This document shows positions 1-32,000 of a DNA stretch of 32,000 nt, piece by piece. The position numbers were made by a program, and so were the translations under genes. The DNA lies in NCBI RefSeq assembly GCF_018687695.1, contig NZ_CP061303.1, forward strand, positions 1,578,394-1,610,393. Direction: 5' to 3'. A model generated the notes under the pieces. That model did no database searches. It was not told the origin of the DNA and worked only from the letters and a program-made list of their open reading frames with translations. Every line of letters starts with the position of its first letter. Positions within the stretch are counted from its first letter, which is position 1. This DNA is from Polynucleobacter sp. MG-6-Vaara-E2 (GTDB lineage: Bacteria; Pseudomonadota; Gammaproteobacteria; Burkholderiales; Burkholderiaceae).

Positions 1-466
1 TTGCCTGAATGCGAACACTGGATGGCGTAATTTGAACTACCTGACTATCTTTTCCAGAGCCCTTAGTTGGCGCTTGTACTTGTGATGAATCCATTACATC
101 TTTATTTTTTCCTGATTTACCAATAAAGAAAAAAACGGCTACAGCCAAAATAACAATGCCAATAATGATTAAACCCCAAGGTGTGCTTTTCTTTTCTGGT
201 TTAGTAGGTTTAGATTTGATCTCTTCCCTAGCCTTAGGCGCCACCTTTTTATCATCAGATTTATGAGGGCTAGCCACTATGGGGCGAGGTGCATTCGATG
301 CAACTTTTGCAGCACCACAATGCTTACAAAACTTGAAATTGCTAGGGTTTGGATAATTGCATGAGCCGCAGAACTCTTCTTGCGATAAAACCTCTAATTT
401 GCTACCGCAAGACTCACAAAATTTTGCTCCATCTTTGTTGACATGATTACAGTTTTGGCATTTCAT
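1..466 (-). CDS. Partial CDS (C-terminus runs off the window): double zinc-ribbon, single-pass membrane protein
   Basis: Absent from the ORF track because it is open to position 1. Reverse-strand ATG at 464-466 is preceded by GGGAG (474-478) with a 7-nt spacer. It reads MKCQNCNHVNKDGAKFCESCGSKL...FCGSCNYPNPSNFKFCKHCGA (two CxxC...CxxC pairs), then a Lys/Pro-rich linker, then the hydrophobic helix WGLIIIGIVILAVAVFFFIG. Confidence 0.6.
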   Translation of the reverse strand, partial: MKCQNCNHVNKDGAKFCESCGSKLEVLSQEEFCGSCNYPNPSNFKFCKHCGAAKVASNAPRPIVASPHKSDDKKVAPKAREEIKSKPTKPEKKSTPWGLIIIGIVILAVAVFFFIGKSGKNKDVMDSSQVQAPTKGSGKDSQVVQITPSSVRIQA

Positions 467-490
467 CAAGTTACTCCCAAGCAAACATCT

Positions 491-1021
491 TCATTTAAGG
501 TTTTCGCGAGCAGATTCTGAAATCAATGGATCCTCATGCATTGAAAGATCTCGTAATACTTTTTTGGGTGCCCGTCGATTTTGAGCTAGCGCAAGAACAA
601 CAAAGGGGTCACTATTTGAGGCAATGACATCTGCCAGATTTTGAATATCAACTGCTTTAAAAGCCTCAACATCTTGAGCTACAGCTACAGCCAGCTCAGG
701 ATCCCTCTTCATTATTTTTTCTATAATCTCAAGGGTCGCTATTTCCCTAAAAACAGAGTTTCTTAAGAGATTCTTTAGAACAGCAGCAGAATTATCTTCA
801 ATCAATACACGGCAAGAATCCTCGTCAATTTTGTCCTTATAGGCAACTTGCTGACGAACTTCGGCTGATGGGTGCAGAGATGCATATTTGAAAAACCTCT
901 CACTACTCGCTTTGTCTGGATAGTAGTTCGCAATGGTACTTAAGAGCTCGCAGGAAAGAAGGTCTGATAAGACCTCTTTCCCATCCTCAACCACAACCAA
1001 TCGAAACTCAAGCTTCGCCAT
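491..1021 (-). CDS. Helical-repeat (degenerate LRV/HEAT-like) protein, 176 aa; paralogue of the C-terminal domain of the upstream 629-aa protein
   Basis: ORF track. ATG lies 3 nt after the upstream TAA stop. It aligns by eye along its full length with residues ~452-629 of ORF 1025-2914 (KLxFxLVVxDGxKEV; HPxxxVRxxVAYKDKI; VLxNLxR; PKKVLxxL..H.DP). Confidence 0.7.
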   Translation of the reverse strand: MAKLEFRLVVVEDGKEVLSDLLSCELLSTIANYYPDKASSERFFKYASLHPSAEVRQQVAYKDKIDEDSCRVLIEDNSAAVLKNLLRNSVFREIATLEIIEKIMKRDPELAVAVAQDVEAFKAVDIQNLADVIASNSDPFVVLALAQNRRAPKKVLRDLSMHEDPLISESARENLK

Positions 1022-1024
1022 AAA

Positions 1025-2914
1025 TTAGTCTTCTAGACGCTTTTTAGCCTCAGAAGCCACATATGGATCAGAGTGGTTTACCAGCTCTTTAAGGACCTTT
1101 TTGGGGGTGCTGTAGTTACCAGCTAAAGAAGCAAGAATAGATGGATCTTCCATGCTGAGAATAATGGCGCATAACTTACTTGCATCAGCCTGCTGGTATG
1201 AATCAATGTCACCAGCAATATTTTGAGCAATTTCGACATCTAGGTGAATCAAACGCTCTATATCTGCTGCAGACGCATTCTCTTTAAATGCTTCAGTTCT
1301 TACCAGATTTCGCAACACAGGTATTGACTTATCAGTCATCAACAAAGACAGAATTTCTTCAGAAATCTTATCTTTATAAGCAACATTTTCTCTCACCGTA
1401 GAAGCTGGGTGCTTCGCCACCAATGCAAAAAAATCTTTACTCTCTTCTGCATCCTCATAGCTTGAGGTGATACTTGCAACGGTCTCATATGAGAGTGGCT
1501 TTGAAAATACCTCCTTGCCACCATCTTCTACCACTAACTTAAATACTAACTTTGATGACATGTTCATCTCCTTTAGGTTGATCGGTATATCTACTTTGCT
1601 ATCTTTAATACTGCCCAACTCTTCTTCATTAACACTTTCGTTGGGCATTGGCCAGGTTGTTATAAGACTCCACTCATTTGATAGAGCATGTAATACCTGC
1701 TCTACAAATCCATCCGATTGGTATTGCCAAATATTGTCGTATGTCACAGTATTTGCATTTTTCAAATACTTTTTTCCAAAATCCGATACTTGACTACCAT
1801 CATCGTTTTCTTCCCAATCGCTAAAATGACTTCGAACCCCCTGAAGTTCATATAACTTATCGAGATATTTGGCAGGCAGCTCTGTCTCATCTTTTGCTAC
1901 AAGCCCCCTGAATTTACTATCGAGACAGAAAAAACCATCGGAAGAAACGCCCCCGCCTTCGTATCCAAAATATACGCCCACGTAGTCTCCATCTACCTCC
2001 TCATATACTACGTTAGCCCTAATTCTTTGACTTTTTTCGACGGCGATGAAAAACTCATGGCCGCCATTTTCAAAAGCATCCAACTCTTCTTCATCGACGC
2101 CTTCATCGGACTTAGGCCAACTTAACTTTCTTTTTTCCCCTTTAATTTCTTGCTCAGTTGTGTGCATCTCAATACCTGTAATTGATGCACTGCCTTCAGC
2201 AGCCAATGAGGAGTAAATAAGTTTGCAATCGACTATGGCATTTTTTAGATCATTTACATTGCTATATCCATAACCTCCAATTACTTGTATATCCCCAAGC
2301 TTCAACTCCTCTGTACTACCGGCATCGAATAATTCTTCGGAGTCTTTTGAGATATTGGCTACAAATTGAACTCTAGGCATTCGGTTATTGGAAATATTTT
2401 GAACGGAAAGCTTGGCGTAAATATTGATATCGCCTTCAGAATCCGGCTCCGCACGCCAAATTGAACCGCCAATAACTAGAAGCTGATTTTCAATTTCTAG
2501 CCCTGGCAAGGACGTAATTTCGTAAGCTTCTAGAGGAACTGAGTATGAGCCTAACTCCCGCTCTTTAGGAGAGGTAGCCATCACCTTAACTAATGCTTGA
2601 TACTTTTGACGATCACCATTTAAAAGTGCTCCGGCGACCCTCCAGATAGATAGCTCTAATTCAGAGCTATCTCCAGAGGCTATACCCTCCTCCTTGGAAT
2701 TGGACTCACCAATCTGTTGCCCCGCATCATTTAAGACTACGGCACAAAGTTCCAGTGAACTCCAATCATTTTTAGTTTGATTTTCAATACTAATTTTTAG
2801 CGAAACTGTGTAGTCCCCGTACTCATCAGGACCTTCAGCGCTAAATTCTTCTATTTCTGCGCCGAAAAATGGAAGCTGAAATATAGAAGTATCGAAATTT
2901 AAAGATGAAGACAT
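1025..2914 (-). CDS. Multidomain hypothetical protein, 629 aa: two beta-rich N-terminal modules, an acidic middle domain, and a C-terminal helical-repeat domain
   Basis: Long ORF. The N-terminal ~250 aa look like an internal duplication (EFSAEGPDEYGDYTVSLKISIENQT... versus RAEPDSEGDINIYAKLSVQNIS...). The C-terminal 178 aa are paralogous to ORF 491-1021. There is an internal AAGGAG + ATG at the domain boundary (see findings). Confidence 0.8.
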   Translation of the reverse strand: MSSSLNFDTSIFQLPFFGAEIEEFSAEGPDEYGDYTVSLKISIENQTKNDWSSLELCAVVLNDAGQQIGESNSKEEGIASGDSSELELSIWRVAGALLNGDRQKYQALVKVMATSPKERELGSYSVPLEAYEITSLPGLEIENQLLVIGGSIWRAEPDSEGDINIYAKLSVQNISNNRMPRVQFVANISKDSEELFDAGSTEELKLGDIQVIGGYGYSNVNDLKNAIVDCKLIYSSLAAEGSASITGIEMHTTEQEIKGEKRKLSWPKSDEGVDEEELDAFENGGHEFFIAVEKSQRIRANVVYEEVDGDYVGVYFGYEGGGVSSDGFFCLDSKFRGLVAKDETELPAKYLDKLYELQGVRSHFSDWEENDDGSQVSDFGKKYLKNANTVTYDNIWQYQSDGFVEQVLHALSNEWSLITTWPMPNESVNEEELGSIKDSKVDIPINLKEMNMSSKLVFKLVVEDGGKEVFSKPLSYETVASITSSYEDAEESKDFFALVAKHPASTVRENVAYKDKISEEILSLLMTDKSIPVLRNLVRTEAFKENASAADIERLIHLDVEIAQNIAGDIDSYQQADASKLCAIILSMEDPSILASLAGNYSTPKKVLKELVNHSDPYVASEAKKRLED

Positions 2915-3016
2915 GATCGTTTTTATCTTAAGCTAACGTGATTAATTATTATCAAAATTAGAATAATTAAGTATTTTTTTATATAGTACTAGAGTTAAGA
3001 GTTAATCCACAAACAT

Positions 3017-4351
3017 TTAGGCTGCTATTTTCTCGGGGATAACCATATGTTTTACCAATCCATCTAGATCACTCTTTAGTAATAGACGCTTTTCTAGTAA
3101 TCCATCCTTTATAGCAAGCAAAAGTTTTTTGTTTTTGCTTAAGATCAACTTAACAGCCCTATATTGCATTTGTATGAATTTCTTAGCCTCAATTCGATAA
3201 TCCTCAGAGTGCGACTCAAAGCAACCATTCGCAACTACTAATAGGCTGTCACCGTCATACTCATTTATGCCATAGTTAGAGGAAAAGCCATTTTTAGTCA
3301 TCAAATTAAATACCTTCCAAGTTGCCTCCTTAAGATCGCTGTTAGCGCAATCTGCACCAACATTAAGCTCGCCAAGAATTAGCTCTTCGGCTACCCTACC
3401 GGCTAAATCTATTCTGATAGCAATTCGTACTTGTGAAAATGATCTAAATAAACCCCCGCGATATATATGTCTGTAATCTTGAACCATTACTCCAGCCATA
3501 TCCTTAGATGGAATAATGGACACCCAATCCGGAATATTCTCAAAACCTGATTCAGCCATTGCAACTACAGCATGACCTGCTTCATGAGCGGCAATTTGCT
3601 CGGGGTCTGGATAGTCCTGAAAACTCAAGCCCTCCCCAGTGCCATTGATTGCCACTTGAAGCACATCTTGCAGGCCTATCTTTCTCTTTTCCCTAAATGC
3701 CACTCTTTTTAAAGTCTTCTCTAACATTCCAAATCTGCGCTTACTAGCAAAATCTAAACATAGAATGCACCCCAATCTATGCTGGTCATTCAGTAAATCA
3801 TCACTCACTATGTCAGCGCTAAGTTGCTCCAAAAAATCACTTGCGTGAAAATTCGGCTTAGGCGAAGCCCAAAGAATATGGCGATCGAATTTATTTTGAT
3901 AGCGAAAAGCCTCCGCAATCTCTCCAAAAGAGCTGCAGATGCTTGTAATAACTTTTGACGTGCCGTTAATCAAATCCAACACTTCAGAAACAAGCTTCTT
4001 ATTTGATAAATCTTCTTCCGATGGATTTTCTGCTTCTAGCCATCCGCCAGACTCAATAAATATGATTGTGGGTCCATCAGCCTTACTTATTAAATCTTTA
4101 AGGGACTGAAGGCTGTCTTGCTGCACTTCAATAAACTTGGCACCTGTAATGTCGGATACCCACTTTAAAAAATCAAGATAAGCGTCCTTATCTGCAGCCT
4201 CAATCATTAGCCCATTCCCCAATAAGCCCCAGGATAGATCCTGCTTGTTAAATGGATCACATAGAGAGCTAAATTCAGTTAACCACTGTGCCAATGCTGG
4301 CTGACGCTCCCGTAATTTCAAAAACTCTATTTTTTTGGTTAAATTTTTCAT
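3017..4351 (-). CDS. Soluble FtsH-like peptidase (M41 domain intact) fused to a degenerate AAA+-like N-domain
   Basis: HEAGH zinc motif at residues 256-260 (nt 3572-3586). The surrounding sequence is FtsH-like (VSIIPSKDMAGVMV; LAGRVAEELILGE..GA..DL..AT). The N-domain keeps the AAA+ layout (TIIFIESGG where FtsH has IIFIDEID), but the Walker A position reads GLLGNGLMIEAADKD with no GK[ST]. No TM helices are visible. Confidence 0.8.
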   Translation of the reverse strand: MKNLTKKIEFLKLRERQPALAQWLTEFSSLCDPFNKQDLSWGLLGNGLMIEAADKDAYLDFLKWVSDITGAKFIEVQQDSLQSLKDLISKADGPTIIFIESGGWLEAENPSEEDLSNKKLVSEVLDLINGTSKVITSICSSFGEIAEAFRYQNKFDRHILWASPKPNFHASDFLEQLSADIVSDDLLNDQHRLGCILCLDFASKRRFGMLEKTLKRVAFREKRKIGLQDVLQVAINGTGEGLSFQDYPDPEQIAAHEAGHAVVAMAESGFENIPDWVSIIPSKDMAGVMVQDYRHIYRGGLFRSFSQVRIAIRIDLAGRVAEELILGELNVGADCANSDLKEATWKVFNLMTKNGFSSNYGINEYDGDSLLVVANGCFESHSEDYRIEAKKFIQMQYRAVKLILSKNKKLLLAIKDGLLEKRLLLKSDLDGLVKHMVIPEKIAA

Positions 4352-4363
4352 TATTAACCCTAA

Positions 4364-4684
4364 TTATTGTTTGTCGTTATAGATAGATTCACAAGAATCT
4401 TTTGTATTCATCGCGATGGTTAAGCAATCTTCCATAAACTCTTTTTTATGACCGATTGCTTGCGTCAATGCTAAGGAATCATCTGAATTTTTTGCAGCCA
4501 CCTCTAATACCGCATTGTGAGAAAAAATTGCACTCATGCAAAAGATGCCAAATACTCCAAGGGCAAGTACTTTCCAGAAATAAAACAGCACAACACCTAA
4601 GACGATTGCGGCTATAGCATAAAAAACAAATGAATCAAGGGTTGAGCTTTGAACATGTAGAACATCACTTACAAATGTATACAT
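4364..4684 (-). CDS. Small membrane protein (2 predicted TM helices), 106 aa
   Basis: ORF track. Hydrophobic stretches FVFYAIAAIVLGVVLFYFW and VLALGVFGIFCMSAIF. Purine-rich GGTGGGGA lies just upstream of the ATG. It sits 12 nt upstream of the protease gene. Confidence 0.6.
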   Translation of the reverse strand: MYTFVSDVLHVQSSTLDSFVFYAIAAIVLGVVLFYFWKVLALGVFGIFCMSAIFSHNAVLEVAAKNSDDSLALTQAIGHKKEFMEDCLTIAMNTKDSCESIYNDKQ

Positions 4685-4692
4685 ATCCCCAC

Positions 4693-4920
4693 CTATCTAT
4701 AGATATCGCAATAAACATCCACTGGAACTACAACATTCCCAAATTCAGTTCTTTGCGAGACATACTGGACTGTGGGTTTTAACTTGGCAGAGACGCATTC
4801 CCGTGCTGCCTGGATTACTTCAACGCGGCTCATCTGCTCTGGACTCTTAAACCCAACCACTTTAGGGCTGGAACATGCCGCCAATGAACCGCATAGCAAC
4901 AGGAAATAAAGGTATTTCAT
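4693..4920 (-). CDS. Small lipoprotein, 75 aa
   Basis: Signal peptide plus lipobox MKYLYFLLLCGSLAAC|SS. GGAG lies 5 nt upstream of the ATG. It is the first gene of the minus-strand operon. Confidence 0.7.
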   Translation of the reverse strand: MKYLYFLLLCGSLAACSSPKVVGFKSPEQMSRVEVIQAARECVSAKLKPTVQYVSQRTEFGNVVVPVDVYCDIYR

Positions 4921-5186
4921 ACTTACTCCTATTTGTTTATCCAGTTTTCTTTATACAGATCTACAAGCTCACACGATGAGCCCAATATGAGTTAGTCAAT
5001 TTATTTTTATAAATGAGGCTGACATTGAATTTCAATCACTATAAATTTCATCGCATCAAAAACAGATGAGAGTTATCCCCAATTGTTTTTTATAAAATTT
5101 GCAGGAATAATTCGTAATAGAAATTAATTGTTTTTTACCCCTCTGGCAGTTATATTGACAATTCACCCGTCACCTGAAAAGCTGCC

Positions 5187-6695
5187 TTGCAACTACTCTC
5201 CAAAAGCAAAATCATCTCAGGCATCCAGTGTCATAAAAAGCTCTGGCTGGAAACCCATGTCAAGCAAGATATATTGGAGTCTCATCTTTTTGCACTTGGA
5301 AATCGCTTCGGAGATTTCGCCAGAACACATTATGGTGACGGCGTTAATTTAGATGGCAAGAGTAACAAAGATGAAATTTTTAATAACACAAATTTCGCTT
5401 TATTAGATCCCAAAGTTAATGTTATCTATGAAGCTGCATTTCAATTCGAAAATGTATTAGTAAGGGTAGATGTATTAAAGCGTGACAAAGATGGCTGGGA
5501 AATGATTGAAGTCAAATCATCTAAAGAAGCCAAGCAGCATCACCTAAATGACATTGCTTCCCAAGCCTATGTAGCACTGGGATGCGGCCTCAAATTAAAT
5601 TCAATGAAGATTGCCCATATTAATAAAAATTTTCTTTATAAAGGTGATGGAGACTATTCAGGTCTGCTAGTTGAGGCGGACGTCACAAGTGAGGCAATCG
5701 AAAGACTATCGGATGTAAAGACTTGGATCAGTGATTTACTCCCCATAGTTCAACCAGATTCACCTCGGCCTACAGAAGATATGGAGGACTTAAAATGCAA
5801 AACCCCGTATCCCTGTCAATTTCTTCCGCAATGCTCTGCAGAGCTGCCTCAACTGGCGGAAGTTCCAATCAGCATTCTCCCCAATACCGGGAAAAAACTG
5901 GCTGAAAAATGGGGCAAAGAAAAAATCTATGATTTGAGAAACCTACCGGATGGAGCGCTTACAAATGAACGTCACGAAATCATCAGACAAGCGCATCAAT
6001 CGAATACTCCTTATATTAGTAAGGAGATGGTTAAAAAAGTGCGCTCACTACCAGGGCCTTACTTTTTCATGGACTTTGAAACGGTAATGCAAGGTGTCCC
6101 ACTCATTCCCAATACTAAGCCTAATGATGCAGTTCCTTTTCAATGGAGCGTTCATTCTATTAAAGACCTAGCCAATACAACGGGACTTGATGATGGAAAG
6201 GCATTCTTAGACTTTTTAAGTCCGACCTTATTTAGGGATTTTCTAATAAGCCTGATTAGTGCCCTAGGTGAGTCAGGCACTATATTTGTACACCACAAAT
6301 CAACAGAAATTAAAGCTTTACTTTATCTTGCAGCCCAAAAGCAATGTGAAGATCTTAATGAGGCTGTTGAGAAAATTATTCTCAGAATTGAAGATACGCT
6401 AGATTTAGTAAGAGATGGAATGTATTTCCCAGAGATGGGACTATCCGAAGGAAGCACTTACTCTATTAAGACTATTACCAAAGTCATTCCAACCTCGGTT
6501 GACTACCACGAAGATGGGGAACTGGGATCTGGGAACGATGCTCAACTGATTTGGTTCAAATGCACTGATTTAAAGCATAGGCTATCTGAAAGTGAAATTC
6601 AGGCATTGAAAAAAAATCTTCTCAAATATTGTGCAAAAGATACGTTAGCATTAGTTGATTTAGTTCGCTTCATTCATACACAACCAATTCATTAA
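5187..6695 (+). CDS. DUF2779-type protein: N-terminal Cas4/RecB-like PD-(D/E)xK nuclease with a 4-Cys cluster, plus a C-terminal RNase H-fold (DEDD-like) exonuclease domain
   Basis: TTG start. The N-terminus LSKSKIISGIQCHKKLWL is typical of DUF2779. Motifs: VRVDVL...EMIEVKSS (D95, E108, K110); Cys15 plus C204-x5-C210-x5-C216; second half FFMDFETV (D296/E298) and YCAKDTLALVDL. Confidence 0.8.
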   Translation: MQLLSKSKIISGIQCHKKLWLETHVKQDILESHLFALGNRFGDFARTHYGDGVNLDGKSNKDEIFNNTNFALLDPKVNVIYEAAFQFENVLVRVDVLKRDKDGWEMIEVKSSKEAKQHHLNDIASQAYVALGCGLKLNSMKIAHINKNFLYKGDGDYSGLLVEADVTSEAIERLSDVKTWISDLLPIVQPDSPRPTEDMEDLKCKTPYPCQFLPQCSAELPQLAEVPISILPNTGKKLAEKWGKEKIYDLRNLPDGALTNERHEIIRQAHQSNTPYISKEMVKKVRSLPGPYFFMDFETVMQGVPLIPNTKPNDAVPFQWSVHSIKDLANTTGLDDGKAFLDFLSPTLFRDFLISLISALGESGTIFVHHKSTEIKALLYLAAQKQCEDLNEAVEKIILRIEDTLDLVRDGMYFPEMGLSEGSTYSIKTITKVIPTSVDYHEDGELGSGNDAQLIWFKCTDLKHRLSESEIQALKKNLLKYCAKDTLALVDLVRFIHTQPIH

Positions 6696-6705
6696 AAGAG
6701 TCAAT

Positions 6706-7329
6706 ATGCCCAAGTCAAATGCCGCCCCCGACATATCGAAATATATCTTCTTAGATGATGATGCGATTAGATTCGTCGTTTATAGAATTGATCTTGTGCC
6801 AACAAAAGATCTTTATACAAACTTAGAAGCAATGGTCGGCAAAGAAGCAGCTGAAGTTGAATATCAAGCCGTGATTGATGAAGATGCCCCTCCTCCGTCA
6901 TTTGTAGTTGGAATGGGGTCAACTGGCGGTGGGATTTACGATACAGTTTATGCACTTATGTACGCAGAGCAAACATGCTTCATCGGTAATGATATTTCTC
7001 TGGGCGGGGAAAAATCTGTTTTATATAGCGCAGCTGGTTATAGCTACACAAGTAGTAAAGAGCCCGAAATTGAAGATGATGAGATCATTTTGAATATTGA
7101 TCCACAAAATGAAAAAATTATTCAAGTAATTATTGATTCATTCAATGCAAACTTTGCACTAGACTCTACTGACGATGATGATGAATTTATTCAACCTATT
7201 GTTGACCTAGGAAAAGTACTTAAGAAGTTTAAAAAGTTTGATAATGTTTACACATATGACTGGGATGACTTAGATGATTTATTAGGGCTATCTAAAGTAT
7301 GGCCATTCACGCTAACTTTTGAAGATTAA
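6706..7329 (+). CDS. Acidic hypothetical protein, 207 aa
   Basis: ORF track. It starts 10 nt after the preceding stop and has strongly acidic tracts (DSTDDDDEF, DWDDLDDLL). I recognise no motif. Confidence 0.65.
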   Translation: MPKSNAAPDISKYIFLDDDAIRFVVYRIDLVPTKDLYTNLEAMVGKEAAEVEYQAVIDEDAPPPSFVVGMGSTGGGIYDTVYALMYAEQTCFIGNDISLGGEKSVLYSAAGYSYTSSKEPEIEDDEIILNIDPQNEKIIQVIIDSFNANFALDSTDDDDEFIQPIVDLGKVLKKFKKFDNVYTYDWDDLDDLLGLSKVWPFTLTFED

Positions 7330-7347
7330 TAACCTGTAGGAATAATC

Positions 7348-8454
7348 ATGGCTAAAGCAAAAATTAACTTGTCAATTGCAAAGAATCCCTCTACCCCAGT
7401 TGAAATATTGAAGCTACTCGCTAAAGAAAAAGATGAGGGAGTACGTTCTGATGTAGCAAGCAATCCATCAACGCCCTTGGAAATTCTAAAGAATTTAGCT
7501 AAGGATGGGAGTGAAGATGTCATTTATAGCGTGGCTATGAACCCTAATGTAAGCGATGATCTTATAAAGATCTTAATGGGTGAAGAATATGGCAAACGAG
7601 GATTAGCTGAAAATCCACGAACTAATACTGCTACTTTAGATAAGCTCGCAAAAGATGAAAGTCACAAAATTCGCAACTTAGTCGCTAATAATCCCTCCAC
7701 AAGAATTGAAACACTAATTGAGCTATCAAAAGATGAAAGTGACTGGGTTAGATCAGGGGTTGCATCAAACCCCTGCACCCCAGAGGACATACTAATTAAA
7801 TTAGCATCAGAAAAAGATGAGGATCGAATAAGAGCTTATGTTGCCCAAAATGAGTCTGCGCCAACTGCTGCTCTAGACTTACTCATTAAAGATCCCGAAG
7901 AAAGCACAAGAGAGTACACGGCTAGACACCCCAACCTATCCGTTAGCTTAATAGCTGAATGTACCGCCAAAAAAGGAAAGGACGCCAGTCTAAAGGAATA
8001 TTCAGCCCTTAATCCTTCCTTGCCGACCGAACTCATTTTGACTTTATCTAAAGATAAAAATAGTTCCGTACGAGCTTCCATAGCTTCGAACCCATCTACG
8101 CCGCTCGAAATCCTTGAGACCTTATTGAAAGATAAAGATGAGGATGTAAGACGAAACATATGCCAGAACCCAAACGCAAATGAAGTTCTATTCAATGCCT
8201 TAGCCAAAGATAAAGAGGATTCCGTCAGATGGTTTTTGGCAATGAACAAAGAATTAGCAAGTTCTATTCTAGAAACACTATCAAAGGATGGATCGGCCAG
8301 AGTAAGGCAAAGCGTAGCAAGCCACCCAAACTCTAGCCCAGAGATTCTTGAGGCACTATCTAAAGATAAGGATGAGTCCATAAGGGATGGCGTGGCCAGC
8401 AACCCAAACACACCTATTGGAATTATTAATGAATATGCTGGACTCAAAAAATAG
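7348..8454 (+). CDS. Leucine-rich-repeat-variant (LRV)/HEAT-like repeat protein, 368 aa
   Basis: 13 full units plus 1 partial unit of ~24-26 aa, of the form NPSTPxEILxxLAKDKDEDVRxxVAS. This matches the LRV repeat consensus (PF01816-type). It starts 18 nt after the preceding stop. Confidence 0.85.
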   Translation: MAKAKINLSIAKNPSTPVEILKLLAKEKDEGVRSDVASNPSTPLEILKNLAKDGSEDVIYSVAMNPNVSDDLIKILMGEEYGKRGLAENPRTNTATLDKLAKDESHKIRNLVANNPSTRIETLIELSKDESDWVRSGVASNPCTPEDILIKLASEKDEDRIRAYVAQNESAPTAALDLLIKDPEESTREYTARHPNLSVSLIAECTAKKGKDASLKEYSALNPSLPTELILTLSKDKNSSVRASIASNPSTPLEILETLLKDKDEDVRRNICQNPNANEVLFNALAKDKEDSVRWFLAMNKELASSILETLSKDGSARVRQSVASHPNSSPEILEALSKDKDESIRDGVASNPNTPIGIINEYAGLKK

Positions 8455-9271
8455 GATGCATAGTATTGCCGAATTAAAAGAATATCTTCTTTATTTAAAG
8501 GCTAGTCGAAATACTAGATATGGGGCTCTTGGCGAAAAAATCTTTAGCCACCATATGTCTAAGTCCTATAAAGTTGAGAAACTACATAAGCATGGGGCAG
8601 ATTTTTTAATTGATGGAAAAGATCGGGTGGATGTCAAAACCCCTTTAATGCTAGATAAGAAATTTGGAGCAACTTTTACCAAGATTAGCAAAAACCAACA
8701 GGCCCCTAATACTGCCTATGCATATGTTTTGCTATTAGATGATATGGTTACCATATACCTAGCCCAGCATTTAAGCGAGCCAGTTCACATTGCTAATATC
8801 AGCTGGGAAGATGCGCTAGTAATTTTTAATACAGAAAATATTAAAGTTATAGCGCCAAAGAACTTTACTTCAGAACAATTAATTGCCGATTCGGTAATAG
8901 ATGACTTAGAGGATTGGCTTGCCATCCAATTTCATAAAAAAGCAAAGTTTGTAACTAGGCATAATAAAAAAACGCAAGATAGTATGTGCAAGAATGGCTG
9001 GGGTCCCGAAGCCTTCTTCCATGACCCCAAACAGAATAGAGGTAATGTTGACCTAGTAGTACTCATATTTTTCGATGGGGGGAAGGTTTATGACATATTC
9101 TCCTATCCAATATCTGAGCATGGCAAAATTCATTTTACAGATAAAAAAGTTGGTCTAAATTTAAGTAAAAGAAAAACCTTTTCTCCAAATCTACTATCAA
9201 GCAGGTATAAATTTAAAAGTATTGCTCAATTTAAGAAGGAAGTTGGTGATAGGTTCTTCAATCCTAGCTAA
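8387..9271 (+). CDS. Hypothetical protein with a PD-(D/E)xK-like motif
   Basis: The motif HGADFLIDGKDRVDVKT (D...DxK) follows a GEKIFSHHM helix, which is a restriction-endonuclease-fold pattern. The start is ambiguous: in-frame ATGs at 8387, 8429, 8435 and 8456. The upstream gene stops at 8452-8454, so the true start is probably 8429-8456. Confidence 0.6.
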   Translation: MAWPATQTHLLELLMNMLDSKNRMHSIAELKEYLLYLKASRNTRYGALGEKIFSHHMSKSYKVEKLHKHGADFLIDGKDRVDVKTPLMLDKKFGATFTKISKNQQAPNTAYAYVLLLDDMVTIYLAQHLSEPVHIANISWEDALVIFNTENIKVIAPKNFTSEQLIADSVIDDLEDWLAIQFHKKAKFVTRHNKKTQDSMCKNGWGPEAFFHDPKQNRGNVDLVVLIFFDGGKVYDIFSYPISEHGKIHFTDKKVGLNLSKRKTFSPNLLSSRYKFKSIAQFKKEVGDRFFNPS

Positions 9272-9361
9272 AATAATTTATGCTAGAAAAGAAACAGAAG
9301 TGTAACTAATAAGCGCTTGATTGCTCCGACAAAGATCCAAATATCTATCGGCATTACCATT

Positions 9362-9392
9362 GAAAGTGTGTAGTAATTGCCTACACACTTTC
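9362..9392. repeat. Perfect 12-bp-stem hairpin/inverted repeat (GAAAGTGTGTAG-taattgc-CTACACACTTTC)
   Basis: Read directly from the sequence. No U-tract on either strand. It lies 10 nt from palindrome copy 1. Confidence 0.8.
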
Positions 9393-9402
9393 GAGCATGC
9401 CC

Positions 9403-9423
9403 AGCGTTACTTAAAGTAACGCT
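9403..9423. repeat. Copy 1 of the repeated palindrome AGCGTTACTT-A-AAGTAACGCT
   Basis: Perfect 21-bp palindrome with an odd centre (central A, i.e. opposite orientation to copies 2 and 3). It lies in intergenic DNA between convergent genes. Confidence 0.85.
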
Positions 9424-9450
9424 CAAATGACCAAACCTCATCATTAGTCT

Positions 9451-9480
9451 CAAAAGCTAGCTTTTGTGAGTTTTAAGTTG
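9451..9480 (+). terminator. Weak candidate intrinsic terminator (CAAAAGCTAGCTTTTG palindrome followed by TGAGTTTTAAG)
   Basis: 16-bp perfect palindrome at 9451-9466 followed by a T-rich run. The stem is A/T-rich and lies 180 nt downstream of the 9271 stop. Confidence 0.3.
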
Positions 9481-9687
9481 AGTTTAGGTTCTCTGGTTAT
9501 GAGAGCAGACATCCAAAGAAAACCGGTAAGATTTCAAGAGGTTATGTCGCCTGTTTATCGGTGTGTGAGTATTTGTGTGACTAGATTAACAAGATCACAA
9601 CAAATACTATCTCGGTCTTTAGTTTTCAAAACCAAAGGATTTTTGGAGCAACCATCTAACACTTCGTTGCTCCAAAGTAGTTTAGAG

Positions 9688-10878
9688 CTACTCATCGTCC
9701 TCTTCTTCGTCATATTCATCCATCCAATCATAAGCAACTTTAAAACCTTCCCGATCTGGCTCGCCTTGCCCGGGTAGAGACTCACCCTCTTCTGCCAACT
9801 TAATAGCATCTCTTTGATCTACCTCCTCTTTTGCCCATGCTAGCCAATCCTTAAGATCTTCATTCGCCTTACGAATACCTTCATTAGATTGAACCTCTGC
9901 AATGAATCTTCTAATCTTTTGCAGTTGATCCCATTCTTGAGAAATAGTACTTAACTGCTCCCACTTCCATTCTTTGACATTAATAGCCCAGGCCCTATCT
10001 AGTCTTTTTTGGTTTCGAATTTTCTGCTCAAGTTCACGCTTTTCACGTTCTTCTCTAGCGGCCTTTGCCTCAACAGCCATTTCACTAAAAATAACTAAAG
10101 TCTTTCCTAGCTGACTTTCTAAGCTAGCCCTGGATGTATCTTTAATCGTTCTTCTGCCGTAAAGGTCATCATGGGATAGATGAAGTTCTAACTTTCCACC
10201 CGATCCATATTCAATAGTTTCATAGTAGTCATGAGTAGTGCCGTTGTGCGACCAAGTTTTCTTCTTTTTAATTGGCTTATCAAGCTTTGTACTTGCTTCA
10301 TATATAGAGACAGAATACTTCTCACCATCTTTGATAAATCCAGTGATTTCTGGGTTTGAATACCGCTTATATTCAAATGTGTCATAACCGTTCTTCTTGA
10401 GCTCAGTCACCAGGGTTTGCAAGACCCTTTTCACCCTTCCCGTACTTTTAGGTGAGATATCTACAGCAAAGCCTTGTTTAGATGTAGTGCGGCCAAATTT
10501 AGAAACACTATCAACATCAAAGCTTTCAAATGTTTTTTCTACAGCAGCATCAAATCTATTGTCCTTATAAATCTCCCAAATAGGTGTTTCTAATTTTTCT
10601 AAATTAGCCCTTGCAAGTATTTTTGCCTTCTCAATGGCATTTACAGTGAATGATGGTTCATGTTCATTCCACCAGGGTTCTAGAGGTTCCCTTTCAGGAA
10701 CCTCAACCCCATGCTGTAGCTTTGCCCAATACCCAAGCTTAGGTTTTGGAACTCCATAGGCTTTGCACCATTTACCAAGCCCTACATCCGATATGCCAAG
10801 TAGCTGAGCTACTTTAGTAGTAGGCTCAACCCACAGCATTTCGTAAATCTCAGTTCTTGTGTAGCTCTCTTTTTCCAT
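9688..10878 (-). CDS. Hypothetical protein, 396 aa: N-terminal HTH-like segment, coiled-coil region, acidic tail
   Basis: AAGGA lies 6 nt upstream of the ATG. The N-terminus is EIYEMLWVEPTTKVAQLLGISDVGLGKWCKAYGVPKPKLGYWAK (HTH-like). There is a charged heptad-like region REEREKRELEQKIRNQKRLD. The C-terminus is DEYDEEEDDE. Confidence 0.75.
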   Translation of the reverse strand: MEKESYTRTEIYEMLWVEPTTKVAQLLGISDVGLGKWCKAYGVPKPKLGYWAKLQHGVEVPEREPLEPWWNEHEPSFTVNAIEKAKILARANLEKLETPIWEIYKDNRFDAAVEKTFESFDVDSVSKFGRTTSKQGFAVDISPKSTGRVKRVLQTLVTELKKNGYDTFEYKRYSNPEITGFIKDGEKYSVSIYEASTKLDKPIKKKKTWSHNGTTHDYYETIEYGSGGKLELHLSHDDLYGRRTIKDTSRASLESQLGKTLVIFSEMAVEAKAAREEREKRELEQKIRNQKRLDRAWAINVKEWKWEQLSTISQEWDQLQKIRRFIAEVQSNEGIRKANEDLKDWLAWAKEEVDQRDAIKLAEEGESLPGQGEPDREGFKVAYDWMDEYDEEEDDE

Positions 10879-10937
10879 GGAATGTCCTTTTAAGAAGCGC
10901 TTAAAGAAGCCGCCAGAAAGCAGCTTCCTCCTATTAG

Positions 10938-11459
10938 CTAAAGACTTGCATTGTTGGGCACATATTCTTCACAATCATTCCTTGGCTCTGTGCCTGGTCC
11001 CGATCGAGAATATCGACTAAAAACCTTGCCATCGGCATACACCCGTATCGATTCAAAGTAGACATAACGCGCTTTTTCATTTGCCACGCAAGCAATCTCA
11101 ATCCAGCCACTTTCTAATAGCGGGCTAATAGCCTCTGATAGCTCCCTTAAGGTCATCGGGTCTAGCTGCTCAGCAATAATATTATCCCAATCGTCTGAAG
11201 TCATTTCAGATGGATCTTTACTAATGCTCTCGCCATCCTCTGTTGATATCACATATGAATTAGCTTTCAACGGGATTGCATTTGGGTATTGCGGTAAATC
11301 AAAACCATAGTTATCAATAAAGAGTAAATCACCGTCACAACCCCAGTGCGCCCCAGAATTATCCCAATTAAATGTATTTAATATGCCCTTCATTTTTTGA
11401 GGATTGAACACTCCATCCGTCGATTTTACAAAAGTAATCATTCCATATGCATCAGCCAT
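10938..11459 (-). CDS. Hypothetical protein, 173 aa
   Basis: ORF track. The ATG is 2 nt after the stop of the upstream gene (11462), suggesting translational coupling. No motif recognised. Confidence 0.7.
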   Translation of the reverse strand: MADAYGMITFVKSTDGVFNPQKMKGILNTFNWDNSGAHWGCDGDLLFIDNYGFDLPQYPNAIPLKANSYVISTEDGESISKDPSEMTSDDWDNIIAEQLDPMTLRELSEAISPLLESGWIEIACVANEKARYVYFESIRVYADGKVFSRYSRSGPGTEPRNDCEEYVPNNASL

Positions 11460-11461
11460 TT

Positions 11462-12322
11462 TTATTCTCCTTTGTTCGATTGAACTATTACTAAATTCCG
11501 AATTTTTTGAATCCTTAACATACCAGCCGCTAGAGCTGGTCTCTTTTTCACAATTGCTTTGAAGGTATTTTGTGATTGTTTCTTTTTAGCTTTCTTATGA
11601 AATTTGGTCACCTGCTTGCACACATCTTTTAAGTCATTAGGTAGTTGCCGTACTAACCCATCAAATACTTTTTTCTCAAGACCCGAGTCGATAGGAAGCT
11701 TTGCTAGAACATATTGACGCCCCTCAGACTCACTACAGATCAGGATATTAAGATCTGATGAACCCTCTAGATGGATATTACTTTTTGGATTTAATTTGAA
11801 TGAAGTGAGCGGGAAAACTTTGCGAGAATTTAAATACATCCTAGCAATGCTCATTCTTTTATCAAAATCACCCTCATCTGAGTCGGCACCTTCAGTACGT
11901 ATCCGCTCTACCCCTCCCGCCTGCTCGACATAACCAGCAAATTTAGAGCTATCAATCTTATTCAGGCGAGCTGTCTCAATTGCGCGAGAATATACGTGAG
12001 CAGTCTTACGGTCCGCTTGAGTTATATACCGGACGAGAACCGTAGTATCTGAAGTATTTTCCTGTGTGCGGATACCGTACTTTTCGGATAAAACCTTTCT
12101 TAAGATGGCAACTTGGTCTTCTTTATCACTGCAGCCATCTAACTGCTCAGCTAAAGCATAGATTTTTCCAAGCAACTCATATAAAGCTTTGCGACCTGAG
12201 ACGATATATCTATTATTAAATTCTTCATGCTCACGAGCTAAATCATCAGCCTTACCAATTAAAGTCTTTGTAGCTACAAGAGGGCTGTGATTTTCGACGG
12301 CTTCTATTAAATCAATATGCAT
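11462..12322 (-). CDS. Hypothetical protein, 286 aa, with a basic C-terminal tail
   Basis: ORF track. Purine-rich AAAGAAAAAGGAAAAAAT precedes the ATG. The Lys-rich tail is KFHKKAKKKQSQNTFKAIVKKRP. Palindrome copy 2 lies 25 nt upstream of the start. Confidence 0.75.
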   Translation of the reverse strand: MHIDLIEAVENHSPLVATKTLIGKADDLAREHEEFNNRYIVSGRKALYELLGKIYALAEQLDGCSDKEDQVAILRKVLSEKYGIRTQENTSDTTVLVRYITQADRKTAHVYSRAIETARLNKIDSSKFAGYVEQAGGVERIRTEGADSDEGDFDKRMSIARMYLNSRKVFPLTSFKLNPKSNIHLEGSSDLNILICSESEGRQYVLAKLPIDSGLEKKVFDGLVRQLPNDLKDVCKQVTKFHKKAKKKQSQNTFKAIVKKRPALAAGMLRIQKIRNLVIVQSNKGE

Positions 12323-12346
12323 ATTTTTTCCTTTTTCTTTAAATTA

Positions 12347-12367
12347 GGCGTTACTTTAAGTAACGCC
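12347..12367. repeat. Copy 2 of the repeated palindrome (GGCGTTACTT-T-AAGTAACGCC)
   Basis: Perfect palindrome in the 56-nt gap between ORF 12379-12789 and ORF 11462-12322. Confidence 0.85.
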
Positions 12368-12378
12368 TTTCTTTGGAA

Positions 12379-12789
12379 TTAATGAAAAATCTCAATGCCT
12401 TGAATTAAGCTAGGCTTAATATTTAATGGCGGCATTTTAGGATGACTTACATTGTCGATACATGATGGATGCATTAACACTAGCGGATTGCATGTTATTA
12501 CTTCATCTAGTACGGCAAAGATTACACAGTCGTCCATAAAATCTACCCATCGTTGATTGCTTTGAATGGCATCTTCGATATGTGCTTCAAAATATGCATC
12601 CTCCGCCATCAACTCCTTTTTAAGCTTTTGATGCATAAATCTCTTACCCTTACCGCCGCACCAACTCCAATCTGGATCATTCAGAAATGCTTCACGCATA
12701 TCAATTAATTGTTGATGCTGAGTTAGCACTAATGTTTTAATCCCAAAACGATCCATCGGTATTGCGCTATATGCAATTTCTTTATTCAT
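12379..12789 (-). CDS. Hypothetical protein, 136 aa
   Basis: ORF track. Same strand as the upstream ORF and 24 nt from it. No motif recognised. Confidence 0.65.
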   Translation of the reverse strand: MNKEIAYSAIPMDRFGIKTLVLTQHQQLIDMREAFLNDPDWSWCGGKGKRFMHQKLKKELMAEDAYFEAHIEDAIQSNQRWVDFMDDCVIFAVLDEVITCNPLVLMHPSCIDNVSHPKMPPLNIKPSLIQGIEIFH

Positions 12790-12813
12790 TTTTTATTCCT
12801 TTTTTATTTGAAG

Positions 12814-13305
12814 TTAAGCAACCATGGTTTTTGATTCTTGATATGCTTTTTGTTCTTGACGTCTTAACTCATACCAAGCCTCAGTGATAAATGACATATC
12901 AACATCTATGCCAAAACCATATGTTTCAATCAGGTCTTTTTCCCATCTACCCAAGTCACATCTCCCATTACCGAAATACCACTTAGCGTCATGTCCCAAT
13001 GCAAGGATTGATTTTTTGCCTGTATGCTTTTCAAATACTGGCCAATCAGGGCTACCCATACTGATTTTGATCAAATCACCTACAGGCCTATTGAATTTAT
13101 GGCACGCTGCAACTACTCTTTTGAATAAGGTTTTATTCAAAAAGTCATATGCACCATTTTCATTTTTGTTAATGGGTAGGCATATATCAAAAAATTCCTG
13201 CGTATCGCCGTAAATCCCTGAATGCTCGAAAGTCAATATGACATCGCCCTTTAGGTAAGCCTTCTTAAACTGGTTGGAAACTGCTTTTTTCTCAATTACT
13301 TTCAT
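12814..13305 (-). CDS. Hypothetical protein (163 aa from the ATG at 13305; the ORF extends to 13326)
   Basis: ORF track 12814-13326. The internal ATG at 13303-13305 (MKVIEKK...) has AAGGAA 6 nt upstream, whereas the ATG at 13326 has no SD. Confidence 0.65.
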   Translation of the reverse strand: MKVIEKKAVSNQFKKAYLKGDVILTFEHSGIYGDTQEFFDICLPINKNENGAYDFLNKTLFKRVVAACHKFNRPVGDLIKISMGSPDWPVFEKHTGKKSILALGHDAKWYFGNGRCDLGRWEKDLIETYGFGIDVDMSFITEAWYELRRQEQKAYQESKTMVA

Positions 13306-13358
13306 TTCATATTCCTTAATAAACATAGCGAAATTGCTATATTGTTAGAATCTCATAA

Positions 13359-13406
13359 TTAACACTTTATAAAAATTGCATTTAGAATGTGATGCTTAAG
13401 TGTTAA
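13359..13406. promoter_or_regulatory. 9-bp inverted repeat TTAACACTT...AAGTGTTAA in a divergent promoter region
   Basis: Arms at 13359-13367 and 13398-13406 are exact reverse complements. They lie in the 116-137-nt AT-rich gap between divergent ORFs 12814-13305 and 13443-14306. TTAGAAT is also repeated here. Confidence 0.3.
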
Positions 13407-13442
13407 TATATTTGTATGTATTTTTAAAGAAATGATTCAAAA

Positions 13443-14306
13443 ATGCTGCCAAACAAGTCAATGAAGGATTGGGCAACAAAAGGTATTCAGGGCTATGTGA
13501 TGCTGATGCTCGAATACCTGCGACTAAGTCCTAGCTATGAATTAGCTAGAAAGGCAAGAATGGGTAAGCTCACCGCCGCTGAAAAGAAGCATCTACCCGC
13601 TGACTTTGACCTGGTACTTAAGACTTACGATGAATATGGTGATGTTGCAACTATTCAATTTGCTGACTGGTGGGCAACTACTGGAATTGGACTTTATGGG
13701 TCGGAATACATCAAACCCCAAGTTCGACAGATTGGCAGAATGGAAAAGAATGAAGAATTTGAACCTGGCTTTACTAAATCATTAGAGCAATACTTCAAAA
13801 CTTTCAGAAAGCATGAAGGTAATGGGCCGGGGCTCATTCTAGCTATCCCACTTGGTATACCCAAAAGAGCAATCCTCAAACAAGTCTCCCTAATGATCAA
13901 TAAAACTGGTGTGACTGCCCCTCCTAAAGCCCAAAAAGCCAAGCGCTCCCTTACTGCCAAGCGTCTACGCTCACAACCCCTAATTAGAGGTATTAATTTG
14001 CTATGGCTTAAAGCCCAAAATCCTGACTGGGCACTATGGAGATTGGGGGTGTTAGCAAAGATCAGCCCAACAAATGCTGAAGGTCTGGATTATCGGAGTA
14101 CCAAGTCGACTACTAATACAGTTGATCAGAGAACGAATATGGCAGTTCTAACAAGCAGAGCACTTAGTAAAGCGCAATACATTGCAGAAAATGCTGCAAG
14201 GGGAAGATTCCCTGATCCCAAAAAAATATCCCTTCCGGAGTTTGATTACGAAGATATCTATAGGCGTATGCAAATCTCTAACCCCAAACTAAAAAAACCT
14301 AAATGA
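13443..14306 (+). CDS. Hypothetical protein, 287 aa, basic
   Basis: ORF track. Its 3' end overlaps the recombinase gene 3' end by 8 nt (convergent). No motif recognised. Confidence 0.7.
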   Translation: MLPNKSMKDWATKGIQGYVMLMLEYLRLSPSYELARKARMGKLTAAEKKHLPADFDLVLKTYDEYGDVATIQFADWWATTGIGLYGSEYIKPQVRQIGRMEKNEEFEPGFTKSLEQYFKTFRKHEGNGPGLILAIPLGIPKRAILKQVSLMINKTGVTAPPKAQKAKRSLTAKRLRSQPLIRGINLLWLKAQNPDWALWRLGVLAKISPTNAEGLDYRSTKSTTNTVDQRTNMAVLTSRALSKAQYIAENAARGRFPDPKKISLPEFDYEDIYRRMQISNPKLKKPK

Positions 14307-14937
14307 GCTCAACTGCCCTGCGCTTCATATCGTCATTCACATCAATATATGCCTGTGTAGTGCCGATATTGCGATGACCCGCTAAGCTCATTAGTACACG
14401 CACACCAATTCCTTTGCTAGCAAGATTGGTAATAAAGCTCCTACGACCACTATGACTAGTAGCACCAGCTATTCCAGACTCTTTATAGATGTGCTTAAAG
14501 TGCTGCGTTAAGGTATTTGCAGTAAACCCACGCTTAGGAAACTTCTGTGTAGGGAAGAATGCGTAGTTACGGTCTTTAATGGCGATCTCATTGGCAAAAG
14601 CTTGAAGCTCTGCCTTTAAGCGTTCATTAAGAAAGACCGTTCTTGGATGGCGTCCTTTGGTTTGCTCTGGCAATAAGCGGATCTCACTTTTCACCTGATT
14701 TTCCCCGTCTAAAACATCGCATATACGCAGGGCTGCTACTTCCCCTACTCTGAGCCCACCCCAATGGGTTAATAGCAACATAGCGCGGTTACGCACGCTG
14801 TGTTTGGTGGTTTGTACATATGTCAAAACTTGGGTAAGTTCTGCACTACTAAACGATTTTGCTTGTGGCATATAGCTGTCCTTTAAATGTAATAAATACG
14901 CAGCTACAGTATGTTTTCTGATGTTTGGTTTGGACAA
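14299..14937 (-). CDS. Small tyrosine recombinase (catalytic-domain-only, FimB/FimE-sized)
   Basis: Catalytic signature: GLRVGE (Arg I), TKG (Lys), HSGRRS (His-x-x-Arg II), GHRN (His/Trp position), TTQAYIDV (Tyr nucleophile). The track start at 14937 is TTG with no SD. The ATG at 14869-14871 has AAGGA 7 nt upstream and would give 190 aa. Confidence 0.85.
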   Translation of the reverse strand: MSKPNIRKHTVAAYLLHLKDSYMPQAKSFSSAELTQVLTYVQTTKHSVRNRAMLLLTHWGGLRVGEVAALRICDVLDGENQVKSEIRLLPEQTKGRHPRTVFLNERLKAELQAFANEIAIKDRNYAFFPTQKFPKRGFTANTLTQHFKHIYKESGIAGATSHSGRRSFITNLASKGIGVRVLMSLAGHRNIGTTQAYIDVNDDMKRRAVELI

Positions 14938-14942
14938 CCGAC

Positions 14943-14960
14943 TATGGCTTAAATGCCACA
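14943..14960 (+). promoter_or_regulatory. Candidate recombinase core-type site 1: TATGGC-TTAAAT-GCCACA
   Basis: Inverted 6-7-bp arms (CTATGGC / GCCACAG) surround an asymmetric 6-bp spacer. It is 17/18 identical to the site at 15077-15094 in the same orientation, and it lies just upstream of the recombinase gene. Confidence 0.5.
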
Positions 14961-14998
14961 GAAAAAAGGGCTTTCGATTTCAACGACTTACAAGATAA

Positions 14999-15034
14999 CT
15001 ACAGGAAAGCGCAATTTCCTGTAGTTTTTTATTT
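14999..15034 (+). terminator. Intrinsic terminator (10-bp stem CTACAGGAAA/TTTCCTGTAG, loop GCGCAA, then TTTTTTATTT)
   Basis: Read directly: perfect stem at 14999-15008 / 15015-15024 followed by six Ts (15025-15030). The orientation is plus strand, and no plus-strand CDS ends nearby. Confidence 0.7.
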
Positions 15035-15076
15035 AGCTGGTTTTTACTGGAAAACCATGGCGTAAATGGCTAAAGT

Positions 15077-15094
15077 TATGGCTTAGATGCCACA
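15077..15094 (+). promoter_or_regulatory. Candidate recombinase core-type site 2: TATGGC-TTAGAT-GCCACA
   Basis: Direct repeat of site 1, offset by 134 bp, with a single difference inside the spacer (A->G). A half-site-like AATGGCTAAAG lies immediately upstream (15064-15075). Confidence 0.5.
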
Positions 15095-15103
15095 AACCTT
15101 AAG

Positions 15104-15490
15104 TTAATTTAATTCCAACGCCACTGGAAAATCTTGATCATTTTCCTGAATCCATCCACGTATTTCATCTAAGAAATTAGCTACGAATTCCGGGTCTTCA
15201 TCAAGATCATCATATCCCGATAGGTCATCAATAATTTGAAATTCCCTATACATTGCTTCTGAGTGGTCAGATGCCGATGCAAAGTATATTTCAGCATCAT
15301 CAGTACCAAGCCACCTTAACATTTCATATAACTTATTATGCCGGTCTGAGAATTTAAGAATATGGGCTAATAACGCCTTCTCAAATCCAGTTATATCCTT
15401 GTCGTAAACTCTGGCTCCCATTGCATAGTCATCCATTGCGACTAACCATGGAGTTAATAGATTTTCAGGGGCATTGGGATTGTTTGCCAT
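15104..15490 (-). CDS. Small highly acidic hypothetical protein, 128 aa
   Basis: AAGGA lies 5 nt upstream of the ATG. By my count there are about 28 Asp/Glu versus 9 Arg/Lys (e.g. DDLSGYDDLDEDPEF). Confidence 0.7.
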   Translation of the reverse strand: MANNPNAPENLLTPWLVAMDDYAMGARVYDKDITGFEKALLAHILKFSDRHNKLYEMLRWLGTDDAEIYFASASDHSEAMYREFQIIDDLSGYDDLDEDPEFVANFLDEIRGWIQENDQDFPVALELN

Positions 15491-15605
15491 ATAGATCCTT
15501 ATTAATGGATTAAATTCTATCTTAATATAAGGCGAAAGTATTCGCCTGTGATTCGCTTTCGCTCATCACTTTTTTCATCTTTTAATGTTTGAATAATTGA
15601 TTTAT

Positions 15606-15670
15606 AGAACTTTTGATAGATTCAACCTACACTGAGCCTTAAGCAACAGGCTCAGCTATAGAAAAGTTCT
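15606..15670. other. Nested inverted-repeat structure in an ORF-poor spacer
   Basis: Outer arms AGAACTTTT (15606-15614) / AAAAGTTCT (15662-15670) enclose the hairpin CTGAGCC-ttaagcaaca-GGCTCAG (15632-15655). CTTTTGAT(A/G) is directly repeated after each outer arm. Confidence 0.5.
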
Positions 15671-16203
15671 TTTGATGAGTTCTTTGCTACACCACTATAA
15701 GCACAACCAAATTGGTAAGGGCGGTTTCGCTGTCTCCTTTTATGTGCGGCTTTAAAACGCAACAATGACAAAAGCAATAAGTGGCTACCTTTGTCTTGCT
15801 TGAAAGTTGCTGTGTAAGCAGAGCTTTCTCGTGACTGTCAGAGCTTGAGGCCCTCGTCTTTCAGCTTAAATTGACATCTCCAAGATTCATGCCAGATAGC
15901 TAGTCTGTCTGCGTCCTGTTAAGGATAGTGAATACAAGTCTCTGCTACCGCCCAGAATTTCCGTCTCCGTGATCACTAATGTCCAGTTTTCGGATGGCAT
16001 AACGAATGAGTGCCACAGCTCTTTTTCGGTAGTAATTATTGGCAAACAGAGCTTTCCTCTGAACTGCTTGTCATAGTTATTTAGCAAACCACACAAATTC
16101 CTGCTTAATTCTGGATTCTTTAGGTTAGCTTTTTTCAGGTTGCCCAACCACCGAACCCGATCATATTGTTATAGGTGCCCATTCATTTATCAAGGAAACC
16201 AAT

Positions 16204-16641
16204 ATGAGCACACTAAATTCACTTAAATTAGTAGCCGTTATAAAACCAGCTAAGTTACCACCAGTTGTCCAAAGAAGAAATAAGCTATCCGATAAGATCT
16301 GGGAGCAGATCCAATTGGCGGAAGCTAAAAGCAATGGAGGCACATATGCTCCACTAAAATCCAAACGCCTTAAAGATCTAGAGGGTAATATCAAGCTGTT
16401 AGAGGTACCCAAGCGTATTAAACCCTGGTGGTTTACTGCCCCAAATGGCAAAGTCTGCTTGATACTGCGATACGGATCCAAAGTGCTTGAAATAGCACAG
16501 GGCAAATCTGCTATTGAACTAGATAAGCCCGCAGAACTTATTCCAACATTACAAAAGATTAAGACTGCGGTTGAAGCAGGAGAACTAGATCACTTAATTA
16601 ATGCTGCAACTGAAGCGGTAAGAATGGGATTTAAACATTAA
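16204..16641 (+). CDS. Hypothetical protein, 145 aa
   Basis: AAGGAA lies 6 nt upstream of the ATG. The composition looks coding-like, and the antisense ORF 16161-16505 is judged to be a shadow. Confidence 0.7.
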   Translation: MSTLNSLKLVAVIKPAKLPPVVQRRNKLSDKIWEQIQLAEAKSNGGTYAPLKSKRLKDLEGNIKLLEVPKRIKPWWFTAPNGKVCLILRYGSKVLEIAQGKSAIELDKPAELIPTLQKIKTAVEAGELDHLINAATEAVRMGFKH

Positions 16642-16667
16642 TACTTGAAGTATCAATAAATATAGAT

Positions 16668-17006
16668 ATGAACAAATATCTAGCCACTATTACCCTAAAA
16701 GGCCAGTCGATTAAAACAGTCGTTTTTGCCGACAGCGCAATTCATGCAAGACTAATACTGGAGTATCAGTTTGGCATGAACTGTATCCTTAGTAGCCCCA
16801 TCGCAACCACTAAAGAATCATCAGGGGGCATATCGATTGAGGAGGCACTACAAATGATTAAGCCCCTAAAACCCATGACTCCACAGCAACTAACTATTGA
16901 TACCCTGAAAAAACAAAAGGATCAGGCCAACAATAGACTTAAAGCCGAACGCAATCGTCAAAAGATTGCTAAGGCTCAAAAGAATCTATTCAATCTATCT
17001 AGATGA
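16668..17006 (+). CDS. Hypothetical protein, 112 aa, basic C-terminal helix
   Basis: ORF track. It starts 26 nt after the preceding gene. There is no clear SD. The tail is KKQKDQANNRLKAERNRQKIAKAQK. Confidence 0.55.
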   Translation: MNKYLATITLKGQSIKTVVFADSAIHARLILEYQFGMNCILSSPIATTKESSGGISIEEALQMIKPLKPMTPQQLTIDTLKKQKDQANNRLKAERNRQKIAKAQKNLFNLSR

Positions 17007-17116
17007 TCTTTTCAAAATGCTATAAAACCACCTAAAAAAGTGGCTATTTGGCAAATTTTTGGTCATATTTTTTAGCCGCATTGATAGCGATGACAGGCAT
17101 AGTACAGATACTCACA

Positions 17117-17137
17117 AGCGTTACTTTAAGTAACGCT
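17117..17137. repeat. Copy 3 of the repeated palindrome (AGCGTTACTT-T-AAGTAACGCT)
   Basis: Perfect 21-bp palindrome, 9 nt beyond the stop of ORF 17146-17469, in intergenic DNA between convergent genes. Confidence 0.85.
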
Positions 17138-17145
17138 CATAATTA

Positions 17146-17469
17146 TTAAATTGGAGAATCAATAGTTGAATCATCTGCATCATGCAAAGATAGCCACATT
17201 GACTCTATCCCACCTATATTTGATGCCTCACACCTTGACTGACAGAATCCCAAAACAGCTCCAGCTTCTAATAAGAGCATTGGGTCATCATCCTCATAAG
17301 GCACACTTAGACCAACAACCCCTCGCTGTGACAAATAAAATACCTCATAATCATCAGCATATCCTTCAATTGCCGAATCATTTAGCAAGGCCTGCCATTC
17401 ATCTGCTTTCATCTCAACATCAGGACTTTCTAAAAGCTGGATATTGAATCGTGCAAATCTAATAGCCAT
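17146..17469 (-). CDS. Small highly acidic hypothetical protein, 107 aa
   Basis: AAGGAG lies 6 nt upstream of the ATG. There are about 21 Asp/Glu versus about 5 Arg/Lys (YEDDDPM, HDADDSTIDS). Confidence 0.75.
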   Translation of the reverse strand: MAIRFARFNIQLLESPDVEMKADEWQALLNDSAIEGYADDYEVFYLSQRGVVGLSVPYEDDDPMLLLEAGAVLGFCQSRCEASNIGGIESMWLSLHDADDSTIDSPI

Positions 17470-17516
17470 CTGAAACTCCTTATAGAATTATTACCTTAAA
17501 TATTACACAAACTCAT

Positions 17517-18173
17517 ATGTCCAAAACCATTATTTTCGATACCGAAGCTACAGGCATTAAAGAACCCGTATTAATAGAAGCTGCTTGGGTTGAGCTTGAA
17601 TCTATTGAGCCCTTTACTGTTACCAACCCTTTTGTACAGCGCTATAACCCTGGTAAACCCATTACCCTTGGTGCACTAGCTACTCATCACATCATGGATG
17701 AAGAATTGGTTAATTGCCCACCCGCAGCTAGCTTTACATTGCCCGGTCATGTGGACTACATCATTGGGCATAACGTGGACTTTGACTGGGAAGTGATTGG
17801 TAAACCCGAAATCAAACGTATCTGCACACTAGCTCTAGCCCGCAAGCTTTGGCCTGATTTAGATAGCCATAATCAAAGTGCTCTCATGTATTACTTGGAA
17901 CGCGATACAGCACGTGAGCAATTACGTAACGCACATTCGGCTATTGCAGATGTGGGTATTTGCGCTGTGATCCTAGATCACATTTGCCAAGAGCTAGACA
18001 TCAAAACTATTGAAGATTTATATGCTGAATCCGAGAAAGCTAGAACCCCAACAACGATGCCATTTGGTAAACATAAGGGCATGTTGTTATCAGATGTACC
18101 TAGTGACTATAAACAGTGGCTGCTGACTCAAGGGGATATTGATCCATACCTACGGAAGGCTTTGGGTGCTTAA
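17517..18173 (+). CDS. DnaQ/ExoX-like DEDDh 3'-5' exonuclease with a C-terminal DUF3820-like tail
   Basis: Exo I is IIFDTEATG, Exo II is GHNVDFDW, and Exo III is HSAIADV (H-x4-D). The C-terminal MPFGKHKGMLLSDVPSDYKQWLL resembles DUF3820. Confidence 0.85.
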   Translation: MSKTIIFDTEATGIKEPVLIEAAWVELESIEPFTVTNPFVQRYNPGKPITLGALATHHIMDEELVNCPPAASFTLPGHVDYIIGHNVDFDWEVIGKPEIKRICTLALARKLWPDLDSHNQSALMYYLERDTAREQLRNAHSAIADVGICAVILDHICQELDIKTIEDLYAESEKARTPTTMPFGKHKGMLLSDVPSDYKQWLLTQGDIDPYLRKALGA

Positions 18174-18174
18174 T

Positions 18175-19899
18175 TCATTGAAATCCATCTTTAATAATTT
18201 CTATGGATTTAGTTGAAGCAACTACCGAAAGTAAAGTTTTCGCCCTGGAAATGCCAACATAAATTAATTCTGTTTCTTTGCTATCAAAGACTTCATCACC
18301 AACCCATAAAATTACTGCGCTGGACTCTAATCCTTTAAACCGATAAACGCTATCTACCAATACCTGATTGGATCGCCTGGCATGATTCCCGAATGACAAC
18401 TTGACTCCATGCAGACTTGCTTCATGCTCTAATGCCTTATAAGCCATCTCCTTATCTTGCCCAGTAATAAGAATAACTATATCCACAGGTTTAATAGCAT
18501 CATCAGATGTCCATTTTGCTAATGTATTAAGTATCTCTTTAACCTGTGAATCTTGATCATTTATAGCTAATAATTGCGCATTGGGGCCCTGTAACTCGGG
18601 CTCATCCACGACCTCGCCTTTATAAAAGTTATACGCCAACCTATGAATTGGAATAGTATTTCTGCAGTTTGCAGTCAAATGATATGGGGCCTCGGTAACC
18701 GGTAAATTCCCATGTCTTTTATATATCTCTTGGTTTTGATCGATAAAAATATAGAGATAACTTTTATTCACATCCTTAAGAAGCTCTTCTATTCCAAACC
18801 AATATTCATCACTAAAATCTTGGGCCTCATCAATCACAATTGCATCAAATTTTTCATCTAATAATTCATTAGAGAGGGCTAGTGCGTATGGCATCTGGAC
18901 ACCGTATAAGTGAAAACTTGAGTTTCCTGGGTATGCTTCTGCTGCCTCTTTTAACAAGTCCCGTCCTGTGCTTCCTTTTGCCTGTCTAATTCTTCGGTCA
19001 CATAATTGATGAAAATCCAATACGGCCAGCAAAGGTTGATCTTGTAATGCAAGAGCCAATGAATCAGCTAAAGGTCGGTTGTAACAAAGTAGAAGTGTTT
19101 TTAACCCGTTACTAGCAAAATACTTTGCCTTCTCAACTGCAATTAATGTTTTTCCCGTTCCAGCGCCACCAGAAATAACAGCCCGCGTTCTCCCACCAAT
19201 AATGCGTAGCACTTTTGCTTGATTATTGGTCAACCGAATTCTTTGTACTTCCGCATCATCAATGGTCGCCACAAATGCCGGCCTCACCTCAATCGGTTTC
19301 GTCAAAAATTTCTCAAGAATTTTGACTCCCTGGGAGCCTAATGGGGTTTCTCCGTTCTGACGCCAGAATTTAATTAATCTATCTAACCATGATGTAAGGC
19401 TTTTCAAATCTACTGAAATACCAATAAGCTCTCGTGGACGCTCTGGGCCGACAATATTTGCTGAATCGGCAATATCAGGAAAAAATACGCTATGTCCGAG
19501 CGAGACGCGCTCACCCTTCCATTGTCTCCATTCGGGACTTCCATTCAATTGATCAAGCAAAGCATGACGCTCACTAGATGCTTGTCTAAATGGGTCCTTT
19601 ATTTCATGCTGATAGCCATTACGATCTTTCGAGGACCATTTTCCATTGGCGGGGTCAAAAGAAATACCCCCGCCTTTTACCTCCACTACATAAATGCCCG
19701 CAGTTGGTGTAAGGATAATGAAATCAGCCTCACCTTCTTTTAATCTTCCTCGTGCGTCTTTATAAAGCCAACCTGCGCTATGAATCACCACAAAGTCTGA
19801 AGATAATTGATCGCGGCATGCCTCATAAAATCGCGCCTCAGCACGTGATTTAACTGCCGATAATTGATCGCCAGTAAGGAGCGGAATCATGCGAGCCAT
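18175..19899 (-). CDS. NERD-domain nuclease-like + SF1 (UvrD/RecD-like) helicase fusion, 574 aa
   Basis: NERD domain: FYEACRD...EADFIILTPTAGIYVVEVKG (D59, E73, K75). Helicase motifs: Walker A GGAGTGKT (K250), Walker B AIVIDEAQDF (D357/E358), VYRFKGLESSAVIL, LIYVGISRAKTLL. The ATG is 2 nt after the stop of the upstream giant ORF. Confidence 0.9.
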   Translation of the reverse strand: MARMIPLLTGDQLSAVKSRAEARFYEACRDQLSSDFVVIHSAGWLYKDARGRLKEGEADFIILTPTAGIYVVEVKGGGISFDPANGKWSSKDRNGYQHEIKDPFRQASSERHALLDQLNGSPEWRQWKGERVSLGHSVFFPDIADSANIVGPERPRELIGISVDLKSLTSWLDRLIKFWRQNGETPLGSQGVKILEKFLTKPIEVRPAFVATIDDAEVQRIRLTNNQAKVLRIIGGRTRAVISGGAGTGKTLIAVEKAKYFASNGLKTLLLCYNRPLADSLALALQDQPLLAVLDFHQLCDRRIRQAKGSTGRDLLKEAAEAYPGNSSFHLYGVQMPYALALSNELLDEKFDAIVIDEAQDFSDEYWFGIEELLKDVNKSYLYIFIDQNQEIYKRHGNLPVTEAPYHLTANCRNTIPIHRLAYNFYKGEVVDEPELQGPNAQLLAINDQDSQVKEILNTLAKWTSDDAIKPVDIVILITGQDKEMAYKALEHEASLHGVKLSFGNHARRSNQVLVDSVYRFKGLESSAVILWVGDEVFDSKETELIYVGISRAKTLLSVVASTKSIEIIKDGFQ

Positions 19900-19901
19900 T
19901 G

Positions 19902-22900
19902 CTAATCTTTAGACAAAATCATCTTCGAAGGTGCAAATGTTTTTGAAATTTTATTTTGATTTTCATCTAGAAAATATATTTTATAAATTTGACCATATGC
20001 TTTAATATCTTCAATCTTAACCTTTCCTACATCAGGAATATTTACATACAACCCAATCTCTGGTTGCAAAATTTCTAAAGAATCTTTTTGCGCAATTGTT
20101 TTCCAACCAGAATCAAATCTAAATTGGTTGGTATTTTCAAACGGATTCTTTATTAGATAGCTTCGGCGCCTGTTTTCATCTTGCGCAAATTCGACAACAC
20201 ACAGCCAGTATCTGTCACCAGCTTCAATGGCTTTCTTTAATTCTGTTGGGGTAAGTATTACACCCTCCTCAGTCCAACCATTTGTCTGTCCTTTTACCTC
20301 TATATACTCCTCTATACCCTCAAATGAAGTTGCCTTAACATCGAATCCGGGATTGTTATGAGGCATCTCAGTGAATGAAATCCATTTTGCTTTGTGCTCT
20401 TCCAGAAAATACTTAACAGCAGCCCTTGCAGTAGCATCGCGAGAGGCAACGACTTCAGCGCTAAGTTCACCAGCCTCCTCACTTGAATCCTTGCCACTAT
20501 CAGCATAGCTGATTAGCCTGCCTGAAGAAGCGCGCTCTTTGAAGTTATCTTCAGATCGTTTTGAGGAGCTATTTTGAGGAGTGAGATGAGATTCTCCAAT
20601 ATTTACAGAGGATGCCGGCTCGCTAGACTCGCTCAAATTGGGAGATGTTCTGCTGGGGGATGCAAATTTTTCAGCTTTATCAAACAAGGAGGGTATTTTA
20701 AATTTTTCGTCGCCAGTAAAGTCACCGCGCTCTAAGGAGCTATTAGTTGTGGATGCGATCGACTGACTTCCATCCTCCTTGAATTCGGTTGGTACATTAG
20801 GCGTATTGACCTGTATTGGGTCTGCATCGTCACCGTCTGAATTATTGACATTTGCCCCCTCCTCGCCATTTAAGTCCAGTGGGGTTTCTAAAATTAATCC
20901 ATCCAATCCCTTAGAAACATCACTTGGTAAATCAGGAACTCCTTTAACTCTAAGGATATTTGCAAGCTCACTGTCATTTTTTGCTAGTAATAATCTTGCG
21001 ATAAGGTCCGAACTTTTAATACCAAAAAAGTTACATATTTCTTCGGCGATTAAATCCTCTTCAGGACTTGCATCCTCTTGCAAATAGATGCTACCTGAAT
21101 CATATATGGCATCAATTTTCGAGCGTTTAACTATTTCCGAAAGTTCTATCTCAACATTTAAATCTTTTAGTTTAAAAACTTTTACATTTGCAAGAATGCT
21201 AAATTTATGATTTTCCATCGCTTCTTCAAAGGCGCGAGGATTCTTGTGATAAAAAACACGAGCAAAAAAAGGTGTTAACTCCTTAATTTTAGTTGTCATA
21301 TACTCATCGAGCACACCACGCGAATCAAGCAGTACTCGCTTCTCTATATTTTCAGAAACAAAATCAATTGGAATTTCAGAGAATAAATTTCTTAATCGTG
21401 GAATTTCAGCCGATGGGATAGCAAGAAATGAAAGTCTTTCTTCATCAAAAAAAAGTTCTCCATATTCATCAAAATCATTCACATAAAGATTATCTGAATT
21501 GGAAACCATCTGACTATGCTGATTTAGGTATACAGCATTACTTCTAATGAAATCGAGCCAATCATCTATATCAAGATTATTTTTAATAGCATCGTCGTAC
21601 TCTCTCCCTGCCTGCTTATATATCCTTATCGCCTCTTCCTTCTTCTTTTGCTGATCTGGGATTGAATCTAATTCAGTGAGTGCCACAATTTTCTGGGAAA
21701 TTGATAACTTTTCAGTTACCCCTAGTTTTCCTACAAAAAATCCATGGAAATCTCGATAAGTCTGCTCTAGGGGTGGATATATGGAATCGAGGAATTGTTC
21801 ATTTGAAGCCCAAGTCACCTCATCTTTTTTTGCCCAAAACACATCGCCTTTTTTCTTTATCCTTATTAGTCCATAGTAACTAAATTGAAAGTCAGTATTT
21901 TCATCCCATAGAGTTTCGAGCTTCCTATATATAGCCTTTAGCTGAGCGCCCGTTTCACCGCCTGCCTCCTTAAGCTGCTTAAGCCTTTTAACACAGGCCT
22001 CAGAGTCAACTTGATAGGTTATGCCGCAAATATCCAATAACTCTTCATTAAATATTGTTGCCGTTAAATAAGGTGGCGTATCACCAAAAATATCTTCGAT
22101 ATCCTGATTCCGATAATAAGATTGGCTTATTGGAATATTGCCCCGCTTATTTACTGGAGCAAACATTCCTGATAGTGCATTTGCAAAATGACTACTCACC
22201 ATAGTTGGGGATTTACGACGAGAGCCTAATGATGTCTCGAGCTTGTCCTGGTAATAGTCCCAATTTTTATCAATTATTTCAAGTGTAGCTTTTCTAATTT
22301 CTGAATTTTCAGAATCCAGCAATAATTGCAATTCCTCGGACGGCGAAGGGTTTGTGCCATCAACCACACGAGGATAATCAATAATTCCAATTTGCTTAAA
22401 AAATAATATCCATGATTTTTTTTCTTCAAAAATATTTGAAGCTGTTTCGTCAATATAACTTGCAGAAACTAGTACTTCCTTACCAATTGATGACTTAAGA
22501 AAACGCTCTATTGAGAATGAAGGGTCATATTCATCGCTTATATATAGAGTATCCGGTTTTGCAAAAACCCACTCCTGCTTGTCTTTGGATTTCGAGCCAA
22601 TATACATTCCATTAGAAATGACTCTAGTAGCCCTATTTACTGCAAAAATGTTTTCATTTTTGGCCTCAGATGCGATGAACGCTTCAAAATTATCCTTTAC
22701 ATATCTTAAATGGCCAATTAATGCCTCGTTCTCAGATGATTTCCGCCCCTCAGAACTGTGCAATGGAAGGATATGAGATTTAATGACTGTATATGAGTCT
22801 GGTTGTTTAATATTAATTTTCGCAAAAAATTCATAAGCCTCTTTACATTTCGAGATAGCGAGTTCGCATATATTGTTATCAACAAATGTTAACTCCCCCT

Positions 22901-24476
22901 CAAATCCATATTTTTTATTTTTACCAAGCGGATAATAAGCATCCCCATCATCTGGAGCAGCAAACCCACCACCAGCAAGAGGAATGCAATTAACGGAAGA
23001 TATGCCAGCCATTAGTAATGTACTAATATTTCGCGTCGCTAAGAAGGCGTAAAAATTAGACTTCCATTCAACCGATTGGCTATCTAGCCAATCCTGCTGC
23101 GCCCTAAAAATATCAACCAAATCTTCATCCGTTAAACTTTTCACACCTAATATCTTCAACATCTCAAATTCTTTTTTACAACGCTTATCAAGATAATAAA
23201 AATTAAATAGCTTTTCAGCTATTTGCGGCGGAAAAAGGTTTTGGAATTCTGGTGGTGCTATCCGAATATCTCTTGGCTTTTTCCAGCCGCCCCCTTGAAC
23301 AGGAAGACTTTCTACATTTGATAGCTTTTCCAAAATTGCCATTGGCAAATCTTTAAAAAAGGGGTCAACGATTCGATCGAAATCTGAAAGAAAACTCAAA
23401 TACGAATAGGTTAATGGCTCGCTAGCTTTAAATCTTGCCAATACCTCAGTTGAAAAAATATCAGCAATCTGATCCTTGAGATATGTATTCCATGCTGAGC
23501 TAGTGTTTATATCTTGTCTACTGGCACTTAAGATAAAGTCTGCCTGTATTATGAATTTGAAGCCAAAATTACGAATTGGTAAATATGCAAAGACATTCTC
23601 GTCATTTGTAACTTTTGCCTCTCCATTTTCTTTTAATGAAAATGCAAGAACAATTTCACTTGAACTAATTTCAACTCGACTTTCTTCACTTACACCTGAA
23701 ACATCAATTAATTTTGATACGCGAAGATAATTATTTTTTTCTTCTTTACTAACACCCCCCAAGAATGTTCTACTAGTTAAAGTAGTGTGCTCATCCCTAT
23801 CAAGCCTTAGATAAATTAATTTATTTTCTGATTGTTCTATTTTTATTTCTTTAAGCTTTGATAAAAAGAGCAATAACCTTGGATCAAAAGCTTTAAATGT
23901 CTCATTATTGAATTGGTAACCAGTCTTAGCGGGCAAAATAATTGTTGTCTCATGCTTACCCACTTCTCCGCTAGGCTCATGCCACTCGGGGACTATATAC
24001 CCAAGCAAATTTTCTGGGTCTAACCGATTAAAACGAAAATGAAATCCATTCGAATGGATTTCGGGGGCATCTGAAACCGCAAAGACTGATTTAAATCCAA
24101 TGCCTTTTTCACCAATAAATCCTCGATTCTTAGACTTAGAACTTTTGCCGGTTGTACATAAAGCTGAAACGTTCTCTTCACGAAATCCTAGCTCATTATT
24201 TACAAGTCGAAGGCTATTGGGTGTGATATGAAATTCAAGCTTAGGAATTATCTTTGGATCGTATTGGTTATCATCAGCATTTTGAATAACCTCCAATACA
24301 AAATGTCCTTGGTCGTTATATAGCCCGGTCGATAGAAGTCGGAGTGCATTGTTATAGCCATCAATCACCCTGTCTTTACCTGGTCTAAAGTTGTTAGTTC
24401 CAGCTTCATCAATTCCAAATTCCTTTCGGATTTCAGAAATTATCATGTAAGGCGTTTTGGACATCAGTTTGATCAA
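19902..24476 (-). CDS. Giant sacsin/NO VEIN-like GHKL ATPase with a C-terminal DUF3883 (PD-(D/E)xK-fold) domain, 1524 aa
   Basis: Bergerat-fold motifs: LEVIQNADDN (res 61-70, nt 24267-24293), NNELGF, GEKGIGFKSVF (res 122-132). C-terminus: NPGFDV...EEYIEVKG (E1393/K1395) ...RYWLCVVEF, which is typical of DUF3883. The track start is TTG at 24476, and the first ATG is at 24464. Confidence 0.9.
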   Translation of the reverse strand: MIKLMSKTPYMIISEIRKEFGIDEAGTNNFRPGKDRVIDGYNNALRLLSTGLYNDQGHFVLEVIQNADDNQYDPKIIPKLEFHITPNSLRLVNNELGFREENVSALCTTGKSSKSKNRGFIGEKGIGFKSVFAVSDAPEIHSNGFHFRFNRLDPENLLGYIVPEWHEPSGEVGKHETTIILPAKTGYQFNNETFKAFDPRLLLFLSKLKEIKIEQSENKLIYLRLDRDEHTTLTSRTFLGGVSKEEKNNYLRVSKLIDVSGVSEESRVEISSSEIVLAFSLKENGEAKVTNDENVFAYLPIRNFGFKFIIQADFILSASRQDINTSSAWNTYLKDQIADIFSTEVLARFKASEPLTYSYLSFLSDFDRIVDPFFKDLPMAILEKLSNVESLPVQGGGWKKPRDIRIAPPEFQNLFPPQIAEKLFNFYYLDKRCKKEFEMLKILGVKSLTDEDLVDIFRAQQDWLDSQSVEWKSNFYAFLATRNISTLLMAGISSVNCIPLAGGGFAAPDDGDAYYPLGKNKKYGFEGELTFVDNNICELAISKCKEAYEFFAKINIKQPDSYTVIKSHILPLHSSEGRKSSENEALIGHLRYVKDNFEAFIASEAKNENIFAVNRATRVISNGMYIGSKSKDKQEWVFAKPDTLYISDEYDPSFSIERFLKSSIGKEVLVSASYIDETASNIFEEKKSWILFFKQIGIIDYPRVVDGTNPSPSEELQLLLDSENSEIRKATLEIIDKNWDYYQDKLETSLGSRRKSPTMVSSHFANALSGMFAPVNKRGNIPISQSYYRNQDIEDIFGDTPPYLTATIFNEELLDICGITYQVDSEACVKRLKQLKEAGGETGAQLKAIYRKLETLWDENTDFQFSYYGLIRIKKKGDVFWAKKDEVTWASNEQFLDSIYPPLEQTYRDFHGFFVGKLGVTEKLSISQKIVALTELDSIPDQQKKKEEAIRIYKQAGREYDDAIKNNLDIDDWLDFIRSNAVYLNQHSQMVSNSDNLYVNDFDEYGELFFDEERLSFLAIPSAEIPRLRNLFSEIPIDFVSENIEKRVLLDSRGVLDEYMTTKIKELTPFFARVFYHKNPRAFEEAMENHKFSILANVKVFKLKDLNVEIELSEIVKRSKIDAIYDSGSIYLQEDASPEEDLIAEEICNFFGIKSSDLIARLLLAKNDSELANILRVKGVPDLPSDVSKGLDGLILETPLDLNGEEGANVNNSDGDDADPIQVNTPNVPTEFKEDGSQSIASTTNSSLERGDFTGDEKFKIPSLFDKAEKFASPSRTSPNLSESSEPASSVNIGESHLTPQNSSSKRSEDNFKERASSGRLISYADSGKDSSEEAGELSAEVVASRDATARAAVKYFLEEHKAKWISFTEMPHNNPGFDVKATSFEGIEEYIEVKGQTNGWTEEGVILTPTELKKAIEAGDRYWLCVVEFAQDENRRRSYLIKNPFENTNQFRFDSGWKTIAQKDSLEILQPEIGLYVNIPDVGKVKIEDIKAYGQIYKIYFLDENQNKISKTFAPSKMILSKD

Positions 24477-24529
24477 TCAAAGTTAATGGATTATTAAAAT
24501 AATAACCATAATGATCATTCTGATGTAAC

Positions 24530-25108
24530 TTAATCCCAATCTCCCGTTTCCTCCATCCCCTCCATGTCCTTGGGGCAAATTGGGGGGCCTAAAATAAGAT
24601 GCCTTTTCAACATCACCACCTCATATCCGCACTTAGAGCATTTTGCACCTGGTCTTTTGGGGGCTTTTTGCATAGTTCTGACTGGCAAGCTCAATCTACC
24701 ATGAGGGAAAGTGCCTAACTTATCCACAATCCTAATTAAATCCTGCTTTAGCCAATCACCAGCACCAGCGCTTCTCATCGGCCCCTTTAGCCCAACATCC
24801 AGTGCAATTTTTCTAAAATTTTCACCATGTCCACTTTGGCAATCATCTACAGCATGTACTAATTCATGCACCAAGGTATCTAAGAAGTCTAACGGCGTCT
24901 GAAGATGTGGTGCTATAAAGATTTGATTAATCCCGTCTACAGCAGATCTTGTAGACCAGCACTGACCTAGGTGCCGTCCTTTTCCGCCAGAACTTGGAAA
25001 CCCAACCGATACCTTCACTATTGGTATTGAATATCCAGCCTTATCAAATATTGGCACTATATGATCTACAGCGCGCATTAACCATTGCTCTCGATTTATT
25101 TCACCCAT
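24530..25108 (-). CDS. SprT-like zinc metalloprotease with a C-terminal zinc-ribbon, 192 aa
   Basis: HExxH motif in LVHELVHAV followed by GHGENF (SprT-like pattern). The C-terminus has CSKCGY...ICPKD. It lies 53 nt upstream of the giant ORF on the same strand. Confidence 0.75.
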   Translation of the reverse strand: MGEINREQWLMRAVDHIVPIFDKAGYSIPIVKVSVGFPSSGGKGRHLGQCWSTRSAVDGINQIFIAPHLQTPLDFLDTLVHELVHAVDDCQSGHGENFRKIALDVGLKGPMRSAGAGDWLKQDLIRIVDKLGTFPHGRLSLPVRTMQKAPKRPGAKCSKCGYEVVMLKRHLILGPPICPKDMEGMEETGDWD

Positions 25109-25116
25109 AGAACCTC

Positions 25117-25665
25117 CTAATGATTTCGGAAGCTACGGTTTTCGGCCATTCTTATGAACTCTAGATCCAAAGATTTAGATCTTTCATATTCCCAATCCCG
25201 TGGGTAGGCAATTTCAGCTCTATCCCAATTCTTGATACGTAATTCCTCCTTCTCATCAAGCTCTTCATAAGTTGCAGCTATCAAAATATTTTCCTTAAGA
25301 GGTTCTTTTACACTTGCCTTTCTATTGCCCGCTGTATTGCCGACTCTTGGACGCACTAAGGGTATTAGATCGAGCCACCAAACACGAATACTTGCCCCGA
25401 AAACTTGATCGACTAATACTGCATCTGTATTTTGTGTGTTCTCTTCATTTATTAATGCAATTCTCAGCCCCCTATCTGCGAGCATCTGTAGGAGAGCTCT
25501 AGCCTCTTCATGATTCTTATATTCGACACAAAGTAGTTGATTCGAGGATATGAAGTTCACGTATCCATTCAAATCAAAAAGAAATTTGCCATAGCCGCCT
25601 ATATAGCGCTCATGTATTGAACCCTTACGCATTAAGACTGAAACACCCTCTATTAATACAGGCAT
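25117..25665 (-). CDS. Hypothetical protein, 182 aa
   Basis: ORF track. Its stop is 8 nt before the SprT-like start, on the same strand. It is the first gene after a divergent intergenic region. No motif recognised. Confidence 0.65.
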   Translation of the reverse strand: MPVLIEGVSVLMRKGSIHERYIGGYGKFLFDLNGYVNFISSNQLLCVEYKNHEEARALLQMLADRGLRIALINEENTQNTDAVLVDQVFGASIRVWWLDLIPLVRPRVGNTAGNRKASVKEPLKENILIAATYEELDEKEELRIKNWDRAEIAYPRDWEYERSKSLDLEFIRMAENRSFRNH

Positions 25666-25819
25666 AAATTCTCCATTTGTTCAATTAACTCTAGGAGGCT
25701 TAGATTAGTCAGTTGAAAGCTCAAAAACTGAGCTATTTAAGTTTTATTTTTGATGGCTCATTCTATGGACTTCAACTTATCCATACTAATTAATCTACAC
25801 ACTTCCACCTGAGGTACTT

Positions 25820-26293
25820 ATGACAGCACAGGTTTCAGAAAAACTGATTTATGGCGGCAATGAAATTCGTCTTTATACCAATCCGCTATCGCTATATTTG
25901 AAGCAGGCAGGCATTCGCTTTGAATCTCCAGTTACATCTAATTGGCGAGGATATATTGGCACCTGGGAAATTCTGGAGCATGAAGGTGTTGAACGTCTCT
26001 ATTTGGTAGCCTTGTCTGCACACAAGACTTATGAAGAGATTATTGGGCTATCTGATGTTTTTCCTGGTTGCGATAAAGTCTTTGCACACTGGTTCACAGG
26101 CGAATTGCGCTGTCCTCAAGGCGCCCAGCTCAAATACCGTCATATGGGATACGGGAGTATCTATGAATATGACCTCTTGATGGATTTTAAACAAGGTGTG
26201 CTGGTTAACAAGCACGCCCGCCATAATCAGGTTCCAGAAGAAGAGCCGATTGATCCAGCAAAGATTCCTTCTTTTCTGAGGAAACAACAATGA
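25820..26293 (+). CDS. Hypothetical protein, 157 aa
   Basis: GAGG lies just upstream of the ATG. Its stop overlaps the next start (ATGA at 26290-26293). Confidence 0.65.
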   Translation: MTAQVSEKLIYGGNEIRLYTNPLSLYLKQAGIRFESPVTSNWRGYIGTWEILEHEGVERLYLVALSAHKTYEEIIGLSDVFPGCDKVFAHWFTGELRCPQGAQLKYRHMGYGSIYEYDLLMDFKQGVLVNKHARHNQVPEEEPIDPAKIPSFLRKQQ

Positions 26294-26895
26294 TTGACTC
26301 TCTATTGTCCTGGAGGCCTGAGACCTGGGTTGAGCACCTACTTCTCTATCTCATCCCAGGTACTTTAATGGTTGGCTACTTGCTTGTCTCAACATGGCTT
26401 GAAAAGCCCTCTGACTTTGCCAAAGGTCTCATGAAAATCATGGGTAAAGAAGAAACGCTACTGGATAGGCTAAAAGAGGCTGGTGTATATGGCATTGCCT
26501 TGGTCTGCGTCTTAGCTGGCTGGCCAGGATTTATGATTTGGTTTATCAAAGAGAAGCGCGATGCTGCTGTTCAACAAAAGTTCTATGATGCACCTGACTT
26601 TAATTGCCTACCTGAACACCTAGTAGCAATAGTCAATCCACTTGATGCAGAGATTGCCAGCTACATCATTGACCCTCTAGCAAGCGTTCCTGCTCTACCC
26701 TTTGGGCATTTGAATAAAGGCTGGGTAAATTTTCTGACTGATATGACAGATGATCGCGATGAAATGTGGTCTTTTTATGTGCCCAAGGGTAGTAAATGTG
26801 GGAAGCACCGCTTTGCTGCCACAACTGATATCAGAGGTTACGCTAGGGTTCGCAATGGGAAGGTATTGGGAGAATTTATTACTGAATCCGATTAG
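26290..26895 (+). CDS. Membrane protein (2 TM helices) with a soluble C-terminal domain, 201 aa
   Basis: Hydrophobic stretches HLLLYLIPGTLMVGYLLVSTW and VYGIALVCVLAGWPGFMIWFI. There is a 4-nt ATGA overlap with the upstream gene. Confidence 0.65.
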   Translation: MIDSLLSWRPETWVEHLLLYLIPGTLMVGYLLVSTWLEKPSDFAKGLMKIMGKEETLLDRLKEAGVYGIALVCVLAGWPGFMIWFIKEKRDAAVQQKFYDAPDFNCLPEHLVAIVNPLDAEIASYIIDPLASVPALPFGHLNKGWVNFLTDMTDDRDEMWSFYVPKGSKCGKHRFAATTDIRGYARVRNGKVLGEFITESD

Positions 26896-27099
26896 CTCAT
26901 TATTTGAGCTTTAGCCCTGCTTTAATGAATTCATTAGCTGTTTAATTTGTTTTGGTGATCACCGGGATCAGGTATGAGTGCCCCAAGATCAAAGGACTAC
27001 CTTTTGTTGATTAGCCCTTCTCATGAGAAAACCATACCAGCATGTGCATTCTGCTATACCCATTTCGTTGGGGCCTCCTTCAGGGTGCGAGCAAGCTGA

Positions 27100-27129
27100 C
27101 AGCCGGGAAAGACCGGCTGTTTTTCTATT
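27100..27129 (+). terminator. Intrinsic terminator (CAGCCGG-gaaaga-CCGGCTG followed by TTTTTCTATT)
   Basis: 7-bp GC-rich perfect stem at 27100-27106 / 27113-27119 followed by a T-run. It is oriented on the plus strand, 205 nt after the 26895 stop, and it abuts the stop of the minus-strand ORF 27125-27385. Confidence 0.65.
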
Positions 27130-27385
27130 CGTTAATCACAACTCTACCGATCAAATCCCCCATCACCATACCCCCTTCACGGTAGATAGCGATGTAGCGA
27201 TTAAGGCGAACTGACTTTACAAGCTCGTCATCATCTTCACATAAGTGAACTTCTTTTTGACAGTCATTACAAAAGTGCACCTTGTCATCATCCGTTGGGG
27301 TTAACTCATCCCACTTTGCTGTGCACTTAAATGCAAAGACACAGTTGCGAATCGTGTAATCATCATCTTCTGGCATTCGAATCAT
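27125..27385 (-). CDS. Small Cys-rich (zinc-finger-like) protein, 86 aa
   Basis: The sequence CVFAFKC...HFCNDCQKEVHLC supplies 5 Cys and His residues in a metal-binding-like spacing. It lies 31 nt downstream of the transglutaminase-like gene. Confidence 0.6.
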   Translation of the reverse strand: MIRMPEDDDYTIRNCVFAFKCTAKWDELTPTDDDKVHFCNDCQKEVHLCEDDDELVKSVRLNRYIAIYREGGMVMGDLIGRVVINE

Positions 27386-27416
27386 TTATTTCTCTCCTTA
27401 TTTAGAGCTTCTTTTG

Positions 27417-29324
27417 TTACTCATAAAAAATCTGCCCGCGCATATCTTTAATAAAGACTTGATAGAAGTCTTTCCAGTTCTGCAGCTCTTCTGGCTGGCA
27501 GACTGCTCCCGGTCTTTGAATGGCTAGCTTTCTAATAACAAAGATATTGTTCTTTACTTCGTTATAGGTTGCTTCGTATTCAATGCCGGCTTTTTTGTAG
27601 CTTACATTAGGTGGAATACGCGTTACCTTGGTGTTGCTTGGAAATCTGATTTGGTAAGCCTCTCCTATCATTCTGGTGGAACAGACATATGGAACTGTAA
27701 ATTTCTCAGGCGGCCTATCACTGGCAATGGCAGCTAACTCTCCAGGCGCTAAGCCAATAGGCACTGTCATTGCTCCCGGTCCTGGCACATTCGCAATGGC
27801 GTCTAAGGTGAACTCAGTGTCGGTTGTAAATGGTTTATCTAGATCATAGACATAACTAGTAGTGATCTTGCCTTCGCCTGTTTGCCTAAATTTAGCTAAC
27901 TGGTTTTTAACTAGCTTATCTGAGTAGGATGTTTCAGCACCCTCGTACTTATAACGAGCACTGATTGCAGCACTTCCAAAATACATAGTGTGTGCCTTAC
28001 CGGTAATCCGCCCATCTTTCTCAATCTGCATAGAGATACCAGTAGCCATATCACTATCTTCTTTCTTAGGCTTGGGTGTGCGCCCTACCTTTGCTAATTT
28101 AGTGAGTAGTACAGGCTTATCCATCTCATCCGAGGGCAACGTGCCGTAGCTCGCCATCTCATCAGTCGAGTCTAGATATAGATTCCAGGCTGGGATATAG
28201 GTGATGACATGATTAAAAGGCCCCAAGACTGGGTATTTAGGGAGTACATAAGCATTGCCTGAGTTAATTAATGCGCTGGTTGCATCGATGCCCTTAGCTG
28301 CCAATAAAGTAATTAAGAGTGCGTTGTGATCTTTGCAGTCACCATAGCGATTTTTCAGCACGCTATTGGCATCGTGTGGCACGATCCCACCATCAGCAAG
28401 GTAGATAGCTACATAACGAATGTTTCTGGCTACCCAGTGATAGATCGCCTTGGCCTGTTCTTTTTTTAGGTCGAGTTTTGGATTATTTTGAACCTTCTTG
28501 TCTAGCCCTTTAGTGATCTCATCAGCTTGTTTCTGAATTTCTGGGGTGATGATGAATTTACCTTTAATGCGCTCTTCATATGCCTTGGCAAAAGCCTCTT
28601 GACTTGGGAAGCTGGAAATATAAATATGAGGAGCATAGTCGTTACTAGAGACTTGATATAGCTCTTTTTTCTTCATCTTGAGGTTTTCATATGTGTAGCT
28701 CACATGACGTACGCCACCAACCACTTCATCTCTCGTTTGTTTAACGTCTTTAATATCGGTATAGAGCTTTAAGTCTTCCGGATAACTGAGGTTGTACTCA
28801 TAAGACTTCACCTCCACATTAGGCGAGAAGATCAGCCTGGTATAGAAATAACCTGGCAATAGTGGCTTGTAGGTTGTTAGCCTCGTCTTGTAATAGGTTT
28901 TAGAACCCGGCGTTACCTTTGGGAAGATGATGATCTTGTGCTTTTGATCGGAGAACATTGCTGCGCCAGAGCTATTGTCATCCTCTACTGTGCGTATGGC
29001 ATTGGCGGCTACCGGGATTTTTTCTCCCTTAGGGGTGATTGTGTAGGCATCAAGCACTTCTAGCTTGGATAGCGTGGAGTTATATGGCAAGTCGGCTTGT
29101 GACTCAGAGTCAACGACTAACTGCGATTTCACCAAGGTAGTGAGTTCATCAATCTCAACAACCGTACCATCGGCCTGAATAGTTTCTGTGATGATGGCTC
29201 TTTCAACAGCAGAAAGTGATTCGAGCTCACCTCTGCCTGCGCTGGTTATGCCAACATTGGCGAGCAATAAGAATCCCAGAAGGACTGCCGCAAGACTACT
29301 AATTGATTGAATTGCGAATTTCAT
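27417..29324 (-). CDS. Exported DUF3857/transglutaminase-like protein, 635 aa
   Basis: Signal peptide MKFAIQSISSLAAVLLGFLLLANVGITSA. Transglutaminase-core Cys in RYGDCKDHNALLITLL, with downstream FNHVITYIP and YLDSTD (Cys-His-Asp triad pattern). Confidence 0.85.
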   Translation of the reverse strand: MKFAIQSISSLAAVLLGFLLLANVGITSAGRGELESLSAVERAIITETIQADGTVVEIDELTTLVKSQLVVDSESQADLPYNSTLSKLEVLDAYTITPKGEKIPVAANAIRTVEDDNSSGAAMFSDQKHKIIIFPKVTPGSKTYYKTRLTTYKPLLPGYFYTRLIFSPNVEVKSYEYNLSYPEDLKLYTDIKDVKQTRDEVVGGVRHVSYTYENLKMKKKELYQVSSNDYAPHIYISSFPSQEAFAKAYEERIKGKFIITPEIQKQADEITKGLDKKVQNNPKLDLKKEQAKAIYHWVARNIRYVAIYLADGGIVPHDANSVLKNRYGDCKDHNALLITLLAAKGIDATSALINSGNAYVLPKYPVLGPFNHVITYIPAWNLYLDSTDEMASYGTLPSDEMDKPVLLTKLAKVGRTPKPKKEDSDMATGISMQIEKDGRITGKAHTMYFGSAAISARYKYEGAETSYSDKLVKNQLAKFRQTGEGKITTSYVYDLDKPFTTDTEFTLDAIANVPGPGAMTVPIGLAPGELAAIASDRPPEKFTVPYVCSTRMIGEAYQIRFPSNTKVTRIPPNVSYKKAGIEYEATYNEVKNNIFVIRKLAIQRPGAVCQPEELQNWKDFYQVFIKDMRGQIFYE

Positions 29325-29331
29325 AAGATCC

Positions 29332-29664
29332 TTAGCGCCTTACATACGATTGTATGTAAGCCTTACGTTTATTAACTTCACTTGTAAAAATAATTCCTGC
29401 GCTGTCATGGATCATCGCCAACGGTTCTTGCAGAAGTGTTTTTTCTGGCATGTATGGATTACCATTTCCATCCCTGAGCCTGAACTTAGGTAAACCTAAG
29501 ATCTTTGAGGCATCAACATAGGCAGCAACAGCCAAAGGCCTAGAGAGGGGTACGGCTGACTTTCCAGCTGGAGAAACCTGCAGGGGCATGAAGGTAACGA
29601 ATACAAGGGTGCTTAGCATGGGCTCTTTATGAAATTTGTTAGGTATTTCATTTTCTTGGGCCAC
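29332..29664 (-). CDS. Possible small exported protein (start uncertain)
   Basis: The track start is GTG. An internal ATG at 29619 gives the signal-like N-terminus MLSTLVFVTFMPLQVSPAG. The stop is 7 nt upstream of the transglutaminase-like gene start. Confidence 0.4.
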   Translation of the reverse strand: MAQENEIPNKFHKEPMLSTLVFVTFMPLQVSPAGKSAVPLSRPLAVAAYVDASKILGLPKFRLRDGNGNPYMPEKTLLQEPLAMIHDSAGIIFTSEVNKRKAYIQSYVRR

Positions 29665-29728
29665 TAGCTCATTGGGTGAGCCTTATTGCTTTTAATCTAA
29701 CTCCATCAAGACTTATTTGGAGGTAAGC

Positions 29729-30043
29729 ATGAAATATCTAATCACTCTATTTTTAATAGCCCAAGCCGCTCTAATGGCACGGGGAGCATCGGCTCAGGCT
29801 ATTTATGGACCCACCGGGAATTACCTTGGCTATAGTCAAACAGCGCCAAGCGGTGTCACTAATGTTTACAACGCCACTGGTCAGAACGTTCAGTCTTTTC
29901 AAACCGATAACGGGCAGACCAATTTTTATAGCCCTCAGGGTGCATATCAAGGCACTTCAACCACGCCTGTTTATGCAGCGCCAAATACTTCGATCAATAC
30001 GCCGCGCCAAGCACCTCAGGCGCCTTCTGCGAAAGGTTGGTAA
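29729..30043 (+). CDS. Small secreted Gly/Tyr/Gln/Asn-rich protein (104 aa from the ATG)
   Basis: The track ORF starts at TTG 29717, but GGAGG (29719-29723) sits 5 nt upstream of ATG 29729. Signal peptide MKYLITLFLIAQAALMARGASAQA. It shares the P(S/T)GVTNV(Y/F) motif with ORF 30248-30553. Confidence 0.65.
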   Translation: MKYLITLFLIAQAALMARGASAQAIYGPTGNYLGYSQTAPSGVTNVYNATGQNVQSFQTDNGQTNFYSPQGAYQGTSTTPVYAAPNTSINTPRQAPQAPSAKGW

Positions 30044-30046
30044 AAA

Positions 30047-30238
30047 ATGAAAAGGCTAGTCATTGCTGCGATGTTAATTAGCATCGCCATTCCTGTTTTT
30101 GCACGCACCGATGGCGGCAGCAAGAAGAGCTCGCAAAAATATAACAATCCAAGTGGGCATGAGAATTGCTACTACTGCTGGAAAGATTTGAGCACTAACT
30201 ACACACCGTCCCGCCACAAATATGCCAAAAAATCTTAG
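30047..30238 (+). CDS. Small secreted basic protein, 63 aa
   Basis: Signal peptide MKRLVIAAMLISIAIPVFA. It sits between two secreted-protein genes on the same strand. Confidence 0.5.
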   Translation: MKRLVIAAMLISIAIPVFARTDGGSKKSSQKYNNPSGHENCYYCWKDLSTNYTPSRHKYAKKS

Positions 30239-30247
30239 GAGATCTAA

Positions 30248-30553
30248 ATGAAGCGATTACTTGTTACGGGTGCCCTTCTAATTTCTAGCGTCAGTCAAGC
30301 CCAAGTAACTAGCTGGGATAACTCACCTTTAAATTACAACAACAGCCCTCTTAACTACAACAACTCACCCTTGAATTACAACAATTCGCCATTGAATTAT
30401 CAAAACAGCCCCCTTAACTACAACTCAACCAATGGGGTTTATGACAACAATGGAAATCGAATTGGCTATGAAACTCAGTCACCCACTGGCGTCACCAATG
30501 TCTTCGATAACAATGGCAACAGGATCGGGTACTCACCTAGCAAAAGACAATGA
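30248..30553 (+). CDS. Small secreted protein with 5 tandem NSPLNYN heptads, 101 aa
   Basis: GGAG lies 6 nt upstream of the ATG. Signal peptide MKRLLVTGALLISSVSQA. Five NSPLNY(N/Q) units are followed by two NNGNRIGY units flanking SPTGVTNVF. Confidence 0.7.
   Translation: MKRLLVTGALLISSVSQAQVTSWDNSPLNYNNSPLNYNNSPLNYNNSPLNYQNSPLNYNSTNGVYDNNGNRIGYETQSPTGVTNVFDNNGNRIGYSPSKRQ
30320..30424 (+). repeat. 5 x 21-bp in-frame tandem repeat encoding NSPLNYN
   Basis: Units at 30320, 30341, 30362, 30383 and 30404. The peptide is conserved but the codons differ (Ser tca/agc/tca/tcg/agc; Pro cct/cct/ccc/cca/ccc; Leu tta/ctt/ttg/ttg/ctt). Confidence 0.9.
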
Positions 30554-30750
30554 GTACATACGAATATGAACTAATCAAAATGGAGCCCGTATCATCAGAC
30601 ATTGATACGGTAGAAAATATCCTTAATGAAAAAGGTGGTGAGGGGTTTCGTTTTGTGGCGGTACAAAAGTTTTGGACACAAGATGACTATGGACAACCGA
30701 TTCAGAGGAATTTCTTAGTGCTTGAGAAAAAAGATGAGGAAGAACTATAA
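30550..30750 (+). CDS. Small cytoplasmic protein, 66 aa (DUF4177-like pattern)
   Basis: ATGA overlap with the preceding stop. YEYELIKME...LNEKGGEGFRFVAV resembles the DUF4177 pattern, recognised from memory only. Confidence 0.5.
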   Translation: MSTYEYELIKMEPVSSDIDTVENILNEKGGEGFRFVAVQKFWTQDDYGQPIQRNFLVLEKKDEEEL

Positions 30751-30752
30751 GA

Positions 30753-31178
30753 GTGCATAAGGAAAAGCTGATTTTTTTAGATTTTGATGGAGTTTTACAT
30801 CCAACTCACTTTGCGGGTGAATCTCCATTCTCACGCGCAGCTCTTTTAGAAGAATCTTTTAACTTGCTATCACCCAAAATTGTGATTTCATCTAGCTGGC
30901 GCTTTACACACAATCTTGAAAAACTACAAAAGACCTTACCTACTTTTATTTCATCACTCATTATTGGTGCCACTGGAGCAGCAGTAATTGGCAAACATCC
31001 ACGCTTCACGGAAATTCAGAATTACTTACAGAGTTACGGACCAGCAGATTGGAGAGCGCTTGATGATTCTTATTGGGAATTTCCAAATCCTTGTCCTAGA
31101 CTAATCCGCTGCAACCCTAATACCGGTATTACTGATAGACAAATACTGGAACTAAACCAATGGCTCATTCAGGGTTAG
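30753..31178 (+). CDS. HAD-superfamily-like small protein, 141 aa
   Basis: GTG start 2 nt after the preceding TAA. The N-terminal LIFLDFDGVLHP is the HAD motif I pattern (DxDx[TV]). Confidence 0.6.
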   Translation: MHKEKLIFLDFDGVLHPTHFAGESPFSRAALLEESFNLLSPKIVISSSWRFTHNLEKLQKTLPTFISSLIIGATGAAVIGKHPRFTEIQNYLQSYGPADWRALDDSYWEFPNPCPRLIRCNPNTGITDRQILELNQWLIQG

Positions 31179-31180
31179 GG

Positions 31181-31531
31181 CTACAAAGTCATTGGGTCTA
31201 AGTCCGGCTCTGGCTCATAGTCTTCAAACTCAAAGCGCATTTGCCCAGATAAAGGAGTTAAGCAGCGCAAGAATCGATCCGGTACTAAGCCCACCCTCTC
31301 ATGACGTAACTCCCCTTTGTTAGGCAAGTGGTAACAAATCGTATGGCCTTGAGCTAGGACTTTGACGCGCCAAACTGGAATTACTCCCCAATCAATATCT
31401 GGCCAGTGCATTAAGCCCATAGGCTCAATCACCTTCACAATGATTCCCTTATTAATTGAAAATTTACTATCAGCAATCATGGCAATGCACCCTAACTCGC
31501 AACGCAAATGAATATGCCCATTCCTAGACAT
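31181..31531 (-). CDS. Hypothetical protein (116 aa from ATG 31531), tandem paralogue of ORF 31524-31877
   Basis: The track start at 31549 is TTG. The ATG at 31529-31531 overlaps the upstream TAG by 8 nt (ATGTCTAG). It shares ...VKV(I/V)...W.V.V......Y......VPD.(F/Y)LR.LTP.SG with its neighbour. Confidence 0.6.
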   Translation of the reverse strand: MSRNGHIHLRCELGCIAMIADSKFSINKGIIVKVIEPMGLMHWPDIDWGVIPVWRVKVLAQGHTICYHLPNKGELRHERVGLVPDRFLRCLTPLSGQMRFEFEDYEPEPDLDPMTL

Positions 31532-31877
31532 TGCTTTCGCTTTCCACAAAATCTAGTTCATGAAAATTCATTTGCAGCTGCTCTGAGTCTATAAACTCAT
31601 TCATAAGGTATCCGCTAGGCGGAGTTAAGCGTCTAAGATAAGTGTCAGGAACCGGACCAGATGTAAATGGTTTAAATTCTTCGCCTTCATATTGGTAGTA
31701 CAAGAAGCTACCTTCACTGGCTACCTCTACATTCCAGGTATAGACCAGCTCTTCATGATTTGCCCATTCCTCAAATCCAACAGCTGAAACTATCTTCACG
31801 ATATTGCCTAGATTTTTTGGATAACTACAATTCACGGTAATTGCTAAGTCACCAACTGAACAATTAAGTTTTCTCAT
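31524..31877 (-). CDS. Hypothetical protein, 117 aa, tandem paralogue of ORF 31181-31531
   Basis: ORF track. The ATG overlaps the stop of an upstream partial ORF (ATGA at 31874-31877). Confidence 0.65.
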   Translation of the reverse strand: MRKLNCSVGDLAITVNCSYPKNLGNIVKIVSAVGFEEWANHEELVYTWNVEVASEGSFLYYQYEGEEFKPFTSGPVPDTYLRRLTPPSGYLMNEFIDSEQLQMNFHELDFVESESNV

Positions 31878-32000
31878 CTTCTTCCCCTATACTGCGCGCG
31901 CACCCTCTCACGCTTAACAAAAAATAGGTGCTCAACAAATGGTTTGCCACAAACCATAAAAAGACCCAATAAAAAGATGGCCATCAACTTGGGGGTGAAA
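31874..32000 (-). CDS. Possible partial CDS (N-terminus may lie off the window), hydrophobic then basic tail
   Basis: The reverse strand reads ...FTPKLMAIFLLGLFMVCGKPFVEHLFFVKRERVRAQYRGRR*, with a TGA overlapping the next ATG. It is open to the window edge. Only 42 codons are visible. Confidence 0.3.
   Translation of the reverse strand, partial: FTPKLMAIFLLGLFMVCGKPFVEHLFFVKRERVRAQYRGRR

What the first reader, a model, noticed from the sequence alone, without database searches (positions are those of the whole stretch)
1..4920. Six-gene operon built around a soluble FtsH-like M41 protease whose AAA+ module has lost its P-loop
**Seen: operon layout.** Six same-strand genes are separated by short gaps of 3-102 nt. 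They encode, in order:
- a lipoprotein;
- a 2-TM protein;
- a 444-aa protease;
- a 629-aa multidomain protein;
- its 176-aa paralogue;
- a double zinc-ribbon single-pass membrane protein, which is open at the window edge.

**Seen: the protease.** It retains HEAGH and FtsH-like flanking segments. Where FtsH has GPPGTGKT it reads GNGLMIEAADKD, and where FtsH has IIFIDEID it reads IIFIESGG. No TM helices are visible.

**Established.** Canonical FtsH is membrane-anchored, and its proteolysis depends on ATP hydrolysis by the AAA+ ring.

**Inference.** A protease-competent, ATPase-dead, soluble FtsH relative co-encoded with envelope proteins and repeat-scaffold proteins suggests a dedicated regulated-proteolysis or signalling module, or a defence/abortive module. 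I cannot assign it to a known family.
Basis: partly seen in the sequence, partly recalled or inferred. Interest (0 to 1): 0.7.

Follow-up and report, generated by a model that had tools for sequence, protein, structure and literature searches.

The report
ATPase-dead soluble FtsH-like protease module
A freshwater Polynucleobacter carries, in a mobile defence island, a soluble relative of the membrane protease FtsH that keeps its zinc active site but has lost every ATP-using motif. It belongs to a sizeable uncharacterised family whose recurring gene neighbours point to a new conflict or defence module.

Summary
Six minus-strand genes lie at 1-4920, separated by 3-102 nt with no terminators between them.

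**The protease (444 aa)**
- It has a Pfam M41 domain with invariant HEAGH and the third zinc ligand, Asp339.
- Its N-terminal half has an AAA+ fold (AF2 pLDDT 87.5; Foldseek TM about 0.7 to AFG3L2 and YME1).
- An acidic E-x-x-D-x-D replaces the P-loop. The Walker B DE, the sensor-1 Asn and the pore-1 loop are gone, and there is no TM helix.
- All 202 relatives examined share these losses. The family has about 250 clusters at 50% identity, no name and no literature.
- The protein is identical to a "hypothetical protein" of Polynucleobacter sp. MG-6-Vaara-E2.

**The operon**
- The six-gene set as described is conserved only in close relatives.
- The lipoprotein and the 2-TM gene are recent additions.
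- In sister contigs the operon runs past the window edge into a DZR-TM-TPR protein, a 677-aa DZR protein and YbjN-like genes.

**Recurrent partners across the family**
- LRV-like helical-repeat proteins, which include the 176-aa protein.
- A DUF2779 nuclease, which lies divergently at 5187-6695.
- YbjN-like and zinc-ribbon domains, which are fused to the protease in some lineages.

**Context and reading**
Contexts are integrase-bearing and defence islands (Tiamat here; BREX, McrBC and GmrSD elsewhere). The most likely function is an ATP-independent processing protease within a mobile conflict module. The mechanism is inferred, not shown.

The parts
4693..4920 (-). 75-aa lipoprotein, first gene of the transcription unit. 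Signal peptide with lipobox LAAC and Ser at +2.
   Evidence: ORF and sequence. An RBS (aggag) lies upstream. It is 100% identical in the sister locus L001. It is present only in loci whose protease is at least 83% identical.
4364..4684 (-). 106-aa protein with two adjacent TM helices and a roughly 50-aa tail containing two Cys.
   Evidence: Hydropathy scan. 94% identical in L001. No Pfam, PHROG or PADLOC family.
3017..4351 (-). 444-aa soluble pseudo-AAA+ / M41 zinc metalloprotease. Identical to WP_215379286.1 of Polynucleobacter sp. MG-6-Vaara-E2.
3640..4351 (-). Degenerate AAA+ module (residues 1-237).
   Evidence: - Foldseek aligns the full model to FtsH, AFG3L2 and YME1 over about 450 columns with TM 0.70-0.72.
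- No PF00004 hit.
- Family-invariant residues are W23, W41, G45, P94, W104, F155-D156-R157 and R216.
4178..4201 (-). Pseudo-P-loop, residues 51-58 (EAADKDAY), in the place of the Walker A motif GPPGTGKT.
   Evidence: Alignment A1. Across 54 family members: E51 in 41, D54 in 43, and D or E at position 56 in 46.
4043..4066 (-). Walker B remnant, residues 96-103 (IIFIESGG versus FtsH IIFIDEID). The catalytic Glu is lost.
3572..3586 (-). HEAGH zinc-binding and catalytic motif, residues 256-260.
   Evidence: Invariant in 54 of 54 aligned members and in all true FtsH sequences aligned.
3335..3337 (-). Asp339, the third zinc ligand. It aligns with the Asp of the FtsH G-A-x-N-D motif.
   Evidence: Invariant. 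Alignment to T. thermophilus FtsH 2dhr.
3600..3750 (.). Recombination breakpoint inside the protease gene, at about codons 200-250 (boundary between the AAA lid and the M41 domain).
   Evidence: - Nucleotide identity to L001 is 93-98% from 7329 down to about 3730.
- It then falls to 83% and on to 62%, and stays at 53-77% through the downstream genes.
- Protein identity is 92-98% for residues 1-250 and 68-88% for residues 251-444.
1025..2914 (-). 629-aa multidomain protein.
- Two beta-sandwich domains, residues 17-238 (window 2201-2866).
- A low-confidence linker carrying a lineage-specific insertion, residues 269-419 (window 1658-2110).
- A beta-hairpin plus LRV-like helical-repeat domain, residues 454-628 (window 1031-1555).
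   Evidence: - AF2 model.
- Foldseek returns only generic tandem beta-sandwich matches.
- Orthologues of 475-483 aa lack the insertion.
- The N-terminal domain is 27% identical to residues 83-317 of the downstream DZR-677 protein (E 3e-18).
491..1021 (-). 176-aa stand-alone paralogue of the C-terminal domain of the 629-aa protein. It belongs to a discrete family of 176-183-aa proteins with LRV-like repeats.
   Evidence: - 40% identical to residues 454-628 of the 629-aa protein.
- 61 clusters found with the profile.
- A 36%-identical homologue lies directly downstream of a 33%-identical protease in L201.
- hhalign against LRV proteins gives probability 83%, E 9e-6.
- An iterated HMM reaches LRV proteins.
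1..466 (-). 5' part (155 codons) of a double-zinc-ribbon, single-TM protein. In sister contigs it is 328-336 aa long with C-terminal TPRs.
   Evidence: Pfam DZR and Zn_Ribbon_1. TM at about residues 97-117. Full-length orthologues carry TPR repeats.
4921..5186 (.). 266-nt divergent intergenic region between the protease operon and the DUF2779 operon.
5187..6695 (+). 502-aa DUF2779 protein (Cas4/RecB-like PD-(D/E)XK domain plus a DEDD-type exonuclease region). It is the most widely co-occurring neighbour of the protease family.
   Evidence: - PF11074 E 3e-19, with weak Cas4 and RecB hits.
- Found within 10 kb of the protease in 8 of about 13 distinct clade contexts.
- Domain reading from PMC3985635 and PMC13621843.
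6706..7329 (+). 207-aa protein of unknown function that always follows DUF2779 in the close clade.
7348..8454 (+). 368-aa LRV (leucine-rich repeat variant) / HEAT-like repeat protein.
   Evidence: - PF01816 E 2.9e-36.
- LRV proteins neighbour the protease in L005/L006, L012, L013, L205, L237 and L259.
- In L178 an LRV protein occupies the slot directly after the protease.
8387..9271 (+). 294-aa protein of unknown function, conserved with the DUF2779 operon in close relatives.

Best explanation
**What it is (shown).** Gene 3017-4351 encodes a cytoplasmic descendant of FtsH.
- Its M41 zinc-protease domain is intact.
- Its AAA+ module is kept only as a fold.
- The P-loop is replaced by an acidic E-x-x-D-x-D segment.
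- The Walker B Glu, the sensor-1 Asn and the substrate-threading pore-1 loop are gone.
- There is no membrane anchor.
- These losses are the defining state of a whole uncharacterised family of about 250 clusters at 50% identity.

**How it most likely works (inferred).**
- It cannot unfold or translocate substrates.
- It should therefore act as an ATP-independent protease that cuts exposed or disordered segments. It is probably ring-forming, as FtsH and its isolated soluble domains are.
- The dead AAA+ tier would serve as a gate or a docking platform for partner proteins.
- The likely clients or adaptors are the proteins it is repeatedly encoded with or fused to:
  - LRV-like helical-repeat proteins, here the 176-aa protein and the C-terminal domain of the 629-aa protein, which hangs on a long linker predicted to be disordered;
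  - zinc-ribbon proteins, here the DZR-TM-TPR protein and, off-window, the DZR-677 protein;
  - YbjN-like, chaperone-fold proteins.

**The module (inferred from context).**
- The unit is larger than the six genes.
- It continues past the window's left edge into DZR-TM-TPR, DZR-677 and two YbjN-like genes.
- It probably includes the divergent operon DUF2779 nuclease / 207 aa / LRV / 294 aa at 5187-9271.
- It is cargo of integrase-bearing islands and defence islands, so the most likely role is in biological conflict: phage or mobile-element defence, or counter-defence.
- In that role, limited proteolysis would convert a sensing event into release or activation of an effector.
For: **Identity**
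- Pfam finds M41 only, with no AAA hit.
- NCBIfam FtsH models match only the C-terminal part, at 61 bits against a cut-off of 600.
- PDB phmmer hits are FtsH M41 domains. AFG3L2 and FTSHI2 alignments extend back to residues 91-110.
- The alignment shows the motif losses and the invariant HEAGH and D339.
- The AF2 model has pLDDT 87.5 and pTM 0.80. Foldseek places it on full-length FtsH cytosolic regions with TM about 0.7.

**Family**
- 253 representatives at E<=1e-30, and the top 150 are all full-length matches.
- 0 of 202 have a positioned P-loop, 201 of 202 have HExxH, and 6 of 202 have a TM-like segment against 50 of 62 FtsH hits.

**Fusions (Rosetta-stone evidence)**
- 25 of 202 members carry an N-terminal YbjN domain (P0218, PF10722, E 2.5e-9).
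- P0222 has the architecture Zn-ribbon + YbjN + pseudo-AAA + M41.
- Stand-alone YbjN-like genes lie in the same operon in L001, L208 and L227, and in L012.

**Partners**
- A homologue of the 176-aa protein lies directly after a 33%-identical protease in a high-GC organism.
- An LRV protein replaces the 629-aa gene in L178.
- DUF2779 occurs in 8 of about 13 contexts.

**Co-divergence**
- A recombination breakpoint lies inside the protease gene. The M41 half and all downstream genes diverge together, while the upstream part stays 93-98% identical.

**Context**
- Tiamat, a NERD helicase and an integrase lie in the window.
- BREX; Type ISP R-M plus McrBC plus WYL; GmrSD, SIR2 and TIR-STAND; a caspase-like protein; a PrimPol-integrase element.

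**Background on oligomers**
- FtsH soluble domains and the isolated protease domain still form hexamers (review PMC9020784).
Against: - No experiment or complex prediction links the protease to any proposed substrate.
- Ring formation is assumed from FtsH and was not tested.
- No single neighbour is universal:
  - in L014 the protease stands alone between oppositely oriented genes;
  - L004, L008, L175 and L215 show no DUF2779 or LRV within the captured flanks.
- PADLOC has no model that hits any of the operon proteins, so there is no precedent for a defence role.
- Defence-island proximity is guilt by association. Here Tiamat lies about 15 kb away, beyond an integrase.
- The envelope components (lipoprotein, 2-TM) are lineage-specific, so any envelope-signalling story applies at most to this clade.
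- The sample of contexts is small (about 13 clades) and biased towards freshwater metagenomes.
Confidence: 0.5

Rival explanations
1. Envelope-signalling, regulated-proteolysis cascade specific to this clade.
- The periplasmic TPR domain of the DZR-TM-TPR protein senses an envelope signal, helped by the lipoprotein and the 2-TM protein.
- The cytoplasmic zinc ribbons recruit the protease.
- The protease cleaves the linker of the 629-aa protein, or the DZR tails, to free the LRV-like domain as an output.
- This would work like anti-sigma-factor cascades or like CalpL-CalpT.
For: - Operon composition and tight spacing.
- The DZR protein has an N-in topology, with a Lys/Pro-rich tail before the TM and TPRs after it.
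- A zinc ribbon is fused to the protease in P0222.
- The 629-aa linker is predicted disordered and carries a duplicated 'WP..E.V.EEEL' segment.
- A free-standing copy of the putative released domain exists, the 176-aa protein.
Against: - The lipoprotein and 2-TM genes are absent at 64-66% protease identity.
- DZR-TM-TPR is seen only in the close clade.
- Most family members have only soluble neighbours.
- No DNA-binding or sigma-like output protein was found.
- A natural deletion variant, L260, has lost most of these genes.
Confidence: 0.2
2. Stand-alone housekeeping or quality-control peptidase. It would be an ATP-independent, LonC-like cage that degrades unfolded polypeptides or peptides, and it would merely be hitch-hiking in variable islands. 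The neighbours would then be unrelated island cargo.
For: - The protease stands alone in L014.
- Neighbourhoods are heterogeneous.
- There is precedent in LonC, a Lon homologue with a degenerate AAA-like module and no ATPase activity (PMC3391209 and PMC13069640).
Against: - The family is confined to islands and mobile contexts. It was recovered only once among the best 80 hits in GTDB species representatives, which is not the pattern of a housekeeping gene.
- Domain fusions with YbjN and Zn-ribbon, and their stand-alone counterparts in the same operons, argue for dedicated partners.
- The M41 half co-diverges with the downstream genes.
Confidence: 0.15
3. Counter-defence or host-manipulation cargo of a mobile element. 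The protease would destroy host defence or regulatory proteins on entry of the element, and the repeat proteins (LRV, and Ank or LRR elsewhere) would act as target-binding adaptors.
For: - Integrases are adjacent in the window, L001, L012 and L174.
- RdgC and PcfJ are neighbours in L008.
- ADP-ribosylglycohydrolases are neighbours in L007 and L010.
- The fast-diverging downstream half suggests an arms race.
Against: - No homologue was found in IMG/VR viral contigs, PLSDB plasmids or PHROGs beyond generic FtsH-like hits.
- The contexts look chromosomal and island-like rather than like the leading regions of plasmids or phages.
Confidence: 0.15

Closest known systems
FtsH / Yme1 / AFG3L2 (AAA+ M41 metalloproteases; TIGR01241, PF00004+PF01434)
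   Same: - Same two-tier fold: AAA+ alpha/beta domain plus lid, then an M41 domain.
- Same HEAGH motif and third Asp ligand.
- The F-D-R of the second region of homology is kept.
   Different: - No TM anchor and no periplasmic domain.
- No Walker A, no Walker B Glu, no sensor-1 Asn and no pore-1 loop.
- 61 bits against the TIGR01241 cut-off of 600.
- Encoded in mobile islands and not as an essential core gene.
LonC (ATP-independent Lon-like protease of Meiothermus taiwanensis)
   Same: Same evolutionary logic. It is an AAA+ protease that keeps the ring-forming AAA-like tier and an active protease while lacking ATPase activity (PMC3391209 and PMC13069640).
   Different: - The protease fold and catalytic type are unrelated: a Ser-Lys S16 peptidase versus a zinc M41 peptidase.
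- No sequence relationship exists.
- LonC is not known from conflict islands.
FtsHi pseudo-proteases of chloroplasts (Ycf2-FtsHi motor)
   Same: They are FtsH paralogues in which one of the two activities has been lost. They appear among the structural and sequence hits (8xku, 8xks).
   Different: They are the mirror image of this protein. FtsHi proteins keep ATPase motifs and have lost the HExxH zinc site (PMC8197885). Here the zinc site is invariant and the ATPase is dead.
Gao_Iet defence system (IetA FtsH-like AAA+ ATPase plus IetS S8 protease)
   Same: It is a defence system built from an FtsH-derived component paired with proteolysis (PMC10924106 describes the PF06480, PF00004 and PF17862 domains of ietA).
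   Different: - IetA keeps an active AAA+ domain and the FtsH extracellular domain, and it has no M41 domain.
- Its protease is a separate subtilase.
- No PADLOC model, Iet included, hits the operon proteins.
Protease-switch immune modules (e.g. CalpL-CalpT-CalpS)
   Same: Conceptual resemblance only, from my own knowledge. An ATP-independent protease, derived from an AAA+ protease family, cleaves a co-encoded partner to release an output.
   Different: - No SAVED/CARF or cyclic-nucleotide sensor is present here.
- No sigma or anti-sigma pair is present.
- The protease family is different.
- Not tested.

Membership tests
Canonical FtsH (TIGR01241 / NF008004) | N-terminal transmembrane helices (membrane anchor) | tested here: not met
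   There is no hydrophobic segment in the 444-aa protein. Only 6 of 202 family members have any TM-like window, against 50 of 62 true FtsH hits.
Canonical FtsH (TIGR01241 / NF008004) | Walker A P-loop G-P-P-G-T-G-K-T | tested here: not met
   It aligns with AADKDAYL. 0 of 202 members have a correctly placed G-x4-G-K-[ST] motif. There is no PF00004 hit.
Canonical FtsH (TIGR01241 / NF008004) | Walker B hhhhDE | tested here: not met
   The sequence is IIFIES. Position 100 is Glu in 42 of 54 members, but the following catalytic Glu is replaced by Ser, Pro or Gln.
Canonical FtsH (TIGR01241 / NF008004) | Pore-1 loop aromatic motif (F/Y-V-G) for substrate threading | tested here: not met
   An 11-residue deletion lies exactly between beta2 and alpha2. 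In the AF2 model, beta2 (72-76) is followed directly by helix 78-90.
Canonical FtsH (TIGR01241 / NF008004) | Second region of homology with sensor-1 Asn and arginine fingers | tested here: inconclusive
   The sensor-1 Asn is lost (T-S-I-C-S-S). F155-D156-R157 is kept, and R150 is conserved in 48 of 54 members but is shifted by one position relative to the FtsH Arg finger.
Canonical FtsH (TIGR01241 / NF008004) | Curated whole-protein score cut-off | tested here: not met
   61.5 bits against a cut-off of 600, and 38.4 bits against 1008.
Peptidase family M41 (PF01434) | Profile match above the gathering score | tested here: met
   63.1 bits against 29.9, covering residues 251-430 and profile positions 9-189 of 191.
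Peptidase family M41 (PF01434) | HExxH zinc site plus a third Asp ligand | tested here: met
   H256, E257, H260 and D339 are invariant in 54 of 54 members, and they align with the FtsH ligands.
Peptidase family M41 (PF01434) | Proteolytic activity and hexameric protease ring | not testable with these tools
   This needs biochemistry or a multimer prediction. Only a monomer model could be made.
AAA+ fold (structural superfamily) | alpha/beta Rossmann-like core plus helical lid preceding the protease | tested here: met
   Foldseek aligns about 450 columns to AFG3L2 (6nyy, TM 0.72), YME1 (6az0, TM 0.69) and FtsH.
FtsHi pseudo-proteases | Loss of the HExxH zinc-binding motif with retained ATPase motifs | tested here: not met
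   The opposite pattern is found.
Known anti-phage defence systems (PADLOC-DB v2, including Gao_Iet) | Match of any operon protein to a system model | tested here: not met
   There are 0 hits for the six operon proteins. DUF2779 gives only weak Cas4 hits, at E 0.003 or weaker.
Double zinc ribbon (PF12773), gene at 1-466 | Profile match above the cut-off | tested here: met
   45.5 bits against 27.3.
LRV repeats (PF01816), 176-aa protein and C-terminus of the 629-aa protein | Detectable LRV repeat profile | tested here: inconclusive
   - There is no direct Pfam hit.
- hhalign against neighbouring LRV proteins gives probability 83%, E 9e-6.
- An iterated HMM reaches LRV proteins.
- One family member, P0355, carries a precomputed PF01816 hit.

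The most novel reading that the evidence does not exclude
The pseudo-AAA M41 protease is the core of a previously undescribed, mobile, multi-gene immune (or counter-immune) system. Its other parts are LRV-like repeat proteins, YbjN-like and zinc-ribbon adaptors, and a DUF2779 dual nuclease. In this system an ATP-independent FtsH-derived protease acts as the switch. Recognition of an invader by the repeat or adaptor proteins would license cleavage of a tethered partner, and that cleavage would release or activate the nuclease or membrane effectors. The acidic pseudo-P-loop facing a retained arginine would lock the ring in a permanent 'nucleotide-bound-like' state.
Probability: 0.25. Interest if true: 0.85.

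Novelty: new variant of a known kind. Interest (0 to 1): 0.62.

Why it matters
FtsH is the one universally conserved membrane AAA+ protease, and its proteolysis is considered strictly coupled to ATP-driven unfolding.

**For protease biology**
- A whole family keeps the FtsH architecture and zinc site but has discarded the anchor, the nucleotide site and the threading loop. This shows that the M41 chamber has been repurposed as an ATP-independent enzyme.
- It is the mirror image of the chloroplast FtsHi pseudo-proteases and a parallel to LonC.
- It offers a natural system for asking what the AAA+ tier contributes structurally when it cannot hydrolyse ATP.

**For microbial immunity**
- The family sits in integrase-bearing islands and defence islands.
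- Its partners recur and are sometimes fused to it: LRV-like repeats, YbjN, zinc ribbons and the DUF2779 nuclease.
- Its substrate-side half diverges fast and is mosaic.
- Together these features make it a concrete candidate for a new protease-switched defence or counter-defence system. It could be tested directly by heterologous expression.

Tried and rejected
1. **Phage origin: rejected.** The IMG/VR scan returned only generic FtsH-like genes, with a best E of 4e-15. PHROGs gave only one FtsH-like family of unknown function for the protease and nothing for its partners.
2. **Plasmid origin: rejected.** tblastn against PLSDB found only ordinary FtsH-like genes at 24-28% identity.
3. **Known defence system: rejected.** PADLOC gave no hit for the operon proteins.
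4. **The lipoprotein plus 2-TM pair as a holin/spanin-like lysis cassette: no support.** I considered this, but there are no PHROG or Pfam hits, so it remains an idea only.
5. **GTDB representative scan: limited.**
   - Only one true member (L014) appeared among the best 80 hits.
   - So this is a lower bound and not proof of rarity.
6. The tool found no stretch conserved enough to search with.
7. **Hand-made degenerate DNA pattern: partly useful.** It gave 101 matches. Of the 85 fetched loci examined, 12 were true family members and the rest were chance hits.
8. **Identity of the 629-aa beta-sandwich domains: unresolved.** Foldseek gave only generic Ig-, arrestin- and transglutaminase-barrel-like matches at low TM scores. 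The lineage-specific insertion has no detectable homologue.
9. **Direct BLASTP of the 176-aa protein against the LRV protein: not significant**. Only profile methods link them.
10. **Multimer or docking prediction of the protease with the 629-aa and 176-aa proteins: not possible** with the tools available.
11. **Look-up of the window's own contig: failed.** No record holds exactly this gene product. The leftward extension was therefore inferred from near-identical metagenomic contigs L208 and L227.

Full report
**1. What is in the sequence**

The region 1-4920 carries six ORFs, all on the minus strand:
- a 75-aa protein with a textbook lipoprotein signal (MKYLYFLLLCGSLAAC, 4693-4920);
- a 106-aa protein with two adjacent hydrophobic helices (4364-4684);
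- a 444-aa protein (3017-4351);
- a 629-aa protein (1025-2914);
- a 176-aa protein (491-1021);
- an ORF open at the window edge (2-466), which starts with a double zinc ribbon (PF12773, E 8.5e-12) followed by a Lys/Pro-rich spacer and one TM helix.

The gaps between genes are 8, 12, 102, 3 and 24 nt. A consensus scan finds no terminator-like site in any gap. A 266-nt region with an RBS separates the first gene from a divergently transcribed gene. The 176-aa protein is 40% identical to residues 454-628 of the 629-aa protein.

**2. The protease**

Database matches:
- Pfam detects only Peptidase_M41 (residues 251-430, 63 bits against a cut-off of 29.9) and no AAA domain.
- NCBI's FtsH models match only their C-terminal third, far below their cut-offs (61 against 600 bits).
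- Against PDB sequences the best hits are FtsH protease domains. The alignments to AFG3L2 and to the plant FTSHI2 run back to residues 91-110, so the N-terminal half is a diverged AAA+ module and not a new domain.

Predicted fold:
- An AlphaFold2 model built on 54 family members is confident (pLDDT 87.5, pTM 0.80).
- Foldseek superposes it over about 450 columns on complete cytosolic regions of AFG3L2, YME1 and FtsH, with TM 0.69-0.72.

Motif losses, from the alignment with true FtsH:
- GPPGTGKT is replaced by AADKDAYL.
- IIFIDEID is replaced by IIFIESGG.
- The sensor-1 Asn is gone.
- An 11-residue deletion removes the pore-1 loop. In the model, strand 72-76 runs straight into helix 78-90.

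Retained features:
- H256, E257, H260 and D339 (the third zinc ligand) are invariant.
- There is no signal peptide and no TM segment.

The protein is therefore a cytoplasmic, zinc-competent, nucleotide-blind FtsH derivative.

**3. It is a family**

- A word-indexed search found 58 clusters of 445-500-aa proteins carrying PF01434 only. They are clearly separated from true FtsH, with E<=1e-22 against >=4e-12.
- A profile search of 1.84 billion cluster representatives gave 253 proteins at E<=1e-30. The best 150 all matched over the full length.
- Among 202 members in hand:
  - none has a P-loop at the right place;
  - 201 keep HExxH;
  - 6 have a TM-like stretch.
- By comparison, 58 of 62 true FtsH hits have a Walker A motif and 50 of 62 have a TM-like stretch.
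- In place of the P-loop, the family consensus is acidic: E51 in 41 of 54, D54 in 43 of 54, and D or E at 56 in 46 of 54.
- R150 (48 of 54) and F155-D156-R157 of the second region of homology are retained.
- From this I infer, without a test, that an acidic pseudo-P-loop facing a retained arginine could hold a ring together without nucleotide.
- No member carries an informative name.
- The window protein is 100% identical to WP_215379286.1, a 'hypothetical protein' of Polynucleobacter sp. MG-6-Vaara-E2. The window is therefore a low-GC island (0.35-0.41) of a freshwater Polynucleobacter chromosome.
- Full-text searches found no paper on ATPase-dead bacterial FtsH homologues.

**4. How far the operon is conserved**

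Close relatives:
- In contigs whose protease is 83-97% identical (L001-L003, L178, L208, L227, L245), the lipoprotein, the 2-TM protein and the protease are present in the same order.
- L208 and L227 belong to the window's own lineage: their 629-aa protein is 99.5% identical and their 176-aa protein 100% identical. They show what lies beyond the window edge:
  - the zinc-ribbon protein is 336 aa long, with C-terminal TPRs;
  - it is followed by a 677-aa cytoplasmic DZR protein;
  - then come two YbjN-like proteins.
- The tandem beta-sandwich region of the DZR-677 protein is homologous to the N-terminus of the 629-aa protein (27% identity, E 3e-18).
- At 64-66% protease identity (L013, L259), the lipoprotein, the 2-TM gene and the 176-aa gene are absent.
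- L260 is a natural deletion variant.
- The 629-aa protein has only 13 clusters of homologues. Most are 475-483 aa long and lack a 150-residue insertion.
- That insertion is flanked in the window by a 57-nt direct repeat encoding 'WP..E.V.EEEL'.

The six-gene set as such is therefore a recent, lineage-specific arrangement.

**5. What is conserved more widely**

Across about 13 distinct clade contexts, with protease identity from 24% to 97%, four partners recur.

(a) DUF2779.
- This is a Cas4/RecB-like PD-(D/E)XK domain fused to a DEDD-type exonuclease (PMC3985635, PMC13621843).
- It lies within 10 kb in eight contexts: divergent and adjacent in the window, L001, L013 and L259, and on the same strand in L007, L010, L012, L205 and L237. 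In L174 it lies downstream on the opposite strand, convergent with the protease operon.

(b) LRV/HEAT-like repeat proteins.
- They neighbour the protease in the window (7348-8454), L005/L006, L012, L013, L205, L237 and L259.
- In L178 an LRV protein occupies the slot of the 629-aa gene.
- The 176-aa protein is itself LRV-like: hhalign gives 83% probability and E 9e-6, and an iterated HMM reaches LRV proteins.
- It forms a discrete family of 61 clusters.
- A 36%-identical copy sits immediately after a 33%-identical protease in a high-GC organism, L201.

(c) YbjN-like domains.
- They are fused to the N-terminus of 25 of 202 proteases (P0218, PF10722, E 2.5e-9).
- They are stand-alone in L001, L208, L227 and L012.

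(d) Zinc ribbons.
- They are fused in P0222 (Zn-ribbon + YbjN + pseudo-AAA + M41).
- They occur as DZR proteins here, and small proteins with CxxC pairs, which look zinc-ribbon-like, lie next to the protease in L012 and L004.

Counter-examples:
- In L014 the protease stands alone.
- Several contexts show none of these partners.

So the association is recurrent but not obligatory.

**6. Mosaic evolution**

- Against L001, nucleotide identity is 93-98% from the 207-aa gene, through DUF2779, the lipoprotein and the 2-TM gene, into the first 200 or so codons of the protease.
- It then drops within the gene to 83% and on to 62%, and remains at 53-77% through the 629-aa, 176-aa and DZR genes.
- Protein identity is 92-98% for protease residues 1-250 and 68-88% for residues 251-444.
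- Protein identities of the partners follow the same gradient: 100%, 94% and 96% upstream, against 75-79%, 61% and 47% downstream.
- A recombination breakpoint at the AAA-lid/M41 boundary means that the catalytic domain and the downstream proteins are exchanged and diverge as one block. This is what would be expected if they interact.

**7. Context**

- The window also carries:
  - a Tiamat TmtA gene (19902-24476, E 4e-209);
  - a NERD-UvrD helicase (18175-19899);
  - a DEDDh exonuclease;
  - a short tyrosine recombinase (14299-14937).
- Relatives lie next to BREX, Type ISP R-M plus McrBC plus WYL, GmrSD, SIR2 and TIR-STAND, a caspase-like protein with DUF4407, and inside an integrase-PrimPol-DUF3987 element.
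- The same chromosomal flank genes (DUF3857-transglutaminase, HAD_SAK_2) border a different cargo in L004, so this is a variable hotspot.
- The family was not found in IMG/VR, PLSDB or PHROGs beyond generic FtsH-like hits.
- No operon protein matches PADLOC.

**8. Interpretation**

Shown:
- The protein is an M41 protease with a dead AAA+ tier.
- It has no anchor and no threading loop.
- It defines a large unnamed family.

Inferred:
- It cannot unfold substrates, so it must cut accessible segments, and it probably does so as a ring. FtsH soluble domains, and even the isolated protease domain, form hexamers (PMC9020784).
- The dead AAA+ tier would act as a gate or docking surface.
- The best candidate clients or adaptors are the proteins it is fused to or encoded with. 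The 629-aa protein looks like a suitable substrate:
  - it has a folded head;
  - it has a long low-confidence linker (residues 253-456, pLDDT below 50);
  - it has a folded LRV-like tail that also exists as a free paralogue.
- The island contexts and the fast-evolving, mosaic substrate-side half make a conflict (defence or counter-defence) role the most likely one.
- The clade-specific envelope components suggest that in Polynucleobacter the module has been wired to an envelope input.

Rivals are a clade-specific envelope-signalling cascade, a LonC-like general peptidase that merely rides in islands, and an element-encoded counter-defence protease.

**9. Comparison and novelty**

- It is a member of peptidase family M41: the profile and the ligands were tested and met.
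- It is not a canonical FtsH. The anchor, Walker A, Walker B, the pore loop and the curated score were all tested and not met.
- It works most like LonC, an ATP-independent Lon with a degenerate AAA-like tier (PMC3391209, PMC13069640).
- It is the mirror image of the chloroplast FtsHi pseudo-proteases (PMC8197885).
- The Iet defence system uses the other half of an FtsH-like protein, an active ATPase with no M41 domain (PMC10924106). It does not match here.
- I rate it a new variant of a known kind, with a real but unproven possibility that the whole gene set is a new protease-switched immune module.

Noticed in passing
window 19902-24476 (-), 18175-19899 (-), 17517-18173 (+): Three defence-type genes lie side by side: a Tiamat TmtA homologue (1524 aa; PADLOC E 3.6e-209; Pfam sacsin and NOV_C), a NERD-UvrD helicase (PADLOC 'RTasNERD-Hel', 1.5e-72), and a DEDDh exonuclease with a QSregVF_b tail. 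The window is a bona fide defence island.
   Followed up: partly
window 14299-14937 (-): A short (212-aa) tyrosine recombinase lies here. The same gene, 97% identical over the part covered by the locus, is found about 9.5 kb upstream of the protease in L001, but with different genes in between. This suggests an integrase-associated island with swappable cargo.
   Followed up: partly
window 1598-1654 and 2063-2119: A 57-nt direct repeat (70% identity) inside the 629-aa gene brackets the lineage-specific 150-residue insertion. Both copies encode an acidic linker, 'WP..E.V.EEEL'. The inserted module has no detectable homologue. The repeat could mark how the insertion arose, or it could be a repeated cleavage or recognition site.
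   Followed up: partly
window 9404-9422, 12348-12366, 17118-17136: Three copies of a 19-nt perfect palindrome (GCGTTACTTTAAGTAACGC) lie in or near intergenic positions of the island. They may be REP-like elements, terminator hairpins or recombination sites.
   Followed up: no
window 27417-29324 (-), 29332-29664 (-), 30248-31178 (+); L004 771-4386: The DUF3857-transglutaminase gene, the HAD_SAK_2 gene and three small genes are 55-81% identical to genes flanking a different protease-bearing island in L004. GC also rises to 0.43-0.45 in this part of the window. This looks like the conserved chromosomal border of a variable hotspot.
   Followed up: partly
L260 7573-8497: This is a natural deletion variant of the operon. 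The protease is followed by a 220-aa N-terminal fragment of the 629-aa protein and then by a fragment of the YbjN-like gene. The 176-aa, DZR-TM-TPR and DZR-677 genes are missing.
   Followed up: no
window 31181-31549 (-) and 31524-31877 (-): Two adjacent, overlapping small ORFs (122 and 117 aa) are paralogues, 33% identical (E 7e-14). Their function is unknown.
   Followed up: no
window 24530-25108 (-), 16204-16641 (+): A weak SprT-like metallopeptidase hit (E 9e-4, below the cut-off) lies beside the Tiamat gene, and a DUF6641 protein (E 2e-20) lies in the island. Neither was examined further.
   Followed up: no
L004 9122-9589; L005 5795-6289; L178 3853-4326; L205 2945-3433: A conserved family of soluble proteins, about 155-164 aa long ('TWKPEFGSY...GLYGFGH'), sits next to the protease in clades C and D and in L178, sometimes upstream and sometimes downstream. 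Pfam found no family for the one member scanned (L004), and their function is unknown.
   Followed up: no
L008 9688-9996 and L010 4754-5077: In the two most distant clades, a homologous acidic protein of about 105 aa abuts the protease. It lies upstream in one clade and downstream in the other, and a PF06189 5'-nucleotidase lies nearby in both. This may be a different minimal partner set.
   Followed up: no

Follow-up and report, generated by a model that had tools for sequence, protein, structure and literature searches.

What does a tyrosine recombinase reduced to its catalytic domain act upon, and why do two nearly identical palindromes stand directly upstream of its gene? The gene and the palindromes occupy 14299-15094 of the window, the term used here for the whole 32,000-nucleotide stretch of Polynucleobacter DNA that was analysed. 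An earlier note on this DNA had offered three answers: an excisable terminator cassette, tandem att junctions or autoregulatory binding sites. Comparison with related loci revealed that 14299-15094 is a single conserved cis/trans module of small integrase-carrying genomic islands in Burkholderiales. Most likely, the recombinase acts on the ~220 bp directly upstream of its gene, and the module processes island DNA for transfer or resolution.

The recombinase gene and its product

In the list of open reading frames the gene is entered as 14299-14937 on the minus strand, encoding 212 aa from a TTG start. However, 24 of 25 aligned homologues begin at the internal ATG at 14871, which has the ribosome-binding site AAGGA (14879-14883, minus strand) 7 nt ahead of it, and the protein is therefore 190 aa (14299-14871, minus strand). 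A GGAG-type motif is kept at the ribosome-binding-site position across loci. The bases of the TTG codon are also those of the -35 hexamer of a predicted sigma-70 promoter (14908-14937, minus strand), composed of -35 TTGTCC (14932-14937), an 18-nt spacer and -10 CATACT (14908-14913). It scores under the threshold of a simple promoter scan; its consensus, GGTTGyCC ... ACAnACT, is kept in 78 loci.

The Pfam search revealed PF00589 over almost the whole protein with an E-value of 8.5e-26, and the six catalytic residues Arg41, Lys72, His140, Arg143, His166 and Tyr175 are unchanged in the 26 sequences of the recombinase alignment. The family profile matches XerC-like, XerA and XerD structures over their C-terminal catalytic halves only (for example, residues 103-273 of 292 in a Xer-type structure), and neither a core-binding nor an arm-binding domain was found in this comparison. 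These data bear out the earlier description of a catalytic-domain-only enzyme of FimB/FimE size. Similar to the recombinase, FimB and FimE have ~200 aa, lack N-terminal domains and carry the catalytic tyrosine near residue 175. Kinship with them was not supported: the invertase models NF007370 (cut-off 221) and NF007371 (cut-off 222) gave 38.8 and 22.5 bits, and Fim sites are inverted repeats flanking an invertible promoter, whereas the two palindromic sites described below are direct and relatives show no inversion. In sequence the recombinase is matched best by XerA, XerC and XerD, with 79.9, 63.0 and 66.4 bits, all under the curated cut-offs of 220, 335 and 330. An integron integrase with a cassette array was rejected as well: the IntI-specific model TIGR02249 gave 49.5 bits against a cut-off of 265, and the far edge of the adjoining variable slot bears another palindrome. 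The family comprises more than 5,600 homologues in the database, the best 120 of which are mostly 188-191 aa long; no published experimental characterisation of it was found in the literature.

Two palindromic sites upstream of the gene

The promoter-proximal site 1 (14943-14960) reads TGTGGC-ATTTAA-GCCATA on the recombinase strand, and the distal site 2 (15077-15094), at the edge of the module, reads TGTGGC-ATCTAA-GCCATA. These paralogous sites (TATGGCTTAAATGCCACA and TATGGCTTAGATGCCACA) are direct repeats identical at 17 of 18 positions, with starts 134 bp apart and spacers differing by one base. Allowing up to 3 mismatches, the site pattern occurs three times in the window against 0.10 expected, and none of 100 shuffles yielded as many, which verifies the repeats pointed out in the earlier note. 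The third match (14002-14019) lies inside a conserved coding motif (LLWxKA) of the neighbouring 287-aa gene and is probably due to chance. Recurrence at 31945-31955 of an 11-mer from site 2 and its flank, inside an unrelated perfect hairpin (ATGGTTTG-CCA-CAAACCAT), is likewise treated as chance.

Each site has the form TGGC-N6-GCCA, and an additional pair forms only as a G.T wobble on the recombinase strand. The motif TGGC-N(4-8)-GCCA is not enriched upstream of the recombinase (0.22 against a background of 0.20 per kb); all six upstream matches have N6 spacing, and five of them carry extended GTGGC/GCCAC arms. Reading the sites as DnaA boxes was rejected, with only 5-6 of 9 positions matching, as was a sigma-54 promoter, whose spacing would be wrong. 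Site 1 ends 5 nt short of the -35 hexamer, and autoregulatory binding, as suggested earlier, is plausible there.

Site 1 is unchanged in near relatives except for loci L112 and L103, where the spacer is ATCTAA; site 2 of the window is identical to this site-1 allele. In more distant loci the site-1 position is filled by a palindrome or a hairpin. At the site-2 position, 12 of 17 near elements carry YGTGGC-N6-GCCAYA with nine different spacers, and a palindrome of this type is also present upstream of the hairpin in L005, L021, L058 and L064. Conserved arms around a free 6-bp spacer are expected of a protein-binding site, and the arm-spacer-arm interpretation given earlier is strengthened by the relatives. 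In relatives, the two sites are unlike at ~5 of 18 positions, spacer included; only in this window does site 2 match site 1 so closely.

A covarying hairpin and an invariant box

From site 2 towards the gene, the block runs through two GCCAT half-sites, a TAAATA motif, a 12-bp hairpin, the TAAGTCRTTGAA box, site 1 and the recombinase promoter. The half-sites (15057-15061 and 15066-15070) are direct repeats that follow a small hairpin (15038-15057); near relatives, L002 and L004 all keep this conserved segment (15038-15070, minus strand). Locus comparison placed the TAAATA motif, GCTAAATA, at 15030-15037 (minus strand), just upstream of the larger hairpin.

This larger hairpin (14997-15026) has perfect, AT-rich 12-bp arms, with only 4 of 12 pairs being G-C, and a 6-nt loop. 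Its RNA would fold with -17.1 kcal/mol on the plus strand and -15.8 kcal/mol on the minus strand, z being about -4 on both. A hairpin of at least 9 bp is found at this position in 42% of loci compared with 6% of control windows, and each of the 12 pairs shows covariation within a selected, centred set of loci. In near relatives the loop varies and the stem stays the same. Position and covariation mark a conserved element, whereas the earlier note had seen a strong terminator exactly between the sites. The hairpin is off the exact midpoint. A run of six T does follow the stem on the plus strand; distant loci keep the hairpin without an adjoining T-run on the strand opposite the gene. High-GC Burkholderia loci, too, have AT-rich stems here. 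G.T wobbles show no strand bias (3 versus 5) that would mark the acting strand.

Motif comparison across loci placed the invariant TAAGTCRTTGAA box after the hairpin; in the window the conserved box is TTGTAAGTCGTTGAAATC (14976-14993, minus strand), with the family consensus YTAAGTCRTTGAA. In most loci it lies 5-25 nt downstream of the hairpin, with or without a gene for an HUH Rep-like protein nearby. A hairpin that keeps its structure while its sequence changes, with an invariant box after it, is how nick regions are usually built. The geometry of hairpin and box and the TAAGT(G/C) start resemble the oriT of IncQ plasmids (checked in 121 plasmids).

Conservation in relatives and island context

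The gene and its upstream block (~14295-15093) are ~92% identical in 16 near relatives, whereas the DNA past site 2 is unrelated; homology stops at 15074-15100. The block layout is recognisable in 80 loci whose proteins are 53-99% identical, and the module of 0.8 kb, including the block of ~220 bp, resides in genomic islands that belong to Burkholderiales from freshwater and soil. A locus comparison of the kind suggested in the earlier note found all 16 near relatives colinear with the window, the 134-bp segment being neither missing nor inverted in any. This segment is the most conserved non-coding portion of the module. It is a conserved core and not an insert, and full-length integrases are found elsewhere in the islands, at least 37 of 80 loci having one no more than 6 kb away; tandem att junctions left by serial integration were thus not supported.

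Past site 2 lies a variable slot, occupied in the window by an ORF of 128 aa (15104-15490, minus strand; pI 4.09; no family match) that is read toward the hairpin and whose stop codon is 9 nt ahead of site 2. The slot ORFs of relatives are unrelated to one another; all 12 distinct ones are acidic (pI 4.05-4.87) and read toward the hairpin. Acidic composition fits DNA-mimic anti-restriction proteins, and suggests that the slot encodes such proteins. Anti-defence genes of leading regions are reported to have this orientation (PMC11541004). The far edge of the slot bears a different palindrome, AGGCGAA-N4-TTCGCCT, and no site like site 2.

On the other side, a convergent gene for a 287-aa protein (fam286; 13443-14306, plus strand) overlaps the recombinase stop codon by 8 bp and adjoins the recombinase in 30-33 of 80 loci. 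Its AlphaFold model is all-alpha and confident (pLDDT 80.4), with no PDB fold match at E ≤ 0.001. A divergent DUF6641 gene (16204-16641, plus strand; PF20346, E-value 2.1e-20), a core gene of the island family, is syntenic in 49 of 80 loci. The neighbouring proteins have almost no Pfam, NCBIfam or PHROGs matches. Helicase-like genes are present in the islands, and the loci examined carry defence-type cargo, namely SIR2-HerA, RES, PLD, MmeI-type and NERD-helicase genes. No locus was seen to have conjugation genes nearby, and no relaxase or mating-pore Pfam family was found on the called genes of five islands with precomputed Pfam annotation. A plasmid DNA search with 13400-16700 gave no match, and the window contains no tRNA genes. 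The Polynucleobacter-1 RNA was rejected as a part of the module; it is missing from 11 other loci and hence unlinked to the recombinase family-wide.

Comparison with recombinase-fold relaxases

Based on the enzyme, its upstream block and the islands, we tentatively favour the view that the module is a relaxase/oriT-type pair like MobK, MpsA and TcpM (MOB_M), an analogy whose chance of being right we put somewhat short of even. The recombinase would bind the GTGGC/GCCAY arms, with binding at site 1 also autoregulating its promoter, and would cut one strand, probably in or near the hairpin/box region. It may thereby serve as the transfer-initiating enzyme of the island, which would be mobilised by the conjugation machinery of a helper. 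The slot of acidic proteins would form the leading region, the first to enter the recipient.

Similar to the definition of MOB_M enzymes (PMC8152469), the protein has a catalytic domain with a tyrosine nucleophile and lacks arm- and core-binding domains. Its gene is immediately preceded by a candidate oriT, the conserved block, whose repeats are both inverted and direct. MobK, MpsA and TcpM each have an oriT of this composition in the ~125-190 bp just ahead of their genes (PMC8152469, PMC6414798). MOB_M enzymes are reported to be the commonest chromosomal relaxases, 96% of them near an integrase, and are often annotated as integrases (preprint, 10.64898/2026.01.13.699239); the CONJscan MOB_M profile has a cut-off of 84. 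Alignment of the recombinase family profile with TcpM (sequence from NC_010937) gave an hhalign probability of 22%; no sequence kinship with a characterised MOB_M protein was found in this comparison, which covered TcpM by sequence and MobK and MpsA by description.

MobK is encoded on the 2.3-kb Klebsiella plasmid pIGRK, whereas the recombinase here sits in an integrated island. Both are small enzymes with a catalytic domain only and without arm- or core-binding domains, and the catalytic Tyr179 of MobK is at a similar position to Tyr175 here (PMC8152469). In each case the cis site, a candidate one here, is directly upstream; the minimal oriT of MobK comprises 186 bp, in which direct as well as inverted repeats occur and which overlap the promoter region (PMC8152469). 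It has a G-rich element, whereas none was seen in the block. The relaxase activity of MobK has been demonstrated; that of the recombinase is a proposal.

The MpsA/MpsB system of Salmonella genomic island 1 resembles the module in having a recombinase-like protein on an integrase-carrying island, a mobilisable one in its case, and a structured RNA encoded nearby; its 125-bp oriT, with inverted repeats and beside the gene, would correspond to the block (PMC6414798, PMC9299015). However, MpsA requires the core-binding-like MpsB, and no such partner was recognised here, the 287-aa protein having no fold match; in addition, that oriT is GC-rich whereas the block is AT-rich. The recombinase fold is also that of the relaxase TcpM from Clostridium perfringens pCW3, whose oriT is in the intergenic region upstream of its gene, the position of the candidate block here; unlike the protein here, TcpM has 266 aa, and the plasmid that encodes it is conjugative and carries coupling-protein genes beside it.

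Alternative functions of the module

The main alternative, possible though somewhat unlikely, is a res-type system, in which full strand exchange takes place at site 2 as the core, the GCCAT half-sites and site 1 are accessory or autoregulatory, multimers of the excised replicating island are resolved, and modules are exchanged between islands at site 2 as a by-product. In Tn4430 (TnpI acting on the internal resolution site) and plasmid F (ResD acting on rfsF), the target stands just upstream of the gene or in the origin region and combines an inverted-repeat core with direct accessory repeats, recombination yielding mosaics that break at the core. The block has inverted arms with a 6-bp spacer at two positions near the gene, within the 6-8 bp of Xer/TnpI/ResD-type sites, which makes both candidate binding sites, and its extra direct half-sites directly upstream recall the TnpI layout. 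In the 16 relatives, conserved DNA gives way to variable DNA precisely at site 2, and the identity of site 2 with the site-1 allele of L112 and L103 and the best sequence matches to XerA, XerC and XerD also speak for this alternative. Distant homologues (34-35% identity), found on plasmids and an apparent phage-plasmid, have ParA-type partition genes close by; these neighbours fit multimer resolution and count against a relaxase. Island replication is suggested by the helicase-like and HUH Rep-like genes and by perfect DnaA boxes inside the block in 17 loci; the boxes hint at a replication origin and are a further point against a relaxase. In addition, FimB and FimE show that recombinases so small can recombine fully.

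However, the resolvases Xer, TnpI, Cre and ResD possess a core-binding domain, and this two-domain build, core-binding plus catalytic, is not found in the recombinase, whose scores fall far under the Xer cut-offs. The spacers, unlike among elements and between both sites, would hinder exchange. The covarying hairpin and invariant box, which have no counterpart in the TnpI and ResD systems, are left unexplained. The far edge of the slot has no site of this kind, and homologous recombination in conserved flanks can therefore explain the mosaic. If the enzyme were a resolvase, the module would be the smallest Xer-like resolution system, as we know of none smaller, and would show how island modules are exchanged.

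It is unlikely that the hairpin and box are used as an origin by another enzyme, whether as the double-strand origin of rolling-circle replication or as an oriT recognised by a small HUH Rep-like protein or a helper relaxase, with the recombinase only adjacent and in a separate role. Of 80 loci, 21 have such an HUH Rep-like gene (motifs HAVTLT, LHYHxA and YxTKE) immediately before the block, and its product could be the enzyme using hairpin and box, a point against the relaxase reading of the recombinase. The box holds CTTGAT or ATTGAA, which resemble nick sites of the pC194/phiX174 type, as well as TAAGTGC as in IncQ oriT. Orphan oriTs in islands are reported to be common (10.64898/2026.01.13.699239). 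Yet the HUH gene is absent from the window and its near relatives, where the block is ~92% identical and forms one unit with the recombinase gene, and the box is present in many loci without it. PF23343 is matched by 9 of 22 HUH Rep-like members, every score being under the gathering score.

Rather improbable is a purely transcriptional function, with the palindromes as operators of another dimeric regulator or RNA stem-loops and the hairpin as a bidirectional terminator, shielding the recombinase promoter against read-through of the operon upstream and against antisense transcripts that arrive from the convergent 287-aa gene. Site 1 adjoins the -35 hexamer, site 2 is only 9 nt past the upstream stop codon, and a centre-to-centre distance of 11 bp between half-sites suits helix-turn-helix dimers. 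An A-run before the hairpin, T-rich DNA after it, good folds on both strands and the lack of a G.T wobble strand bias would also suit such a terminator. But a terminator needs neither the TAAATA motif nor the box and would hardly keep AT-rich stems in high-GC genomes; the palindrome arms are conserved in sequence and do not covary; and the recombinase is left without a function.

The least probable explanation, and a very doubtful one, is the switch proposed earlier, in which recombination between the direct, 17/18 matching sites beside a small recombinase excises the 134-bp hairpin cassette and alters read-through: none of the 16 near relatives has lost or inverted the segment, the sites differ in spacer even in the window and more so in the relatives, and the hairpin between them is conserved together with its flanking motifs in the best-conserved non-coding part of the module.

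Implications for islands of Burkholderiales

Returning to the relaxase/oriT-type reading, we consider it possible, though on balance doubtful, that it extends to the large family of minimal recombinases, which would then form, with their structured upstream blocks, self-contained modules moving small defence/anti-defence islands across Burkholderiales, the abundant freshwater genus Polynucleobacter included, with the adjoining slot as a hotspot for acidic anti-restriction-like proteins. The characterisation of recombinase-fold relaxases is recent and covers three systems; where they cleave DNA, and by what mechanism, is still unclear (PMC8152469). If our proposal is true, the family would add a new clade to the recombinase-type relaxases, one whose nick region can be defined, and the 0.8-kb module with its hundreds of natural variants, covarying hairpin and invariant box would provide a compact model for the nick site and the binding code. 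It would also explain the movement of a widespread class of small islands, and the neighbouring slot would be a catalogue of candidate anti-defence proteins.

A catalytic-domain-only recombinase

The recombinase is encoded on the minus strand by an ORF at 14299-14937, listed as 212 aa from a TTG start. An alignment of 26 family members showed that 24 of 25 homologues start at an internal Met, whose ATG at 14871 in the window is preceded by AAGGA, and the protein is therefore 190 aa long. PF00589 spans almost the entire protein (E 8.5e-26), and the family profile aligns only with the C-terminal catalytic halves of solved XerC-like, XerA and XerD proteins, indicating that the core-binding domain is absent. 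The residues R41, K72, H140, R143, H166 and Y175 are invariant in the 26-member alignment, so that the small catalytic-domain recombinase with R-K-H-R-H-Y residues described in the earlier note holds, with its start refined. Against the curated subfamily models XerA, XerC, XerD, IntI and FimB/E, every score was far under the cut-off. At E ≤ 0.001 the search yielded 5,631 homologues, of which the best 120 are mostly 188-191 aa long. Their sources are Polynucleobacter, Ferrovum, Burkholderia, Paraburkholderia, Limnohabitans and a large number of freshwater metagenomes.

Paired sites and the hairpin between them

Site 1 (14943-14960) and site 2 (15077-15094) are direct repeats 134 bp apart and identical at 17 of 18 positions, as originally described. 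With up to three mismatches, the site pattern is expected 0.10 times per window and was seen three times, a number reached by none of 100 shuffles. Near relatives were sought by scanning metagenomes for the exact 18-mer. Among the 44 contigs obtained, 15 carry recombinase modules and 29 are unrelated occurrences; 12 of the module contigs include the gene, with 95-98% recombinase identity, and the other three are cut by the contig end. Each of the 15 modules has the exact 18-mer once, as site 1. At the place of site 2, a palindrome YGTGGC-N6-GCCAYA with nine kinds of spacer (ATCTAA, ATCTCA, GTCTTA, AACATT, TGGGGT, AGCTTA, ATCTTC, AGCTAA and ATCTTA) is present in 12 of the 17 near elements, the window being one of the 17; two more keep the right arm only and three have nothing recognisable. 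Palindromes of this type are also found upstream of the hairpin in L005, L021, L058 and L064, which are more distant loci. The window's site 2 is unusual, and equals exactly the site-1 allele of two compared loci, L112 and L103. What is conserved is thus the presence of two paralogous sites bracketing the hairpin, and not their near-identity. Arms conserved in sequence around a free spacer are the signature of a protein-binding site, and the geometry suits a tyrosine-recombinase core site. Between the hairpin and site 2 there are two more GCCAT half-sites, and 5 nt separate the end of site 1 from the -35 hexamer. The 11-mer of site 2 and its flank that recurs at 31945, for which significance had been left open, falls there inside a perfect but unrelated hairpin and is best regarded as a chance match.

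The hairpin itself (14997-15026) has perfect 12-bp arms and a folding energy of roughly -16 to -17 kcal/mol on both strands. Across loci, one layout is kept over 200-odd bases upstream of the gene: protein-binding-type repeats, (G)CTAAATA, the hairpin, the box YTAAGTCRTTGAA, a second palindrome or hairpin, the promoter GGTTGyCC-N17/18-ACAnACT, and a leader followed by GGAG. The hairpin arms are highly divergent (CTACAGGAAA, ATCAAAGCTAAT, AAAAGGTTTT, ATGTAAGGATTT, AACCACATCAAA and others). At this position, 42% of loci have a hairpin with nine or more pairs, compared with 6% of windows drawn at random from those loci, and this is the unbiased measure; in 26 loci selected and centred on the hairpin, hence a biased count, 12 of 12 pairs were changed on both sides and 89% of cells were paired, versus 30-50% in slid controls. 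The stems are AT-rich even in high-GC Burkholderia, the distant loci have no opposite-strand T-run adjoining the stem, and no G.T wobble bias that would assign the hairpin to a strand was found. Arms that diverge yet pair, together with these stem features, match a structured DNA or RNA element flanked by recognition sequences more closely than a simple terminator. Of the "terminator" in the earlier note, the 12-bp hairpin is real and folds on both strands, but it is a conserved block element and probably not a simple terminator. In addition, perfect DnaA boxes (TTATCCACA) occur in 17 loci, one to three per block and in the same orientation, which suggests an origin function of the block in those islands. 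Such boxes lie within 350 nt upstream of the recombinase in L015, L018, L023, L035, L042, L063-L068, L072, L075 and L077-L079.

A variable slot for acidic proteins

Homology of about 92% to the 16 near relatives begins at the recombinase stop codon (14295-14299) and reaches 15074-15100, the inner edge or end of site 2. Past site 2 the DNA is unrelated up to a conserved leader, which resumes at about 15529-15540 and ends in a palindrome AGGCGAA-N4-TTCGCCT different from site 2. In the window, AGGCGAA-AGTA-TTCGCCT (15529-15546) marks the far edge of the slot, with another conserved inverted repeat, GTGAT...ATCAC, before it. The slot holds a single ORF, which lies on the same strand as the recombinase gene. 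The 12 distinct slot ORFs from the near relatives and L002, L004 and L005 are mutually unrelated; they range from 96 to 309 aa, and all are strongly acidic (pI 4.05-4.87). Acidic slot ORFs are present at 15104-15490 of the window and in L002, L004, L005, L096, L101, L106, L110, L112, L118, L120 and L133. Acidity of a protein is suggestive of DNA-mimic anti-restriction function, which makes the slot products candidates for proteins of DNA-mimic or anti-restriction type. Among genomic relatives, the one closest to the module, L001 (Polynucleobacter sp. Latsch14-2, 2,168-bp contig), has its upstream side rearranged and keeps only the right arm of site 2.

Island context

Context was taken from 80 genomic loci. 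A divergent DUF6641 gene lies about 2 kb upstream of the recombinase in 49 of them, a convergent gene of a 286-aa family (13443-14306 in the window) just past it in 30-33, and a full-length integrase within 6 kb in at least 37. Islands of Burkholderia cenocepacia and Paraburkholderia caledonica begin with a 328-aa integrase adjoining coaD. Since the islands carry a separate full-length integrase, the small recombinase is a second recombinase of an integrated island and not its integrase. Gene types in the islands examined include SIR2-HerA, RES, PLD and MmeI-type, and no relaxase or mating-pore Pfam family was recorded for their called genes.

Several neighbours were also observed. A HUH Rep-like family of about 170-200 aa (motifs HAVTLT, LHYHxA and YxTKE; weak PF23343 matches) is encoded directly upstream of the block in 21 of the 80 loci, including L005, L009, L010, L015-L017, L021, L024 and L025, with L081:8959-9462 as an example. 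The Rfam Polynucleobacter-1 RNA (RF01718) has a full-length match at 15885-16021 (-), scoring 71.8 bits (gathering score 37), within the leader of an operon running from the DUF6641 divergent region via the acidic ORF toward the recombinase module; this region is 80% conserved in the metagenomic relative L122, but 11 more distant loci lack the RNA. At 18175-24476 (-), a NERD/UvrD-type helicase (574 aa) beside a protein of 1,524 aa that has sacsin-like and NOV_C domains looks like defence-type cargo; L003 and L004 have an integrase in the corresponding place, beyond an RNase T-like gene. The flank of the Polynucleobacter locus L002 contains a group I intron (RF00028, 54.5 bits) at 3076-3304 (+).

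Possible functions of the module

Our leading reading, proposed tentatively and by analogy, is that the recombinase and its upstream block may form a relaxase/oriT-type module. The relaxases MobK, MpsA and TcpM, now MOB_M, are catalytic-domain-only and recombinase-like, and each has its oriT, composed of inverted and direct repeats, immediately upstream of the gene (PMC8152469, PMC6414798). MOB_M relaxases are reported to be common in chromosomes, where almost all lie close to an integrase and many are annotated as one (10.64898/2026.01.13.699239). The module has the same architecture and context. The acidic slot ORFs point toward the hairpin, the orientation reported for leading-region anti-defence genes (PMC11541004). 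The hairpin and box resemble a nick region; the IncQ oriT served as the comparison, and its inverted repeat with TAAGTGCG behind it was verified in 121 plasmids. Kinship with a characterised MOB_M protein was not established, the comparison of TcpM with the recombinase family giving a probability of 22%.

A res-type resolution or exchange system is the main, less probable alternative, supported by the conserved/variable breakpoint at site 2, the half-site array, distant plasmid homologues in a ParA neighbourhood, and signs of island replication, namely DnaA boxes and a HUH Rep-like gene upstream in 21 loci. That the hairpin and box in fact serve a HUH protein or a helper relaxase is improbable, and a purely transcriptional role of the architecture is slightly more so. 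The excisable 134-bp cassette or switch proposed in the earlier note seems very improbable and is contradicted by the comparison with relatives, as the segment is lost or inverted in none of the 16 near ones and the near-identity of the sites is not conserved.

A literature search found no published work on DUF6641 or on the recombinase family. The kind of system is already known, be it a relaxase of recombinase fold whose oriT lies upstream or a small resolvase whose res site does; the recombinase family, the anatomy of its cis block and the link with a slot for acidic proteins appear to be undescribed.

What the first reader, a model, noticed from the sequence alone, without database searches (positions are those of the whole stretch)
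18175..24476. Translationally coupled pair: giant sacsin/NO VEIN-like GHKL ATPase-DUF3883 protein + NERD-SF1 helicase, a candidate uncharacterised nucleic-acid conflict (defence) system
**Seen in sequence, giant ORF.** ORF 19902-24476 (1524 aa) opens with Bergerat-fold motifs of the sacsin/NOV type: LEVIQNADDN, NNELGF and GEKGIGFKSVF. About 1,100 aa follow that I cannot assign to any domain. Next comes a ~148-aa low-complexity linker. The protein ends in a DUF3883-like PD-(D/E)xK module (NPGFDV...YIEVKG...RYWLCVVEF).

**Seen in sequence, helicase.** The TAG stop of the giant ORF (19902-19904) is only 2 nt from the ATG (19897-19899) of a 574-aa protein. That protein fuses a NERD nuclease-related domain (EADFIIL...YVVEVKG) to an SF1 helicase (GGAGTGKT, VIDEAQDF, FKGLE, YVGISRAKT).

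**Established knowledge.** GHKL ATPases of the MORC/paraMORC type, PD-(D/E)xK modules and SF1 helicases recur in prokaryotic defence systems. Two-gene ATPase/nuclease + helicase modules define Gabija and Hachiman. A single-protein nuclease-helicase fusion defines Nhi.

**Inference.** The pair carries two nuclease-fold domains, one helicase motor and one GHKL ATPase, and it is embedded in island-like DNA. That fits a sensor/effector system acting on foreign DNA. I do not recognise this particular pairing as a named system.
Basis: partly seen in the sequence, partly recalled or inferred. Interest (0 to 1): 0.85.

Follow-up and report, generated by a model that had tools for sequence, protein, structure and literature searches.

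The report
Two-gene Tiamat variant with helicase
The giant gene belongs to the already named but mechanistically unexplained anti-phage family Tiamat. In this branch of the family it is always welded to a nuclease-helicase gene, so the "single-gene" system is really a two-gene machine here.

Summary
In detail: both ORFs, all quoted motifs and the 2-nt stop/start junction are in the sequence.

**Identity of the two genes**
- The window comes from Polynucleobacter sp. MG-6-Vaara-E2.
- The giant protein matches the PADLOC model TmtA (Tiamat, Millman 2022) almost end to end (E = 6e-209). It is therefore not an unnamed system.
- It falls in subfamily PDLC03966. The only experimentally verified Tiamat (Bacillus cereus, cloned as a single gene) falls in PDLC03964 and shares just 31% identity over 95 residues of the ATPase.

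**The helicase partner**
- All 54 testable related loci whose TmtA reaches the C-terminus carry the NERD-SF1 helicase immediately downstream.
- In the 49 complete pairs the gap is -13 to +6 nt.
- These loci span Proteobacteria, Acidobacteria, Planctomycetota and Desulfobacterota.
- The two proteins co-diverge (r = 0.95).
- The helicase is the better conserved of the two.
- No other neighbouring gene is conserved.
- A 65-residue C-terminal tail of TmtA occurs only where the helicase does.
- I found no paper in the searchable library that describes this pairing.

**Likely mechanism (inferred)**
An ATP-gated GHKL clamp carrying a NOV_C nickase hands DNA to the helicase-nuclease, in the manner of MutL and UvrD.

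**Verdict:** new variant of a known kind; moderate interest.

The parts
19902..24464 (-). tmtA-like gene: 1520-aa Tiamat-family giant protein (the listed TTG start at 24476 would add 4 aa); stop TAG at 19902-19904
   Evidence: ORF list and translation. PADLOC TmtA model PDLC03966, E = 6.4e-209, residues 22-1462 against model positions 21-1649 of 1655. 100% identical to the NCBI 1520-aa 'DUF3883 domain-containing protein' of Polynucleobacter sp. MG-6-Vaara-E2.
24015..24377 (-). GHKL (Bergerat-fold) ATP-binding domain of sacsin/Hsp90 type, about residues 30-150
   Evidence: Pfam SACS and NCBIfam P_loop_sacsin, E = 2e-20. PDB sequence hits to TRAP1, HtpG and sacsin. E58, N62, D65 and G118-F124 are invariant in 57 sequences. 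Motif II is N89-N-E-x-G93.
23475..24014 (-). Hsp90-like middle/transducer region, about residues 151-330 (beta-rich); boundaries approximate
   Evidence: AlphaFold2 model mc20212e90172 (mean pLDDT 82.5). Foldseek aligns 500-700 columns of the model to TRAP1/Hsp90 N-terminal plus middle domains, E about 1e-7.
20895..23474 (-). Conserved alpha/beta scaffold of about 860 aa (residues about 331-1190) with no family assignment; a repeated helix/beta-hairpin pattern
   Evidence: pLDDT mostly 85-93. Many invariant W, F, Y, R and K columns. No Pfam hit even at E <= 1 in 16 members. The Foldseek hit list contained only Hsp90-family proteins; per-region match coordinates were not reported.
20460..20894 (-). 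Non-conserved, low-complexity Ser/Asp/Glu/Pro-rich linker (residues about 1191-1335)
   Evidence: Translation. The alignment consensus has no majority residue across this stretch.
20100..20459 (-). NOV_C / DUF3883 PD-(D/E)xK nuclease domain (residues about 1336-1455)
   Evidence: Pfam NOV_C, E = 4e-12. D1375, E1389 and K1391 are invariant. PADLOC HmaA C-terminus, E = 5e-7. The HmaA NOV_C domain is a nickase required for defence (PMC11232893).
19905..20099 (-). Clade-specific conserved C-terminal tail (residues about 1456-1520); candidate docking site for the helicase
   Evidence: Invariant P1468, G1480, I1484, G1491, F1510, P1512 and M1515. The tail is present in 54 of 54 helicase-linked loci. 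It is absent from 7 NOV_C-bearing relatives that lack this helicase.
19897..19904 (-). Gene junction: TAG stop, 2-nt spacer (CA), ATG start
   Evidence: Sequence. In 49 complete pairs the spacing is 2 nt (25), 1 (5), 3 (4), 6 (1), -4 (2) or -13 (12).
18175..19899 (-). NERD-SF1 helicase gene (574 aa)
   Evidence: ORF list and translation. PADLOC RTasNERD-Hel, E = 1.5e-72, and C3a187 NERD+UvrD, E = 1e-25.
19300..19899 (-). NERD (PD-(D/E)xK-like) nuclease domain, residues about 1-200
   Evidence: Pfam NERD, E = 3e-11. E57, D59, E73 and K75 are invariant in 55 sequences. Folded alpha/beta domain in model m460fc47f8d8d.
18178..19194 (-). Compact SF1 helicase core of SLFN-group-3/DUF2075/UvrD_C_2 type, residues about 236-574
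   Evidence: Pfam UvrD_C_2, SLFN-g3_helicase and AAA_19. Walker A G244-T251 and Walker B E358 are invariant, D357 is conserved in at least 90%; R413, R520, K522, G523, E525 and R552 are invariant. Top Foldseek hits are human SLFN11/SLFN14 (E = 5e-13), then Ighmbp2, UvrD, RecD2, Upf1 and GajB.

Best explanation
Window 18175-24464(-) is a two-gene operon, best described as a two-component subtype of the Tiamat anti-phage system.

**Gene 1 (TmtA, 1520 aa)** contains, in order:
- a sacsin/Hsp90-type GHKL ATPase;
- an Hsp90-like middle domain;
- a conserved scaffold of about 860 aa;
- a floppy linker;
- a NOV_C (DUF3883) PD-(D/E)xK nuclease;
- a 65-aa tail.

**Gene 2 (574 aa)** is a NERD nuclease fused to a compact SLFN/DUF2075-like SF1 helicase. 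It is translationally coupled to gene 1.

**Shown here**
- The anatomy of both proteins.
- The family assignment.
- The invariance of all catalytic motifs.
- The obligate synteny and co-divergence of the pair.

**Inferred mechanism**
1. TmtA works as an ATP-gated dimeric clamp or sensor on DNA, as GHKL proteins such as MutL, MORC and Hsp90 do.
2. Its tethered NOV_C domain nicks the DNA it has captured.
3. The C-terminal tail recruits the NERD-helicase.
4. The helicase loads at the nick or end, then unwinds and degrades the invading DNA.

This is the same logic as MutL (GHKL plus endonuclease) handing a nick to UvrD, or GajA handing a nick to GajB.
For: **Family**
- PADLOC TmtA, E = 6.4e-209, near full length.
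- Millman et al. list Tiamat as Hsp90 + DUF3684 + DUF3883 and include a Polynucleobacter member.

**Synteny**
- 20 of 20 genome loci have the helicase at -12 to +3 nt from the TmtA stop.
- All 27 metagenome loci with at least 300 nt of downstream sequence have it, and a further locus (L103) with only 178 nt downstream still shows the first 54 aa of the helicase.
- It is also present in Desulfomicrobium, in Polynucleobacter-like contigs and on a Sphingomonas plasmid.
- More distant pairs (helicase 38-40% identical) occur in L087 and L088.

**Only the pair is conserved**
- No other window ORF is conserved in relatives beyond the closest ones.
- The helicase is the only conserved neighbour in the clustering analysis.

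**Co-inheritance**
- Pearson r = 0.95 between the pairwise-identity matrices of 43 non-redundant pairs; Mantel 0 of 2000.
- Tail versus helicase 2x2 table: 54 / 0 / 1 / 7, Fisher p = 1.6e-8.

**Catalytic competence**
- Invariant GHKL, NOV_C, NERD and Walker residues.
- NOV_C has nickase activity essential for defence in HmaA (PMC11232893).

**Defence context**
- Flanks of related loci match GajA/GajB (E = 2e-234 and 2e-188, two loci), DrmMI/type IIG, mad3 and LmuB.
- In the window the pair sits in island-like DNA with an integrase. Its close relative L086 carries a weak TrwB coupling-protein-domain hit and DUF932.

**Modularity of the helicase**
- The same helicase family is a partner of UG34 reverse transcriptases (PMC9226505). 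This fits a role as a shared downstream module.
Against: - No experiment exists on this subfamily.
- The only verified Tiamat (B. cereus, PDLC03964) works as a single cloned gene. It shares only the ATPase motifs with this protein.
- Another homologue (Enterobacter, PDLC03968) gave no protection.
- The order of events, the clamp model, DNA as the substrate and the tail-helicase contact are all inference. No complex was modelled.
- The co-divergence and the 2x2 table are not corrected for shared ancestry.
- In the window itself no known defence system lies next to the pair, apart from a DEDDh exonuclease.
- The middle 860 aa have no assigned function.
Confidence: 0.6

Rival explanations
1. Same two-gene system, reversed logic (Hachiman-like). 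The NERD-helicase is the sensor that patrols DNA. TmtA is the effector, held inactive until the helicase meets an aberrant DNA end or replication intermediate. The NOV_C nuclease is then released or activated and degrades DNA indiscriminately (abortive infection).
For: - The helicase is the more conserved partner (mean pairwise identity 0.545 against 0.385), as expected for a component that reads a generic DNA feature.
- Helicases are the proposed sensors in Hachiman and HmaA (abstracts and text seen).
- The same helicase family pairs with quite different large partners: a UG34 reverse transcriptase, and DEAD + DUF1998 operons.
Against: - The helicase carries its own intact nuclease (E57/D59/E73/K75 invariant), which a pure sensor would not need.
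- TmtA has its own ATPase and a very large conserved scaffold, which looks more like a sensor than a simple effector.
- No data distinguish the order of action.
Confidence: 0.22
2. Two independent defence genes that merely travel together. TmtA would be a self-sufficient single-gene Tiamat, as published. The NERD-helicase would be a stand-alone Nhi-like nuclease-helicase sitting in the same defence island.
For: - Verified Tiamat is a single gene.
- Nhi-type proteins (nuclease + DUF2075 helicase) defend on their own (preprint text; PMC11232893).
- NERD-helicase relatives occur without TmtA.
Against: - 54 of 54 co-occurrence, with spacing of -13 to +6 nt in complete pairs across four phyla, while all other neighbours vary.
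- Co-divergence r = 0.95.
- A tail domain is found only with the helicase.
- Every helicase relative examined at 38% identity or more has a TmtA-like partner. Other partners appear only at 33% identity or below.
Confidence: 0.08
3. Not immunity. The pair would be a DNA repair or maintenance module of a mobile element, for example a MutL/UvrD-like processing system that serves an integrative element or plasmid.
For: - The GHKL + nickase + SF1 helicase combination mirrors mismatch repair (established knowledge).
- The pair lies in mobile-element-like DNA and on plasmids.
- The window has no adjacent known defence system.
Against: - Distribution across phyla is patchy and single-copy, with variable flanks.
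- Several loci have neighbours such as Gabija, RM/DISARM, MADS and Lamassu.
- A distant family member has verified anti-phage activity.
- NERD and NOV_C domains are both reported as enriched or functional in defence.
Confidence: 0.1

Closest known systems
Tiamat (TmtA), Millman et al. 2022, Cell Host Microbe / bioRxiv 10.1101/2022.05.11.491447
   Same: - Same overall architecture: Hsp90-like ATPase, large middle region, DUF3883/NOV_C.
- Near full-length match to a PADLOC TmtA model.
- A Polynucleobacter homologue is already in the published family table.
   Different: - Published and tested as a single gene; the verified protein is B. cereus FORC_005, 1590 aa.
- That protein falls in subfamily PDLC03964, while the window protein falls in PDLC03966.
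- BLASTP finds only 31% identity over 95 aa of the ATPase.
- The window clade always carries a coupled NERD-helicase and an extra C-terminal tail.
- Two relatives of the verified clade (L180, L181) have no helicase.
Nhi / Nhi-like nuclease-helicase immunity (Bari et al. 2022; Millman et al. 2022)
   Same: Gene 2 has the same layout: an N-terminal restriction-endonuclease-fold nuclease and a C-terminal compact SF1 helicase of the DUF2075/SLFN-group-3 kind.
   Different: - The PADLOC Nhi model matches only the Walker A stretch (residues 223-271, E = 1e-8).
- Nhi works alone, whereas this helicase is never found without TmtA at 38% identity or more.
UG34 DRT-associated NERD-helicase (Mestre et al. 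2022, cluster 485; PADLOC RTasNERD-Hel)
   Same: This is the best PADLOC hit of gene 2 (E = 1.5e-72). It has the same NERD + helicase layout and also serves as a partner of a large defence protein.
   Different: The partner there is a reverse transcriptase. No ORF scanned in the window matched a reverse-transcriptase domain.
Hma / HmaA (SNF2 helicase fused to NOV_C)
   Same: It shares the NOV_C nuclease domain (PADLOC HmaA C-terminus, E = 5e-7). It also combines a helicase with NOV_C, and the NOV_C nickase is essential for defence.
   Different: The helicase there is SF2/SNF2 and is fused in cis, and there is no GHKL ATPase. Here the helicase is SF1, is a separate protein and brings a second nuclease.
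Gabija (GajA/GajB) and MutL-UvrD
   Same: All three combine an ATP-regulated nicking protein with an SF1 UvrD-like helicase that acts on the nick. GajB appears among the structural and HMM hits of gene 2.
   Different: - GajA is an ABC-type ATPase with a Toprim nuclease, not GHKL + NOV_C.
- MutL's endonuclease domain is unrelated to NOV_C.
- The similarities are functional analogies only.
Eukaryotic sacsin and plant NO VEIN
   Same: - The ATPase is of the sacsin type: Pfam SACS and NCBIfam P_loop_sacsin, with Asn in place of the motif II Asp.
- The C-terminal domain is the one Pfam names after NO VEIN.
   Different: The eukaryotic proteins have other domain sets (DnaJ and HEPN in sacsin) and no helicase partner is known for them. 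Their relationship to this protein was not analysed further here.

Membership tests
Tiamat (TmtA) | Significant, near full-length match to a TmtA family model | tested here: met
   PADLOC PDLC03966, E = 6.4e-209, 695 bits, residues 22-1462 against model positions 21-1649 of 1655. Six further TmtA models match partially.
Tiamat (TmtA) | Domain set Hsp90-like ATPase + DUF3684 + DUF3883 (as annotated by Millman et al.) | tested here: inconclusive
   The Hsp90/sacsin ATPase and NOV_C/DUF3883 are found. DUF3684 is not detected by Pfam hmmscan, even at E <= 1 in 16 members.
Tiamat (TmtA) | Single-gene system (one protein suffices) | tested here: not met
   At the level of architecture, a second gene is coupled in 54 of 54 loci of this clade. 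Whether TmtA alone is functionally sufficient cannot be tested here.
Tiamat (TmtA) | Close relationship to the experimentally verified protein (B. cereus FORC_005) | tested here: not met
   Only 31% identity over 95 aa. The two fall in different PADLOC subfamilies, 03964 and 03966.
Tiamat (TmtA) | Protection against phage | not testable with these tools
   This needs expression and phage challenge.
Nhi / Nhi-like | Nuclease + DUF2075-type SF1 helicase in one protein | tested here: met
   NERD plus SLFN-g3_helicase/UvrD_C_2. The top structural hits are SLFN11 and SLFN14.
Nhi / Nhi-like | Match to the Nhi family model over its length; acts as a solitary gene | tested here: not met
   The PADLOC Nhi model matches residues 223-271 only. 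The gene is always coupled to TmtA.
DRT UG34-associated NERD-helicase | Match to the RTasNERD-Hel model | tested here: met
   E = 1.5e-72 in two stretches, the best covering residues 1-288 against model positions 1-275 of 519.
DRT UG34-associated NERD-helicase | Adjacent UG/Abi reverse transcriptase | tested here: not met
   Neighbours are TmtA and a DEDDh exonuclease. No scanned window ORF matched a reverse-transcriptase domain.
Gabija | GajA (ATPase + Toprim) next to a GajB UvrD-like helicase | tested here: not met
   There are only weak partial GajB hits (E >= 3e-9) and no GajA.
Hachiman | HamA (DUF1837) + HamB SF2 helicase | tested here: not met
   Neither protein shows a HamA or HamB model among the PADLOC hits displayed (all 9 for TmtA, best 25 of 34 for the helicase), and the helicase is SF1.
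MORC / paraMORC GHKL | MORC-type HATPase_c_3 ATPase with S5-fold domain | tested here: inconclusive
   HATPase_c_3 is only weak (best E = 0.008) in 6 of 16 members. The best sequence and structure matches are sacsin and Hsp90/TRAP1.

The most novel reading that the evidence does not exclude
Tiamat-type GHKL-nuclease giants may in general be one half of a two-component 'clamp/nickase + helicase' immune machine, a defence counterpart of MutL-UvrD.
- Different clades recruit different helicases. This clade uses a NERD-SF1 helicase. Others have a UvrD, a UvrD with a PD-(D/E)xK nuclease, SNF2/DrmD-like helicases, or (on a Hymenobacter plasmid) a DUF2075 helicase.
- The NERD-helicase is itself an interchangeable downstream module. 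It is shared with UG34 reverse transcriptases and with DEAD + DUF1998 operons.
- The published single-gene definition would then describe only a minority configuration. It could also explain why some homologues tested alone gave no protection.
Probability: 0.35. Interest if true: 0.7.

Novelty: new variant of a known kind. Interest (0 to 1): 0.55.

Why it matters
- **Tiamat lacks a mechanism.** Tiamat is counted routinely by DefenseFinder and PADLOC, but I found no published mechanism in the searchable library. It is treated there as a single nuclease-bearing gene.
- **The definition is incomplete for this clade.** A large clade always carries a co-evolving nuclease-helicase, plus a tail domain that tracks with it. 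That changes how the system should be defined and cloned in this clade.
- **Concrete experiments follow.** They include testing the pair against each single gene, testing the tail as an interface, and establishing the order of nicking and unwinding.
- **Wider links.** The finding connects Tiamat to the wider theme of helicase-nuclease immunity (Gabija, Hachiman, Nhi, Hma). The MutL-UvrD analogy would make the GHKL ATPase's role testable.
- **Annotation.** Pipelines currently leave the helicase unassigned or assign it to DRT.

Tried and rejected
**Third conserved gene: none found**
- The two upstream genes (24530-25665) and the downstream DEDDh exonuclease are conserved only in the closest Polynucleobacter-like contigs.
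- Clustering of neighbours found only the helicase.

**Reverse-transcriptase partner: none found**
- This was suggested by the RTasNERD-Hel hit, but no scanned ORF matched a reverse-transcriptase domain.

**The 860-aa middle region: not assigned**
- No Pfam hit, even at E <= 1 over 16 members.
- PDB sequence search and Foldseek returned only Hsp90-family matches.
- Domain-level fold searches were not possible with the tools.

**Promoter and terminator scans: uninformative**
- There were fewer promoter-like sites than in shuffled sequence.

**tRNA scan for an island boundary: none in the window**.

**Native context of the verified B. cereus TmtA: not recovered**
- The last homology search returned only fragments. 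Two relatives (L180, L181) are pseudogenised or disrupted by insertion sequences and lack a helicase.

**Relatives of the Enterobacter (negative) homologue on plasmids: too distant to be useful**.

**Literature searches: nothing on the pairing**
- Searches combining Tiamat with TmtA, DUF3883, GHKL, NERD or helicase found no mechanistic or two-gene description.
- One paper notes that Tiamat co-occurs with 'RM Type IV' in a Pseudomonas hotspot. This might be the same pair under another label, but I could not check it.

Full report
**1. The observation**

The window holds two adjacent ORFs on the minus strand: 19902-24476 (1524 codons from a TTG) and 18175-19899 (574 codons). The TAG of the first ORF is separated from the ATG of the second by two bases.

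The 1520-aa protein starting at the ATG at 24464 is 100% identical to an NCBI protein of Polynucleobacter sp. MG-6-Vaara-E2, found on a contig of 1.985 Mb. I therefore take 24464 as the start.

Domain assignments:
- Pfam and NCBIfam place a sacsin-type ATP-binding domain at residues about 54-150 and NOV_C (DUF3883) at 1347-1431 of the giant protein.
- They place NERD (19-126) and SF1 helicase families (UvrD_C_2, AAA_19, SLFN-g3_helicase) on the second protein.

**2. What the giant protein is**

Against PADLOC-DB it matches the TmtA model PDLC03966 with E = 6.4e-209 over almost the full length of both protein and model. It matches six other TmtA models partially. TmtA is the single protein of the Tiamat system of Millman et al. 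2022.

The supplementary tables of that preprint show the following:
- Tiamat is annotated as 'Hsp90, DUF3684, DUF3883'.
- One verified representative exists: Bacillus cereus FORC_005, 1590 aa, cloned on 5883 bp.
- One representative failed to protect: Enterobacter sp. ku-bf2.
- The family list contains Polynucleobacter sp. VK13.

The relationship to the tested protein is nevertheless remote:
- The first 399 residues of the B. cereus protein, which is all the supplement prints, fall in model PDLC03964.
- The Enterobacter protein falls in PDLC03968, and the window protein in PDLC03966.
- BLASTP finds only 31% identity over 95 residues of the ATPase.

**3. Anatomy of the giant protein**

In alignments of 16 and 57 homologues, the Bergerat motif I (E58, N62, D65), the glycine-rich lid (G118-F124) and the NOV_C triad (D1375, E1389, K1391) are invariant. 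Residues about 1191-1335 have no consensus.

Aligned to TRAP1 and sacsin, the motif II aspartate is an invariant asparagine (N89), as in sacsin. This supports 'sacsin/Hsp90 type' rather than MORC.

An AlphaFold2 model of residues 1-1200 has mean pLDDT 82.5. Foldseek against the PDB returns only Hsp90-family proteins, aligning 500-700 columns (N-terminal and middle domains, E about 1e-7).

The remaining conserved region, up to about residue 1190, is confidently folded. It has no Pfam match, even at E <= 1 in 16 members. It shows a repeated helix/beta-hairpin pattern that I could not classify.

NOV_C is not just a motif resemblance. In HmaA the NOV_C domain has nickase activity that is essential for defence (PMC11232893). 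The HmaA model also hits the window protein's C-terminus.

**4. Anatomy of the helicase**

In 55 homologues the NERD residues E57, D59, E73 and K75, Walker A (G244-T251), Walker B E358 (D357 is conserved in at least 90%) and the C-terminal arginine/lysine motifs are invariant.

The AlphaFold2 model (pLDDT 78.5) is closest to human SLFN11 and SLFN14 (E = 5e-13 over about 600 columns). Next come Ighmbp2, UvrD, RecD2, Upf1 and GajB.

It is therefore a nuclease + DUF2075/SLFN-type SF1 helicase, the layout of Nhi. The PADLOC Nhi model, however, matches only the Walker A stretch. The best model is 'RTasNERD-Hel' (E = 1.5e-72). That model represents the NERD-helicase that Mestre et al. found next to 7 of 17 UG34 reverse transcriptases (PMC9226505). 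No scanned ORF in the window matched a reverse-transcriptase domain.

**5. Is the pair a unit?**

*Genome scan.* A scan of one genome per species returned 80 TmtA-like loci.
- The window helicase has a 43-60% identical homologue in 20 of them.
- These are exactly the loci whose TmtA aligns through to the C-terminus.
- The helicase ORF (568-582 aa) starts between -12 and +3 nt from the TmtA stop in all 20.

*Metagenome scan.* All 27 loci with a full-length match and at least 300 nt of downstream sequence have the helicase. A further locus with only 178 nt downstream still shows the first 54 aa of the helicase.

*Additional pairs.*
- Starting from the helicase: Desulfomicrobium salsuginis and a Sphingomonas naphthae plasmid.
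- Starting from close TmtA homologues: Polynucleobacter-like contigs.
- Two IMG/VR contigs, where the helicase is only 38-40% identical and the partner is a 1907-aa SACS + NOV_C protein.

*Taxa.* The pairs occur in Beta- and Gammaproteobacteria, Alphaproteobacteria (plasmid), Desulfobacterota, Acidobacteriota and Planctomycetota.

*Other genes.* No other window ORF is conserved in these loci. The two upstream genes and a remnant of the downstream exonuclease recur only in the nearest relatives. Clustering of all neighbours finds only the helicase.

*Complete pairs.* Across 49 complete pairs:
- The spacing is 2 nt (25), 1 (5), 3 (4), 6 (1), -4 (2) or -13 (12).
- The pairwise-identity matrices of the two proteins correlate at r = 0.95 (43 non-redundant pairs; Mantel 0 of 2000).
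- The helicase is better conserved than TmtA (0.545 against 0.385).

*The tail.* A conserved tail of about 65 aa after NOV_C is present in all 54 helicase-linked loci. It is absent from seven NOV_C-bearing relatives that lack this helicase. One locus has no tail but a distant NERD-helicase 560 nt downstream.

These statistics are not corrected for shared descent. The picture is still unambiguous: in this clade the operon, not the gene, is the unit of inheritance.

**6. Wider pattern**

Other TmtA-like clades sit next to other helicases:
- a UvrD in L078, whose TmtA ends in an HNH domain;
- a UvrD-PDDEXK_1 in an archaeon (L038);
- DrmD-like SNF2 helicases in about a dozen Poribacteria-type loci;
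- a HEPN-SNF2 helicase (L058).

A Hymenobacter plasmid relative of the verified clade is followed by a 191-aa ORF and a DUF2075 helicase. Two closer relatives of the verified clade have no helicase.

Conversely, NERD-helicase relatives at 33% identity or below have other partners:
- a C5 methylase;
- UvrD + DEAD + DUF1998 operons;
- a type III-B CRISPR neighbourhood.

The helicase therefore looks like an exchangeable module, and helicase pairing looks like a recurrent theme in the Tiamat superfamily.

**7. Defence context**

In the window:
- The pair lies in island-like DNA that includes an integrase-family gene and many ORFs without family matches.
- The syntenic contig L086 carries a weak TrwB coupling-protein-domain hit and DUF932.
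- No other known defence system is detected.

Across 19 related genome loci, the flanking ORFs match complete-looking Gabija (GajA 2e-234, GajB 2e-188, two loci), DrmMI/type IIG enzymes, mad3 and LmuB.

The C-terminal NOV_C + tail query finds 49 cluster representatives at E <= 1e-30 and 647 at E <= 1e-10 among 1.84 billion proteins. The clade is modest in size but widespread.

**8. Mechanism**

Shown:
- two intact nuclease motifs;
- one intact GHKL ATPase;
- one intact SF1 motor;
- obligate coupling of the two genes.

Inferred, by analogy with GHKL clamps (MutL, MORC, Hsp90), with the HmaA NOV_C nickase, and with MutL-UvrD and GajA-GajB:
1. TmtA dimerises on ATP and captures DNA.
2. TmtA nicks the DNA through the tethered NOV_C domain.
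3. TmtA passes the nick to the NERD-helicase, which is docked on its tail.
4. The helicase unwinds and degrades the DNA.

The main rival is the reverse order, a Hachiman-like helicase sensor releasing the TmtA nuclease. Independent hitch-hiking genes, or a repair or maintenance role, are less likely for the reasons given in the rival entries.

**9. Novelty and verdict**

Gene 1 is a member of a named family and gene 2 is a member of a described helicase cluster. The obligate pairing, the tail that tracks it, and the general helicase theme are not described in any paper I could find. The library lacks most subscription-journal papers, so I cannot exclude prior description elsewhere.

I rate it a new variant of a known kind, with interest 0.55. 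It would not astonish a specialist. It does correct the working definition of Tiamat for a large clade and gives a concrete handle on a mechanism that is still unknown.

Noticed in passing
window 17517-18173 (+): A 218-aa DEDDh/RNase_T exonuclease with a QSregVF_b-like tail. It is convergent with the helicase and ends 1 nt from the helicase stop codon. It matches the PADLOC 'DEDDh' CRISPR-associated model (E = 1e-22). Only a degraded remnant is present in the related contig L085.
   Followed up: partly
window 24530-25108 and 25117-25665 (-): Two small genes sit directly upstream of tmtA; one has a weak SprT-like hit. They are conserved only in the nearest relatives (L085, L086), not in the 48 more distant loci that carry the helicase pair, so they belong to the local island rather than to the system.
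   Followed up: yes
L081-L084 (Desulfomicrobium) and L085 (Polynucleobacter-like), just downstream of the pair: The same trio follows the pair in two different phyla: a 153-aa gene, a 747-784-aa VIT/VWA protein and a MerR regulator. The VIT/VWA and MerR proteins are 30-37% identical between the two. This may be a co-travelling module of unknown role.
   Followed up: partly
L184 (Azospirillum plasmid), L185 (Rhizobium plasmid), IMG/VR L091-L093: NERD-helicase relatives (24-31% identical) are a downstream gene of conserved operons. On the two plasmids the operon reads UvrD-helicase + DEAD-type helicase (about 1050-1150 aa) + DUF1998/MZB protein + NERD-helicase. In the Azospirillum case a DarT gene lies next to it. 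I did not identify the operon as a named system.
   Followed up: no
L055, L058, L061, L063, L065, L068, L069, L072, L076, L077, L079, L080: Shorter sacsin-like proteins (about 1000-1270 aa), mostly from Poribacteria, are preceded by a related family of large upstream proteins. The two members scanned are SNF2 helicases: DrmD-like in L063 and HEPN-SNF2 in L058. In L061 and L063 they are also followed by a second large protein, shown to be sacsin-like in L063. This looks like a different helicase-coupled branch of the same superfamily.
   Followed up: partly
L178 (Hymenobacter canadensis plasmid) 2521-13854: DruA, then a 1578-aa TmtA relative of the experimentally verified clade, then a 191-aa ORF and a 356-aa DUF2075 helicase. 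The last two may be one split Nhi-like gene.
   Followed up: partly
L078 7881-14936: A 1621-aa TmtA-like protein (PADLOC PDLC03972) whose C-terminus matches a ZorE-like HNH endonuclease model. It is followed at 58 nt by a 710-aa UvrD helicase.
   Followed up: partly
Millman et al. 2022 supplementary table: An Enterobacter sp. ku-bf2 TmtA homologue, cloned alone, gave no protection. Whether it lacks a partner gene in the construct was not checked.
   Followed up: no
window 1025-14937: The rest of the window looks like island cargo: a 629-aa ORF with no family, a Peptidase_M41-domain protein with no AAA-domain hit (3017-4351), a DUF2779 protein, an LRV/HEAT-repeat protein and a 212-aa integrase-family ORF (14299-14937). 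None matches PADLOC models.
   Followed up: partly
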